From: an uncultured Clostridia bacterium
Lineage (GTDB): Bacteria > Bacillota > Clostridia > Christensenellales > UBA1242
Assembly: GCA_934757845.1 (NCBI GenBank)
Contig: CAKVLQ010000003.1
Location: 43,657-107,656, forward strand
DNA length: 64,000 nt
Direction: 5' to 3'
In this document: one piece after another, positions 1-64,000 of the stretch
How the letters are laid out: every line of letters starts with the position of its first letter
Position numbering within the stretch: position 1 is the first letter of the stretch
Translations under genes and position numbers: made by a program
The notes under the pieces: generated by a model
Told to the model about the DNA's origin: nothing
The model's database searches: none
Seen by the model: the letters and a program-made list of their open reading frames with translations, nothing else

Positions 1-1899
1 AAACAAACTTATGGCGAAAATTTAACAAAACTTAATGGTGTTTCTAATGACAATTTGAATTTTACATATTTTATTGACAACTTTATTGATAAATCAAGCA
101 AGGTTGTTGATATTTCAATAAACCCAAACGCAAATTCCGACACAAAAGATGTTACAAGTTTAATTCACAACATGGCAGAGCCTCATTGCAAACTTCTTGC
201 CATGAACAAAATCTTTTATGAAATTAAAAAGAAATATGGCGTAAGTCAAGCCCAAAAATGGCTTAAAAGTGAATGGATTGGCGAAACTTATCTTCACGAT
301 TTTCCAACTGCAACATTTATTCCTTATTGCTATGCAGTTGACCTTGATGCTTTAAGTGAAAAAGGATTGTTTTTTATTAACAAATTCAAAACTGAACCAG
401 CAAAACATTTGACTACTTTTAATGACCATTGTTTGGAATATATTGGCTGGCTTTCTAACAGGCAATCTGGGGCTGTGGGGCTTCCGTCTTATTTGGTTTA
501 TTCATATTATTTTTGGAAAAACGATGTTGAAAATGGGTTCTATTTGAAAGACCCTGAATATTATCGAAGGCAATGCTTTCAAAAGTTTGTTTATGACTTA
601 AATCAACCATATTTGCGTGTTATTCAAAGTGCTTTCACTAACATAACTATTATGGATAGAAATTATTTGGAAGAGTTGTTTGGTGGCAGGCTTTATCCAA
701 ATGGTGAATGTGTGATTGACAATATTGACGGAATTTTGGAGCATCAAAAAGTGTTTATGGACGTTGTTAAAGAAATTAGGCACAGCATGATGGCAACTTT
801 TCCAGTTATCACTTATTCACTGTTGTTTAAGAACGGCAAGTTTGTTGATGAAGAATTTGCAAAATGGGCTTGCAAAGAAAACATGGAATGGTGTGATGGA
901 AATTTCTATCTTGGAAGTGATGTTACAAGTTTAAGTTCATGTTGCAGGCTTGTTAATAACCTTAATGATGTTCACAAAAAGAAAGACCTTGGATTTATTA
1001 ACTCTATTGGCGGAACAAGTTTAAGCATTGGTTCGGTTAAAGTTAACACAATAAATTTAAGAAGAGTGGCACTTGACAGCAAAGGCGACAAAAACAAATT
1101 TTTTGAACTTTTGAATGACAGGGTAGACACAGTGGTTAAAACTTTGGATATTGTAAGACACATAATAAAAAGAAACATTGAAAAGGGGCTACTTCCAAAT
1201 TATAGTTATGGGTTGTTAAAACTTGAAAATCAATATAACACAATAGGAATAACCGCAATGTTTGAAGCGGTGCGTGAATTTGGTGGGATTGACACTGACG
1301 AATTTGGAAATGTTAGTTATAACGATTTTGGGCTTGAATTTGCAAAAAAAATATTAGATGAAATTAACAAACAAAAAGAAGAATATAATTTTGATTATTC
1401 AATTAATGTTGAAGCAATTCCAGCAGAAAGTGCAAATGTTAAATTAAGAAAAAAAGATGATATGTTTTATCCAAATTGTCATCATGAAAATATTTATTCC
1501 AACCAATGGATTCCACTTCAAGAAAAGTGCAGTATTAATGAAAAAGTTAAACTTGGAGCGATATTAGACAGCAAATGTGGTGGCGGACAAATTTCTCATA
1601 TAAATGTTGAAGGAGATTTTAACAACTTTGAACAGGCGTGGAAAATTTTAAATTATCTTGGCAAAAGCGGAGTTATTTATAGTTGTTTTAACAAAAAAAT
1701 TTCGGTTTGTGAAAGTGAGCACGCATATATTGGCAATGGTTGTTGTCCAAAATGCGGAAAGCCCAAATATGACGAGTTTACAAGAATTGTTGGGTTTTTG
1801 ACGCCGTCAAAATCATATTCAAAAGAACGATTTGAAGAATTTAACAACCGAAAATGGTATAATGTTGGAGAAATTGAAAATGAGAGTGCTAGAGATTAA
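1..1899 (+). CDS. nrdD: anaerobic ribonucleoside-triphosphate reductase (class III RNR), 5' end off window
   Basis: Frame 1 is open from nt 1, so the track start at 55 is an internal TTG. C-terminal Cys cluster CESEH...CCPKCG is followed by a glycyl-radical-type RIVGFL motif. An activase gene follows. Confidence 0.85.
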   Translation, partial: KQTYGENLTKLNGVSNDNLNFTYFIDNFIDKSSKVVDISINPNANSDTKDVTSLIHNMAEPHCKLLAMNKIFYEIKKKYGVSQAQKWLKSEWIGETYLHDFPTATFIPYCYAVDLDALSEKGLFFINKFKTEPAKHLTTFNDHCLEYIGWLSNRQSGAVGLPSYLVYSYYFWKNDVENGFYLKDPEYYRRQCFQKFVYDLNQPYLRVIQSAFTNITIMDRNYLEELFGGRLYPNGECVIDNIDGILEHQKVFMDVVKEIRHSMMATFPVITYSLLFKNGKFVDEEFAKWACKENMEWCDGNFYLGSDVTSLSSCCRLVNNLNDVHKKKDLGFINSIGGTSLSIGSVKVNTINLRRVALDSKGDKNKFFELLNDRVDTVVKTLDIVRHIIKRNIEKGLLPNYSYGLLKLENQYNTIGITAMFEAVREFGGIDTDEFGNVSYNDFGLEFAKKILDEINKQKEEYNFDYSINVEAIPAESANVKLRKKDDMFYPNCHHENIYSNQWIPLQEKCSINEKVKLGAILDSKCGGGQISHINVEGDFNNFEQAWKILNYLGKSGVIYSCFNKKISVCESEHAYIGNGCCPKCGKPKYDEFTRIVGFLTPSKSYSKERFEEFNNRKWYNVGEIENESARD

Positions 1900-2356
1900 A
1901 GATGAAGATTGCATAAACTTTAAAGAGATTTCAATGTTTATTGCTACTCCATTTTGCAGTGGAAAATGCTATAAAGAACTTGGTTTAGATTCTTCAATTT
2001 GTCAAAATGATAAGTTAAGAAATTCACCCATAACCACTATGAATAACGAAACAATTATTAAAAGATATTTGCAAAATCCATTAACAAAAGCAATAGTTTT
2101 TGGTGGATTAGAACCCCTTGACAGTTTTGCTGAACTAATCCAGTTTTTAAAAGAGTTTAGAAAAAATTGTGATGATACTATTGTTATTTACACGGGCTAT
2201 AAAGAAAATGAAATTGAAGACAAAATAAGCCTTCTAAAACAAATTGGAAATGTGATTTTGAAAGTTGGAAGATATATTCCAAATCAAAAAAACATTTTTG
2301 ACCAAAACTTGGGTGTTTATCTTGCAAGTAACAATCAATATTCAATAAAATTGTAG
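1880..2356 (+). CDS. nrdG: NrdG-like anaerobic RNR activating protein (small form)
   Basis: ATG 1880 has a GGAG RBS and overlaps the nrdD stop. GGLEPL motif typical of radical-SAM activases. Cys motif is C-x3-C-x10-C rather than the canonical CxxxCxxC. Confidence 0.6.
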   Translation: MRVLEIKDEDCINFKEISMFIATPFCSGKCYKELGLDSSICQNDKLRNSPITTMNNETIIKRYLQNPLTKAIVFGGLEPLDSFAELIQFLKEFRKNCDDTIVIYTGYKENEIEDKISLLKQIGNVILKVGRYIPNQKNIFDQNLGVYLASNNQYSIKL

Positions 2357-2365
2357 GAGAAAATT

Positions 2366-2878
2366 ATGAGAAAATGTGCAAAATTTGAAAAGGTTAGTTT
2401 AAAACAATTTAGTCAAGATTTTAAAGAGATTTTTCCACTTGATGATGAAAGAATTAAAAAAATTTATGACGAAATTAAACTCCCAAAAAGGGCAACAAAA
2501 TCAAGTGCGGGATATGACTTTTATCTTCCACTTGGCATCACGCTTGAACCCAAACAAACAATAAAAATTCCAACTGGAATAAGATGCTATATGGAAGACG
2601 ATGTGGTTTTAAGTTTATATCCACGAAGTAGCCTTGGATTTAAGTTTAAAATGCAACTTAATAATACTGTTGGAATAATTGACGCCGATTATTATAACGC
2701 CATGAATGAGGGGCACATTCAAATAAAAATAACAAATGATAACAACGAAAACAAAACAATTTGCCTAAAATCGGGCGATGCGTTTGCACAAGGTGTGTTT
2801 ACTGAATTTTTGATAACATTTGATGATGAAACCACTGGGCAAAGAACTGGCGGATTTGGTTCTACTAACAAAAATTAA
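2366..2878 (+). CDS. dut: dUTP diphosphatase (trimeric dUTPase)
   Basis: Motifs SSAGYDF, PRSSLG, GIIDADYY and RTGGFGSTN are present. Confidence 0.85.
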   Translation: MRKCAKFEKVSLKQFSQDFKEIFPLDDERIKKIYDEIKLPKRATKSSAGYDFYLPLGITLEPKQTIKIPTGIRCYMEDDVVLSLYPRSSLGFKFKMQLNNTVGIIDADYYNAMNEGHIQIKITNDNNENKTICLKSGDAFAQGVFTEFLITFDDETTGQRTGGFGSTNKN

Positions 2879-3120
2879 AGTTGAAGATGATTATTAAAAA
2901 CAAAAAAAGTTTTACTTTGTTATGCTAAAATTAACTTTTATTAGATATGAAATATTGTTTAAAATAAAGATTAAAATTTTGTTTTTTGAAAAAATTAAAA
3001 AAACACTTTACATTTGTAATTAAAAGTGATAATATAATCATGTCCGTTGCAAGGTTTGGCGATAAAATACCCTTACGCTATGCTTTGTTATTGGAGAAAT
3101 TTTGAAAGGGGAGAAATAAT

Positions 3121-3375
3121 ATGATTGATAAAAAAGAAATTATGTCTAAATATCAATTAAAAGACGGCGACACTGGTTCAACAGAAGTTCAAATTGCTCT
3201 TTTATCTGCAAGAATCAACCACATTACAGAACATCTTAAATCAAACAAACAAGACAATTCTGCAAAACGTGGTCTATTGATGCTTATCGGAAAAAGAAAT
3301 GGTCTTTTAAAATATTTGGAAAAGAAAGATATTAACAAATATCGTGAACTTAAAAAATCACTAGGAATTAGATAG
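3121..3375 (+). CDS. rpsO: 30S ribosomal protein S15
   Basis: 84 aa. DTGSTEVQIALLS...HLK...D..AKRGLL.LIGKR..LLKYL signature; strong GGGGAG RBS. Confidence 0.9.
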   Translation: MIDKKEIMSKYQLKDGDTGSTEVQIALLSARINHITEHLKSNKQDNSAKRGLLMLIGKRNGLLKYLEKKDINKYRELKKSLGIR

Positions 3376-3397
3376 TGCTTCGGCTCTATCTTTTTTT
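3370..3397 (+). terminator. rho-independent terminator after rpsO
   Basis: AGATAG...CTATCT stem followed by a T7 run. Confidence 0.55.
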
Positions 3398-3458
3398 ATA
3401 TTTTTTTATTAATTGCTGTTTAAAAATTTTAAATAGCATTTTTTATAAATTAAACAAC

Positions 3459-3486
3459 TTGACAAATATATTTTTTGTGATATAAT
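3459..3486 (+). promoter_or_regulatory. sigma-A-type promoter (TTGACA, 16 nt, TGaTATAAT)
   Basis: TTGACA 3459-3464 and extended -10 TGATATAAT 3478-3486. The -10 ends only 6 nt before ATG 3493. Confidence 0.5.
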
Positions 3487-3492
3487 AAAAAT

Positions 3493-3801
3493 ATGATTAT
3501 AAAAATAAATATTTTTTCACCAAGTGATGTTTGCAACCTTTATCTTGATGAAAGCAAAAACTTTGTTGAATATAACGGCATGGAAAAAACAATGGATATT
3601 AAAAATTATGTTCAAAAATTTGTGCAAATTTTTTCTTCTTGGTCTGAAAATTATAACGAGCCACTTGTTTTTGACATGGAAAATTTTAAGGTTGAAGTTG
3701 TTGGAAACAACAAATCAAAACAAATTTACGGTAGTGGCAATTACCCAAAAAACTATCATGAATTTAAAAGTTTAATAGGGGAGATTATCAGTTGTTTTTA
3801 G
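3493..3801 (+). CDS. hypothetical protein (possibly leaderless)
   Basis: 102-aa ORF with no RBS; its start is 7 nt after the -10. Its end overlaps the next gene by 10 nt. Confidence 0.4.
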   Translation: MIIKINIFSPSDVCNLYLDESKNFVEYNGMEKTMDIKNYVQKFVQIFSSWSENYNEPLVFDMENFKVEVVGNNKSKQIYGSGNYPKNYHEFKSLIGEIISCF

Positions 3802-3905
3802 ACGAAATAGAGAAAGACGAAATTGGTTATGTAGAATATTGCAAAAACAAAGTTAAAGAATATTTTGTTAACTTTTTTGATAAAAAATATGAAAAACAAA
3901 TTGAA
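3792..3905 (+). repeat. 114-nt direct repeat, copy 1 (5' end of paralog 1)
   Basis: Identical to 4860-4973 except for one substitution (gaa/gag). Confidence 0.9.
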
Positions 3906-4829
3906 CATAAAATTAACAGAGTTCATTTGATTTTTCTTGATAAATGTGCTTCAAAAATGCCTGCTGAGAACAGTTTCGCTCAAAACAAATATATTTCAAA
4001 GTTTTATAACAAATTATATAAAGTTTTTCAAAGAACTATTTTCAAAGATTATTCAAAATTTGTTTCAAAATTTTGCATAGCGGGAACTTTTCAAAAAATA
4101 GGTTCTGTTGATAATGAAAAAGATTCTGTTGAATATATTATTTATGAATATATAACAAGTGTAACACAATCAACTTTTGTGCACGAATTGTTGCACTGTA
4201 TAAGTGAGCAAGCTTTCCCTCATGAGCACAGAATATATAGAACCAATGAAGATATAGAGCGTGCATGTAAAAGCGGATTAGAAATTAATTTTATAACAAA
4301 GAATAAAAATATAATTATTAAAAACAAACTTTTAAATGAAGTTTTTACCGACTATGTGGCTATAAATATTACAGACCAAATGTGCAAAGATAATCTTGAG
4401 TTGTTTAGCAAAAAAATTGATGATTCAACATATTCTTATTGTTTTGTTTTAATTAAGCCTTTATTTGACAAATATTTTGACGCATTTAAAGATTTCTATT
4501 TGAATGACGACGAAACAAAACTTGATAATTTTTTTGGAAAAGAAAATATTAATGAACTTGATGATATTCTTAACAATTTTTTGGGCTACTCAGAAAGTTT
4601 AGACCGAAAAGGAGTTTTGAACCGTCTAGATTGCAACACTTTTAAGGACGGATTGAATAAAAGAAAAACAACAAATGATAAAGAAATTAATATTGTTTTA
4701 AAAAAATATTATAACAGTTTTGTTCAAATGAAAAATTTGATGGAAAAAATTGATACCCATGTTGAAAAAAATAAAATTGATTGGATAATGCAATTATCGA
4801 AGAATATGATTAATGTTTTTAAAAGATAA
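3792..4829 (+). CDS. HExxHC-motif protein, putative zinc metallopeptidase (paralog 1)
   Basis: TTG start after a GGGGAG RBS. Contains TFVHELLHC. First 38 aa are identical to the next gene. Confidence 0.6.
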   Translation: MFLDEIEKDEIGYVEYCKNKVKEYFVNFFDKKYEKQIEHKINRVHLIFLDKCASKMPAENSFAQNKYISKFYNKLYKVFQRTIFKDYSKFVSKFCIAGTFQKIGSVDNEKDSVEYIIYEYITSVTQSTFVHELLHCISEQAFPHEHRIYRTNEDIERACKSGLEINFITKNKNIIIKNKLLNEVFTDYVAINITDQMCKDNLELFSKKIDDSTYSYCFVLIKPLFDKYFDAFKDFYLNDDETKLDNFFGKENINELDDILNNFLGYSESLDRKGVLNRLDCNTFKDGLNKRKTTNDKEINIVLKKYYNSFVQMKNLMEKIDTHVEKNKIDWIMQLSKNMINVFKR

Positions 4830-4859
4830 AGCGTAAGAAATTTAATTGGAGAAATAAAA

Positions 4860-4973
4860 TTGTTTTTAGACGAGATAGAGAAAGACGAAATTGGTTATGT
4901 AGAATATTGCAAAAACAAAGTTAAAGAATATTTTGTTAACTTTTTTGATAAAAAATATGAAAAACAAATTGAA
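4860..4973 (+). repeat. 114-nt direct repeat, copy 2 (5' end of paralog 2)
   Basis: Identical to 3792-3905 except for one substitution. Confidence 0.9.
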
Positions 4974-6185
4974 AGAAGGATGGACGACACTCCATTAATT
5001 TTTGTTGAAGCAAAATATCAACCCCATCTTGCAAATATTGGCATATATAAACTTAAAAATGAAATGAAAACATTATATCAAAATTGGTTTAGCAAAAGTT
5101 TTTATAACGCCAAAATAAAAAATTGCAATGTTAATTTGATTTGTGAGTTTGAAGAATTGTTGTTTGATGGTGAAACTTCAAATGATGAGATTAAAAAAAT
5201 CTTTTTTAAACTAACAAATTGTCAAATTGTTGATGAAGATATTGAAAACGCACGAAAAATTTTTGAAAACGAATTTGAAAACGATATAAACAAACTTACA
5301 TTAACACAATATTCCTTTTTAAAAGGAAAGGGTGTGAATGTTGACGAAATTAACCTTGAAGATTTAAAACAAAACAAACATATTGCACAATTTTTTAACA
5401 AATTAACAACATTTTACAAACAAACATTGTTAGAAGATTTCCAATATTTTTCAAAAAGATTTGATTGTCAGGGGTCTTTTATTACACATTCAACATTAAG
5501 TGAAAATTGTGAACAATGTCAATATATTATCTATCAAGACGCCAAAGTTTTGTGTCAACAAACTTTTGTTCATGAACTTTTGCATTGTGTTAGCACAAAA
5601 GAAAGTTTTGTAAAAAATAATAATTCACTACGCATAAATCACAAATCGGGGGTTTACTTTGCTTTTGATATGCTAGAAGTCGATGAAAACAACAAACGAA
5701 CGCAAGAACATTTTAATGGTTTGTTTAACGAAATTTTCACTGACTATCTTGCAAACATCATAACAAATCAAATGTTTGCAAATGGTGACGAAATTTTTTT
5801 AAAACATGATAGTAAATCATCATATTCACAAAACATTGTTTTGCTTGAACCTTTGTTTAAAAAATATGACAAACAACTTGTTGAGTGTTATATGTGTTCA
5901 GAGCCTAACACACTTGAAAATTTGTTTGGCAAACAAAACCTTGATAGCCTAAATGAACTTATTCAAGGTTTTTCAGGTTACGCACAAACATTAATTTCAA
6001 AAGATGTGTCACTTTGCAAAACTTTTGAAGAAGGATTAAGTGCTTCAAAATTGCCAGAAAGTCCTTTTGTTCTTCCTGTTATAAACAAATATAACGCTTG
6101 TTTTGGAAAGATGGATAAAATTATGAAAAACATTGAAAATTTTGTTAATAATAGAAACAACGAAGTTTTGAACAAATTGTTTTAA
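4860..6185 (+). CDS. HExxHC-motif protein, putative zinc metallopeptidase (paralog 2)
   Basis: TTG start after a GGAG RBS. Contains TFVHELLHC and a shared NE(V/I)FTDY(V/L)A motif. Confidence 0.6.
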   Translation: MFLDEIEKDEIGYVEYCKNKVKEYFVNFFDKKYEKQIERRMDDTPLIFVEAKYQPHLANIGIYKLKNEMKTLYQNWFSKSFYNAKIKNCNVNLICEFEELLFDGETSNDEIKKIFFKLTNCQIVDEDIENARKIFENEFENDINKLTLTQYSFLKGKGVNVDEINLEDLKQNKHIAQFFNKLTTFYKQTLLEDFQYFSKRFDCQGSFITHSTLSENCEQCQYIIYQDAKVLCQQTFVHELLHCVSTKESFVKNNNSLRINHKSGVYFAFDMLEVDENNKRTQEHFNGLFNEIFTDYLANIITNQMFANGDEIFLKHDSKSSYSQNIVLLEPLFKKYDKQLVECYMCSEPNTLENLFGKQNLDSLNELIQGFSGYAQTLISKDVSLCKTFEEGLSASKLPESPFVLPVINKYNACFGKMDKIMKNIENFVNNRNNEVLNKLF

Positions 6186-6255
6186 AAAACTTTTTGTAAA
6201 CATTTGAAATTTTTTTTCATAAGTAATATAATTAAAAGGTTTTTAAGGAGAGATT

Positions 6256-6828
6256 ATGAAAAGATTTAAAGGTGATTATATTGTCTATTTAATTGTAAGC
6301 GTGCTTTTGATTGCTCTTGGCATAGTTATGATTGTAAACAATTATGAAATTGGTCTTAAGATTTTGAACATTGCTTTGGCTCTTATGATTGTTGCTTATC
6401 TTGCTCTTGTTTTGTTTCCACTTATTAAGCACAAAAGGGGAACAATTCAAATTTTAACCATTATTGAATTTGTGCTTGTTTGCATAATTGCTGTAGGTCT
6501 TGTGCTTCAACAATTTAAAGTTTTCAATATTGCAGGTGCTTGCAAAATTATTGGTTTAGTAATTTGGTTAAGGGCAGTGGTTGAATTGTTTAGAGCATAT
6601 TTTTATAGAGGAAAAGACTCAAGTTATAATTATGCTGTTTGGTATTTTTGCATAATTCTTGCGTTAATAACTCTTGGAACTTATATGTTTGCAAAACCAT
6701 TCTTCTCTGACACCCAAGTTGTTTTGGTGCTTGCCATTATGTGCTTTGTTGTTGCTATTGCTCTTATCGTTTTGGGAATTGTTTATGCTCCAAAAAACAA
6801 AAAAGCAAAACAAAGCAAAGCAAAATAA
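6256..6828 (+). CDS. integral membrane protein (about 6 TM)
   Basis: Hydrophobic segments throughout, a lysine-rich tail and a GGAG RBS. Confidence 0.6.
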   Translation: MKRFKGDYIVYLIVSVLLIALGIVMIVNNYEIGLKILNIALALMIVAYLALVLFPLIKHKRGTIQILTIIEFVLVCIIAVGLVLQQFKVFNIAGACKIIGLVIWLRAVVELFRAYFYRGKDSSYNYAVWYFCIILALITLGTYMFAKPFFSDTQVVLVLAIMCFVVAIALIVLGIVYAPKNKKAKQSKAK

Positions 6829-6995
6829 TTAATATTTTGAAAAAACAATTATAAAGAAAAAAAACATATTCAAAAACAACGAATATGTTTTTTTATTTGC
6901 AAATAATTAGGATTTATGACAATTTAAAAACAAATTTTAATGAACTTAACTTGATTTTTATTGTTTTTTAGGGTTTTTTATTGTATAATAAAGGT

Positions 6996-7667
6996 ATGTT
7001 AAACTTTTTTAGGGTTTATAGTGGAATAGATTTAATTATTGTTTGCATGGCATTTTTGATTGCCATTTTGTTTGCATTAACAATTCATGAATACAGCCAT
7101 AGTTTGATTGCCACAGTGCAAGGAGATTACACCAGCAGAAATTTTGGCAGGCTTACTCTTAATCCGTTTAAGCATATCGACCCAGTTGGTTTTTTGTGTC
7201 TTATTTTGTTTGGCTTTGGTTGGGCAAAACCTGTGCCAATAAATTCGTATAAATTTAAAAATTATAAAAAAGGGTTGTTTTTAACATCAATCAGTGGAAT
7301 TTGCACAAACTTCGTTGCCAGTTTTGTGTTTGTTGGAATTTTGGTTTTAAGTTTTGGTAATATTGGATTAGAGCAAATTGCATCACTAAATTATTTGGTT
7401 CAATTTTGCTTTTATTTGCTATATTTTTCGGCATCTATAAATTTAGGGCTTGCATTATTTAATGTTATTCCAATTCCGCCACTAGACGGCTTTAATGCGG
7501 TTTGCAGTTTCACAAAAGGAACAAGCAAGTTTACACAATTTTTAAGAACTTATGGATATTTTGTTTTGCTTCTTTTGTTAATATTTAATGTTATTGACAT
7601 GTTATTTACAATTTTGTATAATTTTATATTGCCAGCATTTGCAAGTTTTTGGCAATTTGTGTTTTAG
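6996..7667 (+). CDS. site-2 protease family (M50) membrane metalloprotease
   Basis: HEYSH zinc motif in the first TM region. Multiple TM segments with a PPLDG-type motif. Confidence 0.7.
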   Translation: MLNFFRVYSGIDLIIVCMAFLIAILFALTIHEYSHSLIATVQGDYTSRNFGRLTLNPFKHIDPVGFLCLILFGFGWAKPVPINSYKFKNYKKGLFLTSISGICTNFVASFVFVGILVLSFGNIGLEQIASLNYLVQFCFYLLYFSASINLGLALFNVIPIPPLDGFNAVCSFTKGTSKFTQFLRTYGYFVLLLLLIFNVIDMLFTILYNFILPAFASFWQFVF

Positions 7668-7675
7668 GTTAGGTT

Positions 7676-8488
7676 ATGGAAGAAATTAAAGAAGAAATTA
7701 AGGAAGAAAACAACTATCAAGTTGAAAATATTGACGATTACTCTAATGGCTATAAAGTTAAGTTAGATGTTTTTGAAGGTCCGCTTGACCTTTTGCTTCA
7801 CCTAATTAAAGATGCAAAACTTGACATTCAAACAATAAAATTAAGCGAAATAACAGGGCAATATTTGGAATATATCAACTCTATGGATTTGATAAACATG
7901 GAAAATGCTGCCGAGTTTTTGGAAGTGGCTGCCACATTAATTGAAATTAAAAGCAAAAAACTTCTTCCACGAGAAGAAGAGCCTGTGGAAGATGAAGAAG
8001 ATCCAGAAACACTTTTGAAACGAAGGCTTGAAGAATATAAATTGTTTAAAGACGCAAGCGAAGCCTTGAAAGAAATTGAAGATGTTAACAAGTTTTATAA
8101 AGCCCCAAACAAAGAAGCGGGTGATTATCGAATTGTTCTTAAACAAATGAACATTGAGAACTTGATAAAAGCATTTTCAACCTTGCTTGTTAAAGCCCAG
8201 TCGTCAGACCCAGAAAAAAATGAACGAACCATTGAACGAGATAGGTTTACGGTTGAAGAGAAAATTTTTGAAATTAAAAGTTTGCTTTTAAATGTTGATA
8301 AACTTAACTTTAACAGTTTGGTTAGTGACGATTTTTCAAGAAGTGAAATTATAAATTTGTTTTTGGCACTTTTAGAACTTTTGAAGCGACAATATATAAC
8401 AGTTGAGCAAAATGAAATTTATGGAGATATAGAAATTTTTAGAAACGAAGAAGGAGAAAAACTTGATGAAGAACCAAGAGAAGAATGA
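7676..8488 (+). CDS. scpA: segregation and condensation protein A
   Basis: FEGPLDLLLHLI signature; followed by an overlapping scpB. Confidence 0.85.
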   Translation: MEEIKEEIKEENNYQVENIDDYSNGYKVKLDVFEGPLDLLLHLIKDAKLDIQTIKLSEITGQYLEYINSMDLINMENAAEFLEVAATLIEIKSKKLLPREEEPVEDEEDPETLLKRRLEEYKLFKDASEALKEIEDVNKFYKAPNKEAGDYRIVLKQMNIENLIKAFSTLLVKAQSSDPEKNERTIERDRFTVEEKIFEIKSLLLNVDKLNFNSLVSDDFSRSEIINLFLALLELLKRQYITVEQNEIYGDIEIFRNEEGEKLDEEPREE

Positions 8489-9182
8489 ACTTGAAAACAA
8501 GTTAGAAGCACTTTTGTTTGTTAGTGGTGATAGTGTGGAAATTGCTGATATTATTGAAAAATGGCAAGTTACCGACAAGCAAATTGACAAAGCGGTTGAA
8601 AATTTAAAAGAAAGATTTAATGAAAATTTTGGAATTAAAATTTTGAAATTTAAAAACAAACTTCAACTTTGTTCAAACCCAGAATATGCTGACGAAATTA
8701 GTTTGGTATTAAATCCAATAAGAGAGCGTGCTTTAAGCAAAGCCACACTAGAAACAATAGCCATTGTTGCTTATAAACAACCAGTAACTAGGCTTGATAT
8801 TGAACAAATTAGGGGAGTTAACAGCGACTATGCTATTCAAACTCTTTTAAAGCACAATTTGATTGAAGTCGTTGGAAGAAAAGATGCTGTGGGAAAGCCA
8901 CTTTTGTTTGGAACAACAGATGAATTTTTGAAACGATTTAATTTAGAGAACTTATCAAATTTGCCTTCTTATGACGAACTTTTAAACTCAATTCAAGTTA
9001 TAAACAGCCAGTCTAGCATTTATAATGAATTTGATATTCCGCAAGAAGATGAAAATGAAGCAAGTGAAAATCCTGAAGAAAATTCTTTGAACGATGAGCA
9101 TATTGAAAATAGTCAAGAAGTTGCAGAGATTTTAAGCAATCATCAAAATAGTGGTAATGACGAAATTGTGGGAGAAATATAA
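8466..9182 (+). CDS. scpB: segregation and condensation protein B
   Basis: LEALLFVSG... and IRGV...L..L wHTH repeats; acidic tail. Confidence 0.85.
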   Translation: MKNQEKNELENKLEALLFVSGDSVEIADIIEKWQVTDKQIDKAVENLKERFNENFGIKILKFKNKLQLCSNPEYADEISLVLNPIRERALSKATLETIAIVAYKQPVTRLDIEQIRGVNSDYAIQTLLKHNLIEVVGRKDAVGKPLLFGTTDEFLKRFNLENLSNLPSYDELLNSIQVINSQSSIYNEFDIPQEDENEASENPEENSLNDEHIENSQEVAEILSNHQNSGNDEIVGEI

Positions 9183-9187
9183 AAAAA

Positions 9188-9211
9188 GCAACAAAATTGT
9201 TGCTTTTTTTT
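9188..9211. terminator. bidirectional terminator between convergent genes
   Basis: GCAACA-aaat-TGTTGC stem flanked by an A-run and a T-run. Confidence 0.6.
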
Positions 9212-9233
9212 AATTTTAATTGTTTGTTTATTC

Positions 9234-10040
9234 TTAAAGCACTTTTAGTTTTGAAAAATCAATTTTATATGTTTTTTTGATTTTTTTATCAATTCTTTTT
9301 TCTATTAAATTTGCTCTATAAGTTGTAATTTTATAAATTTTTTTATCTTTATAAATTTCATATTCAAGCAAACTTAAAAAATTTTGATATTCTTCATTAT
9401 TTGGGTTGTTTTGTTTAAAAATATAAATCAAATATAACAGATTAACCCATGCATTTTGATTTGCATCAGTTTCACATTTGTTTGTATAACCTTGACAAAA
9501 AAGTTTTTGATTTAGCATCTTTTTAGGCAAGCCAAATTCTTTGATATTTTCTATAAAATCTTCAAGGCAATCTTTTTGCATAAGAGTTTTAAATTCGTTT
9601 AATCTTTGAACGCAGTGTTCACATTCATGAGCAAAATCGGTAAAAACTCGTTTAAGTTTTATGTTTGAGCCTTTCTTTTGATAGTCTATCACAAAATACT
9701 CTTTGTTTAAGGTTATTGTAAGCATTGGTGTATAATAATCATATTCAGCATAAGCATAACAATCGCCAACTACTTTTTCAATTTCTTTTTGGCTTGTCAT
9801 TTTTATTTTAACATCAAAAAGATTTGGGCTTATGCCATTTGTTTCAAAAAGCCAGTTAATATAATATTTTGCAAAGTTCAAAAATTCATCAGGGCACAGA
9901 CTTTTTGCATAACATGAATTTTTCAAAATTTCGTCCATTTTATCTATGTTTTGCTTGCTAACTTTTGGGCTTATTTTTGAAAGTTTGTAAGCACGGGAAA
10001 GTTTTGTTTTTATTGTTTTCATAATAAAATTATAAAGCAT
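9234..10040 (-). CDS. hypothetical protein with HExxHC motif
   Basis: Contains FAHECEHC, the same HExxHC signature as 3792 and 4860. Start codon is uncertain. Confidence 0.5.
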   Translation of the reverse strand: MLYNFIMKTIKTKLSRAYKLSKISPKVSKQNIDKMDEILKNSCYAKSLCPDEFLNFAKYYINWLFETNGISPNLFDVKIKMTSQKEIEKVVGDCYAYAEYDYYTPMLTITLNKEYFVIDYQKKGSNIKLKRVFTDFAHECEHCVQRLNEFKTLMQKDCLEDFIENIKEFGLPKKMLNQKLFCQGYTNKCETDANQNAWVNLLYLIYIFKQNNPNNEEYQNFLSLLEYEIYKDKKIYKITTYRANLIEKRIDKKIKKTYKIDFSKLKVL

Positions 10041-10140
10041 AACACCAATTTAGTCAATAGTGTTTTTTTATTTTGGCTTTAATTTGAGTTAATTCTTTTG
10101 TTTATAAATAAATAACAAAAAAATAAACAAAACTATAATT

Positions 10141-10710
10141 ATGAGCATTTGGGTTTTTTGTTTAATTTTTGGTTTTTTGTTTTTGTTTATTTTGCCCATA
10201 AAATTAAAGGCAAAGGTTAAATATAACATATTAAAAAACAAAGGCAAAATAAAATTCTATTTTTTTAAATGGAATTTTTTAAGTTTTGATTTTAAAATTA
10301 AACGAAAGTATATTATGCTTACAACCAAGAAAGGAAAAAATGTTGTTGTTCCACTTGAATTTGGTCCTGGTGCAAACCTAGAATTTGTTGACTTAACTTT
10401 TTTGCTTTTTGACAAAACTATAATTAACACTTTAAAAATCAATGTTAATTTAGGGGTTCAAAACAATCCATTTTTATCAGCAATGCTTTATGGTCTTGTT
10501 CAAAGTTTATCTTCAATATTCTTGTGCTTTTTAAAAACAAAAAAACTCTCGGTTATTGTGAGTAATAATATAAATCCAGTATATACTAATGATAGTGGCA
10601 TAATAAGCATAAGTTCATCACTCACAGTGTGTTTGATTGATTATTTATGGGCAATTATGCAATATATTTTTAAATTTAAAAAGGTTGGTAAAAAATATGA
10701 AACAAGATGA
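10141..10710 (+). CDS. membrane protein, YtfI-like by position
   Basis: N-terminal TM segment. Overlaps the ytfJ-like gene by 14 nt; the call rests on synteny only. Confidence 0.45.
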   Translation: MSIWVFCLIFGFLFLFILPIKLKAKVKYNILKNKGKIKFYFFKWNFLSFDFKIKRKYIMLTTKKGKNVVVPLEFGPGANLEFVDLTFLLFDKTIINTLKINVNLGVQNNPFLSAMLYGLVQSLSSIFLCFLKTKKLSVIVSNNINPVYTNDSGIISISSSLTVCLIDYLWAIMQYIFKFKKVGKKYETR

Positions 10711-11080
10711 AACTAAAAACAACAAGGTTGAACAAATTATGACCGAAGCAATGAGCAAACTTAAAAGCGTTATTGATGTTAACACCGTGGTGGGTAACCC
10801 CATAACCACATTTGACGGGACAACCATTATTCCAATAAGCAAAGTGAGTGCAGGGTTTATTGCTGGTGGTGGAGAGTTTAATCAAAACAAAGACATGAAA
10901 AAAAATAAAGACCTAGATTTTCCGTTTGCGGGCGGAAGTGGAACTGGGTTTTCGATTAATCCCATTGGCTTTTTGGTTGAAACAAAAAATGGCATAAAAT
11001 TGATTAATATTGATAACAAATCTAGTTATGAAAATATTTTGGAAATTATAAAAAATGTTACTGACAAAATTAATAAATAG
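10697..11080 (+). CDS. ytfJ: sporulation protein YtfJ (GerW family)
   Basis: Contains VVGNPITT.DGTTIIPISKVS.GF.AGGGEF and FAGGSGTGFSI.P.GFLV. Confidence 0.75.
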   Translation: MKQDETKNNKVEQIMTEAMSKLKSVIDVNTVVGNPITTFDGTTIIPISKVSAGFIAGGGEFNQNKDMKKNKDLDFPFAGGSGTGFSINPIGFLVETKNGIKLINIDNKSSYENILEIIKNVTDKINK

Positions 11081-11087
11081 GTGAAAA

Positions 11088-12224
11088 ATGAAAAAATTTG
11101 TATGTTTAATTTTAATATTATGTTCTTTAATAAGTTTTGGATTTATAAAAACCCCGAAGACCGAAGTTTTTGCCGAAAATTTTTGCAAAGCAAGTGTTGT
11201 GATTGAAAAAAACTCAAAGCGAGTTTTAAGTGAACACAACAAAGACGATAGGCTTGCCATGGCTTCAACCACAAAAATTATGACCGCATTGGTAGTTTTG
11301 GATAATTGCACAAATTTGCAAGAAGAAGTTTTGGTTGATGATAGGGCGGTTGGAATTGAAGGCACAAGTATTTATCTTAAAAAAGGCGAAATATTAACCG
11401 TTGAAGAATTGTTATATGGTTTAATTCTTCCGTCTGGAAATGATGCTGCGATGGCACTAGCATATTATGCTGGCAAAGGAAATTTGCAAACATTTGTTGA
11501 TATGATGAACGCAAAAGCTGATGAACTTAACCTTAAAAACACACATTTTGACAACCCTCATGGGCTTGATAGCGAAACGCATTACACAAGTGCCTATGAC
11601 CTTGCGATAATAACAAGCACTGCAATGCAAAACCAAACATTCCGTGAAATTGTTTCAACAAAAATAAAACAAATTAGGGGAAACAGCGAAGCCGTCCATA
11701 GATTTTTGCGAAACAAACAAAGGTTATTAAAAACTTTAGATGGTTGCAATGGTGTTAAAAGCGGGTTTACTGATAACGCTGGAAGATGTTTGGTAACAAG
11801 TTGCGATAGAGAAGGAATGGAAGTTATTTGCGTTGTTTTGAATTGCCCAAATATGTTTGAAGAAAGTGCAAGATTAACCAACGATGCTTATGACAATTTT
11901 GAACTTGAAACTATTGTTGAACCTTATTATTATATATCTAACATAAAAGTTGAAAATGGAACAAAAGAAGATGTTAAAGTATATTCTATGAAAGGCTTTA
12001 AATATCCGCTTAAAAAAGATGAAAAAACAAAAATAAATATTGAAACTACTCTTGAAGAGATTTTAACAGCGCCTGTTCAAAAAGAACAAATTTGTGGAAA
12101 ACTTAATGTCTATTTTGAAAACAATTTAGTATTTTCAGAAGACATTTACACAATGGAAAGCGTTGAAAGCAAAGACATTACAGACAAAGTTAAAGATATT
12201 ATTGACCAGTGGTTTTATGATTAA
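11088..12224 (+). CDS. D-alanyl-D-alanine carboxypeptidase (PBP5/DacB/DacF-like)
   Basis: Signal peptide, then SxxK (ASTTK), SxN (SGND) and KSG (KSGFT) motifs. Confidence 0.85.
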   Translation: MKKFVCLILILCSLISFGFIKTPKTEVFAENFCKASVVIEKNSKRVLSEHNKDDRLAMASTTKIMTALVVLDNCTNLQEEVLVDDRAVGIEGTSIYLKKGEILTVEELLYGLILPSGNDAAMALAYYAGKGNLQTFVDMMNAKADELNLKNTHFDNPHGLDSETHYTSAYDLAIITSTAMQNQTFREIVSTKIKQIRGNSEAVHRFLRNKQRLLKTLDGCNGVKSGFTDNAGRCLVTSCDREGMEVICVVLNCPNMFEESARLTNDAYDNFELETIVEPYYYISNIKVENGTKEDVKVYSMKGFKYPLKKDEKTKINIETTLEEILTAPVQKEQICGKLNVYFENNLVFSEDIYTMESVESKDITDKVKDIIDQWFYD

Positions 12225-12227
12225 TTG

Positions 12228-12249
12228 AAGGTGCTTTAAGCACCTTTTT
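12228..12249 (+). terminator. rho-independent terminator
   Basis: AAGGTGCT-tta-AGCACCTT stem plus a T-run. Confidence 0.6.
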
Positions 12250-12380
12250 CTTTGAAAAGATAAATAGTTTTAAAACAAATTCTCAAAAAAATATTTATTT
12301 AGTTTTCATTATTATTTAAGTTTTTTTATAATTTGTTTTTTTTATTGCAAAAGTTTTCAAAATAGTGTAAAATAAATTTT

Positions 12381-13082
12381 ATGAGAATAAACAAATATAT
12401 TGCATCAAGCGGAGTTTGTTCAAGGCGAAAGGCTGACGAACTAATTAAACAAGGGAAAGTTAAAGTTAATAACAAAATTGTTATAAATTTGGGCGATGAT
12501 ATATCGCCTAATGACAAAGTTGAAGTTTTGGGAAATGTTATTTCAATAAATCAAAATTTGGTTTATTTTTTGCTTAACAAACCAAAAGGAGTTATTTGTT
12601 CGGCTAGTGATGAAAAGGGCAGAAAAACCGTTCTTGACATTGTTAAAACAAACGAGAGAATATACCCAATAGGCAGGCTTGACTATGATAGTGAAGGTTT
12701 GATTTTGCTAACAAATGACGGAGAACTTTCATATAAACTAACGCACCCAAAAATGCAAATTCCAAAAACTTATGTTGTTAAAATAAAGGGCGACATAAAA
12801 GAAAGCGAACTTGCAGTTTTGCGAAATGGTGTTAAAATTGAAAATGTAAAATATAATAAATGCAAAATTAAGGTTTTGAGCAAAGATGCAACAAATACAA
12901 AACTTGAAATTGTGTTAACCGAAGGCAAAAACCGAGAAATTAGAAAAATGTTTGAGTTTATTGGAAAAGAAATAACGCTTCTTAAACGAACAAAAATTGC
13001 CGACCTTAAACTTGGAAGTTTGGATAGGGGAGAATATAGACCGCTTAAAGATTTTGAAATTGAGTATTTGAAATCACTATAA
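12381..13082 (+). CDS. rluB: pseudouridine synthase, RsuA/RluB family
   Basis: N-terminal S4 domain (RINKYIA..G.CSRR.A..LI) and the catalytic GRLDYDSEGL motif. Confidence 0.8.
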   Translation: MRINKYIASSGVCSRRKADELIKQGKVKVNNKIVINLGDDISPNDKVEVLGNVISINQNLVYFLLNKPKGVICSASDEKGRKTVLDIVKTNERIYPIGRLDYDSEGLILLTNDGELSYKLTHPKMQIPKTYVVKIKGDIKESELAVLRNGVKIENVKYNKCKIKVLSKDATNTKLEIVLTEGKNREIRKMFEFIGKEITLLKRTKIADLKLGSLDRGEYRPLKDFEIEYLKSL

Positions 13083-13258
13083 AAATTAGGAAATTATTTT
13101 TATTTATAAATTATTTAGTCAAATTAAATTTAAAAAAATAGTAATAAAAATAGGGTAAAAATTGATAAAAATAAAAAGATAAAAATTTTTTAAAATATTT
13201 TGAAAAAATCGTTGACAAAGTTTTTAAAATATTATATCATAAATAAGTCAATTAACTT

Positions 13259-13334
13259 CGGGGTGTAGCGCAGTTGGTAGCGCACGTGGTTTGGGACCAT
13301 GGGGCCGGGAGTTCGAGTCTCTTCACCCCGACCA
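13259..13334 (+). tRNA. tRNA-Pro (TGG)
   Basis: Cloverleaf folded by hand; anticodon loop TTTGGGA; CCA encoded. Confidence 0.85.
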
Positions 13335-13362
13335 AAGTTTAATTGATAGCCAACAGCTTCTT

Positions 13363-13439
13363 GGACCTTTAGCTCAGTTGGTTAGAGCAACCGGCTCATA
13401 ACCGGTCGGTCCGCGGTTCAAGTCCGTGAAGGTCCACCA
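13363..13439 (+). tRNA. tRNA with CAT anticodon (elongator Met or lysidine-modified Ile2)
   Basis: Anticodon loop CTCATAA. GGACC... acceptor stem and a GGTTCAAGTCC T-arm resemble ileX-type tRNAs. Identity is unresolved. Confidence 0.75.
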
Positions 13440-13443
13440 ATTT

Positions 13444-13520
13444 GGCTTGGTAGTTCAGCTGGTTAGAACGCCGCCCTGTCACGGCGGAGGTCGTGGGTTC
13501 GAGTCCCATCCGAGTCGCCA
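13444..13520 (+). tRNA. tRNA-Asp (GTC)
   Basis: Anticodon loop CTGTCAC; CCA encoded. Confidence 0.85.
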
Positions 13521-13524
13521 AATT

Positions 13525-13600
<76 letters not shown>

Positions 13601-13610
13601 CATGATTTTA

Positions 13611-13647
13611 TGCAATCCCTTATAAATAAAGGGGTTGCAGTTTTTTT
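13611..13647 (+). terminator. element-encoded terminator replacing the native tRNA-operon terminator
   Basis: TGCAATCCCTT-ataaata-AAGGGGTTGCA stem followed by a T7 run. Confidence 0.6.
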
Positions 13648-13700
13648 ATAATTTTAGAAAAATGACCCAAAAATGGTTAAAATCTAAAATTAGGAAAATT

Positions 13701-13723
13701 TTTGGTATCAATTTTGGTATCAA
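13701..13723 (+). repeat. tandem arm-type repeats TTTGGTATCAA x2 (12-nt period)
   Basis: Copies at 13701-13711 and 13713-13723, between attL and the integrase 3' end. Related to the repeats at 32374-32396. Confidence 0.6.
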
Positions 13724-13750
13724 AAAACTAATGTTTAAATATAATTATAT

Positions 13751-14719
13751 TTAATTTTTTTCAAAATAAAATCCATTATATAATTTTTTTATTTTTTCTT
13801 TATTTGAAGTCTTATCTATATCTGTATATGTGTCCAAAGTGATTTTTATTGAAGAATGGCCCATCCAATCTTGAACAAATTTAGCATTAGTTCCTAAAGT
13901 AAAGTGATTTGTAGCGAATGTATGTCTTAATTTATATAGCAATGGTTTTACATTTATTTCATTGCAAATGTTAGTAAATTCTTTTTTTATATCTTTTACT
14001 TTTTTTATTTTGTGGTTAATAATATATGGTTTTAAATATATAGCAAATTTATTGCTTATTTCAACAACTCTATATTTAGATTTTTCTGTTTTTGTGCCAT
14101 TTATAACTACGAGATTGTTTTTAAAATCAAAATTGTTATTTTGAGGCAATTCATTTGGTCTGCATCCCGTTAGTAAATAAATATAAATTTCATGTTCAAT
14201 ATTTGAACCTTTTATTGCGTTTAATATTTTTTCTTGTTCTTCATAATTGTAGCAATTATTTTTGCATTTTAATTTTGGTTCTTTAACAATAACTTTGAAA
14301 GGGTTTCTTTCGATAAGTCCTAAGTCGAAAGCTTTTTGAAGAAGAGCATTAAAATAGAGTTGTATTTTTTCTTTCCAGCGACTTTTTTGATAAGTATTTA
14401 AAAATTGTTGTATATTTTCAGGTTTTAGTTCTGTTAATAGGACTTTTCCTAATTTGTTATTGATGTTTTTAATGGTTCTTGAACATTCAGAATATGTCTT
14501 TTGTGAAATAAATGGTTTTTTATAAATTTCTAACCATTCTTCATCCCATGCTTGTAAAGTGTAAATTTTCTTTTTTTCTGTATTTAAAATGTTCTTTTTA
14601 ATTTTTGTATAAATTTTTTGTGCTTCTTTTAACGTTTTAGCATATTTTATAGTTCTTATTCCGTTTAAAGTTTTGCGAATAACATATCTGCCATCTTTCC
14701 TTAAAGTTATTCCTTTCAT
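13751..14719 (-). CDS. int: tyrosine recombinase / phage-type integrase
   Basis: C-terminal LRHTFAT...GHSSIKITLDTYTD (R-H-R-Y box II). AAGGAG RBS before ATG 14719; the track start 14851 lies further upstream. Confidence 0.85.
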   Translation of the reverse strand: MKGITLRKDGRYVIRKTLNGIRTIKYAKTLKEAQKIYTKIKKNILNTEKKKIYTLQAWDEEWLEIYKKPFISQKTYSECSRTIKNINNKLGKVLLTELKPENIQQFLNTYQKSRWKEKIQLYFNALLQKAFDLGLIERNPFKVIVKEPKLKCKNNCYNYEEQEKILNAIKGSNIEHEIYIYLLTGCRPNELPQNNNFDFKNNLVVINGTKTEKSKYRVVEISNKFAIYLKPYIINHKIKKVKDIKKEFTNICNEINVKPLLYKLRHTFATNHFTLGTNAKFVQDWMGHSSIKITLDTYTDIDKTSNKEKIKKLYNGFYFEKN

Positions 14720-14989
14720 GTTAATATCTCCTTGTATTAATTTAGGATTAACTTCAGATTTGATATCATTTTGACAGTTTATTAAACTTTCACACAAACT
14801 TTCAACATGGCCAAGATTGTAATATAATTGGCTAATGAAAGCAGTGAACATTGTTTTAGAGTTTTCATCTAAATTGTAATTATTTGAAAAATAGTCCTTT
14901 AGTGTATTAAAATTATTAATTAACGAACCATAGTCTGTTTAAATTTTTTTTATATATTCATTTGTGTAAATCATAATTTAAACTTCCTT

Positions 14990-15661
14990 TTAATTATATT
15001 TTTTTAAACTTCTCATTAAAATATCGTTAATGTTATCAATATCTTTATCATAAATTGTAATTATATTTAATGACTTATTTTTGTAGTCTTTCATTTTGTT
15101 TTTTGAGTGCTCTTGATAGTTTTTATCGTTGAGCCCATAGTATTCAATATAGACTTTTTGTTTTGGTAAGTAAAAGTCTGGTAAATATTCTTTATCATCT
15201 AAAAATAGTGTTCTTTCATATTCATGTTTAACATCGTTTTCATATAACCAATCGTCAATAATTTTTTCGGCTCTTGATCTTACATAATGACCATCATTAC
15301 ATCTAATATTTGCTGGCCATTTTTTTCTTGTGTCGTGATTTAGACATTCAAATAATGTTAATTTTTTTATTAAATTAAATTCTTGAATTATTCTGTCATG
15401 ACTATAGTAATTTTCTTTATTTGTTTGTATATTTCTTGAAAATTCCATCATTGATAATAAATTTAAATAGTCTTGATTGTTATTTGATTTGTTTAATATA
15501 ATATTGTTCTCTAAATTTAAAATCATTTTAAAAATGTTTAATTGTAAATTTTTTTGATTATTTTCTAATTTCTTGATAATGTCTTCTTTTTCATGATTAT
15601 GTTCTTCACACAGTCTGTAATTAGATGAAATTTGTCTATTGCAAATTAAACAATTCATCAT
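14990..15661 (-). CDS. zinc-finger plus PD-(D/E)xK-like nuclease-fold protein
   Basis: N-terminal CLIC...C..H. C-terminal RS.AE..I.DWL......HEYE...PDFYL....VYIEYYG pattern typical of restriction-endonuclease-like folds. Confidence 0.45.
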   Translation of the reverse strand: MMNCLICNRQISSNYRLCEEHNHEKEDIIKKLENNQKNLQLNIFKMILNLENNIILNKSNNNQDYLNLLSMMEFSRNIQTNKENYYSHDRIIQEFNLIKKLTLFECLNHDTRKKWPANIRCNDGHYVRSRAEKIIDDWLYENDVKHEYERTLFLDDKEYLPDFYLPKQKVYIEYYGLNDKNYQEHSKNKMKDYKNKSLNIITIYDKDIDNINDILMRSLKKYN

Positions 15662-15666
15662 TCCTC

Positions 15667-15996
15667 CTAATTAATTTGAATTTTATATTGTTCTTGATAG
15701 CTTTCAAGTTTTGCATACATGTAATAGAAAATTTCTATTGGTAGTTTAAGCAAAATTTGAATAGCTTTTTTTTGGTCTTGCGAAAGTGGTGGCAAGGTTA
15801 ATTGATACGGTGGATTAAAATCGCAAAGATAATCTAAACTTGTTTGATAATAATCAGCAAGTTTTTTTAATGTTTCTATGTCTGGCATATTGGCTTTTTG
15901 TTCATAAGCACTGTAAGTTGTTCTAGCAATTTTTAAATAATTTGCTACATCTTTTTGCGTTTGGTTGTTTTTTTTACGCAATTCTAATAGTTTCAT
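15667..15996 (-). CDS. XRE-family HTH repressor (cI-like)
   Basis: LRKKNNQTQKDVANYLKIARTTYSAYE HTH; divergent from the rightward small-gene operon. Confidence 0.75.
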   Translation of the reverse strand: MKLLELRKKNNQTQKDVANYLKIARTTYSAYEQKANMPDIETLKKLADYYQTSLDYLCDFNPPYQLTLPPLSQDQKKAIQILLKLPIEIFYYMYAKLESYQEQYKIQIN

Positions 15997-16068
15997 TTTT
16001 TATTGACCTCCTTTTCTATAAGATTATAAAAAAAAATAAAAAAAAGTCAAAAAATATGTAATTTTTGC

Positions 16069-16124
16069 TTGACAAAGTCGTATATCATGTAGTATCCTTA
16101 TAAAAATGACATAAATCATGTAGT
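16069..16124 (+). promoter_or_regulatory. rightward early promoter with two ATCATGTAGT repeats (candidate operators)
   Basis: TTGACA 16069-16074. 10-nt direct repeats at 16084-16093 and 16115-16124, 31 nt apart. Confidence 0.45.
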
Positions 16125-16261
16125 TTTAACAAATGTAAAAAGGTGAGGTCTTATGTTAGAAATTGATATTGAAAAGTTAGACAATTTTCAAAAGGAGAAA
16201 ATTAAAAAATCTTGTTAAAAAGAATTATGATTTAATTTCCAAAATTTTAAATTTTTCTTAT

Positions 16262-16537
16262 TTGGATGGAACGATATTAAAATCTAAAGAACATTTGAAT
16301 TTGGATGATGTAAATGTTGCCATAAAGTTATTGCAAGTTTGTGATGTTGATAGTTTTAAAACAAGATTAGAAGTAAAATGCCGACAATATATAGTTTTTA
16401 TGGAATCGTTAAATTATTTTGTTAAATCAATAATCTCAGACAATGAAATTTATGATTTTGATGATAAACTTTTAGATTTAATTTCAAATGATTTGTTAAA
16501 TAAGGGAGGATTAAAAAATGACAAACGAACAAATTAA
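16262..16537 (+). CDS. hypothetical protein
   Basis: ORF with TTG start, first gene of the rightward operon. Confidence 0.4.
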   Translation: MDGTILKSKEHLNLDDVNVAIKLLQVCDVDSFKTRLEVKCRQYIVFMESLNYFVKSIISDNEIYDFDDKLLDLISNDLLNKGGLKNDKRTN

Positions 16538-16865
16538 AAAATATTTAAATCAAAGATATGATGAAAGGGTTGCCGATTTACTTTTTATATATGTAAGTAA
16601 TGATAGTAGATTAACTCCACGAATGTATCAAACGCTAGAAAGTTGTGGCAAGAAATATATTAAAAAAGGAAATTTTGATATTTATCAATTTACTCAAGTG
16701 GCAAAATATGAGATTGATAGAATGTTGAGTGATAGATATTTTAGAAAGGAATACTATGATTTGCCATCAAGAATTGACTTACCGACTAGATATTATGTGG
16801 CATCTAGAATTGCTGAATATGTTGCATACGATTATTTAAATTTGAATGTAAAGTGGGAGGATTAA
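16518..16865 (+). CDS. hypothetical protein
   Basis: GGGAGG RBS; overlaps the upstream ORF. Confidence 0.5.
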   Translation: MTNEQIKKYLNQRYDERVADLLFIYVSNDSRLTPRMYQTLESCGKKYIKKGNFDIYQFTQVAKYEIDRMLSDRYFRKEYYDLPSRIDLPTRYYVASRIAEYVAYDYLNLNVKWED

Positions 16866-16867
16866 AA

Positions 16868-17308
16868 ATGTTAATTGAACAGGTGAAAATTATAGCAGAA
16901 GAGGTTCGTTCTAATTTGCATATTAGAATTGCAAATTATGGATGTAAATATAATTCTGGTGTTTTGGTAATTGATTTTGACCAACCTTATGGTGGTGATA
17001 TTAACACTGTAGATAGATATTTAAAACGAAAAGGTTATAAAACAAAAATTGTATCTTCTAGAAGGATTGAATTTGAAGAAACAGTGTCTCAATATATTCC
17101 TTTATATAAAAAGGGTGATGTATTTTACAAAGATAATTATAAATACAAAATTTTAGGGACTGAAGAATGTATTGCAAATTTTCAAACGGGAAGGAAAGAG
17201 TTAAATTACAGAATTAAAGATAATGTTCGTTCTCAATCTTATACTTTTCCCTGTTGGTATTTAGAAAAGATTAATGAAAAATACGGTTATGTAAAAAAGG
17301 CGAAATAG
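16868..17308 (+). CDS. hypothetical protein
   Basis: GGGAGG RBS then ATG 16868. Confidence 0.5.
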   Translation: MLIEQVKIIAEEVRSNLHIRIANYGCKYNSGVLVIDFDQPYGGDINTVDRYLKRKGYKTKIVSSRRIEFEETVSQYIPLYKKGDVFYKDNYKYKILGTEECIANFQTGRKELNYRIKDNVRSQSYTFPCWYLEKINEKYGYVKKAK

Positions 17309-17310
17309 TT

Positions 17311-17589
17311 ATGAAAAATATTTATCGAGTAGTTATAGAAGAAAAAGAATTAAAACACTTTGAATATCACGAAAGAAATTCAAGTGTTACATATTGGCAG
17401 AAATACGCCAAAAATCAAGAGAATGCAGGGTTTTTTGTTGAGATGCAATTTGAGTATAGCACTGATTCTAAAGAGTTAAGGTTGTTGAAATATGAATCTT
17501 ATAACAGAAAAACTTTCGTTAGAGAAACAGTTTATCTAATAAAGAATAAAGAGCAATTAGCTAGATTAAAAAATAACACTAAAAAATAG
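17311..17589 (+). CDS. small protein, family A copy 1 (HFE..SSV.YWQ motif)
   Basis: Paralogous to 18218-18454 and 19720-20001. Confidence 0.55.
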   Translation: MKNIYRVVIEEKELKHFEYHERNSSVTYWQKYAKNQENAGFFVEMQFEYSTDSKELRLLKYESYNRKTFVRETVYLIKNKEQLARLKNNTKK

Positions 17590-17761
17590 TGTTATCTGTT
17601 AATTTTTCAATTAAGTTTAATTCAAGCATGTCATAAGCTTCTTTGATTTGTTTAATAGCTTCAGTTGAGAGGTGTTCATCTATAAGCCTTTGTTCTAGAA
17701 GGTATTTTAAACTATACTTGCAATCAAACTTGATTATTTCGGTAATTTGCTCATTATTCAT
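17579..17761 (-). CDS. small helical protein, family B copy 1
   Basis: IKF.C..S.KYLLE..L....LS..AI..IK motif shared with 18457-18633. Its 3' end overlaps 17311-17589 by 11 nt. Confidence 0.55.
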   Translation of the reverse strand: MNNEQITEIIKFDCKYSLKYLLEQRLIDEHLSTEAIKQIKEAYDMLELNLIEKLTDNTIF

Positions 17762-17836
17762 AAATTGCTCCTTAAATATTAATTTTTGATTAGTATAGCA
17801 AAATTTTAGAAATAAGGCAAATAAAAGGATAACAAA

Positions 17837-18046
17837 ATGAAATCAAAATCAAATTATGTAGTAATTGTTAATGCATGGAGATACAGCAAAAAATACTATT
17901 TCAAAAATTCAACTTCTGCTTATAACTTTTATTTAAAAAATAAAGAGAAATTTGAATGTTCAATTATTTGTAAAAATGAAATACAAACACATAAGCAGTT
18001 AAGTATGTTTTCAAATGAAATTAAAGAAAGGGAGGAAAAGTCATGA
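17837..18046 (+). CDS. small protein, family C copy 1
   Basis: Loose Y.V....(K/R)YY(F/T)...(S/K)A..(F/Y) pattern shared with 18043 and 19998. Confidence 0.45.
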   Translation: MKSKSNYVVIVNAWRYSKKYYFKNSTSAYNFYLKNKEKFECSIICKNEIQTHKQLSMFSNEIKEREEKS

Positions 18047-18207
18047 TAAGAGATAGTGAAATTTCAGTAGAAAAAACTTATTCAGGTGCAATCGTTATTT
18101 CAATGATTGTAAATGGAGTTTTAGAAACTAGAAGATATTTTTATGTTTCTGTCACCGAGGCAAAAAAACGTTTCAAAAATGAAATGGAAAATTTAATGAA
18201 TAGATAG
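18043..18207 (+). CDS. small protein, family C copy 2 (54 aa, below track cutoff)
   Basis: ATGA overlap with the upstream stop; GGGAGG RBS. Confidence 0.4.
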   Translation: MIRDSEISVEKTYSGAIVISMIVNGVLETRRYFYVSVTEAKKRFKNEMENLMNR

Positions 18208-18217
18208 GTAGGAATTT

Positions 18218-18454
18218 ATGAAAAGAGATTATAGATTAGTTTCTTGTATAAAAGGAACAAAACATTTTGAAAAACTTCATTATGGTTCTTCAGTAGAGTG
18301 TTGGCAAGAAAAAGTAAAAAAAGATGAAGCAGATGGCTGTGTTGTGAGAGTTAATTATGAATATAACGAAATTTTCAGAGAAGTTGTTATGACAAAATAT
18401 TATAGTTTTAATCCAAAAACAAAAATATCCGTTCTAATAACTTTACAAAAATAA
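18218..18454 (+). CDS. small protein, family A copy 2
   Basis: Contains KHFEKLHYGSSVECWQEK; GGTAGG RBS. Confidence 0.55.
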   Translation: MKRDYRLVSCIKGTKHFEKLHYGSSVECWQEKVKKDEADGCVVRVNYEYNEIFREVVMTKYYSFNPKTKISVLITLQK

Positions 18455-18456
18455 CG

Positions 18457-18633
18457 CTAATTAGCGTTATTAATTGAAGAAATCAAATTTTGTTTTAGGT
18501 TTTGAAAACTATCTTTAATGGTTTGGATGGCTTTTTGTGATAAGTTTTCATTTTGCAAGTGAAGTTCTAAAAGATATTTTTCACTTTCATCACAATGAAA
18601 TTTGATTTGATTAATAAGGTCTTGTTTATTCAT
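18457..18633 (-). CDS. small helical protein, family B copy 2 (58 aa, below track cutoff)
   Basis: Translated by hand: MNKQDLINQIKFHCDESEKYLLELHLQNENLSQKAIQTIKDSF... GGAG RBS. Stop lies inside the palindrome AACGCTAATTAGCGTT shared with 18218-18454. Confidence 0.5.
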   Translation of the reverse strand: MNKQDLINQIKFHCDESEKYLLELHLQNENLSQKAIQTIKDSFQNLKQNLISSINNAN

Positions 18634-18712
18634 TATATATACTCCTTAATTAATTTTTTAGTAGTATATCAAAAAATAAATAAAAAAACAAACAAAAAAA
18701 GGAAGGTAAAAA

Positions 18713-18940
18713 ATGAAAATAAATTCAAAAGAGTTAGGTAAAACAGAAGAAGGCTGGGATATAAAAGTTGTTACAAATGAAGATAACGGAAAGGTTACAT
18801 ATATTGGATATTTTGAAATAGGTCCAACAAAACCACCTGTAATGTTTTATTCTGAGCATTTAGAAGAATTAAAAGAAAAGATTAGTAAGTCAAAACATAA
18901 TATTAAAAACAAAAAAATGTTGTTTAGTTTTGCGAGGTAA
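18713..18940 (+). CDS. hypothetical protein
   Basis: AGGAAGG RBS. Confidence 0.45.
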   Translation: MKINSKELGKTEEGWDIKVVTNEDNGKVTYIGYFEIGPTKPPVMFYSEHLEELKEKISKSKHNIKNKKMLFSFAR

Positions 18941-18942
18941 AG

Positions 18943-19269
18943 ATGAAGCTTAAAAGTTTTATAACATCAATAATTACATCAATATTATCAATTGTGGGTT
19001 GTATTATTGTTAATTCGTTTAATGCTGGTCTTATTCCACTAGAGGGTGTTGAGTTGGCTCTTGCAAAAACGACATTAATAGTATTTTATATTTTAACAAT
19101 GATAATTACAATTCCATCAACAATAACTACATTAATTGCTTCAATTAGAGCTTGTTTTAGTGATAGTAAAACGATAAAAATAATTTCAATTGTTTTGTTA
19201 ATTTTGTCTCTTGGTTTGTGTGTTTTTTGCGGTTATGTAACTTATGTGGCTTATACAATGTATTTTTAA
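18943..19269 (+). CDS. small multi-TM membrane protein
   Basis: Three to four hydrophobic segments. Confidence 0.5.
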   Translation: MKLKSFITSIITSILSIVGCIIVNSFNAGLIPLEGVELALAKTTLIVFYILTMIITIPSTITTLIASIRACFSDSKTIKIISIVLLILSLGLCVFCGYVTYVAYTMYF

Positions 19270-19286
19270 AAAAGGAAGGTAAAAAG

Positions 19287-19406
19287 ATGTTAAATATAGC
19301 ATTAAAAATGAATGATAGCAAATATATCAATTACTTATGTTATTGTATTGAGAATAATTTGCATCCTGGCAAAATTGAAAGTTTAGACGCATTTCGTAAT
19401 AAATAA
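19287..19406 (+). CDS. hypothetical 39-aa protein
   Basis: AGGAAGG RBS before ATG 19287; the track start 19218 lacks an RBS. Confidence 0.3.
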   Translation: MLNIALKMNDSKYINYLCYCIENNLHPGKIESLDAFRNK

Positions 19407-19416
19407 AAAAGCGCTT

Positions 19417-19644
19417 TTAAAGCACTTTTTCAAGAGTGAAACATTGTAATTCTTTTGGTAGTTCAGTGTGGAAAATGAGTTGAAAGTTTTGTTTACATAG
19501 TTCATTGTTTAATTTTTCAAGTCCATATCTTTCAATTTGTTTAAATTCCTCATCAAATTGTGCGATTGACATTTTAATGGGTTTGTTGTCTTCTTGTTTA
19601 ATTTCGTTAAAATTTTTAATCAATTTTTCAATTAAATTGTTCAT
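19417..19644 (-). CDS. small protein in B position (copy 3, divergent)
   Basis: Same placement and same conserved upstream region as the B copies; sequence similarity is weak. Confidence 0.45.
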   Translation of the reverse strand: MNNLIEKLIKNFNEIKQEDNKPIKMSIAQFDEEFKQIERYGLEKLNNELCKQNFQLIFHTELPKELQCFTLEKVL

Positions 19645-19719
19645 ACATAACTCCTTAAATAATTTTTTAATAGTCTAGCAAATTTAAGATAAAAAATCAA
19701 ATAAAAGGTAGGTAAATTT

Positions 19720-20001
19720 ATGGTTCAAAGGAAATATCACAATATTACGATAGATAAAAGTGGACAAAAACGATTTTATGAAGGGTTTTATCGCAATAGT
19801 TCAATTAATTATTGGCAAAGATATAGACAAAGTTTTTTAAAAAATAATCCAACAGCAAGATTTAGTATTTTTACATCAAAATTTGATGCCACATTGGTTG
19901 ACAAAGTAATAATATTAAATTCTCAAAATGAGCAATACATAATTATTTCGGATAGCACTCTAAAACGAGAATATCCAGAATTTGTTAATAGGTGTATATG
20001 A
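19720..20001 (+). CDS. small protein, family A copy 3
   Basis: Contains KRFYEGFYRNSSINYWQRY. Confidence 0.55.
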   Translation: MVQRKYHNITIDKSGQKRFYEGFYRNSSINYWQRYRQSFLKNNPTARFSIFTSKFDATLVDKVIILNSQNEQYIIISDSTLKREYPEFVNRCI

Positions 20002-20168
20002 TTAAAACAATATATAAAGTCTACTGCGGGAAAAACGGCAAGTATTATACATATTTAGACTATAAAAAAGCCGAGAAACTATATTTTACACTTATGCTTC
20101 AAAACTACCACACCGCATTAGATGAAATAACAGACGGAAAAACAAAAAGATTATTAGAGCATAAGTAA
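19998..20168 (+). CDS. small protein, family C copy 3 (56 aa, below track cutoff)
   Basis: ATGA overlap with the upstream stop. Contains KVYCGKNGKYYTYLDYKKAEKLYF. Confidence 0.4.
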   Translation: MIKTIYKVYCGKNGKYYTYLDYKKAEKLYFTLMLQNYHTALDEITDGKTKRLLEHK

Positions 20169-20178
20169 GGGAGGAAAA

Positions 20179-21369
20179 ATGAATAAGCCATTAAAGATTA
20201 TATTAATAACAGTCTTAACAATATTAATGTTAGCATCATTTGCATCATGTTGTTTATACGGCTACATTAAACTATTTGCACCTGACAAAAGTGTTAGTTA
20301 CACAGTTAAAGGCGGAGTTTTAGACGGTGTGGAAGATGAAGATTTAAAGTTTATTTTCAACATTAGGCGTTATGACGATTTATTTGAAATAAGATTAAAT
20401 TCTTTTATTGACGAAACAAAAGAAGAAGTTTACGGCACAGGTATTCAATTTTTTAACCCTACTTTTGGCGAGAACATAACTCAAACTCAAAACTTTGTTT
20501 ACACAAAAGAATATTTTGCACTTCCGTTTTATGTGTATAACACATATCAAGATAATTCTTACACTGTTGAAAATTTTTCACCAGCAGAAACAACCGTTGA
20601 AGAAGCAGTAAGCAAATCACGAAATTTATACAAAAATGCATACTTCACAATCACTTTGGATAGTGATGTATACAAATTTACCTTTAAAGACGAAAATGTG
20701 GTAACCGAAACAAAACGGGGCTTTATAGGCTTATATTATGACACATATCAATATCACAATAACTTTATGAAACTTTGTTATGATTTATATCAATCTTCAA
20801 AATCGTTTAAAGAAGGAATAAACCAAGTATATTTGTTTAACTTTACCGATTATTTAGACTTTGCAAAATATGACGAAGCGTCAAAACAATATATCAAAAT
20901 AGTAAATGAAAAGTCTGACGAATATGCACATGTAACAAAACACATGAAAAGATTTTTTGGAGTTAAAGTTGACTGCTACAAAAGAAATGTTGAAAAAGCA
21001 AGTGAAAGTTTGTTTAATAGCGTTGCGGGAATGTATTCATATAACATAGGCAAAAACACCATGGCGTCTGATTATTTTGTTGGAGAAAGCCGAATTTGCT
21101 TAACCGAAAATGCTTTTGAATATAAATTTGACGAAAGAATGGGACATTTTCCAGTTCTAAAAGAAAGTGTTAAAGTCGAACTGCTAAAATATGAAAACAT
21201 CTCTATTGATATTGATTTTAACATGACAATTTTAAAAAATAATAAAATTAAAATGTTAACTATTGATAAAACGAAAATGAATTTAGGAAACTTGAAAATT
21301 CACAAAATCACAAAAACAACTTACACGGACGCAGGAGAAATTGAAAGTTCGGAGGTGGTAAATGTATAA
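20179..21369 (+). CDS. membrane-anchored extracellular protein
   Basis: N-terminal TM/signal anchor (LASFASCC) and a GGGAGG RBS. The KGG motif after the TM is shared with the next gene. Confidence 0.55.
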   Translation: MNKPLKIILITVLTILMLASFASCCLYGYIKLFAPDKSVSYTVKGGVLDGVEDEDLKFIFNIRRYDDLFEIRLNSFIDETKEEVYGTGIQFFNPTFGENITQTQNFVYTKEYFALPFYVYNTYQDNSYTVENFSPAETTVEEAVSKSRNLYKNAYFTITLDSDVYKFTFKDENVVTETKRGFIGLYYDTYQYHNNFMKLCYDLYQSSKSFKEGINQVYLFNFTDYLDFAKYDEASKQYIKIVNEKSDEYAHVTKHMKRFFGVKVDCYKRNVEKASESLFNSVAGMYSYNIGKNTMASDYFVGESRICLTENAFEYKFDERMGHFPVLKESVKVELLKYENISIDIDFNMTILKNNKIKMLTIDKTKMNLGNLKIHKITKTTYTDAGEIESSEVVNV

Positions 21370-22726
21370 TTTATTAGGAATTTTTAGCAGTTTAAAAGAA
21401 TTTATCACTTTGCTTATTATCCTTATAGTTGCGATAACTATATTTACAATATTATTCAAATTTAAAAATGGTAAATGGTTTTTGTTAGGTTTGTGTGGTT
21501 TGGCACTGCTTGTTTGTGGAGTATTTACGGCTTATGCCAATTATGAATACTTTACAATTAAGGGTGGAACGATAGGGTCATTTGGCGATATATTCGAAAA
21601 CAAAAACAAATTGATGCAAAACGAATTGAAATTTGATTTTGAAAATTTTGTTTTAATTGCATCGGGTAACAATGACAACGAATTTTCTGCAAGACTTGCG
21701 ATTGATGCCGTAAACCAAAAAATGACGGATAAAACTATATTTGTTAACGATATACCAACAAAAACTATAAATCGTGGCGATAACTATATATTTTCGGAAT
21801 ATAACTATACATTTTACGATGAGAACTTAAAAGAAAAATGCTCGGACACATTAACAATAAAATTTGTGTTTAATTCAAAAAGTTCAGAGTGTATTCTAAC
21901 AACGCAAGGTGGAATTGATAAAGTTGCCCATTGGAACTACTTTTTAAAGAAAAACAATTTTATTGTTGAAATAAAAAAATATGATTATATCCAAGACACC
22001 GAATTGAAAGTTGACGATGAGATAAATCATACTTTAACATTATATTTTCAAGACGAATTAATTGATATAATCAAGTTTAACATAACAAGCCCCGCAACCC
22101 TACCAACAACTTATAACGGTTTTGCAATAACTGCATGGAAAGATGCGGACGGGAATGTTTACACGCAATCAAATTTGCCAAATCAAGATTTGACTTTGTA
22201 TGCAACTATAAGTCAAACTAAAACATTTTTTGAAATAAATTCAACGAATTTAGTGAGAACCTTTATAACAGATGAGAGTTCCAAACGATATACTTGTAAA
22301 TTTGTTGGAGCATCATATACTCCAAAAATATATGACGATTTTTATGACTTACTTTATCAAAATCCAAACAATCATTTTAATGTAAAATTAAATTTATATG
22401 ATTTTTTGGGAGAAAATTTATCTTTCAACTCAAATGATAAAGGTAATTATGGTTCGCTCAATTCTTCACAACCCATTTCATTTTTTGATTATTTGGTTTC
22501 AACAGATAAAACGGAATATTATGAGGGGTCAAATGAGTTTTATTATAAATTCACTTTTGGTATAGAGCGTAGAAAAATAAATTCAGATTATATATTTACG
22601 CCTTATATTGATGTTGAAATAGTTTGTGCGACTGGTGATTGGAGTGATAGATATAATTTTGTGAAAAAAGATACAGCAAATAATACAATGAGTTTTTCAG
22701 TAACCTGTGAAATAAACAGAGTTTAG
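21362..22726 (+). CDS. membrane-anchored protein with a Listeria-Bacteroides (Flg_new-like) repeat
   Basis: Two N-terminal TM segments. Contains YNGFAITAWKDADGNVYTQ....DLTLYA. Overlaps the upstream gene by 8 nt. Confidence 0.55.
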   Translation: MYNLLGIFSSLKEFITLLIILIVAITIFTILFKFKNGKWFLLGLCGLALLVCGVFTAYANYEYFTIKGGTIGSFGDIFENKNKLMQNELKFDFENFVLIASGNNDNEFSARLAIDAVNQKMTDKTIFVNDIPTKTINRGDNYIFSEYNYTFYDENLKEKCSDTLTIKFVFNSKSSECILTTQGGIDKVAHWNYFLKKNNFIVEIKKYDYIQDTELKVDDEINHTLTLYFQDELIDIIKFNITSPATLPTTYNGFAITAWKDADGNVYTQSNLPNQDLTLYATISQTKTFFEINSTNLVRTFITDESSKRYTCKFVGASYTPKIYDDFYDLLYQNPNNHFNVKLNLYDFLGENLSFNSNDKGNYGSLNSSQPISFFDYLVSTDKTEYYEGSNEFYYKFTFGIERRKINSDYIFTPYIDVEIVCATGDWSDRYNFVKKDTANNTMSFSVTCEINRV

Positions 22727-22827
22727 TTAAAGCAAAATGAAATTTTTATATAAACTTCAAAAAAAAAGGTGGTGGTAATCAAATAAAATTTTAAAAAACA
22801 AAAATTTAAAAATATAGGAGGAAAATT

Positions 22828-23046
22828 ATGAAAACTTTAAAAAACATTTTGATATTTATTCTTGGAGCAGCACTTGCTGCGGGAGTTGTTCTTTTAGTTG
22901 TGTATAGAGATAAAATTTTTAAGAAAAACGACCAAAACCAAGAAGAAACACAAATTGAAGAAAAAACCGACACTAAAACCGATGAAATAGCAAAAACTGC
23001 ATCAATTACAATTTTAAGTGACGGTTCAACAAGATTAAACAAATAA
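22828..23046 (+). CDS. small single-TM protein
   Basis: 72 aa with an N-terminal TM segment and an acidic tail; GGAGG RBS. Confidence 0.5.
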   Translation: MKTLKNILIFILGAALAAGVVLLVVYRDKIFKKNDQNQEETQIEEKTDTKTDEIAKTASITILSDGSTRLNK

Positions 23047-23056
23047 AGGAGAAAAA

Positions 23057-24367
23057 ATGAGCAAAGTAGGAAAAACAATTTTAGGCACAACTCTTGCCAT
23101 ATTACTTGGCGGTGGCGGTGCTTATACGGGTTATGTCGCTATTCAAAAAACTAAACTAGAAAATGATAACAAAAATTTAACTGAAATCGTTGCAGTAAGA
23201 GATAAGGAAAAAGAAGACTTAACAAATAGGTTAACAATATCACTTTCAAATCAAAAACAAACTAGCGGATTAATAACAGGAATTTTTATTGCCGCAATTG
23301 CGAAAGATGTTGCTTCAACTGGTGATGTTCTCACAAATGAAGAATATCAAATCACCGAGAACGAATTTTATATGGTTGATGGTGACGAGGTATTTGCTTT
23401 TCCAATAACCGACATTGGTAATAACCAATTTGAAGTGAGATATGAAAATACACTTATGTTTACGCTAACGCCTCTTTATGACGAGAATTGTTATTGGATG
23501 CAAACAAGCGAAAATGTTATGCCTGCTAATGTGAGGATGTTGCTAGTAAAACAAACAGGTCCTGCTGATATGGTTCATGATGCTGCATTAAAACAATTTG
23601 AAAAAGACAGATTGGAATTAAACTCTTTGCGTGCTCAAATAACCACATTGACACAGGAAAAACAAGACCTACAAGAGCAATTAAGAATAAAAACCGAAGA
23701 ATATAACGAACAATTAGAAAAAGCAAATTCATGCGCAAGTGAAAATCAAACACTAATTGAACAAATCAATCAAAAACAAACAGAGATTGATGCACTTAAC
23801 ACACAAATAACAAACTTGCAAGAACAAATAACACAGTTGAAAGCCCAACTAGAAAGCGGAAAAACGGAAGAACCAACAACATTGTCAGCAGGGCTATATG
23901 AAACAGGGACTACAACACTAACAAAGTCATGGGAGCAATTAATTGCTGACGGAGATATATCAACCGCAGACGGACATTTGCAAGTTACAAATAAAAACCT
24001 TGCAGGCGACTTATTTTGCGAAAGTGTTGATGGTTTAACTTCTTTGAATAGTGCTTTTGAAGATTGTGAAAAATTAACTTTAATAGATTTGTCAAACCTT
24101 GATACGTCTAATGTTACAACAATGGAATGCTTGTTTTTCGGTTGCAATACATTAAGAACAATAAAATTAGGGCGATTTGATATTTCAAAAGTTATCGTGA
24201 GTGCTTCTGGTTTGATGTATTATGGTAATGCATTTTCTTGTAGTGTTTCAGATATATTTTATGCAGGAACAAAAGAAGAGTGGCAAGCAAAAAACTTTTC
24301 AGATGATGCTCAACTTCAACTAGGCGTAACCATTCATTGCACCGATGGCGATTTAGTTACGGAATAA
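23057..24367 (+). CDS. TM-anchored coiled-coil protein with C-terminal BspA-type LRR (26-residue surface repeat)
   Basis: N-terminal TM and a Q/E-rich coiled coil. Contains LTSLNSAFEDCEKLTLIDLSNLDTSNVTTMECLFFGC. Confidence 0.6.
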   Translation: MSKVGKTILGTTLAILLGGGGAYTGYVAIQKTKLENDNKNLTEIVAVRDKEKEDLTNRLTISLSNQKQTSGLITGIFIAAIAKDVASTGDVLTNEEYQITENEFYMVDGDEVFAFPITDIGNNQFEVRYENTLMFTLTPLYDENCYWMQTSENVMPANVRMLLVKQTGPADMVHDAALKQFEKDRLELNSLRAQITTLTQEKQDLQEQLRIKTEEYNEQLEKANSCASENQTLIEQINQKQTEIDALNTQITNLQEQITQLKAQLESGKTEEPTTLSAGLYETGTTTLTKSWEQLIADGDISTADGHLQVTNKNLAGDLFCESVDGLTSLNSAFEDCEKLTLIDLSNLDTSNVTTMECLFFGCNTLRTIKLGRFDISKVIVSASGLMYYGNAFSCSVSDIFYAGTKEEWQAKNFSDDAQLQLGVTIHCTDGDLVTE

Positions 24368-24381
24368 TTTTTATAAAATAA

Positions 24382-24404
24382 AAGAAGTAATATTTACTTC
24401 TTTT
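24382..24404 (+). terminator. rho-independent terminator
   Basis: AAGAAGTAA-tat-TTACTTCTT stem plus Ts. Confidence 0.6.
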
Positions 24405-24504
24405 GTGAACTTTTAGTTTAAAAGGTAAAACTATTAGGTTTTTTTTGGAAATTTTATTATTTTGCGGATAAAAATTTCATTTTGATGACTTCCTTCCTAA
24501 TAAT

Positions 24505-24532
24505 CACAGTTCAAGTCTGTGAAAGTTCACCA
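24505..24532 (+). other. orphan tRNA 3' fragment (T-arm, acceptor 3' strand, ACCA)
   Basis: CACAG-TTCAAGT-CTGTG then AAAGTTC-A-CCA. No D-arm or anticodon arm lies upstream. Differs from tRNA-Phe. Confidence 0.5.
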
Positions 24533-24608
24533 ATGTCTTACAGTGCGCAATGTAAGATTAAAAAGTTATAGTTCTTCTAAAAACTAAATTTAATTAAAGG
24601 AGAAAATT

Positions 24609-24896
24609 ATGGCGAAAGGACAGAGAGCTTATTTTAATAAACAAACAATGGGTCATCCAAAAACTACGAAAAATGGCAAGAAATTCACACTTTTGAATCC
24701 TCATGAAAAAGGCTGTAAAGCAGCTGTTGAATTGCGAACAGGTAGAAATGTCTATACTGGTGAATTTTTAAACGAAAGACAAAGAGCGTATCGTAGTGGT
24801 TATCTTGCTGCTCAAAATGACAGTGCAAGATGTTATAATGCAAAGAATAAGAAAAATGCAAATGGTTTTACTTATTCTGATGTTGAGGAGGTTTAA
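24609..24896 (+). CDS. basic hypothetical protein
   Basis: AGGAG RBS; lysine/arginine-rich, 95 aa. Confidence 0.5.
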   Translation: MAKGQRAYFNKQTMGHPKTTKNGKKFTLLNPHEKGCKAAVELRTGRNVYTGEFLNERQRAYRSGYLAAQNDSARCYNAKNKKNANGFTYSDVEEV

Positions 24897-24898
24897 TT

Positions 24899-25093
24899 TT
24901 GAATTTGACAAAAAAACAAATTGAAATTATACAGCGATATACTCCGGAAGAATTAAAGGGCAAACAAATTCGTTTATATGCAACATTGGGGTCTTTTCGA
25001 CCATCTATGGCAAATTGGTCGTATATTGTTGGTTATGTGTTGTATAAAGGCGTTTATGTTTTGGTTGTAACATGTTTCGGAGAAATACTTTAA
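24899..25093 (+). CDS. hypothetical protein with hydrophobic C-terminus
   Basis: TTG start after GGAGG. Confidence 0.35.
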   Translation: MNLTKKQIEIIQRYTPEELKGKQIRLYATLGSFRPSMANWSYIVGYVLYKGVYVLVVTCFGEIL

Positions 25094-25186
25094 AAAGCAA
25101 TTAAAAAAGTGTAAGACTAAACTACGGTTTAGCAATGTTAAATTACTTTAATATTTAATAATTTAAATTATATTTAGGAGATAATT

Positions 25187-25504
25187 ATGAAAGGAATTAA
25201 AAAAATAGAATTAGTAGATAAAAAAAGTTCAAAAGGTAAAGAATATTCTGTTATTGAGGTAACGATGAGTAATGATAAATCTTTTGATTTATTCTTGGAT
25301 TCTGCTACAAAAGATTTAATTGATGTGGTTGGAAAAGAAGATGTAAATTTAAATTATGTTGAAAAAGAAAGTAAAGAAGGCAAAAAATTTAATGCTATTG
25401 AACTTAAGTTGAATAGTGATGATAATTACACAAAACTTTATTTTATTGATAAAGCGTATGAATTAATTATTAAAAAATTAAGTGAAAAAGTTGCTATAAA
25501 ATAA
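25187..25504 (+). CDS. hypothetical protein with internal two-fold repeat
   Basis: KKSSKGKEYSVIEVTM... and KESKEGKKFNAIELKL... repeats; AGGAG RBS. Confidence 0.5.
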   Translation: MKGIKKIELVDKKSSKGKEYSVIEVTMSNDKSFDLFLDSATKDLIDVVGKEDVNLNYVEKESKEGKKFNAIELKLNSDDNYTKLYFIDKAYELIIKKLSEKVAIK

Positions 25505-25508
25505 TGAT

Positions 25509-25581
25509 AAATAACGAAAAACGAGGCATATTTTGCCTTGTTTTCACTAACTAGGCAAGTATGTTAGTGCTGATGAGTTTT
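25509..25581 (+). ncRNA. hammerhead ribozyme motif, type II topology, copy 1
   Basis: C25515-GAA, stem III 25519-28/25534-43, H17 U25544, stem I 25545-51/25563-69 (7 bp perfect), CUGAUGA 25570-76 and G25577. Stem II is AU-rich and weak. Confidence 0.65.
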
Positions 25582-25592
25582 CTTGCGTTCCA

Positions 25593-25656
25593 ATCGAAAC
25601 TAGGCTATGAAAATGGCCTAGTCTATTAAATTTGACTAATTTAATACTGATGAGAT
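25593..25656 (+). ncRNA. hammerhead ribozyme motif, type II topology, copy 2
   Basis: C25595-GAA, stem III 25599-606/25615-22, GUC with C25623, stem I 25624-32/25638-46 (9 bp perfect), CUGAUGA 25647-53 and G25654. Stem II has only 3-4 bp. Confidence 0.65.
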
Positions 25657-25679
25657 AAGTCAAAAAAAAAGGAGGCTAA

Positions 25680-26000
25680 ATGGAATACCAAAATCGTTCT
25701 GTTGGGGATAAAATACGATATTATAGTTCGTTATCTAAAAAGGGCTCAAGGGATAAGAACGGAAAGTTGTTAAGTGATTTTAAACGTGGAGAATGCCTAG
25801 GAAAATCGTTAATGCTTAGTTATTGCGCAAGAAATATAAAAAAGGTTAAACAGCGAATTCAAAAAGAATTTTTTGCGGAATTGAAAAAATGTAAGCCAAA
25901 TTTGAATGAGAGAAGATATACAGATGCGGATTTAAATGCGCTTTTTGATAATTTGAAAGAAGTTGATATTTTTACTAATTCAATGGATGATATAGTTTGA
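25680..26000 (+). CDS. hypothetical protein
   Basis: GGAGG RBS; overlaps the next gene by 4 nt. Confidence 0.5.
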   Translation: MEYQNRSVGDKIRYYSSLSKKGSRDKNGKLLSDFKRGECLGKSLMLSYCARNIKKVKQRIQKEFFAELKKCKPNLNERRYTDADLNALFDNLKEVDIFTNSMDDIV

Positions 26001-26815
26001 TAACTGTTATTTCAGCGCTTCCAGGTTTTGGTAAAACCTTGTTATTTTCGTATCTAATGGCACAAAAAACTTGCATAGAAGGTTATGATTTATATCGCAA
26101 TAGTTGTAAGTTGATAGAAAAATATAATAATAATGGGTTTAAATTTAGTTATCCAAAGCAAAAACATGTTACATATTTTAATGGACATGCTCGTATTAGC
26201 GTTATGGGTAGACCAGTTAAAATTCCTTATGTATTAAACCCTTGGTATTTGGGACTTCCAACAAAAGAAAGTGAAGTCGATTTAGTTCTTCCAGGTTCTG
26301 TATTGTTTATAGATGAGGCTCAAAGATATTATAATTCAAGAATGTCTTATTATTTCCCCGATTATGTATCTAGATTTTATGAAATGCATAGGCATTATAG
26401 ATTAACAATTTATTTGATTGCTCAAAGAGCAGGGCTTATTGATAAAAATATAAGAAGTATTGCACAAGAATTTATTTATATTGATAGGCTTGAAAAAGAA
26501 GAAGATTCTCTTGGGAATTTAATTCAAGCAAAATGGTATATACATAGATTTAATTGTTATAGTGATTTAGAAAAATATGAAGAAGGTAATAAGGAATTAG
26601 GCACGGAAGATATAATTGTTTGTAATGAGAATTTGTATAAGTTTTTTGATACACATTTCTTTGAATTTTTATATCTTAATGGAAATCAGGATTTTTCGCA
26701 AGAATGGTTAAGACCATACAGATTAATGCCTGATATATGTGAAAAATTAAAAGAAGTTTGGTCAGCAACTCCACCACCAACTTTTTTTGGCGATAAAAGG
26801 GTTGCAGAAGCATAA
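25997..26815 (+). CDS. Zot-like / filamentous-phage pI-like P-loop ATPase
   Basis: Walker A at the extreme N-terminus (MITVISALPGFGKT) and Walker B VLFIDEAQRYY. No TM segment seen. Confidence 0.5.
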   Translation: MITVISALPGFGKTLLFSYLMAQKTCIEGYDLYRNSCKLIEKYNNNGFKFSYPKQKHVTYFNGHARISVMGRPVKIPYVLNPWYLGLPTKESEVDLVLPGSVLFIDEAQRYYNSRMSYYFPDYVSRFYEMHRHYRLTIYLIAQRAGLIDKNIRSIAQEFIYIDRLEKEEDSLGNLIQAKWYIHRFNCYSDLEKYEEGNKELGTEDIIVCNENLYKFFDTHFFEFLYLNGNQDFSQEWLRPYRLMPDICEKLKEVWSATPPPTFFGDKRVAEA

Positions 26816-26829
26816 AAAGGGAGAATATT

Positions 26830-27438
26830 ATGGGTAAAGAAAAAGAAGTTGTTACAATTAAAAAAGTAAAGAAAAATAAGAGAAATAAGACTAAAAAATA
26901 TAGCATTATAAATGTTTTAGACGTTTTGCAAGAGCGATATTTTGGCTTATATGATACTTTATCTCAACATACAGAAGGTTGTTTGTCTGGTGATATGTAT
27001 GGCAAGATGGATGCAATGATGACTGACGATTATAATAATTCTATTAACAATTTAGAGTTTTTAAGTAAAAAAGGAATGAAATATCTTAAAAAGAAAGACT
27101 GTAAAGAACGTAGTAAAATTTTTTGGTATAAATTTCGCAGGTTTTTTGGGTGCAAAATTAATGATGAAATAGAGCAATTAATTTTAAAACGAGAAAAATT
27201 TAATTATGAAATGGCTAAATTATTTGAAGACCCTATTTCGTCAAGTATAAGAAAGCAAATCGAAGAGCCTGAACTTATAGAAGAACCGATAGATGAAGAG
27301 CCTGACTATGTTACGGACTCTGAAGATTTAATAGCGGGTCAAAAAGCGGAGCGGATAATTCAACCAGAAATAGTAGAACAAGAACAATTAGAAGCTCAAA
27401 AACAAAACTCAATAGAGTATAAAGCAGATAATAATTAA
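26830..27438 (+). CDS. hypothetical protein, basic N-terminus and acidic C-terminus
   Basis: GGGAG RBS. Confidence 0.5.
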   Translation: MGKEKEVVTIKKVKKNKRNKTKKYSIINVLDVLQERYFGLYDTLSQHTEGCLSGDMYGKMDAMMTDDYNNSINNLEFLSKKGMKYLKKKDCKERSKIFWYKFRRFFGCKINDEIEQLILKREKFNYEMAKLFEDPISSSIRKQIEEPELIEEPIDEEPDYVTDSEDLIAGQKAERIIQPEIVEQEQLEAQKQNSIEYKADNN

Positions 27439-27453
27439 TTTTTAGCTTACCTG

Positions 27454-27521
27454 TGAGTATTTTTAACCAAAGGTTATGAGTATGGAGAAAAAAAATGAGT
27501 ATTATTGCAAAGCATGAGTAT
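27454..27521 (+). repeat. four direct (A/G)TGAGTAT repeats
   Basis: TGAGTAT at 27454, 27477, 27496 and 27515, with 19-23 nt spacing, upstream of the origin hairpin. Confidence 0.5.
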
Positions 27522-27567
27522 CTTTATAGCAAATTTGCTTGCAAATTTGTGCCCCGCAGGGGCAATT

Positions 27568-27607
27568 CGCAGTTGCTAAAGGTTAGTATTACCCTTTAGC
27601 AACTGCG
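27568..27607 (+). promoter_or_regulatory. rolling-circle origin stem-loop with TAGTATTAC nonanucleotide
   Basis: Perfect 15-bp stem CGCAGTTGCTAAAGG / CCTTTAGCAACTGCG. The 10-nt loop TTAGTATTAC has TAGTATTAC at 27584-27592. Confidence 0.75.
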
Positions 27608-27709
27608 TAACATCGTAACATAACATTTTGAAACCCTTATAAATAAAGGGATTGATAAGTTTTTAACTGCGTAACATATTGGCGTTTTGACTGTGTAACT
27701 GCGTAACAT
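27601..27709 (+). repeat. three perfect 13-nt iterons AACTGCGTAACAT
   Basis: Copies at 27601-13 (overlapping the right arm of the stem), 27665-77 and 27697-709. An extra CGTAACAT half-copy lies at 27614-21. Confidence 0.7.
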
Positions 27710-27742
27710 ACATATTATTTTTTTGATTGGAGCAAATGAGAT

Positions 27743-28684
27743 ATGTCAGAAACAATGAAAAGACGGTGGTGTCTCACTATGAATAATGAGCCACGGTCTT
27801 TGGAAGAACTTAGCGAGTATATAAAAAATTTAGAGCACTTTAAGTATGCAATCTTTCAAAGAGAAGTTGGAGAGCAGAAAGGAACTCCGCATATACAGGC
27901 TTTTATAATATTTTCAGTTGGAAAACGATTTTCTACTATGAAAAACTATTTTCCAGAAGCACATATTGAAGAAGCAAAGGGAACGAATGTTCAGGCTAGA
28001 GATTATTGTTCAAAGAAGGAAACTCGAGTTGAAGGTCCTGTTGAAATTGGGGCATTTGCAGAAGAAAGAGCAAGAACCGATATAAGTAATTTTATGGAGT
28101 TAGTAAAATTAAACACATCTAACGAGGAACTTGAAAAGTTATATCCTAAACTTTATTTAAACAATATTAATAAAATTGAAAGTATTAAAGAACGTGCAAG
28201 ATATGATGAATTTCGGGTTAAGTTGCGAGATATAAATGTTACTTATATTTATGGCAAGCCTGGTATAGGTAAAACGAGTTATATAATAAGTAAGCACCCG
28301 TTAGGAACTTATTATGATGTGCCGTTTTATGGAAATGGAAATTTTGATAATTATAATGGCGAAGATATTATTGTATTTGATGAGTTTACTGGAAAAATAG
28401 ATATTACTTTAATGAATAAACTTCTTGATAGGTATCCAATGCAGTTACCTTCACGGTATTCAAACAAAATTGCTTGTTATACAAAAGTTTATATTGTTTC
28501 AAATTTGCCAATTAGTGAACTTTATAAAAATGATAGAGAAAATGGATTGTTTTATGCATTTTTAAGAAGAATACATACGATTATTAGAATAGATGAAAAA
28601 GGTTTTCACTATGAAAAAAGAACAGTGAATAATATGGCTATTGAATTAATAGAAGAAGGTGGTGAAAATTATGAAAAAAAATAA
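27743..28684 (+). CDS. rep: HUH endonuclease plus SF3 helicase replication initiator (CRESS-DNA-virus / pCRESS-plasmid type Rep)
   Basis: Motif I WCLTMNN, motif II PHIQAFI, motif III DYCSKK, Walker A GKPGIGKT, Walker B IIVFDEF and motif C YIVSN. 313 aa. Confidence 0.8.
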   Translation: MSETMKRRWCLTMNNEPRSLEELSEYIKNLEHFKYAIFQREVGEQKGTPHIQAFIIFSVGKRFSTMKNYFPEAHIEEAKGTNVQARDYCSKKETRVEGPVEIGAFAEERARTDISNFMELVKLNTSNEELEKLYPKLYLNNINKIESIKERARYDEFRVKLRDINVTYIYGKPGIGKTSYIISKHPLGTYYDVPFYGNGNFDNYNGEDIIVFDEFTGKIDITLMNKLLDRYPMQLPSRYSNKIACYTKVYIVSNLPISELYKNDRENGLFYAFLRRIHTIIRIDEKGFHYEKRTVNNMAIELIEEGGENYEKK

Positions 28685-28750
28685 CTGTAAAAAAGAAACT
28701 TAAACAAAAGGGTAAGATTAAATATCAAAAAGAAATAAAGGGAGAAAATT

Positions 28751-29173
28751 ATGAAAGAAAAAGAGAGATATGAAATAGCGGATTTTGAACTTGGAGAGCC
28801 ATCAGTAATGTTTGATAACAAAACACAACAAATAATTTTAACTCTTGAAAATTATTGTTATAATGAAATTTATAAATTAGTTGATTTACTCAACCAGCAA
28901 GACGAAGAAATTAAAGAATTAAAACAACATTCATTAAATGATAAAGAATGGCAAGATTATTGTATTTATAAGAGAATAGAACCACAAATTAAAGGTTGTT
29001 TGGATAGAGAAAATAAACTAATAAAAGAAAACCAACAACTTAAACAATCACAAAAAGAACTTGCTATTAGTGAATCGGATAAGTTGTTTTATAATTTACA
29101 AGGAATGAAACACACCACAAATTTGACAATCATAAGGAGCCTATACGAGTGTATAAAAGGTGGCAAGTGTTAG
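28751..29173 (+). CDS. coiled-coil hypothetical protein (paralog 1)
   Basis: Shares LLNQQDEEIKE and ENQQLKQSQKELAI with the next gene. Confidence 0.5.
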   Translation: MKEKERYEIADFELGEPSVMFDNKTQQIILTLENYCYNEIYKLVDLLNQQDEEIKELKQHSLNDKEWQDYCIYKRIEPQIKGCLDRENKLIKENQQLKQSQKELAISESDKLFYNLQGMKHTTNLTIIRSLYECIKGGKC

Positions 29174-29215
29174 AGTGTATTAATAATCAAATCAAAGAAT
29201 TAAAGGGAGAAAAAT

Positions 29216-29599
29216 ATGGAAAAAAAAGAAAGATATAAATTAATTTATAATGATGAAGAACTGGGCAAGGCAATTATTGATACAGAAGAAGACCTAAGTG
29301 ATGACATTCATAGTTGGAATATTCTGTGTGATTTACTCAACCAGCAAGATAAAGAGATTAAATATTTTCAGAAATTAAATATAGAAATTATCATGCAAAA
29401 TAAGAACATTATAAAAGATGCAGAAATTATAAATCAAGAAAACCAACAACTCAAACAATCACAAAAAGAACTTGCTATAAATGAACTTGAAAAAGCAAAA
29501 AATTTGGCATGTAATGTCATAATAGACCTTGGTTATACAGCTAGACAAATTAACAATTTTCTAGACAATCAAATCAAAAGAATAAAAGAAGGTAAATAA
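29216..29599 (+). CDS. coiled-coil hypothetical protein (paralog 2)
   Basis: 41-nt near-identical block 29438-29478 versus 29025-29065. Confidence 0.5.
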   Translation: MEKKERYKLIYNDEELGKAIIDTEEDLSDDIHSWNILCDLLNQQDKEIKYFQKLNIEIIMQNKNIIKDAEIINQENQQLKQSQKELAINELEKAKNLACNVIIDLGYTARQINNFLDNQIKRIKEGK

Positions 29600-29602
29600 A
29601 CT

Positions 29603-30487
29603 ATGGATATAAACGAAATAATGATAAAAGAAGAAAAAGAATTAACAGAAAGTCAAGCAAAGTTTGTATTGATACATAACAACATTTTAAACGCTGGGGC
29701 AATGATAACTAATAGTGTCATATCATTATCTAAAAATTTAAAAGTTATGAGAGATGAAAAATTGTATTTAGAAGCCGATTGTGAAACTTTTGAAGATTAT
29801 GCAGAAAAAATATGTGGATTAAAACGAAGACAAGCATATAAATACATTCAAGTGTTAGAACAATTAGGTGAAGATTTTGTGCACTCGAGTGCACAAATAG
29901 GTATTACAAAATTATCAATGCTTTCATCACTTCCTGAAGAAGAAAGACAAGCAGTAATTGAAACAGTCGATATAGAAGATTCTAGTGTAACAGAATTAAA
30001 ATCTGAAATTGAAAAATTAACTAAAAAGAATACTGAGTTTGAGAATAAATTTAAAGACAAAGAGGATAAATATAAATACTCTATTGCGGAACTGGAAAAA
30101 GAATTGACTAAACTAAAAGATGAGTTGTCTAAAAAATCTACTCAAATGGAAAAGATAGAAGATGATAAAAAAGTTTCTTCGAATGTCCAAAATGAAGAAT
30201 TAGAAAAGTTGAAAGAAAAAATTAAAAAACTAGAAGGAGAAAAATTATCACAGGAAAATATTTCAAAAATGCATGAGCGGTCTTTGACAAAAATTCAAAA
30301 CAAATGTGAGAGCCTTCAAAAACAATTGGAGATAAATAATTCAACAGCGTTAGTGGAATTCAAATTTAGGTTTGAAGAATTACAGCAAAATATTTATGCA
30401 ATAAATAATTTGATTTCTCGTGTTCCTGAAGATAAAAGAGAAAATTGTAAATTAGCGTTAAAGAAGGTGGTGGAAACATTATGTTAA
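29603..30487 (+). CDS. putative DNA-binding protein (HTH) with long coiled coil
   Basis: FEDYAEKICGLKRRQAYKYIQV HTH-like segment, then a K/E-rich coiled coil. Confidence 0.45.
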   Translation: MDINEIMIKEEKELTESQAKFVLIHNNILNAGAMITNSVISLSKNLKVMRDEKLYLEADCETFEDYAEKICGLKRRQAYKYIQVLEQLGEDFVHSSAQIGITKLSMLSSLPEEERQAVIETVDIEDSSVTELKSEIEKLTKKNTEFENKFKDKEDKYKYSIAELEKELTKLKDELSKKSTQMEKIEDDKKVSSNVQNEELEKLKEKIKKLEGEKLSQENISKMHERSLTKIQNKCESLQKQLEINNSTALVEFKFRFEELQQNIYAINNLISRVPEDKRENCKLALKKVVETLC

Positions 30488-30807
30488 AAAAAGAATTTAT
30501 TTTAATGCAAAGACAGGATTTGGAAACAAGCAATAATTTAGTTTTTAAACAGTTATTAAATGCCGTAGAAGAAGTTTTAGAAGATTATCCGGATTATATA
30601 GATTTTAATTCTAATTTAACTATAGAAGATTGCTATGAAAAAATGAGAACTAGAGCAAAACAAAAAGCAGTTAATAATTGTTACTGTTTTACACCAAAAG
30701 AAACAAAAGAGTTTATTATAGAATATTTAAGTTTAAAAGATATTAAACAAAAAGATTCTATAAATACTACAAAAACAAATTTTATAAATTTAGAAGATTT
30801 TATATAG
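30481..30807 (+). CDS. PcfK-like protein (tentative)
   Basis: About 108 aa, immediately upstream of a PcfJ-like gene as in enterococcal conjugative plasmids. Called from position and size only. Confidence 0.3.
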   Translation: MLKKEFILMQRQDLETSNNLVFKQLLNAVEEVLEDYPDYIDFNSNLTIEDCYEKMRTRAKQKAVNNCYCFTPKETKEFIIEYLSLKDIKQKDSINTTKTNFINLEDFI

Positions 30808-30815
30808 GTGGTAAT

Positions 30816-32312
30816 ATGGCATATATAAAAGTTGAAGATAGAAAATTATTAAAAGAAGTTTGTGATTGTTGTAATAGAGATAATTTACCAAAAGATATTG
30901 ATATTTGGCTTGATAAAACGGTTTTTAAAGAACATAGGTATTTGTTTTATAAAAAAACTGAAAATAATGTTTTAGGTTATTGCCAAAATTGTAAATGCGA
31001 AAATATGGTTATCAAAAAAGATAAATCACAAAGATTTATATATTGTCTTAATTGCCATGGGAAGATGAAATTAAAAAATATTAAATTTAAAGAATGTTGC
31101 GATAGAGATTATTTTCAATATGTAACAAAATTGTCTGATGAAACTTTTATTTTAAGAACATTTAGGGTTGAACGAATTACACATTATTTAAGCATTAAAT
31201 ATGTTTATTTTGAAATGCAAAGACTGTTGTTTAAAATTGATTTTTTTAATAGTAATGTTTATTTTCATCGATATTATAGGGAATATAATTCTGATTGGAC
31301 TTTGGGTTATTATAAAAATATGGCGTATACTTTGCCAGATTGTTTATATGTATATAATAAAAACTTAATGATGTTTAATATTGGCCATTTAAAATATTTG
31401 CCTTTAAATAAATTTTGTTTGAATACTAAAATAGATTTATATAGTTTTTTTAAATCTTACTACAAATTTCCGCAATATGAATATTTGATTAAGTTAAAGT
31501 TGTATAATTTAGTATCAGATTTTGTAGATAGAGATTACTTGTCTTATAAAAATTATGATGCTAAAGAAAATAATATAATTAAGTTTTTAAAACTTGAGAA
31601 GCCATATTTTAAATATTTAATTAATCATAATTTAGATTCCTTTGATTTTAATAGTTTACAGTATTTACAAAAATATAATATTAAACCTAGTAAAAAAGAT
31701 TTAGAATTTATGCATGTGTTTAAATCGGCGTTTAATTCTGATGATGTTTTTAAAACAATTAGTTATACTTCGTTAAAAAAATATTATTTTAAAACTTTAA
31801 AAGATTATAATAATTTAAGGGATTATGGAGATTATTTAGAAAATGCAAAAATATTGAAATATGATTTATCAGATACGAAATATTTAAAACCTAAAGATTT
31901 TAAAATAGCTCATGATATGGCTTATATGAAAGTGGAGTCAATAAAAAATAAATCGTTATATGATGCGGTTCAATCAAAATGTAAAAAATATCAAAAATTA
32001 AAATATGAGAGTAAAAAATATTCCATAGTTGTGCCAAAAAGGGCCGAGGATATTATTCAAGAAGGAATTGATAATCATAACTGTGTAGGTTCATATTTAG
32101 GTCGTGTTAAAGACGGTAATTCAATTATTTGTTTTGTTCGACATAGTGATAGTTTAAATAAAAGTTTTTATACATTGGAGCTTAACCCAAAAACTTTGAA
32201 GGTTGAGCAGTGTCGAGGGTATTCAAACGGGACAACACCAGAAGAAACAGCTGTTCAAAAATTTGTAACTGCTTGGCGAAAAAATATAGTATTAAAGAAA
32301 ATGAAGATATAA
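30816..32312 (+). CDS. PcfJ-like protein
   Basis: N-terminal Cys-rich fingers. C-terminal EGIDNHNCVGSYLGRV..G.SIICFVR....FYTLEL......QCRGYSN recalled as the PcfJ signature. Confidence 0.5.
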   Translation: MAYIKVEDRKLLKEVCDCCNRDNLPKDIDIWLDKTVFKEHRYLFYKKTENNVLGYCQNCKCENMVIKKDKSQRFIYCLNCHGKMKLKNIKFKECCDRDYFQYVTKLSDETFILRTFRVERITHYLSIKYVYFEMQRLLFKIDFFNSNVYFHRYYREYNSDWTLGYYKNMAYTLPDCLYVYNKNLMMFNIGHLKYLPLNKFCLNTKIDLYSFFKSYYKFPQYEYLIKLKLYNLVSDFVDRDYLSYKNYDAKENNIIKFLKLEKPYFKYLINHNLDSFDFNSLQYLQKYNIKPSKKDLEFMHVFKSAFNSDDVFKTISYTSLKKYYFKTLKDYNNLRDYGDYLENAKILKYDLSDTKYLKPKDFKIAHDMAYMKVESIKNKSLYDAVQSKCKKYQKLKYESKKYSIVVPKRAEDIIQEGIDNHNCVGSYLGRVKDGNSIICFVRHSDSLNKSFYTLELNPKTLKVEQCRGYSNGTTPEETAVQKFVTAWRKNIVLKKMKI

Positions 32313-32314
32313 AA

Positions 32315-32344
32315 ACAGAGGATATAAAATCCTCTGTTTTTTTT
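32315..32344 (+). terminator. rho-independent terminator at the right end of the element
   Basis: ACAGAGGA-tataaaa-TCCTCTGT stem plus a T8 run. Confidence 0.65.
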
Positions 32345-32373
32345 AATAAAATAAAGACTAAAATTAACTTAAA

Positions 32374-32396
32374 ACTTGTATCAAAACTTGTATCAA
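32374..32396 (+). repeat. tandem arm-type repeats ACTTGTATCAA x2 (12-nt period)
   Basis: Copies at 32374-32384 and 32386-32396, about 50 nt inside attR. They share T(G/T)GTATCAA with the left-arm repeats, in the same orientation. Confidence 0.6.
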
Positions 32397-32445
32397 TGTG
32401 AAGCAATCCCTTTATTTGTCGAATGTTTATTGCTATTTTGTCCTC

Positions 32446-32491
32446 ACTGAAAATCCTCGTGTCGGTGGTTCGATTCCGCCTCGAGGCACCA
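32446..32491 (+). repeat. attR core (orphan copy of the tRNA-Phe 3' part)
   Basis: 46/46 identity with 13555-13600. No tRNA 5' half lies upstream. Confidence 0.9.
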
Positions 32492-32503
32492 GTAAAGCAA
32501 TTA

Positions 32504-32529
32504 AGTCTTTCATTTGAAAGGCTTTTTTT
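32504..32529 (+). terminator. native terminator of the tRNA operon, displaced beyond attR
   Basis: AGTCTTTCA-tt-TGAAAGGCT stem plus a T-run, 12 nt after the orphan tRNA-Phe 3' end. Confidence 0.65.
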
Positions 32530-32740
32530 ATTATTTTAAAAGCATATTATAAAATCTAAATTTTTAAAATCAAATATAAAATTCAAATGTAAAGGTAAAA
32601 AATAAACAAAATTTTTTAATTGTGTTTAAAAACTTTTAGAATTGAAAAAAATTATTAAAAATTTATATAATTTATTTTACTTTTTTGTTGAATTTTGCTA
32701 TTCTTTTTGTGGAAAAATAATTTTAAAGGATTTATATATA

Positions 32741-33637
32741 ATGATTAATACTTTTGCAATTTCAACCGATTCTACTTCTGATTTCTATGCTGACGAAATA
32801 GAAAAACTTGGTTTGTTTGTTGGAAAACTAAATTACACAATGGAAGAAAAAGGAAGTATCACCGAATATCTTGATGATTTTAAATGCTATGACGATTATG
32901 TTAATTTTTATCAAGCACTAAAAAGAGGAGTTATTGCTCGAACTTCAATTTTGAATTTTGATGCCCATGTTGAACTTTTCACAAAAATGGCAAAAAGCGG
33001 AATTAAAAATGCTTTGCATATCAGTCAAGGAAAGGGTTTAAGCCCAACTATTGACCGTGCTAATGAAGCGATTTGTGAAGTTAAAAAACAATTTCCAGAC
33101 ATTAACTATATTGCTATTGAAAGCAACACAACAACTGTTAGTGAAGGAAATTTGGTTAGAACGGCTTTGAAACTTCGTGAAGAAGGCAAAAGTTTAAGTG
33201 AAACAGTTGAAATAATTGAAAAATTAAAACCTTTAACCCAACATTTTATTGCCGTAAACGACCTTATGCATTTAAAACGGGGCGGAAGAATTAGTGGCAC
33301 TGCCGCAACAATAGGAACAATACTTCAACTTAAACCAATTATAGAATTTACAAAAGAAGGCAAACTTTCAGTTGTTAGAAAAGAAAACGGAATTAAAAAA
33401 GCATTCAAATCTATTGTTAATGAAGTAAAACAAAACTATACTTTTAACAAAGAATTTTGTTTCCCAAAGGTTGTTCACACCGATAATATTGAAGGAGCAA
33501 AATTGCTTGCCGACATGATTAAGCAAGAGTTTAATATAGAGCCAGAAATTAGAATTATGGGTCCAATTATTGGTGCTCATGTTGGTCCTGGTGCTGTTGC
33601 TTTCACATTTGTTTCAAATGAAGAAAGAAAATATTAA
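32741..33637 (+). CDS. DegV family fatty-acid-binding protein
   Basis: FAISTDSTSD N-terminus and HLKRGGRISG motif. ATG 32741 is preferred over the TTG track start. Confidence 0.8.
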   Translation: MINTFAISTDSTSDFYADEIEKLGLFVGKLNYTMEEKGSITEYLDDFKCYDDYVNFYQALKRGVIARTSILNFDAHVELFTKMAKSGIKNALHISQGKGLSPTIDRANEAICEVKKQFPDINYIAIESNTTTVSEGNLVRTALKLREEGKSLSETVEIIEKLKPLTQHFIAVNDLMHLKRGGRISGTAATIGTILQLKPIIEFTKEGKLSVVRKENGIKKAFKSIVNEVKQNYTFNKEFCFPKVVHTDNIEGAKLLADMIKQEFNIEPEIRIMGPIIGAHVGPGAVAFTFVSNEERKY

Positions 33638-33739
33638 AATTTTAGTCTAAACTTTTTGTTTAGGCTTTTTTATTTTACAAATAATATATGTTAAATTAAA
33701 AACGAACAAAAATAAAAAGTGAAAAATTTTTTAAAATTG

Positions 33740-33768
33740 TTGACATTGCAGTTTTTTTGGGGTAATAT
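33740..33768 (+). promoter_or_regulatory. sigma-A-type promoter of the ABC-F leader
   Basis: TTGACA 33740-45, 17-nt spacer, TAATAT 33763-68. Confidence 0.5.
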
Positions 33769-33789
33769 AATAATATAAGGAGAGAAGAA

Positions 33790-33816
33790 ATGAATAAAAA
33801 AATAAACAAAAACTAA
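33790..33816 (+). CDS. 8-codon leader peptide MNKKINKN
   Basis: AAGGAG RBS 33777-82. Followed by alternative hairpins and a terminator upstream of the ABC-F gene. Confidence 0.45.
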   Translation: MNKKINKN

Positions 33817-33905
33817 ATAATCACATAAAGCATAATTCGGTTTTATGTGAAAAGCGCATAAGACTGATAGATTTATTAGTTGGTTTATTTTTATATATCA
33901 ATTTG

Positions 33906-33932
33906 AAATTTGCAGTGATGCAAATTTTTTTT
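33906..33932 (+). terminator. attenuator terminator in the ABC-F leader
   Basis: AAATTTGCA-gtga-TGCAAATTT stem plus a T-run, 40 nt before the ABC-F start. Confidence 0.6.
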
Positions 33933-33974
33933 ATTAGTTCTTATGTTAAATTTGACGCATAAGGGGGAATTGAT

Positions 33975-35474
33975 ATGATTATTCTTAATAACATTAGCAA
34001 AGAATTTGCAGATAAAAAACTTTTTGAAAACTTGAATTTAACAATTTATGACGGAGAAAAAATTGGCATTGTTGGTGCAAATGGCTCTGGCAAAAGCACT
34101 CTTATGAATATAATATCAAAAGATTTGTTGCCAGAGTGCGGGCAAGTGAATTTGATTGGAAACATTGAATATGTTAAACAATCAACTGATTTTGACAATA
34201 ACAAAACTATTGACGAAAACATTGAATTTAAAAAACTATGCCAAGAAATTGAACTAAACAAAAACTTTGAAGAATTGAATGGCAACACACAAAATTTTTC
34301 AGGCGGAGAAAAAACAAAACTTGCTTTAATAAAAGCCTTTAACAACACTAGTGCCAGCATAATCTTGCTTGACGAGCCAACTAATCATCTTGACGAAAAT
34401 GGGATTTTGTGGCTTATTGAAAAAATCAAAAATTTTGAGGGCACTATTGTTGCAATATCGCATGACCGATTTTTTTTGAACCAAATTGCAAACAAAATTA
34501 TTGAAATTGAAAATGGGCAAGTTTTTGAATATTATGGAAATTATGACGATTATTATTTGCAAAAAACAGAAAAAATTGAATTTGAAAAAAAGCAATATGC
34601 TTTTCAAAAATCTTTGAACCAAAAAATTGAAAATCAAATTGCCAAACTAAAACAAAAAGCCCATGAACTTGACAAAAATTCTAGGCGTGATGGTTCGTCA
34701 GACAAACGGAGCAAAGGCTTTAAGGGTGGAATGGCAGTTAAAGCGTCAAAATTAAGCAAACAAGCAAAAGCCAAAGAAACACGACTTGTTCAAGAAAAAC
34801 AAAAAATGATTGAAAGACCAGTTGAAGCAAAAGAAATTTTTTATAAATTAAATGCTCAAAACATTGGTTCAAAAGTTTTGATTAAAGCCGAAAATATTAG
34901 CAAATCATTTGGAACAAACACTCTTTTTGAAAACGCAAATTTTGTGATTGAAAATGGCGAAAAAGTTGCTCTTTGCGGACTTAATGGCTGTGGAAAAACC
35001 ACGCTTTTAAAAATGATTTTGGAAAAAGAACCATTTAATGGGCATATTTGGTTATCCAGTGCTGTTAAAATTGCTTATTTGTCGCAAGATGTTTTTGACC
35101 TTAAAAATAACTCAACAATTATTGATTTTGCAAGCCAAAATGGTTATGAATATAAAACTAAATTTTTAACAAATCTTGCAAATATGGGGCTTGACAAACA
35201 ACTTTTTAACAAAAAAATTAACACTTTGTCGCTTGGGGAAAGAATGAAAATAAAAATCAATGAAATAATTTTAAGCGACTATAATTTGCTGATATTAGAT
35301 GAGCCCGCAAATCATTTGGACATTAATAATAAAATATTTTTGGAAAATGTGCTTAAAAATTTTGATGGCTCGCTGATTATTGTTAGTCATGACAAAAGTT
35401 TTGTTAAAAATGTGTGCAATAAAATTTTGAAAATAGAAAACAAAACTATTTCAAAACAAGATATATATAATTAA
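33975..35474 (+). CDS. ABC-F family ATPase, probable ribosomal-protection (ARE-type) protein
   Basis: Two ABC cassettes (GANGSGKST / GLNGCGKTT, with LSGGE-type signatures), no TM domain, and a basic interdomain linker of about 80 aa. Confidence 0.75.
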   Translation: MIILNNISKEFADKKLFENLNLTIYDGEKIGIVGANGSGKSTLMNIISKDLLPECGQVNLIGNIEYVKQSTDFDNNKTIDENIEFKKLCQEIELNKNFEELNGNTQNFSGGEKTKLALIKAFNNTSASIILLDEPTNHLDENGILWLIEKIKNFEGTIVAISHDRFFLNQIANKIIEIENGQVFEYYGNYDDYYLQKTEKIEFEKKQYAFQKSLNQKIENQIAKLKQKAHELDKNSRRDGSSDKRSKGFKGGMAVKASKLSKQAKAKETRLVQEKQKMIERPVEAKEIFYKLNAQNIGSKVLIKAENISKSFGTNTLFENANFVIENGEKVALCGLNGCGKTTLLKMILEKEPFNGHIWLSSAVKIAYLSQDVFDLKNNSTIIDFASQNGYEYKTKFLTNLANMGLDKQLFNKKINTLSLGERMKIKINEIILSDYNLLILDEPANHLDINNKIFLENVLKNFDGSLIIVSHDKSFVKNVCNKILKIENKTISKQDIYN

Positions 35475-35587
35475 AAATTCATTGTTTAAAAATTTTAGGC
35501 AAGATATTACAAATTTTTATATGTGAATATTTGAATATTAAAATCAAGGTCAAAATTGTTACAATTTTTTACAAGTTTAAACAAAAA

Positions 35588-35615
35588 AATCTCAAAATAA
35601 AGTGAGATTTTTTTT
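35588..35615. terminator. bidirectional terminator
   Basis: AATCTCA-aaataaag-TGAGATT stem flanked by A- and T-runs, between convergent genes. Confidence 0.55.
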
Positions 35616-36222
35616 ATAGTGTATTTTTGGATAAATCCAACAAATCTTGATTTTTCGTTTCAATTTCAGTTTCGGTTTTTGTTTTTATATTTTGTTTTTT
35701 CAAATTTTTTAGACTTTTAATTAATCCAATAAGCCCAAACACAAAAGTTATACTTTGCGAAATTCCGCCAAGAATAGAACCTATTAGGAAAAGATAGACA
35801 ATAATTAAACTTGCATAAATTAAAGCCCCAAATTTATAAAATATTACATTTTTGAAACTTAAAGTTATATTAACCACAACAGTGGCAATTAAAGGAAGCA
35901 AGCAATAAATTCCGTCCCAAGTGAAAATTGCACAAACAATGCTTAACAAACTAAAAAGCACGCAAGCAAAAATTCGAATTATTGGTTTGTTAAACTTTTC
36001 TTTTTTGTCTAATAAGAAAAAAACTAATAGTCTTATTGTTTCTAGCACCGCAACAAAGCCCGCCAAATTTGCTTTTAGCAAAAAATAGTGGGAGATATAG
36101 AAAACACTTGAAATCATTTGAAGAGCAAGCATTTTTTGCTTGGTTTTTAAAATCAAACTTATTGAATAAATGCAAGCCGAAATACAAATGAACACTTGTG
36201 ATAATATAAATTCAATCGTCAT
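35614..36222 (-). CDS. integral membrane protein
   Basis: Six hydrophobic segments. AAGGAAG RBS before ATG 36222. Confidence 0.55.
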   Translation of the reverse strand: MTIEFILSQVFICISACIYSISLILKTKQKMLALQMISSVFYISHYFLLKANLAGFVAVLETIRLLVFFLLDKKEKFNKPIIRIFACVLFSLLSIVCAIFTWDGIYCLLPLIATVVVNITLSFKNVIFYKFGALIYASLIIVYLFLIGSILGGISQSITFVFGLIGLIKSLKNLKKQNIKTKTETEIETKNQDLLDLSKNTL

Positions 36223-36361
36223 AAAAACTTCCTTTTTATTAATGCTAACACAAAAGGTCTTAATTGTCAATATTCATGCGACAAAATTAGACCATTAAAA
36301 CAATTTTGTTTCATTTTTTGCACAAATTTTTTTGCTAAAATTTTGTTACAGGAGTGAAAAA

Positions 36362-36670
36362 ATGGAAATAAAAACTAGGGTATACAAAAATGTGCTTTAT
36401 GTTTCGCTTGTTGGCGAACTTGACGAACATAGTGCAGTTTACACACGAGAAACTCTTGACAATATTTTGGATAGCGAAAAATTTGGTCAAGTTATTGTTG
36501 ATTTAACTGAACTCGACTTTATGGACTCAACGGGAATTGGCGTAATGATTGGGCGTTACAAACGGCTTAAATCAAACGATATACCGCTTTATCTTACAAA
36601 TCCAAACAAACACATAGATAAAATATTTGATATGACTGGACTATATAAAATTATGCCAAAATTGGTTTAG
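36362..36670 (+). CDS. spoIIAA: anti-sigma-F factor antagonist (STAS)
   Basis: DL..L.FMDSTGIGV motif with the phosphorylatable Ser. First gene of the spoIIA operon. Confidence 0.85.
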   Translation: MEIKTRVYKNVLYVSLVGELDEHSAVYTRETLDNILDSEKFGQVIVDLTELDFMDSTGIGVMIGRYKRLKSNDIPLYLTNPNKHIDKIFDMTGLYKIMPKLV

Positions 36671-36679
36671 GAGTGAAAA

Positions 36680-37129
36680 ATGAAATTATTAAATGAAATG
36701 AAATTAACAATTAAAGCAATAAGCGAAAATGAAAGTTTTGCACGAAGCACGGTTGCTGCGTTTTGCGTGCCACTTAATTTGAATTTAGACGAACTTACTG
36801 AAATTAAAACTTCGGTTAGTGAAGCAGTTACTAACTGCGTTGTGCACGCCTATCCAAACAAAGATGGAGATATTAAAATTGTTGTAAAACTTTTTGAAGA
36901 CAAAATTTACATATCAATTTCTGACGAAGGAGTTGGTATTGAAAATTTTGAAAAAGCCAGAGAACCCTTTTTTACAACAAAACCCGAAGAAGAACGCTCG
37001 GGAATGGGTTTTACGGTTATGGAGAGTTTTATGGACAAAGTTGATGTTAAAAAAAATGGAAAGTGTGGTGTTACTGTTGTTATGGAGAAGTTTATTAAAA
37101 ACGAAAAATTTAATGCGATTGGTGTTTAA
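36680..37129 (+). CDS. spoIIAB: anti-sigma F factor (serine kinase)
   Basis: HATPase N-box (EAVTNCVVHAY) and G-boxes (DEGVGI, SGMGF). Confidence 0.85.
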   Translation: MKLLNEMKLTIKAISENESFARSTVAAFCVPLNLNLDELTEIKTSVSEAVTNCVVHAYPNKDGDIKIVVKLFEDKIYISISDEGVGIENFEKAREPFFTTKPEEERSGMGFTVMESFMDKVDVKKNGKCGVTVVMEKFIKNEKFNAIGV

Positions 37130-37854
37130 TGCTTGGTCAAGAAGAAACATTAAAACTTATTGCCAGTGCTCAAAATGGAGATGAAAATGCAAAAGAAGAA
37201 TTAATTAACAATAATTCACCATTAATAAAAAGCATCATAAAATTTTATAAAAACAAAGGCGTTGAATATGAAGATTTATATCAACTTGGAAGTTTAGGCT
37301 TTGTTAAAGCAATTTTAAATTTTAAGCCCGAATTTGGCGTTAAATTTTCTACTTATGCTGTTCCTATGGTTGCAGGAGAGGTTAAACGATTTTTGCGTGA
37401 TGACGGGGCGGTAAAAGTTTCAAGAGCGTTAAAAACACAATATATTCAAATTAACAAATATATAAACAAATATAAAAACGAATTTGGCGAAAGCCCTAGC
37501 ATTCAGGCAATTTCAAAAGAGTTTGGCATTGAAGAAAGCGAAGTTATGTTTGCTCTTGACAGTTCAAGGGCGGTGTTAAGTTTGAACGAACAAATTGATG
37601 ACACAAGCGGGAAAAGCCGAACACTTGTTGAAACTATTGAAGATGACGAAAGCCAAGAAAAAATGATTGACAAAATTGTTTTAAAAAGCATTATTAAAAA
37701 TTTGAGCGACAGGGATAAACAAATAATATATTTAAGATATTATCTTGACAAAACGCAAAGCGAAGTTGCAAAAAAACTTAATGTTAGCCAAGTGCAAGTT
37801 TCAAGGCTTGAACTTAAAATTTTGGAGAAAATTAAGCAAAGATATAAAGAATAA
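37129..37854 (+). CDS. sigF: RNA polymerase sporulation sigma factor F
   Basis: Sigma-70 regions 2-4 (YAVPMVAGEVKRFLRDD; SQVQVSRLE). Operon position after spoIIAB. Confidence 0.85.
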   Translation: MLGQEETLKLIASAQNGDENAKEELINNNSPLIKSIIKFYKNKGVEYEDLYQLGSLGFVKAILNFKPEFGVKFSTYAVPMVAGEVKRFLRDDGAVKVSRALKTQYIQINKYINKYKNEFGESPSIQAISKEFGIEESEVMFALDSSRAVLSLNEQIDDTSGKSRTLVETIEDDESQEKMIDKIVLKSIIKNLSDRDKQIIYLRYYLDKTQSEVAKKLNVSQVQVSRLELKILEKIKQRYKE

Positions 37855-37948
37855 ATTTAATAAAAAAAAGTTCTATTTTAAAGAATTTATTTAACAAATT
37901 TTTAACCTATATTATATTAAAAACATCAAAAAATCCACTATAAAAATC

Positions 37949-37968
37949 AATCGCCCAGTGGGGCGATT
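37949..37968. terminator. GC-rich hairpin between convergent sigF and the lipoprotein gene
   Basis: AATCGCCC-agtg-GGGCGATT, nested inside AAAAAATCCAC...GTGGATTTTTT. Confidence 0.55.
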
Positions 37969-37992
37969 GCATAATAATTGTGGATTTTTTGG

Positions 37993-39843
37993 TTAAAATG
38001 ATGCTTGTTTTATGTTATCATTTTCAATTTCTTTTTGGTTATCAAAATTTATTATTTCATTTTTGTTTTTGGGGTTGTCATCTTGAACACCATTATCATT
38101 TATATTATCATTTATATTGTTTTGATTGTCAATGTTTGATTGATTATTTTCAGCGTTATTTTCATCATTATTATTAGAAATTATTTCACCGTTATTTTGA
38201 TTTTCATTTTCCAAAATTTCATTATTTTCTTTTGCTCTTTGTTCAATTTCTTTGTTGTTTTCAATTAAAAGTTCTTTTTCATTATCATTTATTTGTGAAT
38301 TTATATTATTTTCATCAATATTCAAATTTTGATTTGTTTGATTATCATTATTTTCAATTTTGCTATCATTTTCAATAATATTATTTTGGTTGTTATCTAA
38401 ATTATTTTCGTTTTGATTGTTATTTTTATCATCAAAATTTGGAACTAAAAAATGACCTTCAAGTGTTGTAAAATCTCTGTTTCCATTTTCAAGTTTTTCA
38501 ATTTTGTTTTCTTGATTGTTGTTATCATTTTCAATCATAGTATTATTATCTTTGCCCGCAAAATTAGAATTGTTATATCCATAATTTTCTCCATAAGGAA
38601 GATTGTTTTTGTAGGTGTCGATATTTCTATAACCATTTGCATAAGAGTTTACATTATTAGGTGTTTGATTGTAATAATTGTTATATCCATTATTGTGAAA
38701 TCCATTATAAAAATTGTTTGAATTATATCCGTTATATCCAAAATTTTGACCATTAAAATTGTTGTTTGGGTTAAAGTTTGGGTTAACATAATTTGGGTTA
38801 TTTGAACCATTTTGATTTTGAGGATATTTGTTTGGGTTTTCTTTAATATCTTTTGTTAAAGGGTTTGTGTTTTTAAAATCATCTTCAATTTGATTGTTTT
38901 GGTCTTTTTCAAATTGAGTTTGATTGTTTGTGTTTTGATTGATATTGTTTAAGTCATAATTTTTATAGCCATTATTATTTGTATTATTTGTGTTGTTACA
39001 GTTATAACAATTTTTTAAAAGGCTATTACAATTATTAACACATTCTAATGCGCCGTTATAGCAGTTTAAACGGTTTTCTAACGAGCCTAATAGGTTTAGG
39101 TAATTACTAACCAAGGTTTCGCTGTTTGAGCCAAAATAGCCTTTTAAAGCCTTTAAAGTGTCAACATAATTATTACATTTACCTTTGCAGTCTTTAATTT
39201 GGTCGCAATATGAATTTATTTGGTCGCAATATGTTCCACAGAGTTTAAGTTCGTCTTCGGAAAGTTTAATTTCACCATTTTCAAGTTTAGAGCACAAAGT
39301 TTTGCATTCTGAAATTGAAGTTTTAAGTTGATTTTGGCAAGATAAGCATTGATTGTTAACTATTGAACAATCTTGACAAGCGTTATACAAACTTTCAATT
39401 TTGCCTTTAAAAATATCTAGGTTATTAACTGAATTATTAGAGTAGTCGGTGTTGTTTATATATCTTGAGTTATAAACAAATCGATTTCCATAATTTGTGT
39501 TTTTATTGCTATCTTGGTTTGTGTTGTCAACAAATTCTGGTGTATGTTTTTGAGTAATATCTTTAATATTTGCTGTGTTTCGTTTAAAAATTTGTTTGAT
39601 TTTGCTAACCTTTGAAGTTTGATATGGATTTTTAATTGCAGCGTTTTGACTTTGATAAATTCCTTCAAACTCATTAATTGCAATGTCGCTTTGAGTAACT
39701 TGTTCAAGGTTATTAATAGCATTCAACAAATTTGTTGTGTTTTTTGATATTCTTCGTGCCAAAGCAACTTCGTTTGATTCGCCACAGCCAACCAAGCAAA
39801 AAATTACAAGCACGGCAAGAAGAGAACATAAAATTTTTTTCAT
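37993..39843 (-). CDS. Asn/Gln-rich low-complexity lipoprotein
   Basis: Signal peptide with lipobox LVGC after ATG 39843 (GGAGG RBS). A Cys-rich middle region is followed by long N-rich tracts. Confidence 0.65.
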   Translation of the reverse strand: MKKILCSLLAVLVIFCLVGCGESNEVALARRISKNTTNLLNAINNLEQVTQSDIAINEFEGIYQSQNAAIKNPYQTSKVSKIKQIFKRNTANIKDITQKHTPEFVDNTNQDSNKNTNYGNRFVYNSRYINNTDYSNNSVNNLDIFKGKIESLYNACQDCSIVNNQCLSCQNQLKTSISECKTLCSKLENGEIKLSEDELKLCGTYCDQINSYCDQIKDCKGKCNNYVDTLKALKGYFGSNSETLVSNYLNLLGSLENRLNCYNGALECVNNCNSLLKNCYNCNNTNNTNNNGYKNYDLNNINQNTNNQTQFEKDQNNQIEDDFKNTNPLTKDIKENPNKYPQNQNGSNNPNYVNPNFNPNNNFNGQNFGYNGYNSNNFYNGFHNNGYNNYYNQTPNNVNSYANGYRNIDTYKNNLPYGENYGYNNSNFAGKDNNTMIENDNNNQENKIEKLENGNRDFTTLEGHFLVPNFDDKNNNQNENNLDNNQNNIIENDSKIENNDNQTNQNLNIDENNINSQINDNEKELLIENNKEIEQRAKENNEILENENQNNGEIISNNNDENNAENNQSNIDNQNNINDNINDNGVQDDNPKNKNEIINFDNQKEIENDNIKQASF

Positions 39844-39956
39844 AAGATTTCCTCCAATTTTTGTTAGTGTGTGCAAATCTTGAATTTTTATTTATAAGGT
39901 TTAAAAAATTTTTTTGCGTTAAATATTAATATAAACTAAATTTTGAAGGGAAGTTT

Positions 39957-40403
39957 ATGAATATTACTGAAAGAAACAAAAAATATAATGAATATGTTAG
40001 CAAGAAATCACCACAAAGCAAAAAATTTCCATCGCTTTTTAATGCTTTTTGGGTGGGCGGGCTTATTTGCTGTATAGGTCAAGGATTTTATGACTTGCTT
40101 GCATATATCAATCCAACTTTAACAGATATGCAACTAACAACCTATATGCTTGTTATTTTGATATTTCTGTCAACATTTTTAACTGCTCTTGGCGTTTATG
40201 ACAACATTGGAACATTCGCTGGTGCTGGAAGTATTATTCCAATTACTGGTTTTGCCAACTCTATTGCAAGCCCTGCACTTGAATATAAAAAAGAAGGGCT
40301 AATTTTGGGGCTTTGCGTAAAGATGTTTACGGTGGCTGGTCCAGTTATTGTTATGGGGACAGTCAGTTCAATTATTGTGGGAATAATATATTTCTTTATT
40401 TAG
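39957..40403 (+). CDS. spoVAC: stage V sporulation protein AC
   Basis: 148 aa, 4 TM, GAGSIIPITGFANS motif; followed by spoVAD. Confidence 0.8.
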   Translation: MNITERNKKYNEYVSKKSPQSKKFPSLFNAFWVGGLICCIGQGFYDLLAYINPTLTDMQLTTYMLVILIFLSTFLTALGVYDNIGTFAGAGSIIPITGFANSIASPALEYKKEGLILGLCVKMFTVAGPVIVMGTVSSIIVGIIYFFI

Positions 40404-40410
40404 GAGTTTT

Positions 40411-41130
40411 ATGGTAAAAGATTATAAATCACAGCAAACAATATTTTTTAAAAACAAGCCAAAAATAAAGGCTTGTTACGCTTTGGTTGGCAAAAAAGAA
40501 GGCGAAGGAAACTTTAAAAACTATTTTGACCACATTTTGAAAGATGATTTGTTTGGGGAAAAAAGTTATGAAAAAGCCGAAAGAAAAATGCTTGAAACCA
40601 CAATTTATGGGGCAATAAATAAGGCTAAATTAAAGGCTAATCAAATTGACGCTCTTATTGCGGGCGACCTTATGAACCAAATAATTTCATCAAGTTTTTC
40701 GGCTCGTGACCTAGACTCGGGCTTTTTGGGGCTTTATGGGGCTTGTTCAACCATGGCAGAAAGTTTAATTATTGGCGGACTTTTGATTGATGGAAAATAT
40801 CTTAATAATGTGGCTTGTGCAACTGGAAGCCATTTTTCTTCAGTTGAAAAACAATATCGCTATCCGCTTGAACTTGGAAACCAACGCCCACCAGTAAGCC
40901 AATGGACAGTTACTGGCAGTGGTTGCACAATTTTGTCAAGAACGGGAAGCGATGTTTGCTTAACTTCGGCAACGCTAGGAAAGGTTACAGACTATGGAAT
41001 TACTGACGCAAATAACATGGGAGCCGCCATGGCGCCTGCCATTGATATAATAGGACTATGTGGAATGATACTGCCACGAATATCTAATACAAAAATCTAT
41101 ATAAAGGAGGAATTGAAAGTATCAGCATAG
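40411..41130 (+). pseudogene. spoVAD: stage V sporulation protein AD, 3'-truncated by insertion
   Basis: Thiolase-like SpoVAD homology (LYGACSTMAES, NNMGAAMAPA) runs to about codon 210, then unrelated sequence to a stop at 239 aa. Full-length SpoVAD is about 335-340 aa from memory. No spoVAE follows. Confidence 0.7.
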
Positions 41131-41225
41131 AGAGGGTTTGCAATGTTCAAACTCTTTTTTGTTTTATTGATTGAAATCCATATATTTTCCATAAAGGTAT
41201 GTTATAATAGAAAGGGAGTAAGTAA

Positions 41226-42497
41226 ATGGAGAACAGCAAACAAAGAGTATATTTTGTTATAGATATGAAATCCTTTTTTGCTTCTGTTGAATGTGCAGAG
41301 AGAGAACTAGACCCTATGACAACAAAACTTGTAGTGGCTGATGAAAGTAGAACAGATAAGACAATTTGTTTGGCTGTTTCGCCAGCACTAAAAGCATTAG
41401 GAATAAAAAATAGGTGCAGACTTTTTGAAATACCTAAAACAATAGATTTTATAATTGCGCCACCTAGAATGAAAAAATATATCGAATACGCTGCTAACAT
41501 ATATGGACTTTATTTGAAGTATATGTCAAAAGATGATATTCACGTTTATTCGATTGATGAATGTATATTAGATGTAACTGATTATTTAAAGATGTATAAA
41601 ACAAGGGCAAAGGATTTTGCTCAAAAATTGATGAAAGAAATTTATGATAACTTTCATATTCCGTCAAGTGCTGGAATTGGAACAAATATGTATTTGGCTA
41701 AAATTGCTCTTGACATTACAGCAAAACACGCACCAGATAGAATAGGTTGGCTTGATGAAAATAAGTATATAAAAACACTTTGGAACCATAAACCATTATC
41801 TGACTTTTGGCAAATATCAACTGGAACCATTGATAGACTAGCAAAATATGGAATTCACGATATGGAAGGAATTGCCAAATTTAATGAGGATTATTTGTAT
41901 AAAGAGTTTGGTGTTAATGCTGAACTATTGATTGACCATGCTTGGGGTAGAGAACCTTGTTTGATGTCTGATATAAAATCTTACAAAACAAAATCAAGGT
42001 CAATTTCATCTTCTCAAATATTGCCTTGCAATTATATCTATAAGGACGCAAAGATTGTTATGAGAGAGATGGTTCAAAATGGTTGCTATGATTTAGCAAG
42101 ACAACATTATTCGACAAATTTAATTCATTTATTTGTTGGTTATGGTGATGATAAGTCAGTTGCCAAAGGAACTACAAGAATGAATGTAACAACTAATCTA
42201 TATACAATTATAGGGGAATACACTGATAAGTTGTTTGATAAGATAGTTGATAAACAAAAACCAATTAGAAAAATAGGATATGATTTTGCTGAACTTGTAT
42301 CTGATGAAAAGGAACAATATGATTTCTTTACAGATTTTGATAAAGTAGCAAAAGAGAAAAAACTGGTTGATAGTGTGCTAAATCTTCAAGATAGGTATGG
42401 GAAAAATTCAATATTGAAAGGTATTGACCTAAATGAAAAGGCTACACAAATCGAAAGAAATAAGTCAATAGGAGGTCATAAGAGTGGAGAGAACTAA
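41226..42497 (+). CDS. Y-family DNA polymerase (UmuC/ImpB/UvrX-like)
   Basis: VIDMKSFFASVEC N-terminal palm motif, YSIDE.ILDVT, and about 420 aa. Confidence 0.8.
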   Translation: MENSKQRVYFVIDMKSFFASVECAERELDPMTTKLVVADESRTDKTICLAVSPALKALGIKNRCRLFEIPKTIDFIIAPPRMKKYIEYAANIYGLYLKYMSKDDIHVYSIDECILDVTDYLKMYKTRAKDFAQKLMKEIYDNFHIPSSAGIGTNMYLAKIALDITAKHAPDRIGWLDENKYIKTLWNHKPLSDFWQISTGTIDRLAKYGIHDMEGIAKFNEDYLYKEFGVNAELLIDHAWGREPCLMSDIKSYKTKSRSISSSQILPCNYIYKDAKIVMREMVQNGCYDLARQHYSTNLIHLFVGYGDDKSVAKGTTRMNVTTNLYTIIGEYTDKLFDKIVDKQKPIRKIGYDFAELVSDEKEQYDFFTDFDKVAKEKKLVDSVLNLQDRYGKNSILKGIDLNEKATQIERNKSIGGHKSGEN

Positions 42498-42498
42498 A

Positions 42499-42810
42499 AT
42501 GCCGAGAGGTGATAGAGCAAGACAGTTTGCACCTTTTGACGCTTTGAAAGGCTTGCAACAAGCTTTGAGATTGAAGGAATACGAACACGATAGAATTGAA
42601 AAAGGCGACATAACAGAAGAAAAAATAGAAGAAATATCCAAAACGCTTAATGACTTAGAAAAAGGTGATAGTGTTGAAGTAACTTTCTTTTGTGATGGAT
42701 ATTATAAAACAATGAAAGGCAAGTCAAAAGTTGATGTCTATGAACAAAAACTACTTGTGGATAATAATGTCATAATGTTTGATGATATAACTGAACTTAA
42801 AAAATTGTAA
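42499..42810 (+). CDS. YolD-like protein
   Basis: RQFAPFDALKG motif. Directly follows the Y-family polymerase, as in SPbeta-type pairs. Confidence 0.65.
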   Translation: MPRGDRARQFAPFDALKGLQQALRLKEYEHDRIEKGDITEEKIEEISKTLNDLEKGDSVEVTFFCDGYYKTMKGKSKVDVYEQKLLVDNNVIMFDDITELKKL

Positions 42811-42816
42811 TAAAAA

Positions 42817-42846
42817 AGATTGAGTGTGGTTGCTCAATCTTTTTTT
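42817..42846. terminator. bidirectional terminator
   Basis: AGATTGAG-tgtggttg-CTCAATCT stem with A- and T-runs. Confidence 0.6.
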
Positions 42847-43084
42847 AATCATCTAAATCATTGTTTTTAAACAAATCATCATTAAAGAAGTCATATAATG
42901 TAATTTCTAATCCGTCGCAAATTGCTTTTAGTGTTACAATTCCCGGATTTTTGCTTTTTCCGTAAAATATACTTGTTATTGTGCTAGGCTCAACGCCAGC
43001 GATTGTTCCTAATTTATTTGGTGTTATATTTCGTTCATCACAAAGATTTAGTATTCTTTTAGTTATTGCTTCCGTAGTTTTCAT
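42845..43084 (-). CDS. XRE-family HTH regulator
   Basis: ITPNKLGTIAGVEPSTITSI HTH. The ATG 7 nt after a GGAGAG RBS was chosen as start. Confidence 0.7.
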   Translation of the reverse strand: MKTTEAITKRILNLCDERNITPNKLGTIAGVEPSTITSIFYGKSKNPGIVTLKAICDGLEITLYDFFNDDLFKNNDLDD

Positions 43085-43100
43085 AATCATACTCTCCAAC

Positions 43101-43200
43101 GATATATCCTTTATTTATTTTACCATTTAGTATTCTCAAATCTCTGGGATATATCCTTGACTTTTATGTTTGAATATGTGATAATAAACGATATATCCTT
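43101..43200. promoter_or_regulatory. three GATATATCCTT repeats in a divergent promoter region (candidate operators)
   Basis: Copies at 43101-11, 43148-58 and 43190-200. The middle copy is part of the palindrome GGATATATCC. Confidence 0.5.
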
Positions 43201-43222
43201 GATTGATATATTGGAGAGTGAA

Positions 43223-43723
43223 ATGGAAAAAGGTCAGACAGCTTGTTTTACTGGGCATAGAAGTCAGAAACTGCCTTGGAAGTTCAATGAAGAAGATGAA
43301 AGATGTCTTAAAATGAAGCAAGCTCTAAAAGAAAAATTGATAAGTGCGATTGAAAGGGGATATGAAACATTTATTTCTGGAATGGCACTTGGTTTTGATA
43401 TGATTAGTGTCGAAGCATTGCTTGAACTAAAAAAGAAATATAACAACATAAAAATAATTGGTGCATTACCTTGTAGAAATCAATACGCCAAATGGCCGGA
43501 AAGCCAAGTAAAAAGATATAAAAAATTGTTAGAACAGTTAGATGATGTTCATTGTGAAAATGAAGAATATACTGGTCCACAATGTATGTTGGATAGAAAC
43601 AAATTTATGGTTAACAACTCATCTCTGTTGATTGCTTTATTTAATGGTTTGCCGGGCGGAACAAAATCTACAATAGATTATGCTAAAAAATGTGGTTTAG
43701 AGGTTGAAATAATAAAACCTTAA
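43223..43723 (+). CDS. SLOG-superfamily DUF1273 (YpsA-like) protein
   Basis: Contains CFTGHRSQKLPW...F.SGMALGFD... Confidence 0.6.
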   Translation: MEKGQTACFTGHRSQKLPWKFNEEDERCLKMKQALKEKLISAIERGYETFISGMALGFDMISVEALLELKKKYNNIKIIGALPCRNQYAKWPESQVKRYKKLLEQLDDVHCENEEYTGPQCMLDRNKFMVNNSSLLIALFNGLPGGTKSTIDYAKKCGLEVEIIKP

Positions 43724-43739
43724 TAAACACCAAAAAATT

Positions 43740-43770
43740 GGGTTTCGCTTTGTCGAAATCCTTTTTTTTT
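43740..43770 (+). terminator. rho-independent terminator
   Basis: GGGTTTCG-ctttgt-CGAAATCC stem plus a T9 run. Confidence 0.6.
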
Positions 43771-43823
43771 GGATTGCTAGTATGCTATACTATCTTTGAA
43801 ATTAAAATAGTGAGGTATAACAG

Positions 43824-44819
43824 ATGAGTTTAGCAAGCGACAAAAAAATAATAATTTTTCATATTTTAGACATCTTAACAAGATACACAGATGAACAGCA
43901 CCCTATGAATTATCCAGCAATTATGGAGAAGTTGAGTTCAATATATGATGAAAGACCAGATATTAAAACAGTCGCTTCTAACATAGGAACACTTATGGAC
44001 GCCGGTTATCAAATTGTAAAGTGTGGAAATTATGGTGTTTTTCTTGCTGAAAGAGATTTTGAAGATGGCGAACTAATGTATTTAGTTGACGCCGTTAATT
44101 CATCTAACTCTATACCAGCAAAGCAGGTTAGGGAGTTAATTGAAAAACTAACAAAATCATGTAGCAAATATCAAAAGACAAAGTATAAGGCTACAAATAA
44201 GATAGATGTTGTTTCAAAATCAAAAAACAAAGAAATGTTTTACATTATTGAAGTCTTAAATGAAGCCATAGAAAAAGGCAAGAAAGTTTCATTTTGTTAC
44301 AATGAATACAAAGTGTCAAAGGAACAAACACCAAGATTTAAAGGAAAAGAGTTCAAGATAAATCCATATTTTCTTGTTAATTCTCGTGGCAAATACTATT
44401 TGGTTTGCAATTATGACAAATATAATAACTTGTCAAATTATAAGATTGATTGTATTTCAAACATTAAATTGCTTGATGAACCAATTAAACCAATGAAAGA
44501 GCTTGATGATATGGAAGGATTTTCAAAGGATAAATATATCAAAGAACATATCTATATGACCTTTGGAAATTCAGTATCTGCCACTTTGAAATTAGATGAA
44601 GCAAAGTATCTCGGAGATATAATTGACTGGTTTGGTGATAGTGTATCAGTATCTGAAAACAAAGATAATACACTATGCGTAAAGTTGAATGTAAATGAAC
44701 AAGCATTGATTTACTGGGCTATGCAATATGGTAAACATATCGAGGTTATTAGTCCGAAGGAAACAAGAGAAAAAATAAAGAACACTTTAAGTGAAGTTTT
44801 GAAAAAGTATGAGGTGTAA
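43824..44819 (+). CDS. brxR: WYL-domain transcriptional regulator (BrxR-like)
   Basis: N-terminal wHTH and a central WYL-type beta segment (INPYFLVNSRGKYYLVCNYD). About 330 aa, upstream of BREX. Confidence 0.65.
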   Translation: MSLASDKKIIIFHILDILTRYTDEQHPMNYPAIMEKLSSIYDERPDIKTVASNIGTLMDAGYQIVKCGNYGVFLAERDFEDGELMYLVDAVNSSNSIPAKQVRELIEKLTKSCSKYQKTKYKATNKIDVVSKSKNKEMFYIIEVLNEAIEKGKKVSFCYNEYKVSKEQTPRFKGKEFKINPYFLVNSRGKYYLVCNYDKYNNLSNYKIDCISNIKLLDEPIKPMKELDDMEGFSKDKYIKEHIYMTFGNSVSATLKLDEAKYLGDIIDWFGDSVSVSENKDNTLCVKLNVNEQALIYWAMQYGKHIEVISPKETREKIKNTLSEVLKKYEV

Positions 44820-44821
44820 GT

Positions 44822-45055
44822 ATGGGATTGCTAGATGATGGAAAATTTGACCCATTAAACTATTTAGATTTAATGATGATGGAAGAATTGTTAGATGAAG
44901 ATGATGTCGTAAAAACAACAACAAAAAAGAAAAAACAACAGGAAATTGATAACTTTGAGTTGGACGAAGAAGATGAAGATTTAGAAGAAGATGATGAATA
45001 CGACGAAGATTTCGACTATGATGAATGGGAAGAAGATGAAGGAGATGATTATTAG
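44822..45055 (+). CDS. 77-aa extremely acidic protein
   Basis: Starts 3 nt after the brxR stop. The C-terminal 40 aa are almost entirely D/E with interspersed aromatics. Confidence 0.5.
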   Translation: MGLLDDGKFDPLNYLDLMMMEELLDEDDVVKTTTKKKKQQEIDNFELDEEDEDLEEDDEYDEDFDYDEWEEDEGDDY

Positions 45056-45345
45056 TGAGAAGAAGGAGGGGAAATGATATTGGTGGTGGATTGCTTTTAA
45101 TTTTATTCATAGTTATACTGCCAATTATGTTGATTATTTGGCTATGTGAAAAGATTGGTCAACAAGCCAAAAATGTGCAATATAATAGCAAACCTAGACT
45201 TAATAATAATCCTATAAATAACAACAAAACAAAGAAAAATTCCAATCATTTTAAGTGGGTTGATGGAAAGACAGATGAGCTTGATATTGATGAAATAGAT
45301 GACATTGAAGAACTACTTGAAGATGATGATTTGTTTGATAATTAG
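45055..45345 (+). CDS. 96-aa protein: RRRR, one TM, N-rich linker, acidic tail
   Basis: GTG start overlapping the previous stop by 1 nt. The tail EELLEDDDLFDN is acidic. Confidence 0.45.
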   Translation: MRRRRGNDIGGGLLLILFIVILPIMLIIWLCEKIGQQAKNVQYNSKPRLNNNPINNNKTKKNSNHFKWVDGKTDELDIDEIDDIEELLEDDDLFDN

Positions 45346-45351
45346 TCATAA

Positions 45352-45424
45352 TCCGGTATAAATCCGGTAAATTGTCGGCATTTGTCCGGTATTTATTGTA
45401 AATTCTTATAAAATATGTTATAAT
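45352..45424 (+). promoter_or_regulatory. BREX promoter with three TCCGGTA repeats
   Basis: TCCGGTA at 45352, 45363 and 45385. TTGTAA 45396-401, 17-nt spacer, TATAAT 45419-24 with an upstream TG. Confidence 0.5.
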
Positions 45425-45457
45425 GCCTATAATTAAAGAATTTATGAGGGTTGACAG

Positions 45458-46057
45458 ATGAAAGCAGAGTTAAAATATTCTTCACAAATTAAAGATATGG
45501 GATTGCTTGAAAAAGAAATGAAAATTGCGTGCCAAGAATACCAAAATACGAAGGATTTAGGTGTCATTATTCAGAAATCAATTAGTGATAACATCTTTAT
45601 GGTTAATACTGAAAGACGTAGGAAAGAACTTGCTTATAAGATTATTGCAAGAATGGCTGTTTTAGACGATTATCTAATTGAACAACTTGCTAATAGTCCA
45701 TACAACACAGCAGCTTTGCTTTCTTTGTATGCCTTAATGAAAACCGATAGAATGACATTTGAGTTTATGAATGAAGTTATTAAGGACAAGATTGAACTTA
45801 TGAATTATAGGTTGACAGATATTGAATTAAATCAATTTATCCTTTGCAAAGCACAACAAAGTGAACTTGTTGCAAAGTGGAAGGACAGCAACAAAATTCA
45901 AGTTAAATCAGCATTAAGAAAGATAATCACTGACGCTGGAATAATTAGGGATTTGGGTAGTGTTCTTATGATTATGCCACCAATCCTTGACAAACAAATA
46001 TACAATCACATTGTCGAATTAGGTGATAAAAAATATTTAGAAGCTATGGGAGTGTAA
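45458..46057 (+). CDS. brxA: BREX protein BrxA (DUF1819-type)
   Basis: About 200 aa, first gene of the canonical type I BREX order; called by synteny. Confidence 0.65.
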   Translation: MKAELKYSSQIKDMGLLEKEMKIACQEYQNTKDLGVIIQKSISDNIFMVNTERRRKELAYKIIARMAVLDDYLIEQLANSPYNTAALLSLYALMKTDRMTFEFMNEVIKDKIELMNYRLTDIELNQFILCKAQQSELVAKWKDSNKIQVKSALRKIITDAGIIRDLGSVLMIMPPILDKQIYNHIVELGDKKYLEAMGV

Positions 46058-46058
46058 A

Positions 46059-46631
46059 ATGACAACAGCAGATAAGTTGAACTTAATAGAAGGTAGGATA
46101 AAGGAACCAGACTTTATTAAAATAAGAAGTTTGGGAAATGAAGTTCCTTTCTATATATTCGATTATAATCCACAAGATGAATTTCAAGTTAGAGAACACT
46201 TGAAGGCTCTTGAACAAAAAATAAACAATGAAAACGGAAATATCAAAATAAAGATTATTGACTTGTTTGATGTTTTGGTTAATTGCTTAAAAGATAAGGG
46301 TTATCTTGATAGAGCAATAGACCTTGAAAAAAGATACGGAAGCGAAAAGTTTATTGACACAATAAAAAATTCACTTGGATTAAAAACTGAAAACAATGTA
46401 TTTGTTAAGAAAATTGTTGAACAGGTTGAACCAAATGAAGTATTGTTTATTACTGGTGTTGGGAAAATCTATCCAATTATGAGGTCGCACAAGTTGTTAA
46501 ACAACTTATTCCCATACATAACACAAAATCCATTAGTTTTATTCTTTCCGGGGTCATACTCAGGTTATGGATTGGATTTATTTGATGAGATTAAGGGCGA
46601 TAACTATTACAGGGCGTTTAAATTATTATAA
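46059..46631 (+). CDS. brxB: BREX protein BrxB (DUF1788-type)
   Basis: 190 aa, starts 1 nt after the brxA stop; called by synteny. Confidence 0.65.
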   Translation: MTTADKLNLIEGRIKEPDFIKIRSLGNEVPFYIFDYNPQDEFQVREHLKALEQKINNENGNIKIKIIDLFDVLVNCLKDKGYLDRAIDLEKRYGSEKFIDTIKNSLGLKTENNVFVKKIVEQVEPNEVLFITGVGKIYPIMRSHKLLNNLFPYITQNPLVLFFPGSYSGYGLDLFDEIKGDNYYRAFKLL

Positions 46632-46643
46632 GGAGCAAATGAA

Positions 46644-49600
46644 ATGATTATTAGAGATATATTTGAAAAACCTATTGATAGACCACTTGAAGGTGTTATT
46701 AAAGTTGGTAAAAACACGGAAGAAGCAGTTTTTGAAGAAGTAAATGAATACGTTGTTACAAAGGAATTAAGAGGCTATTTTTCAACATTCTTTGAGAAAT
46801 ATGCTGACGCTTTGAAAGCAAGAACCAATGATGTTGGTGTTTGGATTTCAGGTTTCTTTGGAAGTGGTAAATCTCACTTCTTGAAGATTTTGTCTTATAT
46901 TTTGGAAAACAGAGAAATTAGAGGTAAAAGAGCATATCAATATTTTGAAGATAAGATTGACGACCCAATGATTGTTGCCAATATGAAAGCTGCTTCTGAC
47001 TATAACAGTGATGTTTTACTTTTCAACATTGATAGTGTATCTGACGCTGACGCTAGAAGTAATAAAGAAGGCCTTGTTAAGGTATTCAATAAGATGTTCA
47101 ACAAAATGCAAGGCTTCTCTGAAAGTATGCCTTGGCTTGCCGAACTTGAAAGACAAATGGTTAAAAATGGCACTTATGAAGAATTTAAAAAGGAATTCCA
47201 AAACATAAGTGGCGATACTTGGGAAAATAGGAGAGATGACTTCTATTTTGAAGAAGATAACATTGTTGAAGCTCTTGCAAAAACAAACAATATTTCAGTT
47301 GAGGCTGCTAGAAATACATATCAAAGAGCAGAAAACAACTTTACTTTAAGTATTGACCAATTTGCTATCAAAGTAAGAGAATACATTGAAAATAAGGGCA
47401 GAAATCATAATGTTATCTTTATGATTGATGAAATGGGACAATACATTGGCAACGACTCTGGTTTAATGTTAAATCTTCAAACTATCGTTGAAAGACTTGG
47501 TGTTGAATGTGGTGGTCGTGCTTGGGTGTTTGTAACAAGCCAAGAAGCCATTGATACAGTTTCTAAAAATGTAAACAATAAAGACTTTTCTAAAATTCAA
47601 GGTAGATTTAGCATTAGAATTTCTCTTTCTTCTTCAAATGCTGATGAAGTTATCAAAAAGAGAATACTTGAAAAAACTGACCTTGCGAATGAAAGTTTGA
47701 AAGAACTTTATGGTAGAAAGAGTGCAGTTATCAAAAACCTTGTTTCATTTAGCGCTAACACACCAGATATTAAAGCATTTAAGGCAGATAAAGATTTCAC
47801 TGAAATTTATCCTTTCTTGCCATATCAATTTAACTTATTGCAATCTGCTTACAACAGCATAAGAAATCGTGGTGCGAGTGGTAAACACCTTTCAGAAGGT
47901 GAACGTTCATTACTTTCTGCATTTAAAGAAAGTGCCATGAGCAACGAAAACAAAGAGATTGGAGCAATCGTTCCATTTAGTGATTTCTATAACTCAATCG
48001 AAACATTCCTTGACCACGAAATTAGAAATGTAATGACAAGGGCAGAGAATAATGAAAACCTTGTAATGCCACAAGATTTGAGCCTTTTAAAGACATTATT
48101 CTTAATCAAAGACCTTGATGATAAAATGCCAGCAAATGTAGAGAACTTAACTACATTATCTTTAACAGGCATTGATGATGATAAAATTGCACTAAGAAAA
48201 CAAATCGAAGAAAGTATCAAGAGATTGTATTCTCAAAACTTAATTCAAAGAGATGGTGATAACTATATCTTCTTGACTAATGATGAACAAGATGTAAATC
48301 GTGAGATTTCTTCTATCAATTTGGACCCAAGCGAAATCATTAAGTTTATTGGTGATGAAATCTTCAATAGTGTTTGTGATATGAAATACAAATACAACAA
48401 TAATGTTTCGCCATTTGCATTTAACCAAATTATTGATGAAAATCCAAGAGGACAACAGGTTAGTGAACTTGGCCTTGCTATTTACACACCTTACTATGGA
48501 AACATTAGTGATGAAGATATTAAGTTAAAGACACAAATGAACCATTGGGTTGTAATCAGAATGGCAGACAATTCTTTGCTTACTGATGAAATCGAAGGTT
48601 ATTTGAAACTTGAAAAGTATATCAGAACAAGAAATACAAGAACATCATCTTCAAATATTCAGAAGATTATGACTTTGAAGGCTGATGAATTGAGAAGAAA
48701 GCAAGAAAGAGCCCTTAATTTAATCCTTGAAGGAATTGAAAAGGCTGACATCTTTGCTAATACATCTAAACTTGAAATTAAACAAAAAACACCAAAAGAA
48801 AGAATAAATGAAGCATTTAGAATTTTGGTTGAAAGCACATACACAAAACTTAACTACATTACTAAATATTACGATAAATCAAGCGATTTGCTTGCACTTG
48901 TATCAAGCACAAGACAAATGAGCATTGATGGCATTGTGCCAAACAATTTGGCTATTGCAGAGATGAAAAAATATGTTGAAATGCAATATGAAAGACGTAT
49001 GCCTATTACTTTGCGTAGTTTGAATGATAGGTTCCAAAAAATACCTTATGGTTGGAATGAACTTGATATTGCAGGCGTTGTAATATCTCTTATGAAAACT
49101 GATGACATCAAACTTGAACTTGCTGGCCAACCAATCGTAATTAGTGATAGTAAACTTGTAGATTACTTAACAAAGAGAGATTACAAAGAAAGAGTTGCAG
49201 TTAAATTAAAGATAAGAACAAGTGATGAAATCGTTGATAGCATTAAGAGAATATTCAAAAATGTCTTTGTTCAATCTGTTGGTTATACCAATGATGAAGA
49301 ACTTAAACAGATGATTACAAGAACTTGTGAATATGAAAAAGACCATTTGCAAGCTTTCTTGGGATTATATCCACAAAGTGGTTATTACAGAACTTATGAT
49401 TATCAATTAACATACATCAACGATATTCCTTATCATAACACATTCAAATATCCGGGCTATGACCTTGTAAATAAGAGTTATGAGTTATTTACTCAACTTG
49501 GCAAAATCAATGACGCTAGCACATTATTTAGCAAGTTTATTGATAGCGAAAACGAGTTGATGGAATACAAGAAGAACTTTGATGTTATCAAGAACTTCTT

Positions 49601-50237
49601 TGAAAACCAAAGAGCAATTTTTGAAAGAGGTTGCAATAGAATTGACATCTATGAACAAAACAAATCATTTATCCTTAATGATAATGCAAAGGGTATTGTT
49701 GATGAACTTCAAAGCATTGTAACACTTGAAAGTCCATATTCTGAAATACACCGTATTCCAGACCTTTGCCAAAGATTTGATAACATCTTAATCCATGTAT
49801 TGGAAAAGGAATCTGAACCAATTTGCAAGGAAATTGACGAAATGCAAAAAGATGTAATTGACGCCTATAATAGATACGAAATTACAATTCAAGCATTAGA
49901 TGTTCAATTCAAAATGCTTAAAGACAAAGCAACACAATCACAAATTGTTTCAACTATCAGAAATGTTAGGGAAGAAGCAATTAGACTTCGTGATGATTTG
50001 ATTAACAGAGCAACTGAAATTTACAAAGAAAGAATTAAAGAAGAACAAAAGAAAAACCCAAATGTTAAGATTGAAGTTAAGAAAATTAAGAAAAACATTT
50101 CATTGTCAGTAACTGAAATTCTTGGCAAATCAAATATTAAGTTAAGTTCTGAAAGCGATATTGACAACTTTGTAAATGACCTTAAATCAAAACTTAAAGA
50201 AAGACTTAATGATGATATTGTTATCAATATTAAGTAG
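46644..50237 (+). CDS. brxC: BREX P-loop ATPase BrxC/PglY
   Basis: 1197 aa with Walker A GFFGSGKSHFLK near residue 70 and Walker B IFMIDEMG. Confidence 0.8.
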   Translation: MIIRDIFEKPIDRPLEGVIKVGKNTEEAVFEEVNEYVVTKELRGYFSTFFEKYADALKARTNDVGVWISGFFGSGKSHFLKILSYILENREIRGKRAYQYFEDKIDDPMIVANMKAASDYNSDVLLFNIDSVSDADARSNKEGLVKVFNKMFNKMQGFSESMPWLAELERQMVKNGTYEEFKKEFQNISGDTWENRRDDFYFEEDNIVEALAKTNNISVEAARNTYQRAENNFTLSIDQFAIKVREYIENKGRNHNVIFMIDEMGQYIGNDSGLMLNLQTIVERLGVECGGRAWVFVTSQEAIDTVSKNVNNKDFSKIQGRFSIRISLSSSNADEVIKKRILEKTDLANESLKELYGRKSAVIKNLVSFSANTPDIKAFKADKDFTEIYPFLPYQFNLLQSAYNSIRNRGASGKHLSEGERSLLSAFKESAMSNENKEIGAIVPFSDFYNSIETFLDHEIRNVMTRAENNENLVMPQDLSLLKTLFLIKDLDDKMPANVENLTTLSLTGIDDDKIALRKQIEESIKRLYSQNLIQRDGDNYIFLTNDEQDVNREISSINLDPSEIIKFIGDEIFNSVCDMKYKYNNNVSPFAFNQIIDENPRGQQVSELGLAIYTPYYGNISDEDIKLKTQMNHWVVIRMADNSLLTDEIEGYLKLEKYIRTRNTRTSSSNIQKIMTLKADELRRKQERALNLILEGIEKADIFANTSKLEIKQKTPKERINEAFRILVESTYTKLNYITKYYDKSSDLLALVSSTRQMSIDGIVPNNLAIAEMKKYVEMQYERRMPITLRSLNDRFQKIPYGWNELDIAGVVISLMKTDDIKLELAGQPIVISDSKLVDYLTKRDYKERVAVKLKIRTSDEIVDSIKRIFKNVFVQSVGYTNDEELKQMITRTCEYEKDHLQAFLGLYPQSGYYRTYDYQLTYINDIPYHNTFKYPGYDLVNKSYELFTQLGKINDASTLFSKFIDSENELMEYKKNFDVIKNFFENQRAIFERGCNRIDIYEQNKSFILNDNAKGIVDELQSIVTLESPYSEIHRIPDLCQRFDNILIHVLEKESEPICKEIDEMQKDVIDAYNRYEITIQALDVQFKMLKDKATQSQIVSTIRNVREEAIRLRDDLINRATEIYKERIKEEQKKNPNVKIEVKKIKKNISLSVTEILGKSNIKLSSESDIDNFVNDLKSKLKERLNDDIVINIK

Positions 50238-50278
50238 CAAATAAAAAACAAAGAAAAAATATAAATGTGAGGGCACTG

Positions 50279-53200
50279 ATGAATAAATCTGCATTAAGAA
50301 ATTTCGCTGTTTGGGCGAGAAGGGATTTAATTAAAAGAATATCCGACCGAGCAAACTTGCTTGGTGTTTATGAAGATAAACCTACAAAGGAAATACAAGC
50401 AACAACTGAAAAGGGTTTTGTTGTTAATGGTGTTACTTTTAATTATAAAAAAGATATTAGAGACGCTTTTGTAAAAAGAGTGCAAGAACTTGGCTATCAA
50501 GACGCTATTGAAGAAATAGCTTATACTTGGTTTAACCGTATTGTTGCGCTTCGTTTTATGGAAGTTAATGGTTATCTTACAAATGGTAAAAATGGTGAGA
50601 AAATTTATGTGATTGGCTCTACTGTTGATGGTAAAAATGAACCAGATGCCCTTACTAATGCAGATAAACTTTCATTTGTAGATAAATTCACAGTTTATGA
50701 CTATCAAGACGCTAACGACAATAATGGCCTTTATAGATACATTCTTACAAAGCAATGTAATGATTTGAATAAAGCAATGCCATTGATGTTTGAAGAAATT
50801 GAAGATTATGCTGAACTCCTATTACCAGACCACTTGCTTGATAAAGGTGCAATCATTGACCACTTAGTTAATGATATTTCTGCAAAAGATTTCAATATAA
50901 CAGTTAAAGATGATGATGGTGAAAATTCCAGTCAAGTTGAAATAGTAGGGTGGTTATACCAATTCTATATTTCAGAAAAGAAAGATGAGGTTTTTGCTAG
51001 CAAAGACCAAATAAATAAAGGAACATTGCCAGCGGTTACTCAATTATTTACACCAGATTGGGTAGTAAAATATATGACAGATAACTCACTAGGCAAGATG
51101 TGGGTTGATGGGCATAAAAATTCAAAATTAAAACAAAGTCTTAAATATTTTGTTAAAGAAGCAGAGCAATCTGATGATGTAAAAGAAAAACTTGCTGAAA
51201 TTAACAAACAATATGCAGAAAAAAGAGTAACTGATATAACTTTTATTGACCCTTGTTGTGGTAGTGGTCATATTCTTGTTTACGCATTTGATTTATTCTA
51301 TAAGATGTATTTGGAAAGTGGCTATGTTTCAAATGAAATTCCAAGTATGATACTTAAAAATAATATCTTTGGTATAGATATTGATAAACGTGCTGTTCAA
51401 CTAACTTCTTTTGCATTGACTATGAAAGCATTGTCTTATGATAAAGATTTCTTGACAAAACAAATTTATCCTAATGTTATTGATATTAAGGAAAGTAATT
51501 CGCTTAATGTAAATGACATTAAAGAATTTTTCGATGTTGCAAGGCTTTCAAATAATGATGAAGAAGTTATTGAAGAAATTGTTGAAAAATTCAGGGACGC
51601 TGAGCTTTATGGTTCCTTAATTAAGGATTTTAGATACACACCAGAGAGATATGATGTAGTTTTGAAATATATTCAAAACAATGTTGACCCAGACGCCATA
51701 TTTAATCTTGTTGATAGAGTTGCTATAATTAACACAAAGCCTTTGATTTGTGATTTACTACGTCAGGCATTTATTTTGGGTTCAATGTATGACATTGTGG
51801 CAACTAACCCACCATATATGCCTACAACAAATAATGAAAAATTGAGTGAATTTGCAAAATTATACTATCCAGATAGTAAAACTGACCTTTTTGCCATGTT
51901 TATGGAAAATAATCTGGTAAAGAAGAATGGCCTGTTAGCAATGATAAATATGAATGCTTGGATGTTTTTAAGTAGTTATGCAGAATTGAGAAGTAAAATA
52001 ATAAATTCAATGGATATTTTATCCATGCTACACTTGGGGCCAAGAGCATTTGAAGAAATAGGTGGAGAAGTTGTTCAAACAACAACTTTTGTGATGAGAA
52101 GTCAAAGCGGCGTAAAAGGAAATTTTTATCGTTTAGTTAATTATAAAAATCCACTTGAAAAGGAAAAACAATTTTTGAATAACAAAAATTCTTTTTATAT
52201 CAAATCGACAAAAGAATTTGAAGTTATACCGGGAAAACCTATTGTTTACTGGATTTCAGATAATTTTATAAATTTGTTTAATAATGAATGTGTTGGGAAA
52301 AAATGCAAAACATTGAGAGGTTATGCAACAGCCAGCGGTGATGGATATGTCAGAGATTGGGTTGAAGTTGATTTTAAAAATATAAATTTTAATGCAAGTT
52401 CAAACGAAGAAGCTTATTTATCAAATTTAAAATGGTTTTTGTATAATAAAGGTGGTCAATATCGTAAATGGTATGGCAACAATTATAAAGTAGTTGACTA
52501 CTATAAAAATGGAGAACAATACAAAGAAATAAAGGGCTTTTGTTTTAGTAATCAAAGGGATTATTTTAAAGAAGGGATTACTTGGTCTAAAATATCAAGT
52601 GGGCATTCGAGTTTTAGATACAATGAAAAAGGTTATATTTTTGGTGATGCCGGTCCTGCTTTACAGACCACAACTAATTTAAAATATTATATGGCTTTGT
52701 TAAACTCCAATCTTGCAAACACTATACAATCTTTTATAAATCCTACACTAAATACAACAAATGAAACTGTAAATGCAATTCCAGTTTTGTTTAATGAAAG
52801 ATTTATTGATATAATTAAGAAGATAGTTAATCAAAATATTGTAAATTCAAAACTTGATTGGGACCAATATGAAACAAGTTGGGATTTCATCAAAAATCCA
52901 CTCTTGCCAAGTTATTTTGGTATAAATGCAAACTGGAATTTAGGTTCACAGTATGTGTCATATAAAAGTGTAATAAACCAACGTTTTGATGTCTTAAAAC
53001 AAAACGAAGAAGAACTTAATAAAATATTTATTGAAATTTATGGCCTTAATGATGAACTATTGCCAGATGTCGCTGACAAAGATATAACAGTTGCAAGAAT
53101 TTACGACACAAAAAATAAAATTCCAGATGAAATGAAAAATAATATTTATGTTAAAACAAAGCAAGATGTTGTAAAAGATTTGATTTCTTATATTGTTGGT

Positions 53201-53968
53201 TGTGCATTTGGGCGATATAGTCCATACAAAGAAGGATTGATTTTTGCTGGTGGAAAATTTAACTATGACCAATATATGGATATTACAAAAAGCTTAGAGC
53301 AACCACTTGTTCAAAATGGTTTGCAGAACTATGTTAAGTCATTTATGCCAAGTGAAGAAAATTGTATTTTACTTACAGATAATGACTATGGTGATAACAA
53401 AATGATTGATTTTGTAGTTAAATTTGTGAGACTTGTTTATGGTTCAGCAACTTTGGAAGAAAACTTGAAATTTATTGCAAATGCACTAGATGAGAAATCG
53501 ACAGATACACCACGCAATGTGATTAGAGAATATCTCGCAAATGATTTCTTTAAAGACCATTGTAAAAAATATCAAAATAGACCAATTTATTGGCAATTTG
53601 ACAGTGGAAAAAATGGTGGTTTTAGAGCTTTAATGTATATTCATAGATATGATGAAAATACAATACCAACTGCAAGATTGTCTTATTTACACGACATTCA
53701 ATGGAAATATGAGCAAGAAAAAGATAGACTTGAAAAATTGATAGAGAACTCTACAATCACAAGTGAAAAGGCGAAAGCACGTAAAGAACTTGACCTAATT
53801 GATAAACAAATTCTTGAATGTAAAGCCTATGATGAAGTGTTAAATCACGCTGCTAATATGAGAATATCAATCGACCTTGATGATGGTGTTAAAGTGAACT
53901 ATCAAAAATTCCAAAAACTAGATGGTGATAAAGATAAAAATATCTTATCAACTTACTTAAAATTTTAA
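50279..53968 (+). CDS. pglX: BREX N6-adenine DNA methyltransferase PglX
   Basis: N-terminus MNKSALRNFAVWAR, SAM motif FIDPCCGSGHIL and catalytic NPPY (VATNPPYMP). About 1230 aa. Confidence 0.85.
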   Translation: MNKSALRNFAVWARRDLIKRISDRANLLGVYEDKPTKEIQATTEKGFVVNGVTFNYKKDIRDAFVKRVQELGYQDAIEEIAYTWFNRIVALRFMEVNGYLTNGKNGEKIYVIGSTVDGKNEPDALTNADKLSFVDKFTVYDYQDANDNNGLYRYILTKQCNDLNKAMPLMFEEIEDYAELLLPDHLLDKGAIIDHLVNDISAKDFNITVKDDDGENSSQVEIVGWLYQFYISEKKDEVFASKDQINKGTLPAVTQLFTPDWVVKYMTDNSLGKMWVDGHKNSKLKQSLKYFVKEAEQSDDVKEKLAEINKQYAEKRVTDITFIDPCCGSGHILVYAFDLFYKMYLESGYVSNEIPSMILKNNIFGIDIDKRAVQLTSFALTMKALSYDKDFLTKQIYPNVIDIKESNSLNVNDIKEFFDVARLSNNDEEVIEEIVEKFRDAELYGSLIKDFRYTPERYDVVLKYIQNNVDPDAIFNLVDRVAIINTKPLICDLLRQAFILGSMYDIVATNPPYMPTTNNEKLSEFAKLYYPDSKTDLFAMFMENNLVKKNGLLAMINMNAWMFLSSYAELRSKIINSMDILSMLHLGPRAFEEIGGEVVQTTTFVMRSQSGVKGNFYRLVNYKNPLEKEKQFLNNKNSFYIKSTKEFEVIPGKPIVYWISDNFINLFNNECVGKKCKTLRGYATASGDGYVRDWVEVDFKNINFNASSNEEAYLSNLKWFLYNKGGQYRKWYGNNYKVVDYYKNGEQYKEIKGFCFSNQRDYFKEGITWSKISSGHSSFRYNEKGYIFGDAGPALQTTTNLKYYMALLNSNLANTIQSFINPTLNTTNETVNAIPVLFNERFIDIIKKIVNQNIVNSKLDWDQYETSWDFIKNPLLPSYFGINANWNLGSQYVSYKSVINQRFDVLKQNEEELNKIFIEIYGLNDELLPDVADKDITVARIYDTKNKIPDEMKNNIYVKTKQDVVKDLISYIVGCAFGRYSPYKEGLIFAGGKFNYDQYMDITKSLEQPLVQNGLQNYVKSFMPSEENCILLTDNDYGDNKMIDFVVKFVRLVYGSATLEENLKFIANALDEKSTDTPRNVIREYLANDFFKDHCKKYQNRPIYWQFDSGKNGGFRALMYIHRYDENTIPTARLSYLHDIQWKYEQEKDRLEKLIENSTITSEKAKARKELDLIDKQILECKAYDEVLNHAANMRISIDLDDGVKVNYQKFQKLDGDKDKNILSTYLKF

Positions 53969-53978
53969 GGAGGAATGA

Positions 53979-54839
53979 ATGAATAGATTAGTTAGTATTG
54001 ATTTTTCAAAAAAGGATAGTCAAGTTATTCCAATTACAGTAATAGGTGATGTAGATAAAATATATCCGGGATTTATTGATGATTTTGATAACATTACAAC
54101 GATAAAGAAAATAATACATCTTATAGATGAGCAACAGGTTACATTTTATGAACTTAAAAAAGATATTGAAGATTACTCAAAAAGAGAACCTATGTATTTC
54201 CCAAAATCAACACTTATCAAAATCAACAACGGATTGAAATCATTTTTAGGTAATATATTACCATTTTTGAATAACATTGAACCTTACTATGGAAAAGATG
54301 TATTTGACAAAATTAGACATTCATTTTACGACAATTATTTAGGTTATAGATTTACATACGAATTAAGAAATATTATGCAACATGGAAAATTAAATTTATC
54401 AGTAAATGAAGATAGTAACCATAATGTAGAAATTATTGCTGATAGAGACGATTTGATTGAAAAAGGAAAAGTAGTTAAAAATAAAGTATTAGAGTGGTTT
54501 AATAAGTTACCAGAAAAAATATCAGTGTTGCCACATATAAATTGCTTTTATAATGTCATGATAGAAATGGTAGAAGCTTTACTATCAAAAACATTTTCAA
54601 TGGATAAACATATTAGATTTATGACAAATATGCGAAAATATTTTAAACCTAATTGCGAATTATGTATTGAAATGAACATTAAAGAAGAAACAAAAGATGG
54701 TGTAACACAACGAAATATGACATTTGACTATATTCAACCACAGGTTATTCTGCAAAATATAGACCATTGCTTTAAGGCTAAATGTATTCAAAGAAGTGTT
54801 GGGAAAATATCTATAAATATAGATTATTTTAAAAGTTAG
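53979..54839 (+). CDS. unknown 286-aa protein embedded in the BREX operon, with Rx4H (HEPN-like) motif
   Basis: AGGAGG RBS, 10 nt after pglX and 9 nt before pglZ. ELRNIMQHG places R130 and H135 at nt 54366-54383. Confidence 0.6.
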   Translation: MNRLVSIDFSKKDSQVIPITVIGDVDKIYPGFIDDFDNITTIKKIIHLIDEQQVTFYELKKDIEDYSKREPMYFPKSTLIKINNGLKSFLGNILPFLNNIEPYYGKDVFDKIRHSFYDNYLGYRFTYELRNIMQHGKLNLSVNEDSNHNVEIIADRDDLIEKGKVVKNKVLEWFNKLPEKISVLPHINCFYNVMIEMVEALLSKTFSMDKHIRFMTNMRKYFKPNCELCIEMNIKEETKDGVTQRNMTFDYIQPQVILQNIDHCFKAKCIQRSVGKISINIDYFKS

Positions 54840-54848
54840 GAGAAAATA

Positions 54849-57395
54849 ATGAGCAAATTAGATTTTAAGGAAGTATCAAAAGAGTTGAATATTATGCTTA
54901 ACAAAAGGCCAAGAGATGGTCAAGTGCGTAATATCGTTTTTTGGTATGATGGTGAAGGTGAATTTAAGGATAAATTAGAGGAATTGGATTTGACCAATGC
55001 CAAAGTTTTAACATACACCGGAAGCAACTATTTTGAGATTAAATATACTTTGGAAGTGGTTGATTTAACATCAAATTACTTGATTTATTCGCCAACATAT
55101 AGACCAGCACCAGAATATAACTATTTGCTTGATATGTGTCTTTATAGCCAAGAATTTGAAGCCGATATAACAACAATCTATATGAGAGAATTTGGTATAG
55201 ATAATTCAGCTCTTGCGAATGTTGTTAAGAAATATAAGGATTTCTTGGGTAACAAAGATAGAAGAAATAAATTGAAGTCTTATGACATTAAAAAGTGGAG
55301 TGAAAACACAATTCATATTGCTGTTTTGTGTGCTGTTTGTAAACTTGATGTTATTGATTTTGAACAAGCATTGATGACAATCCTTGCAGATTATGCTTAT
55401 GGTGGAACATTGCTTGATGATGTAAAAAAATATTGCGATATGGAAACATTGGACAAGTTCATTGAAAACAAATTTGGTATTGTAAATGGCTTTGAAGATG
55501 TTGACAATATGATGACAAATATCTTGTTATTACATACATCTCTTTACTTAAAAGGAACATTGCCAGCAAGTTGGAAAACAAATTTGCCAGACACAAACAA
55601 TTTTGCTATCAAAAACAACGCATACATCTTTGTAGATAGATTTATGAAAAGTGATTTATCGGAAGCATATATCTTGCTTTCAGATAGGGTAGCAGAGAAA
55701 ATAAACTTTGAAAGAGTAACCAAAGATTGGGACATTGAAAGCTATGAAGATGTTGATACATTCGTTGGTTATGATAAACATATCATTGAAAGATTAAAAT
55801 CATCTTTAATTGATGGTGTAAATGAATTTGAGAGATATTTAAGTATTATCAAACAAAGAAGAAAATCTTTCTGGAATGATACATTGAAATTTGAATATCA
55901 AGCATTACATCATGCAACAAAATTCCTTTCAAAAGTTGAAGAAGAAAAGAAAGGCTTTGCACAAGGAACACCAGATATGTTGCTTGAAAAGTATGCTAAA
56001 AATTATTTTAAGTTTGACCAATATTATAGAGAATTTATCACTGCCTATGACAAAATTGAAGATAATGATTTCTCTGAATTGTTTAATAAAGTCGAAAATA
56101 CCTATACAAATTGGTATTTGAATGAATTATCGACTAAATGGTCAAATGAACTAAAACTAATCCCATACGAGAGTTTAAACACCTTGAAGCAATGGGATTT
56201 CTATAACAAATTCGTTAGAAATTCTAGTGAAAAAATTGCGGTTATTATTTCGGACGCATTGCGCTATGAATGTGGAGAAGAACTTAACAAAAGAATATCT
56301 AACACATTTAAAGCAAAAACAACATTATTCTCTGGAATCTCTAGCTTGCCAAGTTACACAGCACTTGGAATGGCTTGTTTGTTGCCACATAACAAAATTG
56401 AATATGTTGGCTCTGATGTCGTTGTTGATGGTATAAGTTCTGCAAGTTCAGAAAATCGTGAAAAGATTTTAAATAGCTTTACAGACGGTAAAGTTTACAA
56501 GTATGATGAATTTATCAAACCACAGAATTTCACACGAATAAAGGCCGAAACAAACGGAAAAAGAGTTATTTATATCTATCATAACTCAATAGACGCTGCT
56601 GGTGATAACATTTCAACTGAAAGCAAGGTGTTCAATGCAACAGAAGATTGCTTCAATGAAATACTTGCAATCGTTAAGAAATTGCAAAATATGTCAATTT
56701 CAAATGTTGTAATCACTGCTGACCATGGCTTCATTTACAAGAGAAATGATATTGCTGAAATGGATAAAACACCTAACGAAGTCAAAGATACAATCGTTTC
56801 AAAGAGAAGATTTGTTCTTGCGAGAAATTCAGAAGAACCAGAAATGGCAAGAAAATTATCTCTTGATTACTTAATGCCAAATACTGACATTGATGTAGTT
56901 GTTCCTTACGGTGTAAACCTATTTAAGAAACAAGGTGAAAGTAAGAAGTATGTTCATGGAGGAGATAGTTTACAAGAAATTGTAATTCCTATTATCCAAA
57001 TTGATAATAAGCGTTCTCAAAGAGAAAGATATGCTGCTAAAAATGTTACAATTAGTTGTGTATCATTGTCTAACAAAGTTACATCTCTTATCACATTCTT
57101 GGAATTCTTCCAAAATGAAAAGGTTACAGATAAATTGTTGCCTAGAAATTATGAGATTTACTTTGAAGATGAAGAAGGAAAGAGAATTTCTAACTCTGCT
57201 GTCGTTAGTGCTGATAGCAAGAGTGAAGAAGTTAAAGACCGTATGTATAAAGAGAAATTCACTTTGAGAAATCAAAAATACGACAAAAATAAACAATATT
57301 ATCTTGTTATTGCTGATTATGATGATAATTACGCGGAAAGGACAAAATTGCCATTTACAATAGATATTTTGATTGAAAATGACTTTGATTTATAG
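54849..57395 (+). CDS. pglZ: BREX alkaline-phosphatase-superfamily protein PglZ
   Basis: 848 aa with IISDALRYE and ITADHGF motifs. Confidence 0.85.
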   Translation: MSKLDFKEVSKELNIMLNKRPRDGQVRNIVFWYDGEGEFKDKLEELDLTNAKVLTYTGSNYFEIKYTLEVVDLTSNYLIYSPTYRPAPEYNYLLDMCLYSQEFEADITTIYMREFGIDNSALANVVKKYKDFLGNKDRRNKLKSYDIKKWSENTIHIAVLCAVCKLDVIDFEQALMTILADYAYGGTLLDDVKKYCDMETLDKFIENKFGIVNGFEDVDNMMTNILLLHTSLYLKGTLPASWKTNLPDTNNFAIKNNAYIFVDRFMKSDLSEAYILLSDRVAEKINFERVTKDWDIESYEDVDTFVGYDKHIIERLKSSLIDGVNEFERYLSIIKQRRKSFWNDTLKFEYQALHHATKFLSKVEEEKKGFAQGTPDMLLEKYAKNYFKFDQYYREFITAYDKIEDNDFSELFNKVENTYTNWYLNELSTKWSNELKLIPYESLNTLKQWDFYNKFVRNSSEKIAVIISDALRYECGEELNKRISNTFKAKTTLFSGISSLPSYTALGMACLLPHNKIEYVGSDVVVDGISSASSENREKILNSFTDGKVYKYDEFIKPQNFTRIKAETNGKRVIYIYHNSIDAAGDNISTESKVFNATEDCFNEILAIVKKLQNMSISNVVITADHGFIYKRNDIAEMDKTPNEVKDTIVSKRRFVLARNSEEPEMARKLSLDYLMPNTDIDVVVPYGVNLFKKQGESKKYVHGGDSLQEIVIPIIQIDNKRSQRERYAAKNVTISCVSLSNKVTSLITFLEFFQNEKVTDKLLPRNYEIYFEDEEGKRISNSAVVSADSKSEEVKDRMYKEKFTLRNQKYDKNKQYYLVIADYDDNYAERTKLPFTIDILIENDFDL

Positions 57396-57405
57396 GAGAT
57401 GAAAG

Positions 57406-59484
57406 ATGAACGAATTTGATAAAAAATTGAATGAAGTTTTTGCCGGCAGAGTTGTTAGAAAAGACTTATCAAAGAAGATAAAAGAAGGAATAAATGTTCC
57501 TATCTATGTTTTGGAATATTTACTTGGAATGTATTGCTCAACTGATGACGAAGATAGCATTAAAGAAGGTGTTAAACAAGTAAAGAAAATACTTGCTGAA
57601 AACTATGTCAGACCAGATGAAGCAGAAAAAGTAAAGTTCAAAATTACTGAAAAAGGCTCTTATACAGTCATTGATAGAGTTGAAGTTACAGTTGATGTTG
57701 AAAAAGGCATTTGCTTTGCTAGTCTTATGAATTTAGGACTAACTAGAATTCCAATCCACGCAGATTACGTAAAGAAATTTGAGAAATTACTTGCAGGTGG
57801 AATTTGGTGTATTGTTAAACTTGGCTACTTTGATGAAGAAGAAAATGCAGACCTTGAACAAGCCGCCAAAGAAGTAAAGAAAAAAGACAAAGAAAAAGAT
57901 TTGGGTGGGGTATTGGTAGTTGATAATATCAAGCCTATCCAAATGCCAAATCTTGATATTCAAGAGATTTTTAACGGTAGAAAACAATTTACAGTTGAAG
58001 AATGGAAAGACATTATTTTAAGGTCTATCGGTATGGAGCCAACACAACTTAAACCAAGAGAGAAAATGCACTTGATTGAAAGATTGGTTCCACTCGTTGA
58101 AAACAACTACAATATGTGCGAATTAGGACCACGTTCAACTGGTAAATCTCACGTATATAAAGAAATTTCGCCAAACTCAATCTTGATTTCAGGTGGTCAA
58201 ACTACTGTTGCAAACTTGTTTTACAATATGGGCAGACGCCAAATTGGACTTGTAGGTCATTGGGATTGCGTTGCATTTGATGAAGTTGCTGGTATCCAAT
58301 TCAAGGAAAAAGATGGAATTCAAATAATGAAGGACTATATGAACTCCGGTTCTTTTGCTCGTGGTAAAGACCAAATCACAGCAAGTGCTTCTATGGTGTT
58401 CGTAGGTAATATCAATTTGAGTGTTGATGTTCTTTTAAAGACATCTAACTTATTCCAACCATTCCCAGAAGTTATGGCTAATGACACAGCTTTCTTTGAC
58501 CGTATGCACTATTATTTGCCGGGTTGGGAAGTTCCAAAGTTTGCTCCAAAGTATTTTACTGATGAGTATGGCTTTGTTACTGATTATGTATCTGAATTTT
58601 TCAGAACAATGAGAAAATACAACTATTCAGACGCATTTGATAAATACTTTAAGCTTGGTTCGACATTAAACCAAAGAGATACAGTTGCTGTTAGAAAAAC
58701 CGTATCTGGCCTTGTAAAAATCCTTTATCCAAATGGCGAATACACCAAAGAGGATATTGAAGAACTTTTGAGATACGCTTTGGAAGGTAGAAGAAGGGTA
58801 AAAGAGCAATTAAAGAGAATTGGTGGTATGGAATTCTATGCAGTTAATTTCTCTTATATTGACAATGAAACATTTGAGGAAAAATATGTTGGTGTTCCAG
58901 AACAAGGAAATGACAAACTTATTCCAGAAGGTCAAAACAAACCGGGCACAGTTTATTGTGTTCAAAGGTCTGACACAGGAGTTTTTGGTGTTTATCGTAT
59001 TGAAAACGAATGTATTTCTGGTAGTGGAAAGTTCACTAGAACTGGTGTATCTTCACAAGAATGTAAAGATAGCATAAATAATGCAATCAACTACTTTAAG
59101 GCAAATAAACAACACATTAGTGCAAATATTAGCACAACAACATCTGATTACTTGATGGATTATAGAGATTTGCAAGGCGTAGGAAATGCTACTGACTTAT
59201 CATTGCCAACACTTGTATCTCTTGCTTCTGCTGCTTTGAAAAAAGATGTTCTACCAAGACTTGTTGTTCTTGGAAGTATAAGCATAAGTGGTTCAATCAA
59301 TAGACTTGAAGAACTTGCAAATGTTTTACAAGTTGTTCACGACGCTGGTGCTACAAAGGTTTTATTGCCAAATAACGCCAAGAAACAGGTCGTAGATGTT
59401 CCAGATGACTTACTTAACTCATTAACTCTATTGTTCTATAATTCGCCAGAGGACGCCGTATTTAAGGCACTTGGAGTGGAGTAG
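57406..59484 (+). CDS. brxL: BREX Lon-like protease BrxL
   Basis: N-terminal F.GRVVRKDL....VP.YVLEYLLG.YC, AAA+ Walker A GPRSTGKSH, and a C-terminal Lon-protease-like domain. Confidence 0.85.
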   Translation: MNEFDKKLNEVFAGRVVRKDLSKKIKEGINVPIYVLEYLLGMYCSTDDEDSIKEGVKQVKKILAENYVRPDEAEKVKFKITEKGSYTVIDRVEVTVDVEKGICFASLMNLGLTRIPIHADYVKKFEKLLAGGIWCIVKLGYFDEEENADLEQAAKEVKKKDKEKDLGGVLVVDNIKPIQMPNLDIQEIFNGRKQFTVEEWKDIILRSIGMEPTQLKPREKMHLIERLVPLVENNYNMCELGPRSTGKSHVYKEISPNSILISGGQTTVANLFYNMGRRQIGLVGHWDCVAFDEVAGIQFKEKDGIQIMKDYMNSGSFARGKDQITASASMVFVGNINLSVDVLLKTSNLFQPFPEVMANDTAFFDRMHYYLPGWEVPKFAPKYFTDEYGFVTDYVSEFFRTMRKYNYSDAFDKYFKLGSTLNQRDTVAVRKTVSGLVKILYPNGEYTKEDIEELLRYALEGRRRVKEQLKRIGGMEFYAVNFSYIDNETFEEKYVGVPEQGNDKLIPEGQNKPGTVYCVQRSDTGVFGVYRIENECISGSGKFTRTGVSSQECKDSINNAINYFKANKQHISANISTTTSDYLMDYRDLQGVGNATDLSLPTLVSLASAALKKDVLPRLVVLGSISISGSINRLEELANVLQVVHDAGATKVLLPNNAKKQVVDVPDDLLNSLTLLFYNSPEDAVFKALGVE

Positions 59485-59485
59485 A

Positions 59486-60088
59486 ATGGGATTTTCAGAA
59501 AAAATTAGAAGGCAAGCATTGGTTGCTTGTAGAAGAAGATGTGTGATGTGTGGCAAATTTAAAGGAATAAAGATAGAAGTTCATCATCTAATTCCAGTAG
59601 CAATGGGTGGAAGTAACGATTTTGATAATGCAATACCATTATGTTTTGATTGTCATGCAGATATTGGTCAAAAGTTTTACAGAGAACATGCAAAGGGAAC
59701 GAAATATAGTGTTCCAGAGTTAAAGCAACAAAGAGATAAATTCTATAAAATGATAGAAAATAATCCAAAATCGGAAATTTCAGTAGAAGCAGCAGAAAAA
59801 TTAGAGATTATTAAACTGATTTTTGATTGTCTATTCAAAAGAGAAGAAGATGTTATTGGGTTTAATAATCACTATAATGCGATGAATTGGTCTTATGAAA
59901 TGGTATATCAATCACTTAACAATGCTATTTCTTTTGAGTGCTTTAATGAGTTGATTTGTCTTTTACGAAAAAAAGGTTATGTAAAAACGGATAATTTAAG
60001 AAAAACAAAAAATAATACGATAGATGGATTGATTTGTGGAACAAAAATTGGATTGATTTTTTATGTTGAAAATTTTTTAGAGGCTTAA
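59486..60088 (+). CDS. HNH endonuclease-domain protein appended to the BREX operon
   Basis: ATG 1 nt after the brxL stop. HNH motif C..C...HHLIPVAMGGSNDFDNAIPLCFDCH. The C-terminal 110 aa or so are unassigned. Confidence 0.65.
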   Translation: MGFSEKIRRQALVACRRRCVMCGKFKGIKIEVHHLIPVAMGGSNDFDNAIPLCFDCHADIGQKFYREHAKGTKYSVPELKQQRDKFYKMIENNPKSEISVEAAEKLEIIKLIFDCLFKREEDVIGFNNHYNAMNWSYEMVYQSLNNAISFECFNELICLLRKKGYVKTDNLRKTKNNTIDGLICGTKIGLIFYVENFLEA

Positions 60089-60259
60089 AGAAAAAAGGCA
60101 CCAAAAAAGAAATTTTTTGATAAATATTATATCTAACAAGAAAGAATAGGTGGGTGGTTAGGCTAGTTCTTACTACTAATATATAATACTTTTTTACTTG
60201 TAAGATATTTATATTATAATGTGGTCCAGTATATAAATTTAATTGGAATACAAAAAAAC

Positions 60260-60286
60260 GGATTTCAGCAATGAGGTCCTTTTTTT
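60260..60286. terminator. rho-independent terminator with GCAA tetraloop
   Basis: GGATTTCA-gcaa-TGAGGTCC stem plus T7, with an A7 run upstream. Confidence 0.5.
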
Positions 60287-60300
60287 CTTGTCAGAAATAC

Positions 60301-60361
60301 TTGCTTATATCAAACAAATGTTCTATAATACAATCATAAATGGAACGGGGTGTTCCATTTT
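60301..60361 (+). promoter_or_regulatory. lexA promoter with candidate SOS boxes
   Basis: TTGCTT 60301-06, 17-nt spacer, TATAAT 60324-29. AAACAAATGTTC 60312-23 is one mismatch from GAAC-N4-GTTC. Palindrome AAATGGAAC-ggggt-GTTCCATTT lies at 60339-61. Confidence 0.45.
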
Positions 60362-60376
60362 GAGAAGGAGGTTCTT

Positions 60377-60976
60377 ATGAAAGCTGCTATTCAAGAAAAA
60401 GTGCTTGATGATATGGTTGAGTTCATTGATAAGTATCAACACGAATATGGTAAATCGCCTTCGTATCGTGTAATTATGAAAACAATGAAGTTCAATGGAA
60501 TTGCAACCGTATTTAGGTATGTGGCAAAGTTAGAAGCACAAGGTAGATTAAGAAAAACTCATCTCGGTGGAATTGAAATACCACAAAGCCTAAATCCAAG
60601 CAAAACCATTATCGCCCCGTTGGTAGGCTCGGTTGCTTGCGGAATTCCAATCCTTGCCACAGAAAACATTGAAGGCACATATTCCTTGCCATCTGATTTA
60701 TTTGGAACTGGACCAACATTTTTATTACAAGCCAAAGGTGAAAGTATGTTAAATGCTGGAATTCACGACAAAGACATTCTAGTTGTTAGGAAATGCTCAT
60801 GTGCTGATGATGGTGAAATAGTCGTAGCTTTACTTGGTGATGAAGCCACCGTCAAAAGATTATATCGAAAGAATAACAAAATTATCTTACACCCAGAGAA
60901 TGAAAGATTTAAGGACATCATAGTAGATAATGTTGAAATTCTAGGGAAGGTAATTAGTTCTATTCATCAATTCTAA
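60377..60976 (+). CDS. lexA: LexA-type repressor (S24 peptidase)
   Basis: N-terminal wHTH, cleavage-site-like VACG, catalytic Ser (AKGESM) and Lys (VKRL). GAAGGAGG RBS. Confidence 0.75.
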   Translation: MKAAIQEKVLDDMVEFIDKYQHEYGKSPSYRVIMKTMKFNGIATVFRYVAKLEAQGRLRKTHLGGIEIPQSLNPSKTIIAPLVGSVACGIPILATENIEGTYSLPSDLFGTGPTFLLQAKGESMLNAGIHDKDILVVRKCSCADDGEIVVALLGDEATVKRLYRKNNKIILHPENERFKDIIVDNVEILGKVISSIHQF

Positions 60977-61000
60977 CAAACTGGGAGGTTGATTAAAGAA

Positions 61001-61189
61001 ATGTATGATGTTGAACTACTTTGCCCACATTGTAAAAAGGTCGTGGGTAAATCTTATGCAAGTGATAATACTGGTTATATTAAGGCCCTAAAATCAGAGC
61101 CAAAAGATGTAAAAGCGAAAGAAAGAACATTCCAATGCAAATGTAAATGCGGAAAACTCATTTATATTGTAATGGGATTTAAAGATTAA
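61001..61189 (+). CDS. small zinc-ribbon protein
   Basis: Contains CPHC...CKCKCG; GGGAGG RBS. Confidence 0.45.
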   Translation: MYDVELLCPHCKKVVGKSYASDNTGYIKALKSEPKDVKAKERTFQCKCKCGKLIYIVMGFKD

Positions 61190-61467
61190 AATTTAATATT
61201 TTTTAGAGGCCATTAGAGCCCATAGATACCTGCGTGTATCAATTATTATGGAAGCTAACTAATGGTCTTTTTATTTTCGACAAAGTTAGTAAATGTTTGA
61301 CAATATATGTTGAAATATTCTCATACAATACCCGAATGGGTATTGTAAAATTATAGTGTAATCTTGAAGTGCTATGCGAATACATAAAAGGGAGAGATTG
61401 CCTATGAGATTGTTTTTATACTGGAAACGACCTAAACTATATATTGTAAATAACAAAATAATAATTG

Positions 61468-61523
61468 AAACCCTAGTTTCTTTGCGGTGCTATATGCGCT
61501 AAAAACGGAACTAGGGTTTTTTT
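61468..61523 (+). terminator. long-stem terminator in a 450-nt non-coding region
   Basis: AAACCCTAGTTTC...GGAACTAGGGTTT stem followed by Ts. Confidence 0.55.
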
Positions 61524-61637
61524 ATCAAAAATTTTCAAAAAAAATTAAAAAACTTTTCCCGTTGCACACAACGGGTGTGTATCGACATTGTTAAGATGAT
61601 GGTGTCAAAAACGAAAAGAAAGGAGGTGAGATAACGA

Positions 61638-62021
61638 ATGGATTTGAAAAAATCAAGCATTACTGCTGATATTTTGAATATTTTATCTGATTGCAAAATT
61701 CATACAATGCAAGAAATTGCAGATGAAATAGAAGTTCATAGAAATACAGTAGCAAAGCATATACAATCACTTTCATATCGTTATCCAATCCAATCTATTC
61801 GTGGTGGCATAAATCGTGGTGGGGTATGTTTAGATAAAGATTACATACATCAAGGAAAAGTATTAACCAATGATGAACTGCAAGTCATCAACAAAGCTCT
61901 CACATTGTTGCAGAAGTGTGGAAGCGAAGATGTTAATCCAGAATTGATTGCTAATCTATTATCAAGATTTTCTCAACCACAACAAGAGGAGCAAGATAAT
62001 GGAGAAAGAAAACTTGGTTAA
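61638..62021 (+). CDS. wHTH DNA-binding protein
   Basis: HTMQEIADEIEVHRNTVAKHIQSL; AGGAGG RBS. Confidence 0.55.
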   Translation: MDLKKSSITADILNILSDCKIHTMQEIADEIEVHRNTVAKHIQSLSYRYPIQSIRGGINRGGVCLDKDYIHQGKVLTNDELQVINKALTLLQKCGSEDVNPELIANLLSRFSQPQQEEQDNGERKLG

Positions 62022-62517
62022 TGAACCAGAAAGAGATGATAGCAAAGACATAGTTACTATTGATTACTATGACAGAATAAACAAAAGATGGATAAAACTT
62101 GATGTTACAAAAGAAGTTGCAAGATTATTGCACACTGAAAATGAAAGAACTCGTAGAGCAAATAATCGTTATAATCATCACAACTTATCATTTGATGAAG
62201 TATTTGACAGTAACAAAGATGATAATCCTAAAAATGAATATCTGATTGATGAAAACGCAAGTCCAGATGTCATTATGGAGAAAAAAGAACAAGCAAAAAT
62301 AGATGCAATGATGAGAGATGAACAAAGAACACTTGTAGAAAATGCTTTGCCTAGTTTAACACCAACTCAAAGAGCAACATTGAAAATGGCTTTTTATAAA
62401 AATATGAGTTATCGAGATATAGCAATAAAACGAAATGTTACAAAGGCTGCTGTTGCAAAAACAATTAAGAAAGCACAAAAAAACATTAGGAATTTTATTG
62501 AAAATCCAGAAAATTAA
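61999..62517 (+). CDS. sigma-70 region-4-like HTH protein
   Basis: LTPTQRATLKMAFYKNMSYRDIAIKRNVTKAAVAKTIKKA. ATG 61999 follows GAGGAG. Confidence 0.6.
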   Translation: MEKENLVNEPERDDSKDIVTIDYYDRINKRWIKLDVTKEVARLLHTENERTRRANNRYNHHNLSFDEVFDSNKDDNPKNEYLIDENASPDVIMEKKEQAKIDAMMRDEQRTLVENALPSLTPTQRATLKMAFYKNMSYRDIAIKRNVTKAAVAKTIKKAQKNIRNFIENPEN

Positions 62518-62680
62518 AAAATTTTTAAACTTTTTTTCAAAAAATGGGCAAAAGGGGGTTAACGATTTGAAACTTCGTGTGGTTAACATTATGAGGGGAC
62601 ATAAAAGTTTTATGAATTTTGATACTCGTTGGAACCCGAGCTCATTCCAAAAAAAATTCAAATTAAACAAGGAGTATAAA

Positions 62681-63136
62681 ATGCAAGAACAATTTACAGT
62701 TAGAATTTATGATTTGAAACTTGTAAACAAAATAAAAAGTTTACAAAAACAACTCAGTGGTATTTATCAATCAAAACTAAATCCATTTTTGGTTGACTGT
62801 ATCATCAAAGGTATGGAAGTTATAGAAAGAGAAAGATTGGGAGTGAGAACACCACAAAATGTTTCTGAACTTTATGAAGAAGTGCAAGTTACTATTGAGA
62901 AACTTACAAAACTTATCAAGATGTGTGAAACAAACGCAAAAGAAATTATGGCAAATCTCACAATCAATCAAAAGCTCTTAACAAATAACTACAATATGCT
63001 TTTGGGTATTTCAGAAAATGCTCCTATTGATAGAGAGGGCATTGAAGAAGGTTCTTATGATGAACTGCCAAGCAGATTTGAAGAAGAACTTGAAAGCATT
63101 TTGGAAGATGTGTTAAAGGTTGTTCTTAAAAAGTAA
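62681..63136 (+). CDS. hypothetical protein upstream of the relaxase (possible relaxosome accessory factor)
   Basis: AAGGAG RBS before ATG 62681; function inferred from position only. Confidence 0.4.
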   Translation: MQEQFTVRIYDLKLVNKIKSLQKQLSGIYQSKLNPFLVDCIIKGMEVIERERLGVRTPQNVSELYEEVQVTIEKLTKLIKMCETNAKEIMANLTINQKLLTNNYNMLLGISENAPIDREGIEEGSYDELPSRFEEELESILEDVLKVVLKK

Positions 63137-63140
63137 ATAG

Positions 63141-64000
63141 ATGTCAAATGTTCCAAATGTTAATTTTTTTATCGGATATGCTAAACCACAATCTAGAAAA
63201 GACGTAAGGAAAGGTGAAAATGTTGGAACTGAAAGGGATTTTTATAGTAGTAACCAAACAAGAGATTATGTTGAATATGTGAACAGCGGAAGCAAAGAGA
63301 AGATTGATTTTGTTGAGTATTCCGGTAACAAAGAGAAAAGTCATGGCATTTTCAATGCTGATGGACTTATGGAAAAAAGTGAAATAAAGGAATTACGAAA
63401 TGAACTCAAACAAACAAAAAGTGTCATTTGGCATGGGGTTATCTCTTTCACAGAAGAATTTGGTAACACATATTGCGACACAACCGAAAAGGCGATTGCT
63501 ATGATGAAAGTTGAAATGCCAAAGTTTTTTAGAAATGCAGGTTTTACACCAGAAAACATAAAATGGTTTGCTGGGTTACACGAAAATACGGATAATAAAC
63601 ACATACATTTCTCATTCTTTGAGAAGTCCCCGCAAAGAATTAAAATTGGCAGAACAACACCAATCTTTTCAGATGGTAACATACCTTTAAGAGCAATAAA
63701 TGATGTGAAATCTTCGATAGAAATTCGACTTTTGAAATTAGTAGATGATGTTTATTCAAATAGAAATCTTTTAACACATCAAATCAAAGAAAAAACACTG
63801 TTAGGAGACTATATGAAGCACATTAAATTACTTGTGGGTGTCGTTCCTATTAAAGGGAGGATTTCCTACGATAGCGAAAATATGAGAGTTTATCAACCAC
63901 AAATAAATAAAATCATAAGAGCAATCATCAAGTCTGATAAGGGAGTATATGAGAAATATCAAGAATTTGATAGGATACTGACCAAAAGAGATAATGAGTT
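63141..64000 (+). CDS. MOBP/MOBQ-type relaxase, 3' end off window (absent from ORF track)
   Basis: Translated by hand and open to the window end. LHENTDNKHIHFSF matches the relaxase histidine-triad motif (compare HTDTDNLHIH). The three minus-strand track ORFs here are antisense artefacts. Confidence 0.6.
   Translation, partial: MSNVPNVNFFIGYAKPQSRKDVRKGENVGTERDFYSSNQTRDYVEYVNSGSKEKIDFVEYSGNKEKSHGIFNADGLMEKSEIKELRNELKQTKSVIWHGVISFTEEFGNTYCDTTEKAIAMMKVEMPKFFRNAGFTPENIKWFAGLHENTDNKHIHFSFFEKSPQRIKIGRTTPIFSDGNIPLRAINDVKSSIEIRLLKLVDDVYSNRNLLTHQIKEKTLLGDYMKHIKLLVGVVPIKGRISYDSENMRVYQPQINKIIRAIIKSDKGVYEKYQEFDRILTKRDNE

Follow-up and report, generated by a model that had tools for sequence, protein, structure and literature searches.

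The pairing of a Zot-type ATPase with a CRESS-type HUH-SF3 replication protein (Rep) is already published. Roux et al. (2019) listed iPF_00203 ('RCR + helicase, Viral_Rep', 56 sequences), Tisza et al. (2020) reported the circular genomes ctbe30 and ctbc27, which combine a CRESS Rep with Zot and inovirus coat genes, and Kazlauskas et al. (2019) tabulated, in their supplement, a Zot/assembly-protein gene among those annotated for a Hungatella pCRESS2 element. The same pairing occurs in GenBank in bajarodino viruses 13, 74, and 30 (PQ006184, PQ006121, and PQ006165, respectively) and others. The original prediction for the present locus, in which inoviruses were regarded as not known to use a Rep of this type, is refuted by Roux et al. 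(2019), Tisza et al. (2020), and these bajarodino viruses. A stand-alone Zot was described in Firmicutes-targeted inoviruses encoding coat proteins (Sugimoto et al., 2021), and Enterocloster prophages yield filaments and DNase-protected pI DNA (Burckhardt et al., 2023).

In the window, namely, the whole 64,000-nucleotide stretch of DNA that was analysed, an 18.9-kb element occupies positions 13601-32491, inserted in a tRNA-Phe gene (13525-13600), the 3' end of which is duplicated as the att repeat. We regard this element as probably an intact temperate prophage of a large inovirus-related (Tubulavirales-like) lineage of gut Clostridia with a stand-alone Zot-family ATPase. Its size is large for an inovirus, and the region 20179-28684, to which the original prediction referred, comprises only its morphogenesis-like and Rep part. 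A PcfK-like gene excepted, the features named in that prediction lie where it placed them. The predicted integrase and tRNA att site are both present: attL (13555-13600, plus strand), the last 46 nt of tRNA-Phe(GAA), forms a perfect direct repeat with attR (32446-32491, plus strand; 46/46 nt identical), and a tyrosine integrase of 366 aa (13751-14851, minus strand) matches Pfam Phage_integrase (50.6 bits) and Phage_int_SAM_3 as well as phrog_1 (1e-41). Also on the minus strand are a nuclease-like accessory protein (14990-15661; 223 aa), which has a weak PHROG match to a Holliday-junction resolvase/endonuclease family (7e-07) and the equivalent position of which is held by a DUF2726 protein in the related locus L052, and an XRE-family repressor (15667-15996; Pfam HTH_3, 51 bits; phrog_8, 1e-17), which is divergent from the plus-strand operon and is conserved beside the integrase in relatives. 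According to the ORF list and a hydrophobicity scan, the early block (16262-20168, plus strand) is made up of small ORFs, among which there are paralogous families and a protein of 108 aa with three transmembrane (TM) segments (18943-19269, plus strand); a family search of this block returned no matches, and several of its families are common to the related loci L001, L004, and L005.

Regarding the ATPase (25997-26815, plus strand; 272 aa, TTG start), its sequence and predicted fold both indicate that it is a real Zot-family protein, as had been predicted. It matches Pfam Zot (PF05707) at 33.4 bits, for which the cut-off is 20.3 bits, and, among the PHROGs, phrog_197 'Zot-like toxin' (2e-13); a PDB sequence search returns 2r2a, which is also the best PDB match of the predicted fold (pLDDT 74; E = 1.7e-07). 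The best viral fold matches are Inoviridae Zot proteins (4e-10), and all of the matches in a tblastn search against a phage database (49/49) are inoviruses. Walker A, residues 8-14, lies at the extreme N-terminus, as proposed. Since the ATPase is truly of the Zot family, it is not the unrelated P-loop protein that the original prediction had named as an argument against a phage. The ATPase has no TM segment; nor has the Zot of the 30 family loci or that of 148 among the 150 best relatives in the library. Roux et al. (2019) accepted a pI as genuine only when it had one or two TM domains, and the present ATPase thus falls outside their definition. It is followed by a 202-aa protein with an acidic C-terminus (26830-27438, plus strand), which is always located 3' of Zot in the close clade; its family is common to L001, L004, L005, and L009, and Pfam, PHROG, and further family searches gave no match.

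The Rep protein (27743-28684, plus strand; 313 aa) is a CRESS-type HUH endonuclease with an SF3 helicase, of the p4M-like/pCRESS2 type, which matches Viral_Rep (PF02407, 56 bits) and RNA_helicase (PF00910, 24.5 bits) in Pfam and is 32-38% identical to Reps of bajarodino viruses. A rolling-circle origin with four iterons was located at 27568-27710 (plus strand). Its hairpin (27568-27607) has a 15-bp stem and the loop TTAGTATTAC, with a folding z of -6.6 against shuffles, the iterons TAACTGCGTAACATA adjoin it, and the Rfam ssNA-helicase motif was matched at 39.4 bits (E = 5e-04). The predicted rolling-circle Rep and origin were thereby confirmed. A TAGTATTAC hairpin origin accompanies the CRESS-type Rep, and the other CRESS-Rep loci, L004 excepted, likewise carry the nonamer in the interval from Zot to Rep.

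Across the host family, large membrane-anchored proteins, Zot, a small protein, and a rolling-circle Rep form a conserved block that recurs in 30 loci, and the Zot gene is carried by 61 of the 201 genomes (~1 Mb) and by 28 of the 58 genera of this family. Rep is swapped among four families while the Zot block is kept; the 30 mapped loci include nine with Viral_Rep+S3H, four with Rep_1, and 14 with phage-type REP_ORF2-G2P. Relatives with circular genomes of 5.7-10 kb, obtained from rodent faeces, have been deposited as Inovirus. The original prediction left the choice between an inovirus-like prophage and an integrated rolling-circle plasmid; the real Zot ATPase, the conservation of the block while Rep is exchanged, and the circular virome relatives favour the former, and a plain integrated plasmid is disfavoured.

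It is unlikely that the element is of the pCRESS2 kind, being an integrated rolling-circle plasmid or an integrative mobilizable element that is not packaged into virions. The Zot-like ATPase and membrane proteins would then serve cell-to-cell DNA transfer or surface functions, possibly by analogy with the FtsK-like TraB and Spd proteins of actinomycete integrative conjugative elements, to which the set of an integrase, rolling-circle Rep, P-loop ATPase, and small membrane proteins runs parallel. The p4M-like Rep, which is 33.6% identical to RepA of the Bifidobacterium plasmid p4M, the solubility of the ATPase, the lack of a recognisable coat protein, and the classification of such integrated elements as plasmids by Kazlauskas et al. 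(2019) are consistent with this explanation. So is the accessory block (28751-32312, plus strand), which contains paralogs at 28751 and 29216, a DUF3102-like coiled-coil protein at 29603, a 108-aa ORF, and PcfJ (30816-32312, plus strand; 119 bits), with PHROG matches to phrog_8470 (1e-56) and phrog_15609 (6e-26), because PcfJ and the DUF3102-like gene are common on conjugative elements. Plasmid ancestry had been predicted from PcfJ/PcfK-like genes; PcfJ was found and a PcfK-like gene was not confirmed, and the argument was overstated, since the block is found in L004 and L011, is missing from L001 and L005, and, being variably present, says little about ancestry. The PcfJ block is exchangeable, accessory cargo, and many relatives lack PcfJ. 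Furthermore, neither Pfam nor the predicted fold matched the ATPase to the FtsK/SpoIIIE or VirB4/VirD4 families, its only relatives in PLSDB are on small replicons (7-9 kb) of Neisseria and Eikenella for which a Zot-domain protein is annotated, and neither a relaxase or coupling protein nor type IV secretion genes were found in profile searches of the element. Faecal samples have yielded relatives that were deposited as circular viral genomes, some of which have canonical coat-like genes, and the Zot block stays constant while plasmid- and phage-type Reps change, both of which argue against a plasmid.

Considering the structural proteins of the putative prophage, no credible match to terminase, portal, capsid, or tail families was obtained in any ORF scanned, in agreement with the original prediction. 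A block of TM-anchored proteins had also been predicted, and clear N-terminal hydrophobic segments are present in three of its members. The first (20179-21369, plus strand; 396 aa), with an N-terminal TM segment, is the most widely shared structural candidate: nine other loci encode homologs (404-443 aa), and in several of these loci a 60-69-aa single-TM ORF directly precedes the homolog. The second (21362-22726, plus strand; 454 aa) has two N-terminal TM segments and homologs in L011 and L030; for both proteins, Pfam, PHROG, and phage-database searches gave no match. The third (22828-23046, plus strand; 72 aa), with a TM segment at residues 7-25 and an AGGAGG ribosome-binding site, is the only coat-protein-like candidate in the element, namely, a single-TM protein of 30-90 aa. 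It is atypical in that an acidic 47-aa tail follows the TM segment where a basic C-terminus is expected of a coat protein. Similar small N-terminal-TM ORFs occur in many relatives, with no counterpart in the closest relative, L004, and no ORF of the element, that at 22828 included, matched a coat-protein family in Pfam or PHROG. The original prediction named the lack of a candidate coat protein as an argument against a filamentous phage; with this one atypical candidate, a coat gene is weakly supported. The fourth protein (23057-24367, plus strand; 436 aa) is weakly hydrophobic at its N-terminus, below the scan threshold. Rather than being of the proposed LRR/BspA type, or LRR_5/BspA proper, it has a coiled coil and a C-terminal PARCEL/DUF285 surface-repeat domain (DUF285, 26.3 bits; TIGR02167 PARCEL, 37.9 bits; both exceeding the cut-off), and remains a candidate adsorption protein; the last large protein before Zot carries other adhesin repeats in L010 and L011 (Flg_new, 74.7 bits; LRR_5, 99 bits).

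Four small soluble proteins (24609-26000, plus strand) precede Zot in an order kept in L001, L004, L005, and L009: 24609 (95 aa, basic), 24899 (64 aa), 25187 (105 aa), and 25680 (106 aa, basic), the last of which overlaps the Zot start. The model of 25187 (pLDDT 89) consists of two beta-beta-beta-alpha repeats, and its best PDB fold matches are the single-stranded DNA binders Pur-alpha, PrgE, and SSB, with E-values that are not significant. A tRNA-like gene (24407-24532, plus strand; Rfam tRNA, 39.5 bits, cut-off 29), in which the anticodon arm is enlarged and CCA is encoded, is conserved at the same intergenic position in these four relatives, with compensatory acceptor-stem changes.

The presence of several large proteins with membrane anchors and of small multi-TM proteins, in the absence of a canonical coat protein, would also suit a non-filamentous temperate virus with a pleomorphic, membrane-derived particle in the style of plasmaviruses or pleolipoviruses. 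The large anchored proteins would then form the spikes of the envelope, and vesicles would be loaded with DNA by the ATPase as they bud. The ATPase model matches ORF3 of Acholeplasma phage L2 (Plasmaviridae; E = 6e-07), and the gene order of L2 is similar (large envelope proteins, a small ORF, ATPase, a small ORF, origin, and integrase). Nevertheless, we consider such a particle improbable. Sequence similarity between L2 and the family is confined to the integrase, and the fold and sequence matches of Zot to inoviruses are stronger. L2 is recorded as having double-stranded DNA and a host that lacks a wall, and, in contrast to the present element, putative DnaA-binding sites are annotated at its replication origins and no Rep is annotated. 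The hosts appear to be walled and spore-forming, which would make budding hard; SpoVAC and a sigma-factor gene flank the relative L004. Rolling-circle replication of single-stranded DNA, for which half of the family has a phage-type G2P Rep, is in keeping with Tubulavirales.

As for mobility, the integrase is 55% identical to that of a different but related element occupying the same tRNA-Phe/degV site in genome G201, an attP-like junction is spanned by a contig of a close relative, and L030 contains a tandem 8,562-bp array. It is very improbable that the element is a defective and domesticated remnant, with mobility and particle production lost, as the large size with many accessory ORFs might suggest, given the identical att repeats, the intact state of the integrase, repressor, origin, Zot, and all motifs of Rep, the occurrence of a Zot protein with 99% identity on another metagenome contig, and the empty site in the genus-mate G025, in which degV lies directly 3' of tRNA-Phe.

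If the element is an inovirus-related prophage, loss of the repressor would allow the integrase to excise a circle, and Rep would nick the nonamer on the plus strand to generate single-stranded circles, which the small basic and PUR-like proteins 24609, 25187, and 25680 may coat. The soluble Zot ATPase may dock onto the phage membrane proteins 18943, 20179, 21362, and 22828 and drive the non-lytic assembly and export of particles, with the PARCEL-repeat protein 23057 as the putative host-binding tip. Because the ATPase has no TM segment and a canonical coat protein could not be recognised, a filamentous virion is a prediction; with a coat candidate that is atypical, 'cryptic inovirus' is a likely reading, short of proof.

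Among known systems, bajarodino virus 12 (PQ006185; 9,828 bp, faeces) has a TM-less Zot that is 31.6% identical to that of the element over 86% of the query length. Its gene order also matches that of the element, running from integrase and repressor through small ORFs and a pair of large anchored proteins to Zot and a protein of approximately 200 aa, whereas no Rep is recognisable in it. Bajarodino viruses 13, 74, and 30 have a CRESS-type Rep 33-38% identical to that of the element, with the nonamer upstream of Rep, and a TM-less Zot adjoins Rep in 13 and 74; in contrast to the element, all three encode small single-TM coat-like proteins of canonical build and an RstB-like protein. These four viruses are uncultivated, and none has been seen as a particle. 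Their circular genomes, from rodent faeces, are 7.8-10.2 kb in size, against 18.9 kb here, and lack the PcfJ block and tRNA-like gene. The elements of pCRESS2 (Kazlauskas et al., 2019) share the Rep type, including, as judged by eye from the alignment in that study, the motif LPxRYxNxxACxTKVYIxSN, and site-specific integration with att repeats, but were described as plasmids without viral structural genes, whereas the present element has a conserved Zot morphogenesis-like block.

The gut Firmicutes 'Clade-1' inoviruses Ino-01 to Ino-06 (Sugimoto et al., 2021) resemble the element in their stand-alone Zot domain and Clostridia targeting, and one has a tyrosine recombinase and tRNA integration site. 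The Clade-1 and Enterocloster genomes are smaller (5.6-9.4 kb, with one Enterocloster prophage of 16 kb) and were selected for a recognisable Inoviridae major coat protein, which is not detectable in the element. The iPF_00203 inoviruses and ctbe30/ctbc27, likened here by description, combine a Zot-type ATPase with a CRESS-type HUH-SF3 Rep as the element does, and are of gut origin with prophage counterparts in Clostridia chromosomes; the pI proteins of Roux et al. (2019) have one or two TM domains, against none in the present ATPase. Since this filamentous-phage-like prophage group of gut Clostridia is very common and already catalogued, the element represents a solid new member of it and not a new hybrid kind.

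The element is an insert of 18.9 kb, defined by the last 46 nt of tRNA-Phe (13555-13600), which are repeated identically at 32446-32491, and the region 20179-28684, for which the original prediction weighed a cryptic inovirus-like prophage against an integrated rolling-circle plasmid, is its central portion. It lies in a window with a G+C content of approximately 28%, at the end of a cluster of tRNA genes for Pro, Met, Asp, and Phe (13259-13600). The left arm begins with a tyrosine integrase on the minus strand (13751-14851; Phage_integrase, 50.6 bits; phrog_1, 1e-41), after which come an ORF resembling a nuclease and, at 15667-15996, an XRE repressor. Every remaining long ORF and most of the small ORFs are on the plus strand, beginning with a series of small ORFs that includes a 108-aa protein with three transmembrane (TM) segments. 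Four anchored proteins (named by their start positions, 20179, 21362, 22828, and 23057) are then followed by a tRNA-like gene (24407-24532), four small soluble proteins, a Zot-family ATPase (25997-26815), a 202-aa protein, the rolling-circle origin, the Rep (27743-28684), and an accessory block that ends in PcfJ (119 bits). The features originally described were all present, and no credible Pfam or PHROGs match to a terminase, portal, capsid, or tail protein was obtained in the element; the proposed PcfK-like gene was not supported, because 30481-30807 and its neighbors matched no family. In line with the gene context and the scarcity of unexpected domains described by Roux et al. (2019), the Rep is located 930 nt downstream of Zot, the element also contains an integrase, an HTH protein, and numerous ORFs of 54-110 aa, and PcfJ is the sole unexpected Pfam domain.

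Zot was the only Pfam domain of the ATPase (33.4 bits against a cut-off of 20.3), phrog_197 matched residues 1-164 (2e-13), and the N-terminal domain of Zot, 2r2a, was its sole meaningful relative in a sequence search of the PDB. A structure model built with 18 homologs (pLDDT 74) also had 2r2a as its top PDB fold (E 1.7e-07), well ahead of RecA (1e-04) and STIV B204 (4e-03), while the best viral models were an Inoviridae Zot (4e-10) followed by ORF3 of Acholeplasma phage L2 (6e-07). All 49 tblastn matches in a phage collection were inoviruses or virome genomes labeled 'Inovirus'. Therefore, the possibility named beforehand as refuting, namely, that the ATPase is an unrelated P-loop protein, fails on sequence, fold, and phage matches alike, and Zot is also closer than any other FtsK/HerA-type ATPase, the distinction drawn by Roux et al. 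(2019). A double-jelly-roll or tectivirus-like virus with a packaging ATPase was also considered and rejected, with no TM-less capsid-like ORF in the element and the STIV B204 fold match far below that of Zot.

A genuine pI requires one or two TM domains, C-terminal in Gram-negative hosts and N-terminal in Gram-positive hosts (Roux et al., 2019), and the ATPase lacks them: no 19-residue window reached a Kyte-Doolittle value of 1.6 in this protein or in any of 30 family loci. The same was true of 148 of the best 150 library relatives, the other two having a marginal window over the N-terminal strand and P-loop. A profile search of the whole library with Zot yielded 146 clusters (50% identity) at E <= 1e-30, nearly all of 240-317 aa with an N-terminal Walker A. 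A scan of IMG/VR with the Zot alignment yielded a single distant and uninformative locus (L008). Regarding the choice originally posed, an inovirus-related temperate prophage is favored over a rolling-circle plasmid, and this dichotomy is largely settled, although the filament itself is putative because Zot has no TM segment and no coat family was matched. We consider the element to be probably an inovirus-related temperate prophage, for which we infer a filament.

The one coat candidate is 22828-23046, the sole single-TM ORF of 30-90 aa in the element with a good ribosome-binding site, which encodes 72 aa with an N-terminal TM segment (residues 7-25) followed by a 47-residue acidic tail, an atypical charge layout. 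It matched no coat-protein family in Pfam or PHROGs. Small ORFs with an N-terminal TM segment are found in many relatives, often directly ahead of the 20179-family gene, and the closest relative (L004) has no counterpart. No homologs of 20179 or 21362 were found in the phage database. The last large protein before Zot has PARCEL/DUF285 repeats in the window and LRR_5 or Flg_new repeats in the two relatives scanned (L010 and L011); the adhesin repeats at this position are interchangeable, which fits a role in host recognition. The four small proteins adjacent to Zot are soluble and two are strongly basic. One of them, 25187, was modeled with confidence (pLDDT 89) as two beta-beta-beta-alpha repeats, yet its nearest PDB folds, Pur-alpha, PrgE, and SSBs, were not significant; it was rejected as a gene-V-type SSB, and the model gives only a hint that it may bind single strands. 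A motif, L-T/S-D/x-x-E/Q-x-x-x-R-x-G-Y-L ... D-S/H ... Y/F-K, is common to the small basic proteins of the family, being carried by 24609-24896 and 25680-26000 in the window and by the related loci L033, L037-L039, and L043, and within the clade to which the window belongs each element has two paralogs. These proteins matched no database family and are candidates for DNA-coating proteins.

An improbable alternative is that the clade of TM-less, stand-alone Zot proteins, which comprises 146 or more clusters (50% identity) and is present in approximately 30% of the family genomes, represents a lineage without a classical coat-protein filament. In one form of this reading, the small soluble proteins of basic and PUR-like character would condense the ssDNA, with export via phage-encoded membrane proteins; in the other, the particle would be enveloped and L2-like. 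The lineage would then have a virion type, or a system for exporting DNA, that is new and shares with inoviruses the ATPase only. The sole features in favor of an L2-like particle are the ATPase fold and gene order; when all 14 L2 proteins were compared by BLASTP with 903 family ORFs, the integrase was the only one with matches below E 0.01.

A non-viral integrated plasmid or transfer element, to which the p4M-like Rep described below would point, is improbable. Searches of all ORFs against Pfam, PHROGs, and NCBIfam for the hallmarks of conjugative or mobilizable (AICE-, IME-like) elements detected no FtsK/SpoIIIE-type translocase, relaxase, coupling protein, or type IV secretion gene, and the plasmid relatives of Zot in PLSDB were limited to small Neisseria and Eikenella replicons with a Zot-domain gene. 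A defective remnant is unlikely because the genes are intact and the att repeats are perfect.

The Rep matched Viral_Rep (56 bits) and RNA_helicase, and with its HUH endonuclease and SF3 helicase it fits the p4M-like cluster that characterizes pCRESS2. It was 33.6% identical to p4M RepA over 90% of the query, p4M was its only relative in PLSDB, and its motifs resembled the pCRESS2 rows in the alignment of Kazlauskas et al. (2019). Its identity to the Reps of bajarodino viruses 13, 74, 30, 56, and 2, deposited in GenBank, was 32-38%. The origin, approximately 135 nt upstream of the Rep, has a 15-bp stem with the loop TTAGTATTAC, is flanked by iterons, and folds as ssDNA at -17.9 kcal/mol (z = -6.6). 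The hairpin (27573-27620) also scored 39.4 bits (E 5e-04) against the Rfam family RF03070, 'ssNA-helicase RNA', which has a gathering score of 41.5, and this curated 'RNA' motif may actually represent the DNA origin used by CRESS-type Reps of bacterial elements.

The tRNA-like gene at 24407-24532 is complete, with an acceptor stem, D arm, T arm, and encoded CCA, and passed the Rfam tRNA threshold (39.5 bits) with an anticodon arm larger by approximately 57 nt. A composite or tandem element in which this gene is an internal att relic was rejected because four relatives (L001, L004, L005, and L009) have the gene in the same location, after the adhesin gene and ahead of the small-protein operon, with compensatory changes in the acceptor stem. 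It could be a site for processing by RNase P/Z or, alternatively, a structured single-strand origin. Two hammerhead ribozyme cores had been claimed at 25509-25665; no hammerhead match was found in Rfam at E <= 0.1 across 13000-33000. In a comparison that also covered positions 77-140 of the locus L048, a hairpin just inside attL (13601-13660) resembled the native terminator after tRNA-Phe in a genus-mate of the host (G025), and a 17-nt core of it is repeated between the origin iterons (27631-27665). At attP, the element seems to bring along a tRNA terminator of its own, like its relative L052, and the repeat by the origin may be left over from an earlier attP located beside the Rep.

Several observations are indicative of mobility. 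The site is empty in G025, with a complete tRNA-Phe and the degV ortholog approximately 180 nt further, and in a second genus-mate, G201, the same tRNA-Phe/degV site is occupied by a different related element with a 55% identical integrase. The integrase-att arrangement varies between relatives; with respect to the att core, the integrase of this G201 element (L047, contig C67, 4283-5607) is located at the other end and points the other way. A close relative with a 57% identical Zot is represented by a metagenome contig in which the Rep side passes straight into the integrase and HTH through a partial tRNA 3' end and terminator, without the full tRNA; such a join is of the attP type and derives from a circle or tandem array. 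No terminal redundancy was detected in seven small metagenome contigs tested for circularity. The relative L030 (G043:C2, 1362-18500) consists of perfect tandem copies of an 8,562-bp unit with a single integrase ahead and two TAGTATTAC origins; the unit encodes Zot and a CRESS Rep as well as proteins homologous to 20179 and 21362. Arrays of CTX-phi release unit-length ssDNA without excision, and by analogy the L030-type array would in principle allow a similar Rep-driven release.

A protein search returned 23 relatives of the ATPase, all with a precomputed Zot domain (one also with PF09848), and their contigs had the order integrase, HTH, small ORFs, two to three large anchored proteins, four small ORFs, Zot, an ORF of approximately 200 aa, and Rep. 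The host genome is 1.05 Mb in 12 contigs with an estimated completeness of 100%; genomes of the host family are 0.7-1.5 Mb, and one 18.9-kb prophage corresponds to approximately 1.8% of the host genome. A Zot gene was present in 61 of the 201 genomes sampled in this family, in 28 of 58 genera. Zot was behind large anchored proteins in all 30 mapped loci, a small protein followed it in all except L044, in which the Rep is directly there, and a rolling-circle initiator was downstream in all except bajarodino virus 12. The initiator was CRESS-type in nine loci, Rep_1 in four, and phage-type REP_ORF2-G2P (PF23343) in 14; TAGTATTAC was paired with the CRESS-type Rep at every such locus except L004, and some loci had the PcfJ block while others did not. 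The lineage is defined by the Zot block rather than the Rep. Replication modules are interchangeable and of at least four types, among them the CRESS-type Rep. Nearly a third of the genomes in this approximately 1-Mb gut Clostridia family carry such elements, the proteins of which are almost all unnamed, and these assignments are, therefore, of value for annotation. Of particular interest is the means by which a soluble Zot ATPase, with no coat protein recognizable, would assemble particles or export them from Gram-positive cells.

The combination of Zot and a CRESS Rep, regarded as a possible hybrid in the original prediction, is already catalogued in published and deposited genomes. The replication families of inoviruses listed by Roux et al. 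(2019) include iPF_00203 ('RCR + helicase', Viral_Rep), with 56 sequences, and in two circular macaque-stool genomes with prophage counterparts, Zot, RstB, and coat genes of the inovirus type occur together with a CRESS Rep (Tisza et al., 2020). Stand-alone Zot domains have been described in gut inoviruses targeting Firmicutes (Sugimoto et al., 2021), and Enterocloster prophages yielded filaments and DNase-protected pI DNA (Burckhardt et al., 2023). Carriers of p4M-like Reps were previously interpreted as integrated plasmids without viral structural genes (Kazlauskas et al., 2019), while a Zot/assembly protein is among the annotated genes of a Hungatella pCRESS2 element in the supplementary table of that study. 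The pCRESS2 elements were called plasmids on the basis of the absence of viral structural or morphogenesis homologs, and the present element differs in that Zot is part of a conserved membrane-protein block. The findings bear on the debate over whether bacterial CRESS-like Reps reside on 'integrated plasmids' or phages, and at least this subset sits on inovirus-related prophages. Regarding Plasmaviridae, neither the envelope proteins ORF13 and ORF14 nor ORF1 of L2 is common to the family, the likeness being limited to the ATPase fold, gene order, and integrase. Bajarodino virus 12 is a 9,828-bp circular genome from rodent faeces in which the integrase, repressor, anchored proteins, and Zot are arranged as in the element. 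Furthermore, bajarodino viruses 13 and 74 pair a TM-less Zot with small single-TM proteins of the canonical coat-protein build, which shows that gene sets of the inovirus type can include a soluble Zot.

Follow-up and report, generated by a model that had tools for sequence, protein, structure and literature searches.

Type II hammerheads in which loop I forms a pseudoknot with the 3′ tail were described by Perreault et al. (2011, PLoS Comput Biol, PMC3088659); Eckert et al. (2023, PMC10085705) call them type GSC. The published descriptor (Perreault et al., 2011, Text S1, PMC3088659) consists of the 5′ strand of a helix of 2–5 bp, GAA, a hairpin with a helix of 3–12 bp that starts with A and ends in U, the nucleotide H, a second hairpin with a helix of 3–12 bp, CUGANGA and the 3′ strand of the first helix. 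In the type II consensus the loop I/3′-tail pseudoknot goes together with a stem II that can be as short as 1–2 bp (Perreault et al., 2011, PMC3088659). Clusters of hammerheads have been found in prophage operons of Clostridium scindens, Agrobacterium tumefaciens (ardA) and Azorhizobium caulinodans, and self-cleavage of polycistronic RNAs by such clusters was demonstrated in vitro as well as in E. coli (Perreault et al., 2011, PMC3088659).

The locus analysed here belongs to an integrated Zot/Rep element of approximately 19 kb, which encodes a Zot-type assembly ATPase and a circovirus-type rolling-circle Rep. The spacer between two of its short cistrons contains two motifs, HH1 and HH2. Both agree with the type II class (PMC3088659) in the order of their parts (GAA, stem III hairpin, U-H, stem I hairpin, CUGANGA), in an open and short stem II (3–5 bp here versus 2–5 in the published descriptor), in a pseudoknot of loop I with the bases right after stem II, and in the prophage-like operon setting. 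In contrast to typical type II ribozymes, their stems are very AU-rich (about 30% GC). The coordinates of a preliminary description of this DNA all check out against the sequence, and the complete core that it reported is confirmed in both copies, with CUGAUGA and GAA in place (Table 1). From the first CUGAUGA box to the second the distance is 77 nt. The ribosome-binding site of the downstream cistron begins 16 nt past CUGAUGAG of HH2. Type I (C1-G2-S2) and type III (S1-C1-G2) readings were rejected, since, as judged from the sequence, the stem I or stem III that they call for would not pair.

Table 1. Positions of the two hammerhead motifs and of the features around them.
Feature	Position	Strand	Remarks
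Spacer with both hammerheads	25505-25679	+	175 nt
Upstream cistron	25187..25504	+	105 aa
HH1 stem II, 5′ strand AUAAC	25511..25515	+	pairs with 25577-81: G-C, U-A, U-A, U.U, U-A; C25515 is position 11.1
HH1 core G12 A13 A14	25516..25518	+	invariant, 10/10 aligned loci
HH1 stem III hairpin	25519..25543	+	25519-28/25534-43, 10 bp, one G.U; loop 25529-33
HH1 15.1-16.1 pair	A25519-U25543	+	A-U in 10/10 sequences
HH1 H17 = U	25544	+	predicted cleavage between 25544 and 25545
HH1 stem I hairpin	25545..25569	+	25545-51/25563-69, 7 bp perfect; 11-nt loop 25552-62
HH1 core C3-A9 CUGAUGA	25570..25576	+	invariant except U7 to A in the L050-52 clade
HH1 stem II, 3′ strand	25577-81	+	G25577 is position 10.1
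Pseudoknot 1	loop I GCAAG 25555-59 with tail CUUGC 25582-86	+	predicted pairing
HH2 stem II, 5′ strand AUC	25593-95	+	C25595 is the last base before GAA
HH2 core G12 A13 A14	25596-98	+	GAA invariant in 10 loci
HH2 stem III hairpin	25599..25622	+	25599-25608/25613-22, loop GAAA; 8 bp in the earlier reading, extendable to 10 bp
HH2 H17 = C, GUC triplet	25623	+	predicted cleavage between 25623 and 25624
HH2 stem I hairpin	25624..25646	+	25624-32/25638-46, 9 bp perfect; loop UGACU 25633-37
HH2 core C3-A9 CUGAUGA	25647..25653	+	invariant, all loci
HH2 stem II, 3′ strand GAU	25654-56	+	G25654 opens the strand; followed by A25657
Pseudoknot 2	loop I UGACU 25633-37 with tail AGUCA 25658-62	+	covaries
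Shine-Dalgarno AGGAGG	25670-75	+	ahead of the 106-aa cistron
Downstream cistron	25680-26000	+	106 aa; overlaps the Zot-like gene 25997-26815

Both strands of the window (the whole 64,000-nt stretch of DNA that was analysed) were scanned with a type II descriptor (GAA, A...U hairpin, H, hairpin, CUGAUGA), and HH1 and HH2 were the only strong matches. Dinucleotide-preserving shuffles (n = 600) yielded 0.155 weak matches per 64 kb on both strands and not a single case with a stem III of at least 8 bp plus a stem I of at least 7 bp; the summed stem length reached at most 15 bp in the shuffles versus 17 and 19 bp in the real copies. The other 15 CTGATGA sites of the window are all located within ORFs of at least 150 aa, which bears out the earlier statement that no further CUGAUGA is intergenic.

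The hammerhead pair is kept in eight of eight sequence lineages that carry the 105-aa gene family, all of them Zot/Rep elements from gut metagenomes, among which the Zot and 105-aa proteins are merely 53–84% identical. At every locus found, the 105-aa gene family is accompanied by the pair, and in three lineages the stop codon of the gene lies inside the loop or the 3′ strand of stem III of HH1. The 105-aa protein itself gave no match in Pfam and PHROG, and a PDB fold search with its AlphaFold model (pLDDT 84) returned nothing with E<0.1. Searches with blastn (24600-27500 against a phage collection) and with the Zot protein (against viral contigs) gave no match. In viral and genome collections, the DNA pattern GCAAG..GTTAGTGCTGATGA matched only by chance, in unrelated taxa and with no type II structure, and the linker pattern CTGATGANTTTT..CTTGC..TCGAAAC found no match in viral and metagenome collections.

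Covariation was analysed in an alignment of 10 loci, with slid pairing partners and 500 shuffles as controls. As proposed, 95.7% of the pair cells are paired, compared to 33–42% with slid partners; compensatory double changes occur in 17 of 44 pairs versus 1–4 in the slid controls, and none of the 500 shuffles reached the observed covariation score. The double changes are distributed over stem III of HH1 (7/8), stem I of HH2 (3/8), stem III of HH2 (2/8), stem II of HH2 (1/3) and stem II of HH1 (2/5). Stem I of HH2 changes at three of the 8 pairs counted (A-U/G-C/G-U, A-U/U-A and A-U/G-C/U-A), while stem I of HH1 is identical in all lineages and hence uninformative. Compensatory changes in homologous loci are thus present in stem III of both copies and in one of the two stems I. 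Without guidance, RNAalifold recovers all four hairpins. Position 17 is U or C in HH1 and C or A in HH2, never G in either, and the 15.1-16.1 pair of HH2 is A-U in 10/10 sequences. The only core change among the loci is CUGAAGA (U7 to A) in HH1 of the L050-52 clade, at a position that is N in the published consensus CUGANGA and therefore tolerated (PMC3088659). Apart from this clade, the core is kept in the homologous loci. Large insertions are confined to stem III loops, with a 60-nt extended hairpin in HH2 of the L002 clade and approximately 125 nt in the HH1 stem III loop of L045 (one clade). The earlier proposal of two tandem type II hammerheads, which would cut a polycistronic mRNA and free a 79-nt RNA, is therefore backed by covariation, by the behaviour of the core and by the large external family of HH2 described below: both spacer motifs are genuine, evolutionarily conserved type II hammerheads.

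In the preliminary description, stem II was regarded as the weak point. The pseudoknots, which that reading did not include, remove this objection: in both copies loop I pairs with the tail just 3′ of stem II, and a short stem II backed by such a pseudoknot is normal for the type II class (PMC3088659). Pseudoknot 1 (GCAAG/CUUGC) is predicted in 10/10 sequences with −6.5 to −9.7 kcal/mol; L041 has a G.U pair here, owing to a C to U change, and forms additional pairs on the flanks. Pseudoknot 2 (UGACU/AGUCA) is predicted in 8/10 sequences, being weak or absent in L011 and L053, and covaries at two pairs (G-C/G-U/A-U and A-U/G-C). When pseudoknots are disallowed, the MFE structure of HH2 favours the pseudoknot helix over stem I, which counts against the model. 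The third pair of stem II in HH2 is A-U in two, G-C in four and G-U in four sequences, and the 10.1-11.1 pair of stem II in HH1 is C-G in seven, U-A in two and C.A in one. The data do not support a stem II hairpin made from the 19-nt linker between the copies, as position 10.1 of HH1 covaries with 11.1 of HH1 and would face 11.1 of HH2 as A.C in three lineages. An 8-nt repeat, AACUAGGC (25549-56 and 25598-25605), was considered as a switch helix and dismissed, since it is not kept in L002 or L041.

The Rfam hammerhead models (RF02276, RF00008, RF00163, RF02275 and RF02277) gave no hammerhead match at the gathering threshold (37 bits for RF02276), and at E<=10 neither copy was reported from the whole spacer or from 83–90-nt slices per copy. 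Formally, the scores are at background, the outcome that had been named as speaking against the motifs. However, the models are insensitive to this subfamily: of 20 bona fide-looking external relatives, three reach E<=1 against RF02276 (27.5–36.4 bits) and none reaches 37, so that the background score of HH1 and HH2 is not decisive. The phage PaP3 hammerhead, taken as a positive control, was not matched by the Rfam models either, but has a variant core and is therefore uninformative. RF02276 (Hammerhead_II) shares topology and core with the two copies, which obtain no reportable score, but it has a GC-rich consensus and a fixed tail, and its gathering score of 37 is not reached even by close relatives that are rich in GC. 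Both copies satisfy the structural RNAMotif descriptor with length bonuses of −9 and −11 (<=−7 required). In an emulation of the accompanying G/C-balance heuristic ('too many wobbles'; cut-off <=13, with uncertain RNAMotif indexing), which is a false-positive screen and no biochemical definition, HH2 scores 13 and would pass, whereas HH1 scores 15 and would be rejected. We assign HH1 and HH2 to the hammerhead ribozyme class, outside the Rfam family as operationally defined.

HH2 belongs to a widespread subfamily (UCGAAACUAGG...CCUAGUC) with 55 unique type II members from metagenomes and viral contigs, most of which stand alone. With these it shares the stem II arrangement AGUC/GAC or AAUC/GAU, which recurs in external type II hammerheads, the stem III base ACUAGG/CCUAGU, which is also invariant across our loci, the GUC triplet and the tail GA(C/U)A followed by the pseudoknot. 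A model built from 44 external members scores HH2 with 60.1 bits (E 8e-15, model positions 1-70), much of which is built in because the subfamily was retrieved with a pattern whose 25 nucleotides came from HH2; stem II, stem I, H17, the tail and the pseudoknot are independent common features. The UGACU/AGUCA pseudoknot is identical in the external L073, L094 and L103. Of the subfamily, 59% are located within 45 nt upstream of a Shine-Dalgarno sequence plus start codon versus 13.5% in the background, and the placement of the ribosome-binding site after HH2 is the usual one. HH1 has its own invariant stem I, seen in this element family only, and in the window it has U17. Its poor cleavage triplet in the window (UUU) and the U.U mismatch of its stem II count against it. 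HH1 is the second-best match of the 44-member model in the window (16.6 bits, E 0.03) and is not a member of the subfamily.

Like the clustered prophage hammerheads, for which cutting into gene-length mRNAs has been proposed, both copies lie on the same strand of a polycistronic phage unit. Clustering is also seen at 13 external loci, which pack up to some 10 hammerheads into 4.5 kb. In the published clusters the ribozymes flank genes or gene blocks (PMC3088659), whereas here no ORF lies between the copies. The distance from core 1 to GAA 2 is 19 nt, while in the 13 external loci the smallest type II gap is 155 nt (L088) and most are approximately 200–900 nt; cleavage on both sides of a 19-nt gap without an ORF would excise a small non-coding RNA. 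A further difference from the clustered prophage cases is the host, an ssDNA-type integrative element with Zot and circovirus-type Rep. In the literature we found no hammerheads reported for inovirus-like elements or for elements carrying a circovirus-type Rep. The novelty claimed earlier therefore holds in part: clustered prophage hammerheads have been known since 2011 (PMC3088659), so that the principle is not new, while the back-to-back spacing and the ssDNA-element host are.

These observations make it very probable that the two type II hammerheads cut the operon transcript between the cistrons and thereby uncouple both mRNA halves. We infer that the + strand operon of the Zot/Rep element is transcribed across the spacer. 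Each ribozyme would act independently, with an open stem II, the block order G-S-C and stabilisation by its pseudoknot, and would cleave itself co-transcriptionally, HH1 after U25544 and HH2 after C25623. The upstream mRNA with the 105-aa gene would then end in the stem III hairpin of HH1 with a 2′,3′-cyclic phosphate. The predicted middle fragment (25545..25623, + strand) would be 79 nt long with 5′-OH and 2′,3′-cyclic phosphate ends; the equivalent fragment would measure 74–79 nt in the remaining lineages except the L002 clade, where it would measure 136 nt. The 79-nt fragment carries the invariant stem I hairpin of HH1 together with its pseudoknot. The downstream mRNA, comprising the 106-aa gene, Zot, a 202-aa gene and possibly Rep, would start with a 5′-OH at the stem I hairpin of HH2, 46 nt upstream of the Shine-Dalgarno sequence. 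As a likely consequence, the operon halves would become separate molecules with hairpin-protected ends, and their stability and translation would be uncoupled. The polycistronic mRNAs of the filamentous Ff phages (M13/f1) are processed by host RNase E. The proposed outcome is alike, a post-transcriptional operon cut leading to different lifetimes of proximal and distal mRNAs, but the cutter is a host nuclease there and would be the RNA itself here. Against the proposed role of the pair, it can be said that a single type II hammerhead would already leave hairpin ends on both mRNAs.

The back-to-back layout might instead exist to make a phage RNA of approximately 75–79 nt with a regulatory, protein-binding or circular function, which might double as an ssDNA signal on the packaged strand; we consider this unlikely. 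Quite improbable is the more specific reading that the excised 79-mer is the functional unit, as a nicked complete hammerhead that is subsequently circularised by self-ligation or RtcB-type ligation, or as a small RNA. A chimeric fold of the 79-mer is formally possible (stem I and CUGAUGA of HH1, the linker as stem II, GAAA and stem III of HH2), in which C25545 and C25623 meet at the cleavage site and GCAAG/CUUGC becomes a loop I-loop II contact, but its stem II consists at best of G-C, U.U, U-A/U.G and U-A, and the first-pair A.C mismatch and the covariation of 10.1 with 11.1 of HH1 described above both argue against it. Within the excised fragment the helices show 94% identity and 87% invariant columns, compared to 69% and 34% for the helices retained on the mRNAs; the invariance of stem III of HH2 is, however, a trait of the whole external subfamily with its mostly solitary members. 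No antisense target for the excised RNA was found above chance in the window. Perreault et al. (PMC3088659) raised the possibility of circular or spliced products, looked for them and found none.

That the four hairpins are a DNA-level signal on the packaged + strand, such as a packaging signal or a minus-strand origin of an inovirus-like ssDNA phage, with the cores incidental or relics, appears very unlikely. An element with a Zot-type ATPase and a rolling-circle Rep must have a structured ssDNA signal at some site, and stem I of HH1 with its loop is invariant at 23/25 positions, beyond what base pairing explains. A DNA hairpin signal would, however, have no need for 13 invariant core nucleotides, an H17 that is never G, the A15.1-U16.1 pair and covarying pseudoknots; the sequence family of HH2 occurs on 55 unrelated contigs, typically just 5′ of a ribosome-binding site; and the Rep origin is located elsewhere. 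It consists of a TAGTATTAC hairpin at 27568-27607, which matches Rfam RF03070 with 39.4 bits, and iteron-like repeats (27568-27620 overall). The invariant stem I hairpin of HH1 was also considered as the Rep origin and rejected because of this hairpin; a CRESS-type origin nonanucleotide (NANTATTAC) in a stem-loop is absent from the spacer hairpins. Non-catalytic hairpins serving as plain intrinsic terminators, attenuators or mRNA stabilisers would be compatible with the UUUU directly 3′ of stem III of HH1 in the window and with a terminator-like hairpin at the same boundary in one ribozyme-free relative. We hold this to be extremely unlikely, since a terminator scan of the + strand from 24300 to 26300 found none, stem III of HH1 is followed by UC or CC in other lineages, so that the U-tract is not conserved, and the conservation of GAA and of the CUGAUGA box would be left unexplained. 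The terminator-like hairpin, present at this gene boundary in at least one clade of ribozyme-free relatives, suggests that the boundary between the two cistrons is a regulated point. For chance matches of both motifs speaks nothing else than the AU-rich composition; the shuffles, the conservation in eight lineages and the covariation refute them, and their likelihood is negligible.

This AU-rich family escapes the Rfam type II model, which also scores the large related subfamily too low, so that the number of hammerheads in bacteria and phages is probably underestimated by routine annotation. The pair presented here is predicted to be a clean natural case of two ribozymes that excise a defined small RNA with ligatable ends, and it could help to find out whether hammerhead pairs of bacteria ever yield small RNAs that are circular or functional. 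Should the ribozymes be active, a filamentous-phage-like ssDNA element of a gut Firmicute would cut its own operon mRNA by RNA catalysts.

Between the 105-aa and 106-aa ORFs, one ordered set of elements occurs twice on the + strand: C-GAA, an A...U hairpin, a single non-G nucleotide, a second hairpin and CUGAUGA-G. These two predicted type II hammerheads, HH#1 (stem III 10 bp, stem I 7 bp) and HH#2 (stem III 8-10 bp, stem I 9 bp), agree with the preliminary description of the spacer, as does the lack of any other intergenic CUGAUGA: the window holds 17 CTGATGA sites, and the 15 outside the two motifs all lie within long ORFs. In 600 dinucleotide shuffles a descriptor without stem II gave 0.155 weak matches per 64 kb and none with stems as long as those of HH#1 and HH#2; in the window itself, no site except these two scored strongly. 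The spacer also contains an 8-nt direct repeat, AACTAGGC, at 25549-25556 (HH#1 stem I/loop I) and 25598-25605 (5′ strand of HH#2 stem III). It could pair as an alternative long-range helix, but is not conserved in the related contigs L002 and L041 and is probably accidental.

Stem II had previously been regarded as the weak point of both copies. It is indeed short, but in each copy loop I and the 3′ tail form a pseudoknot that had been overlooked. In HH#1, loop I GCAAG (25555-59) would pair with CUUGC (25582-86), immediately 3′ of the stem II strand (PK1, predicted in all 10 sequences); the counterpart in HH#2 would join UGACU of loop I (25633-37) to AGUCA (25658-62), 1 nt past stem II (PK2, predicted in 8 of 10). 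PK2 covaries, one pair being G-C, G-U or A-U and another A-U or G-C. Type II hammerheads can have a stem II of only one or two pairs, combined with a pseudoknot of at least 4 pairs from loop I to the nucleotides just 3′ of stem II, and lose activity when the pseudoknot is disrupted (Perreault et al., 2011, PMC3088659). HH#1 and HH#2 match this published arrangement.

Homologues of the Zot protein and the 105-aa protein were collected on ~50 contigs, mostly from gut metagenomes. Both hammerheads are present in every contig that has the 105-aa gene family and spans the spacer, in eight sequence lineages whose proteins are 53-84% identical. Where the upstream gene differs and the Rep is of the Rep_1 type, relatives have a spacer of ~84 nt that lacks CUGAUGA. 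Ten units were aligned with MAFFT: 95.7% of the proposed pair cells are paired (33-42% with the 3′ partners slid), and 17 of the 44 pairs show compensatory double changes (1-4 with slid partners); the observed covariation score was reached by none of 500 shuffles. Stem III of HH#1 is nearly wholly replaced between lineages, with covariation at seven of eight pairs, three pairs covary in stem I of HH#2, and the third pair of its stem II is A-U, G-C or G-U. The first stem II pair of HH#1 (10.1-11.1) is C-G in seven sequences, U-A in two and C.A in one. RNAalifold recovered the same four hairpins without guidance.

The only core change across lineages is CUGAAGA in L050-52, at U7, which is written N in the published hammerhead consensus. 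The nucleotide 5′ of the cleavage site (H17) is U or C in HH#1 and C or A in HH#2, never G. Two clades have big insertions, both in stem III loops with core and stem bases retained: 60 nt in HH#2, forming an extended AU-rich hairpin (L002/L037-L039), and ~125 nt in HH#1 (L045/L046); L045 also has a C.U mismatch at 15.2-16.2. The upstream gene of three lineages has its stop codon within the loop or 3′ strand of HH#1 stem III. Since this is 5′ of the cleavage site, the predicted HH#1 cleavage would never truncate the upstream ORF.

Other readings of the spacer fit less well. The preliminary description had offered the 19-nt linker as a stem II hairpin joining the first CUGAUGA to the second GAAA, but the stem would consist of only G-C, U.U, U-A/U.G and U-A; in three lineages its first pair is A.C, and in two of these 10.1 pairs with 11.1 of HH#1 instead. 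A type I or type III tandem would need stems that cannot pair. One clade of hammerhead-free relatives has a terminator-like hairpin in the spacer; for the hairpins described here, a terminator reading was not supported. The spacer might also have been the Rep origin, but a canonical CRESS-DNA-type origin was found elsewhere, with a 15-bp stem (CGCAGTTGCTAAAGG / CCTTTAGCAACTGCG), a loop TTAGTATTAC holding the nonanucleotide TAGTATTAC, and ACTGCGTAACAT direct repeats 3′ of it at about 27602, 27668 and 27699. It scores 39.4 bits with Rfam RF03070 (ssNA-helicase RNA; gathering score 41.5), and homologous hairpins are found in L002 (2169-2217), L041 (3380-3428) and L050 (3913-3944).

Background covariance-model scores had been named as evidence against the two hammerheads, and with the Rfam hammerhead models alone this is the result: neither copy was reported at any settable threshold. 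A pattern built from the invariant parts of HH#2 (TCGAAACTAGG..CCTAGT..CTGATGAG) found 55 unique type II hammerheads, in 50 contigs from metagenomes and 14 viral ones. In this external family stem II is 3-4 bp in 49 of 55 and H17 is C in 53 of 55; the tail reads GA(C/U)A followed by a covarying pseudoknot, and three members share the UGACU/AGUCA pseudoknot of HH#2. RF02276 (Hammerhead_II), which has a GC-rich consensus and a fixed tail, gave E<=1 for only three of 20 external loci (27.5-36.4 bits), and none reached the gathering score of 37. The Rfam null is therefore due to model sensitivity; the window copies, at ~30% GC, score below the external loci. Standard annotation probably misses most of the UCGAAACUAGG...CCUAGUC type II subfamily. 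A model built from 44 external sequences (R1) scored HH#2 at 60.1 bits (E 8e-15), much of it by construction because the retrieval pattern was derived from HH#2, and gave HH#1 the second-best score of the window (16.6 bits, E about 0.03). In structure, both copies satisfy the type II descriptor published for RNAMotif; its G/C-balance heuristic, as emulated, passes HH#2 and rejects HH#1.

Same-strand multi-hammerhead clusters are common in the external contigs. By descriptor only, up to about 10 type II hammerheads were detected in 4.5 kb of L106 (IMGVR_UViG_3300047297_000136, minus strand, ~480-4850), as were dense one-strand arrays with 200-900 nt spacing in L084, L068, L094, L103 and L057. 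Near type II hammerheads, L073 (870-942) has an HDV-like ribozyme match (RF02682, 38.7 bits, below the gathering score of 44) and L077 (709-802) a RAGATH-1 hammerhead match (RF03152, 35 bits, below 56.3).

The + strand array reads DUF285 protein, ORFs of 95, 64 and 105 aa, spacer, 106-aa ORF, Zot-like ATPase, 202-aa ORF and Rep. The element that holds the Zot/Rep module and the hammerheads, ~19 kb long (~18.9-kb island) and larger than a typical inovirus, is integrated at a tRNA, since tRNA 3′-half repeats bracket the island with its integrase. The host DNA, in which a PBP5-type carboxypeptidase is encoded, is about 29% GC. A 1197-aa ORF (46644-50237), the only one scanned in a region where large ORFs continue to ~60 kb, carries domains of BrxC, the BREX ATP-binding protein, and suggests that an anti-phage system of the BREX type lies downstream of the prophage. 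L041 has a tRNA gene (70-156, 87 nt, 42.3 bits) about 1 kb upstream of its 105-aa gene, a hint that relatives also integrate beside tRNA genes. Related Zot modules carry either Rep_1 (PF01446; L003/L004/L008-L010) or Viral_Rep (window/L011/L041/L045/L051), which points to module exchange among Zot/Rep elements; among these few elements, the two hammerheads were seen only together with Viral_Rep and the upstream gene family of 105 aa. L045, L046 and L051 have the Viral_Rep region split into two called ORFs (110 and 319 aa).

Features of the integrated element and its hammerhead spacer (window positions)
Feature	Position	Strand	Remarks
tRNA	13525-13597		3′ half repeated at element ends
Direct repeats, 46 nt	13555-13600 and 32446-32491		bound the element; copy of tRNA 3′ half
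Tyrosine integrase	13751-14851	-	left end of island
Upstream 105-aa ORF	25187-25504	+	
Spacer	25505-25679	+	175 nt, between 105-aa and 106-aa ORFs
Downstream 106-aa ORF	25680-26000	+	
Zot-like ATPase		+	PF05707
CRESS-DNA-type origin	27568-27620 (stem-loop 27568-27607)		just upstream of Viral_Rep gene
Circovirus-type Rep (Viral_Rep)	27743-28684	+	PF02407 plus SF3 helicase domain

Already established are type II hammerheads as such, their pseudoknots, and hammerhead clusters in prophages. New are the back-to-back spacing, by which a small non-coding RNA would be excised, and the host, an integrated ssDNA-like element with Zot and a circovirus-type Rep; no account of ribozymes in elements of this sort turned up in a limited literature search. 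HH#1 and HH#2 are only 19 nt apart; in 13 external multi-hammerhead loci the closest type II neighbours are separated by 155 nt (L088) and most by about 200-900 nt. The reason for two copies is puzzling, because one type II hammerhead already puts hairpins on both mRNAs. Helix identity is 94% inside the predicted excised RNA and 69% outside. The conservation of HH#2 stem III is a subfamily-wide trait. In HH#1 stem I and its loop 23 of 25 columns are invariant, which is puzzling; an invariant stem I that likewise lacks an explanation has been noted in another hammerhead family (Eckert et al., 2023).

Two type II hammerhead folds, conserved, covarying and each with a pseudoknot, thus lie in the spacer, with a stop codon on one side and a ribosome-binding site on the other. 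Support for a part in mRNA processing comes from the external family, 59% of which lies <=45 nt upstream of an SD and start codon (13.5% at random positions), and from the one-strand clusters, which are common in its contigs and of a kind known to cleave in vitro and in E. coli (PMC3088659). The operon transcript would self-cleave 3′ of U25544 and 3′ of C25623, yielding an upstream mRNA that ends in the HH#1 stem III hairpin with a cyclic phosphate, a 79-nt fragment, and a downstream mRNA that starts with a 5′-OH at the HH#2 stem I hairpin, 46 nt before AGGAGG. Cleavage may in this way uncouple the two halves of the operon in stability and translation.

Follow-up and report, generated by a model that had tools for sequence, protein, structure and literature searches.

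We find that positions 27439-28684 of the window (the whole 64,000-nucleotide stretch of DNA analyzed here) most probably hold a working rolling-circle replication module, with a double-strand origin and its initiator, that belongs to an 18.9-kb temperate mobile element whose tyrosine integrase placed it in the 3' half of a tRNA-Phe gene. Elements of this class, their association with a Zot-type ATPase and the origin motif have each been reported or catalogued before, and the island is a new example of them. Its value lies in being a clean, fully bounded and apparently intact bacterial relative of CRESS replication systems, whose origin is readable base by base.

The initiator is encoded by a 313-aa open reading frame (27743..28684, forward strand) that reads as an intact CRESS-type Rep, in which an HUH endonuclease domain (residues ~7-105) precedes an SF3 helicase domain (residues ~165-280), as delimited by Pfam and by alignment with the Rep of PCV2. 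A first, sequence-only reading of this DNA had proposed the assignment from a full and ordered set of CRESS motifs, and all of them can be read from the translation: WCLTMNN (motif I, residues 9-15), PHIQAFI (motif II, 49-55), DYCSKK (motif III, 87-92), GKPGIGKT (Walker A, 171-178), IIVFDEF (Walker B, 209-215) and YIVSN (motif C, 250-254). The profile searches that it had suggested agree, with the N terminus matching Pfam Viral_Rep (PF02407, residues 7-91, E = 3.7e-15, 56.4 bits for a cut-off of 26) and the C terminus matching RNA_helicase (PF00910, E = 4e-5, 24.5 bits for a cut-off of 21.5). The Rep of porcine circovirus 2 (PCV2; PDB 7LAR) gives a full-length alignment, covering residues 7-278 at E = 3.8e-25, is homologous in both the nuclease and helicase domains and shares the HxQ variant of motif II and the single catalytic tyrosine; several other solved Rep endonuclease-domain structures are matched as well. 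A single-sequence search returned one relative in genome contigs and none in viral contigs, and homologs were retrieved with an alignment as the query; an exact-sequence query with the 313-aa protein matched no record. Among 25 Rep homologs, H50, Q52, Y88, K91, G176-K177-T178, E214 and N254 are invariant. A Rep of the pC194/pMV158 type was also considered and is ruled out by the SF3 domain and the different Pfam family.

The putative origin lies just upstream, as a hairpin (27568..27607, forward strand) supported both by single-stranded DNA folding and by Rfam model RF03070. Its perfect 15-bp stem (27568-27582/27593-27607), already recognized in the sequence-only reading, encloses the loop TTAGTATTAC (27583-27592), within which the nonamer TAGTATTAC occupies 27584-27592. 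The hairpin stands 135 nt before the Rep ATG and has the circovirus/nanovirus-type layout, namely an intergenic stem-loop adjoining rep with NANTATTAC in its loop. The segment 27545-27625, which contains the origin hairpin and a GC hairpin at 27550-27564, folds as single-stranded DNA at -23.6 kcal/mol (z = -8.0), a value that 0 of 200 shuffles equaled; this z score and the family-wide conservation rule out a chance hairpin. The nonamer alone is not significant (1 match against 0.42 expected per window, with at least one in 34 of 100 shuffles), and what makes the origin significant is the hairpin together with its iterons, its place beside Rep and its conservation in relatives. By analogy with circovirus and geminivirus biochemistry, the nick is predicted between 27590 and 27591, at TAGTATT/AC.

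Three perfect copies of a 13-nt iteron had been claimed, and AACTGCGTAACAT indeed occurs exactly at 27601, 27665 and 27697 and nowhere else in the 64 kb, with a degenerate copy at 27609. The two distal iterons (27665-27677 and 27697-27709, together 27665..27709, forward strand) overlap promoter-like -10 hexamers. Missing from the sequence-only reading was a proximal tandem pair, CGTAACAT CGTAACAT (27606..27621, forward strand), which abuts or overlaps the 3' stem arm and is the iteron feature conserved across the family. In circovirus origins, TAGTATTAC/AAGTATTAC is part of a stem-loop, and short direct repeats lie 3' of the stem; the window origin differs by its 15-bp stem, its 8-13-nt iterons and the extra distal copies. 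Circoviruses are eukaryotic viruses of 1.7-2 kb with a capsid gene and without an integrase, whereas the window module serves an 18.9-kb bacterial integrative element.

We surveyed related loci for the same origin architecture and found the hairpin and iterons conserved, with covarying stems. A search of the 700 nt that precede Rep turned up the same hairpin, with a loop of the form N-A-N-T-[A/G]-TTAC, in 51 related loci and, under relaxed criteria, in 8 more. When both strands of the 1.29 Mb were counted, all 59 such hairpins fell on the Rep strand and 0 on the other. About 20 related loci showed no hairpin, many of them having little upstream sequence. The inner stems comprise 38 different sequences, and all 8 stem pairs vary on both sides. 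With loop-length classes aligned separately and only the 10-nt-loop class scored, stem covariation was 1.21; shuffles gave 0.23, with none of 500 reaching the observed value, and slid controls stayed at or below 0.26. These hairpins were chosen for perfect stems, so that their 100% pairing is true by construction, and the independent evidence in the set is limited to the diversity of pair types and to the exclusivity of strand and position. Of 50 non-redundant family hairpins, 35 have a tandem iteron directly against the 3' arm; among random segments the figure is 219 of 5000 (4.4%). Conservation, covariation and the concerted iteron change described below support a role of the nonamer hairpin and iterons as the origin of this Rep.

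The iterons vary in step with the protein. The intergenic regions of the window and of the related locus L005 are near-identical, yet every iteron copy carries an AA to CG change, all L005 copies having changed together to ...TCGCAT (CGTCGCAT in L005 versus CGTAACAT in the window). Between these two loci, synonymous sites have diverged further than the origin. In a second pair, L075 and L076, the nuclease domains of the two Reps share 93% identity, yet the iterons differ; the Rep substitutions cluster at residue 6 and at residues 53-65, flanking motifs I and II. The regions beside these motifs are those to which specificity determinants were mapped in eukaryotic CRESS Reps. Iteron sequence thus appears to track Rep substitutions beside motifs I and II, a coupling unstated in the literature that we examined, and the family offers a tractable bacterial system for studies of Rep-origin specificity.

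The module is carried by an integrated mobile element of ~18.9 kb (13601..32491) with an exact 46-bp direct repeat at both ends. The left copy, attL (13555..13600, forward strand), is the 3' half of a tRNA-Phe gene (13525-13600), and attR (32446..32491, forward strand) duplicates it as an identical copy of ACTGAAAATCCTCGTGTCGGTGGTTCGATTCCGCCTCGAGGCACCA; a tRNA cluster lies to the left of the island and apparent host genes lie to its right. A tyrosine integrase is encoded next to attL (13751..14851, reverse strand; Pfam Phage_integrase, E = 2.4e-13, 50.6 bits for a cut-off of 27.1), with its N-terminal SAM-like domain also matched by Pfam. The proposal that the copy was chromosomally integrated through such an enzyme is therefore well founded. 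A cI/Cro-type HTH repressor (15667..15996, reverse strand; Pfam HTH_3, E = 1.3e-13) holds the same position in the related locus L002, where a syntenic element with its genes in the same order occupies another host locus, and in bajarodino virus 12. A PcfJ-like gene (30816..32312, forward strand; Pfam PcfJ, E = 1.6e-34) is the last of the island and closes it in L002 too. Between the Zot-like gene discussed below and the origin region, an unassigned 202-aa protein with an acidic C-terminal tail (26830..27438, forward strand) has homologs in L002 and L005 and no match in Pfam or PHROG, and neither database gave a function for the island proteins of 95, 64, 105, 106, 202, 396 and 454 aa. In the ORFs scanned, Pfam showed neither a relaxase nor a coupling protein, nor any other conjugation gene. 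The identical element was also seen in an independent sequencing run (ERR7738630), on a contig (L151) that covers 24334-32475; we sought the excised form there, and the contig ends inside attR, with neither junction nor circle.

These features suggest how the element may replicate. The integrase would recombine attL with attR, releasing the element as a circle. Rep would be expressed from the promoter-like sites overlapping the distal iterons and would bind its iterons, both the tandem CGTAACAT repeats that abut the hairpin and the two AACTGCGTAACAT copies farther away, contact with the latter probably also repressing the rep promoter. Extrusion of the hairpin would expose TAGTATTAC in the loop, where the HUH domain, with H50 and Q52 as metal ligands and Y88 as nucleophile, is predicted to cleave TAGTATT/AC and remain on the 5' end. 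The C-terminal SF3 helicase would then unwind the duplex as a host polymerase elongates from the 3'-OH, and after one round Rep would cleave and rejoin the regenerated origin, freeing a single-stranded circle. This product may be converted back to double strand, or be exported or packaged by the conserved Zot-like ATPase module encoded upstream.

We further investigated the ATPase and what it says about the nature of the element. The 272-aa P-loop protein (25997..26815, forward strand) matches Pfam Zot (E = 4.1e-8, 33.4 bits for a cut-off of 20.3) and the Zot-like family phrog_197 (E = 2e-13). It has no transmembrane (TM) segment by a crude predictor (none reaching 1.6 on the Kyte-Doolittle scale over 19 residues), and the Zots of L002 and bajarodino virus 12 are TM-less too. 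The linkage of Zot to the origin and Rep, noted in the sequence-only reading, holds; its description as an unusual combination does not. In 21 related loci, among them every close relative with enough flank, a Zot gene precedes Rep in the same orientation, and the pairing is also found in a supplementary table of Kazlauskas 2019 (PMC6668415), where the entry for an element of Hungatella hathewayi (CZAZ01000001) places a Zot / 'I assembly protein' at a distance of seven genes from Rep, and in iPF_00203 of Roux 2019, which likewise joins Zot to a Viral_Rep/S3H Rep. More distant Rep relatives are without Zot and have the integrase beside Rep.

By its Rep, the element belongs to the pCRESS world. 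Pairwise identity, the sole measure used here, is highest to pCRESS2 references (42.6% and 36.6%), followed by pCRESS3 (34.9% and 32.2%) and pCRESS1 (26%), which supports placing the window Rep nearest to pCRESS2, and the att repeats and integrase fit an integrated pCRESS2 element, in line with the kinship that had been suggested. Likeness to the integrated pCRESS2 elements extends to a p4M-like-cluster HUH-SF3 Rep, site-specific integration with att repeats and gut bacteria as hosts. Integrated pCRESS elements, one pCRESS2 element with Zot among them, were described in Kazlauskas 2019 (PMC6668415), which found no pCRESS element with viral structural genes. In typical elements of pCRESS1 and pCRESS2, the translocase is of the FtsK type and is accompanied by 2k5d-like SSBs (PMC6668415), in contrast to the Zot of the window. 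The same paper does not describe the origin, with the nonanucleotide, iterons and a stem-loop all unmentioned.

The founding plasmid, p4M (Bifidobacterium pseudocatenulatum, NC_003527; pCRESS3), provides a free relative. Its RepA shares 34-35% identity with the window Rep across 90% of the latter, and just upstream of repA the plasmid carries a hairpin, GTGGGCGG-CATAGTGTTAC-CCGCCCAC, followed by tandem GTACCA repeats, with a P-loop ATPase gene directly upstream of ori and repA. It differs in being a free 4.5-kb actinobacterial plasmid without an integrase and with an FtsK/SpoIIIE ATPase instead of Zot. The nonamer hairpin with abutting iterons is thus common to the p4M-like (pCRESS2/3) cluster, p4M included, which is unstated in the literature examined; a search for TAGTATTAC in bacterial plasmids or p4M found nothing relevant. 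Our survey strengthens the plasmid-to-CRESS-virus scenario and shows that the architecture of the origin was passed on together with the protein.

The island as a whole can be read in two ways, which we rate alike. It may be an integrative plasmid of the kind termed 'integrated plasmid' in pCRESS2, in which a soluble Zot-like ATPase replaces an FtsK/SpoIIIE-type translocase for DNA transfer or segregation, a reading we regard as credible though somewhat short of probable. Kazlauskas 2019 (PMC6668415) classed all such elements as plasmids without viral structural genes, and in p4M an FtsK/SpoIIIE ATPase holds the exact position of Zot, directly upstream of ori and repA. The TM-less Zot, the coat protein that we did not find among the window ORFs, the distant Rep relatives that lack Zot and have an integrase beside Rep, and PcfJ, a conjugative-plasmid family, all point the same way. 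Against it, the Zot relatives in phage records all lie within inovirus genomes, several Zot and Rep relatives are small complete circles with coat-like proteins, and no conjugation gene emerged from the ORF scan.

Alternatively, the island may be a temperate filamentous (inovirus-like) prophage, in which Rep and the origin make single-stranded circles that Zot and membrane-anchored proteins (20179-24367) extrude as virions; this, too, is a serious contender that we stop short of calling likely. Among 50,697 phage records, relatives of the Zot-like protein occur in inoviruses only. Bajarodino viruses 13 and 30 (PQ006184, PQ006165), deposited as Inoviridae, are circles of 7.8-9.3 kb that combine a Rep 33-38% identical to that of the window, the same hairpin, Zot and coat-like small proteins. 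The closest Zot (31.6% identity over 86%, E = 1e-27) is that of bajarodino virus 12 (PQ006185), a free 9.8-kb circle with a matching integrase, repressor, large TM proteins and TM-less Zot followed by an acidic-tailed protein; the latter, of 229 aa, sits at the position of the 202-aa window protein, with no detectable sequence similarity. This virus differs in having no CRESS-type Rep, the corresponding 1.5 kb being without a long ORF, which shows that the replication module is exchangeable. We found no paper mentioning 'bajarodino'.

Several observations weigh against the prophage. At 18.9 kb the island is large for an inovirus, and it carries a plasmid-type PcfJ gene. It is twice as large as the circles of bajarodino viruses 13 and 30, and the Zot of virus 30 bears a TM segment whereas that of the window does not. 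Viruses 13 and 30 have typical coat-like small proteins, whereas no classical small hydrophobic coat protein was found beside Zot among the window ORFs. Two atypical candidates exist, an ORF of 72 aa with one TM segment (22828-23046) and another of 64 aa whose C terminus is hydrophobic (24899-25093); the former has a long acidic tail and no counterpart in L002. Apart from Zot, no ORF has a structural match in PHROG. Roux 2019 required one or two TM segments in the ATPase for a genuine pI, which the window Zot does not show, although the same study included 56 inovirus-like sequences with "RCR + helicase" (Viral_Rep + S3H) Reps, in keeping with a prophage.

More speculatively, and we consider this rather doubtful, the Zot-linked pCRESS2-type elements could be temperate ssDNA phages that form a lineage of their own in Clostridia-like bacteria, filamentous or otherwise ssDNA-exporting, and that replicate with the complete circovirus-type module of HUH-SF3 Rep, TAGTATTAC hairpin and abutting iterons. 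If so, bacterial viruses, and not plasmids alone, would already have been using the eukaryotic CRESS replication system in its entirety, down to the grammar of the origin, and the TM-less Zot and absent classical coat protein would mark a new morphogenetic variant. Short of that, the Zot linkage questions the statement that pCRESS elements are without virus-type morphogenesis genes; it leaves the classification unchanged, and the kind of element was already known.

For either kind of element, a module that replicates nothing, as a decaying or domesticated remnant, is highly unlikely. Many copies of such Reps are chromosomal, and the activity of the module is deduced from its sequence, both of which would suit a remnant. 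However, the ORF is intact with all catalytic residues kept, and Rep dN/dS is 0.11 at dS ~1 in the comparison with L005. The perfect 46-bp att repeats, the intact integrase, the conservation of the origin beyond synonymous sites and the concerted change of the iterons likewise argue for a functional module.

The origin hairpin also has a place in Rfam. The consensus of RF03070 ("ssNA-helicase") combines a stem and its UUAGUAUUAC loop with two tandem repeats, and the window origin, a divergent homolog, matches the entire model at 39.4 bits (E ~1e-4), just below the gathering score of 41.5. Six related origins pass the threshold (L142, L127, L144, L149, L082 and L118; 43.7-57.4 bits). The nonamer origin is therefore already catalogued, and the identity of the cluster origin hairpin with Rfam's 'ssNA-helicase RNA' is unstated in the literature examined. 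The family reportedly comes from the 2017 work of Weinberg and colleagues. Its motif is not discussed in the main text of that paper (PMC5737381; Weinberg et al. 2017), and the literature searched here gave no link of RF03070 to CRESS-type origins or pCRESS Reps, with 'ssNA-helicase' appearing only in one unrelated benchmarking paper. Rfam files RF03070 as an RNA gene, in contrast to the DNA origin proposed here, and the hairpin lies 58-85 nt before the Rep start in many relatives and could thus be transcribed, but a function as RNA instead of DNA, as a cis-regulatory or small RNA in the rep leader, is most improbable given that the invariant loop is the nick-site nonamer of circovirus/nanovirus origins, that an HUH nuclease gene is always present, that the flanking iterons follow Rep specificity and that, in the window, the promoter-like sites are downstream of the hairpin. 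The DNA origin may nonetheless have a dual role as DNA and RNA.

The sequence-only reading had also linked the element to hammerhead motifs. Core motifs are present, but a hammerhead match at the Rfam threshold is not: none reached the gathering score in the whole window, and none appeared at E <= 1 in a 20-kb scan of the island. A pattern search for the type I/III arrangement (CUGANGA, helix II, GAAA) gave no match. The best hit of a focused scan was RAGATH-1-hammerhead at 25549-25628 (23.3 bits against a gathering score of 56.3), and the related locus L076 has a Hammerhead_II hit of 36.3 bits for a threshold of 37. The island also contains a tRNA-like element at 24407-24532.

Finally, further repeats surround the origin, and those listed in the sequence-only reading are all in place. 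Four (A/G)TGAGTAT repeats (27453..27521, forward strand), the last three at 19-nt spacing, are conserved in L005. They are followed by a GCAAATTTG/CAAATTTGC palindromic pair and the GC-rich hairpin GCCCCGCAGGGGC (together 27529..27564, forward strand), identified by repeat analysis and folding; the GCAAATTTG pair at 27529-27549 doubles as an inverted repeat. Counterparts of this pair and of the GC hairpin lie upstream of the origin hairpin in L002, L005 and L001, and we propose them as candidate auxiliary or complementary-strand origin elements. Between the iterons, a small hairpin, CCCTTATAAATAAAGGG (27634..27650, forward strand), occurs also in the origin regions of L003 and L005 and has an exact second copy in the window at 13617-13633.

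The 313-aa ORF at 27743-28684 bears out the sequence-only reading that it encodes a CRESS-type Rep with HUH endonuclease and SF3 helicase domains. Pfam Viral_Rep matches residues 7-91 (56.4 bits, E = 3.7e-15) and RNA_helicase residues 168-252 (24.5 bits), both above the curated thresholds, and the full-length Rep of porcine circovirus 2 (7LAR) aligns to residues 7-278 (E = 3.8e-25), with several further solved Rep endonuclease-domain structures also matching. Among 25 aligned homologues, the putative metal ligands of motif II (H50 and Q52, in the HxQ form shared with circoviruses), the predicted catalytic Y88 together with K91, and the helicase residues G176-K177-T178 (Walker A), E214 (Walker B) and N254 (motif C) are all invariant. 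Comparison with the 81% identical homologue of the related locus L005 gives dN/dS = 0.11 at dS ~1, a pattern indicating that rep is under purifying selection. Compared with sequences typed from the alignment in the supplement to Kazlauskas et al. 2019 (PMC6668415), where groups pCRESS1-9 were defined, the protein shares 42.6% and 36.6% identity with pCRESS2, 34.9% and 32.2% with pCRESS3, and 26% with pCRESS1; pCRESS3 includes p4M, the sole plasmid record matching this Rep in PLSDB. Site-specifically integrated elements, termed integrated plasmids without viral structural genes, carry 97.5% of the Reps outside groups 7 and 9 (PMC6668415). This kind of element is already known and the window is a further example; the present analysis adds a family-wide description of the origin, its identification with an Rfam motif, and a Zot-linked sublineage.

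Reading through 27300-28800 recovered every origin feature listed earlier. The hairpin has a perfect 15-bp stem (arms 27568-27582 and 27593-27607) and a loop, TTAGTATTAC, with the nonamer at 27584-27592. Folded as ssDNA, 27545-27625 reaches -23.6 kcal/mol (z = -8.0), and none of the shuffles folds equally well; the nonamer alone is weak evidence, with 0.42 copies expected per window and an occurrence in 34 of 100 shuffles. The iteron AACTGCGTAACAT is exact at 27601, 27665 and 27697 and degenerate at 27609, with no further copies elsewhere in the window, and the region also holds four (A/G)TGAGTAT repeats, a GCAAATTTG pair that is also palindromic, and a GC hairpin. Missed earlier was a tandem CGTAACAT pair at 27606-27621, which adjoins the stem and is the repeat component conserved across the family. 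Promoter-like hexamers at 27652-27680 and 27687-27716 each terminate within a distal iteron, so that autoregulation of rep by Rep is plausible.

The origin is conserved in relatives. In locus L002 the hairpin persists with a TAGTGTTAC loop and a compensatory change from AAAGG/CCTTT to AATGG/CCATT, L003 and L005 retain the TAGTATTAC loop with every iteron ending in TCGCAT, and L001, from a GC-richer Clostridia MAG, has another stem, a TACTATTAC loop and CGGAACA repeats. Across 80 metagenomic loci surveyed by alignment query (Reps 33-65% identical), a hairpin whose stem pairs perfectly over 8 bp or more, with an N-A-N-T-[A/G]-TTAC loop and at most 700 nt upstream of Rep, was present in 51 loci, and in 8 more under relaxed folding. 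All 59 such hairpins in 1.29 Mb (both strands counted) lie on the Rep-coding strand and 0 on the opposite one. Because the hairpins were selected for perfect stems, their 100% pairing is true by construction, and the independent evidence in this set is pair diversity together with strand and position exclusivity. The 50 non-redundant hairpins have 38 different inner-stem sequences, with loops TAGTATTAC (42), AAGTATTAC (5), GAGTATTAC (2) and TAGTGTTAC (1). Within one loop class (16 hairpins), both sides change at 8 of 8 stem pairs, and stem covariation is 1.21 versus 0.23 in shuffles (0 of 500 reach 1.21) and at most 0.26 with the partner slid. A tandem repeat starting at the 3' arm (at least 6 nt, period 7-8) is found in 35 of the 50, versus 4.4% of random segments.

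The same design occurs in plasmid p4M (L152, NC_003527), whose origin lies between an FtsK/SpoIIIE-domain gene and repA, at 2429-2475 in locus coordinates: a CATAGTGTTAC-loop hairpin and tandem GTACCA repeats, reading GTGGGCGG-CATAGTGTTAC-CCGCCCAC and then GTACCAGTACCAG, about 45 nt ahead of the repA start. The consensus of the Rfam family RF03070, named 'ssNA-helicase RNA', combines a stem and a UUAGUAUUAC loop with two tandem repeats. Over the full length of this model the window origin scores 39.4 bits, which is 2 bits below threshold, and six related origins, among them that of the Zot-linked locus L118, score 43.7-57.4 bits. In a limited literature search, which is not proof of novelty, we found no description of p4M's hairpin-iteron origin and no paper on a pCRESS nonamer-plus-iteron origin or equating it with RF03070.

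Rep and iterons change together. Iteron classes track Rep clades, with a mean nuclease-domain identity of 0.71 for Reps of one class and 0.45 for Reps of different classes. Part of this match is phylogeny; two close pairs say more. In the first, the 300-nt intergenic region is near-identical between the window and L005, much more conserved than synonymous sites, and carries the same AA to CG change in every iteron copy (TAACAT at window 27606-27709, TCGCAT at L005 1140-1250), as if origin specificity had switched in concert. The related loci L075 and L076 have nuclease domains that are 93% identical and iterons GTGTAAAA and TGTAACAT, respectively, and their few substitutions fall at residue 6 and residues 53-65 (window numbering), adjoining motifs I and II. 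Regions next to these motifs are reportedly where DNA-binding specificity was mapped in the Reps of geminiviruses, nanoviruses and circoviruses.

A working rolling-circle replication module is the best-supported interpretation; the original one was essentially right, and the finding is real. By analogy with the Reps of circoviruses, nanoviruses and geminiviruses, whose biochemistry supplies nick site, binding, excision and ssDNA fate, the integrase would excise the element, Rep would bind the iterons, the hairpin would extrude, and Y88 would cleave TAGTATT|AC between 27590 and 27591. The SF3 helicase would then unwind the DNA, a host polymerase would extend the 3' end, and Rep would cut and rejoin the regenerated origin.

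The module lies in an 18.9-kb island bounded on each side by the 3' half of tRNA-Phe, as an exact direct repeat of 46 bp (13555-13600 and 32446-32491). A tyrosine integrase (13751-14851) and an HTH repressor (15667-15996), both on the minus strand, are followed by small ORFs in series on the plus strand, by three large proteins (20179-24367), of which two have predicted TM segments at the N-terminus, and by a conserved block comprising, in order, a tRNA-like element, 95-, 64-, 105- and 106-aa ORFs, a Zot-like gene (25997-26815) passing the Pfam Zot threshold, a 202-aa ORF, the origin and Rep; a PcfJ-like gene ends the order. The integrase-to-PcfJ order recurs in L002, where Rep is 68% identical and the element adjoins sporulation genes at a different host locus. 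The identical element was found in an independent sequencing run.

When the ORFs of all loci were searched iteratively, 21 loci proved to have a Zot homologue on the Rep strand, 0.2-1.7 kb upstream of Rep; these are loci whose Reps share at least 41% identity with the query, together with L118 and two bajarodino genomes. At or above ~41% Rep identity, Zot is present at nearly all loci whose upstream flank extends for 1.2 kb or more; the more distant Reps (33-37%) have none, and an integrase lies directly downstream. A Zot or 'I assembly protein' is also given for the Hungatella hathewayi pCRESS2 element in a supplementary table (PMC6668415).

Onward carriage of the ssDNA as a filamentous phage or as an integrative plasmid is about equally likely. 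Zot kinship argues for the phage, since relatives of the window Zot among 50,697 phage records are inoviruses only, as do circular relatives that have coat proteins: bajarodino viruses 13 and 30, which came from rodent faeces and were deposited as Inoviridae, resemble the window in having a homologous Rep (33-38% identity), an origin hairpin and Zot, and encode textbook coat-like small proteins. So does iPF_00203, one inovirus Rep family (56 sequences annotated 'RCR + helicase', Viral_Rep) bearing an S3H domain 'typical of eukaryotic ssDNA viruses' (Roux et al. 2019, PMC6813254). For the integrative plasmid speak the lack of a clear coat protein in the window element, its size, its PcfJ gene, and a TM-less ATPase where p4M has FtsK; no TM segment is predicted in the window Zot-like protein, whereas the Zot of bajarodino virus 30 has one. 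Bajarodino virus 12 (L153, PQ006185) carries the Zot closest to the window's (32% identity), likewise TM-less, in the same overall layout but without a CRESS Rep, which shows the replication module to be exchangeable. At the position taken by origin and Rep in related elements, this genome has an unannotated 1.5 kb without a long ORF (1980-3531).

As for the hammerhead motifs remarked on earlier, the core motifs are real but do not establish a ribozyme. Between the 105- and 106-aa ORFs, 25549-25660 (plus strand) contains two CUGAUGA ... CGAAAC cores, a stem III hairpin and then GUC; Rfam scans of window and island gave no hammerhead model at threshold, the best score there being 23.3 bits for RAGATH-1-hammerhead versus 56.3 required. 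In the related element L076, 3331-3393 (plus strand) scores 36.3 bits for Hammerhead_II versus 37.

The island contains two identical copies of a 17-mer hairpin, CCCTTATAAATAAAGGG: just inside attL (13617-13633), where it is terminator-like with a T-run, and between the origin iterons (27634-27650), as also in the L003 and L005 origin regions. Three matches at up to three mismatches were seen in 0 window shuffles. The sole other window match to the nonamer-hairpin rule is a terminator-like hairpin on the minus strand at 24381-24405 (AAAAGAAG / CTTCTTTT, minus-strand loop TAAATATTA), whose resemblance is most likely due to chance in AT-rich DNA. It lies just before the tRNA-like element (24407-24532, plus strand), which is syntenic in L002 (6677-6810); the two have a 53-65-nt anticodon-region insertion, an ACCA end and compensatory changes in the acceptor and T stems. 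They score 39.5 and 40.7 bits with Rfam tRNA (cut-off 29) and were not picked up by ARAGORN or a default-filter Rfam run. By eye, the translations of small ORFs in the window (17311-17589, 18218-18454, 19720-20001) and L002 (1471-1707, 1898-2140) look like paralogues with a common motif, SS(V/I)xYWQ(K/R)Y ... (V/F)x(V/M)x(F/Y)EY. Other Rep-carrying relatives have tmRNA or tRNA genes no more than a few kb away (L084 5626-5995, L118 15345-15695, L100 1504-3251, L081 1-82 and 16938-17009), which suggests that the family commonly integrates at small-RNA genes.
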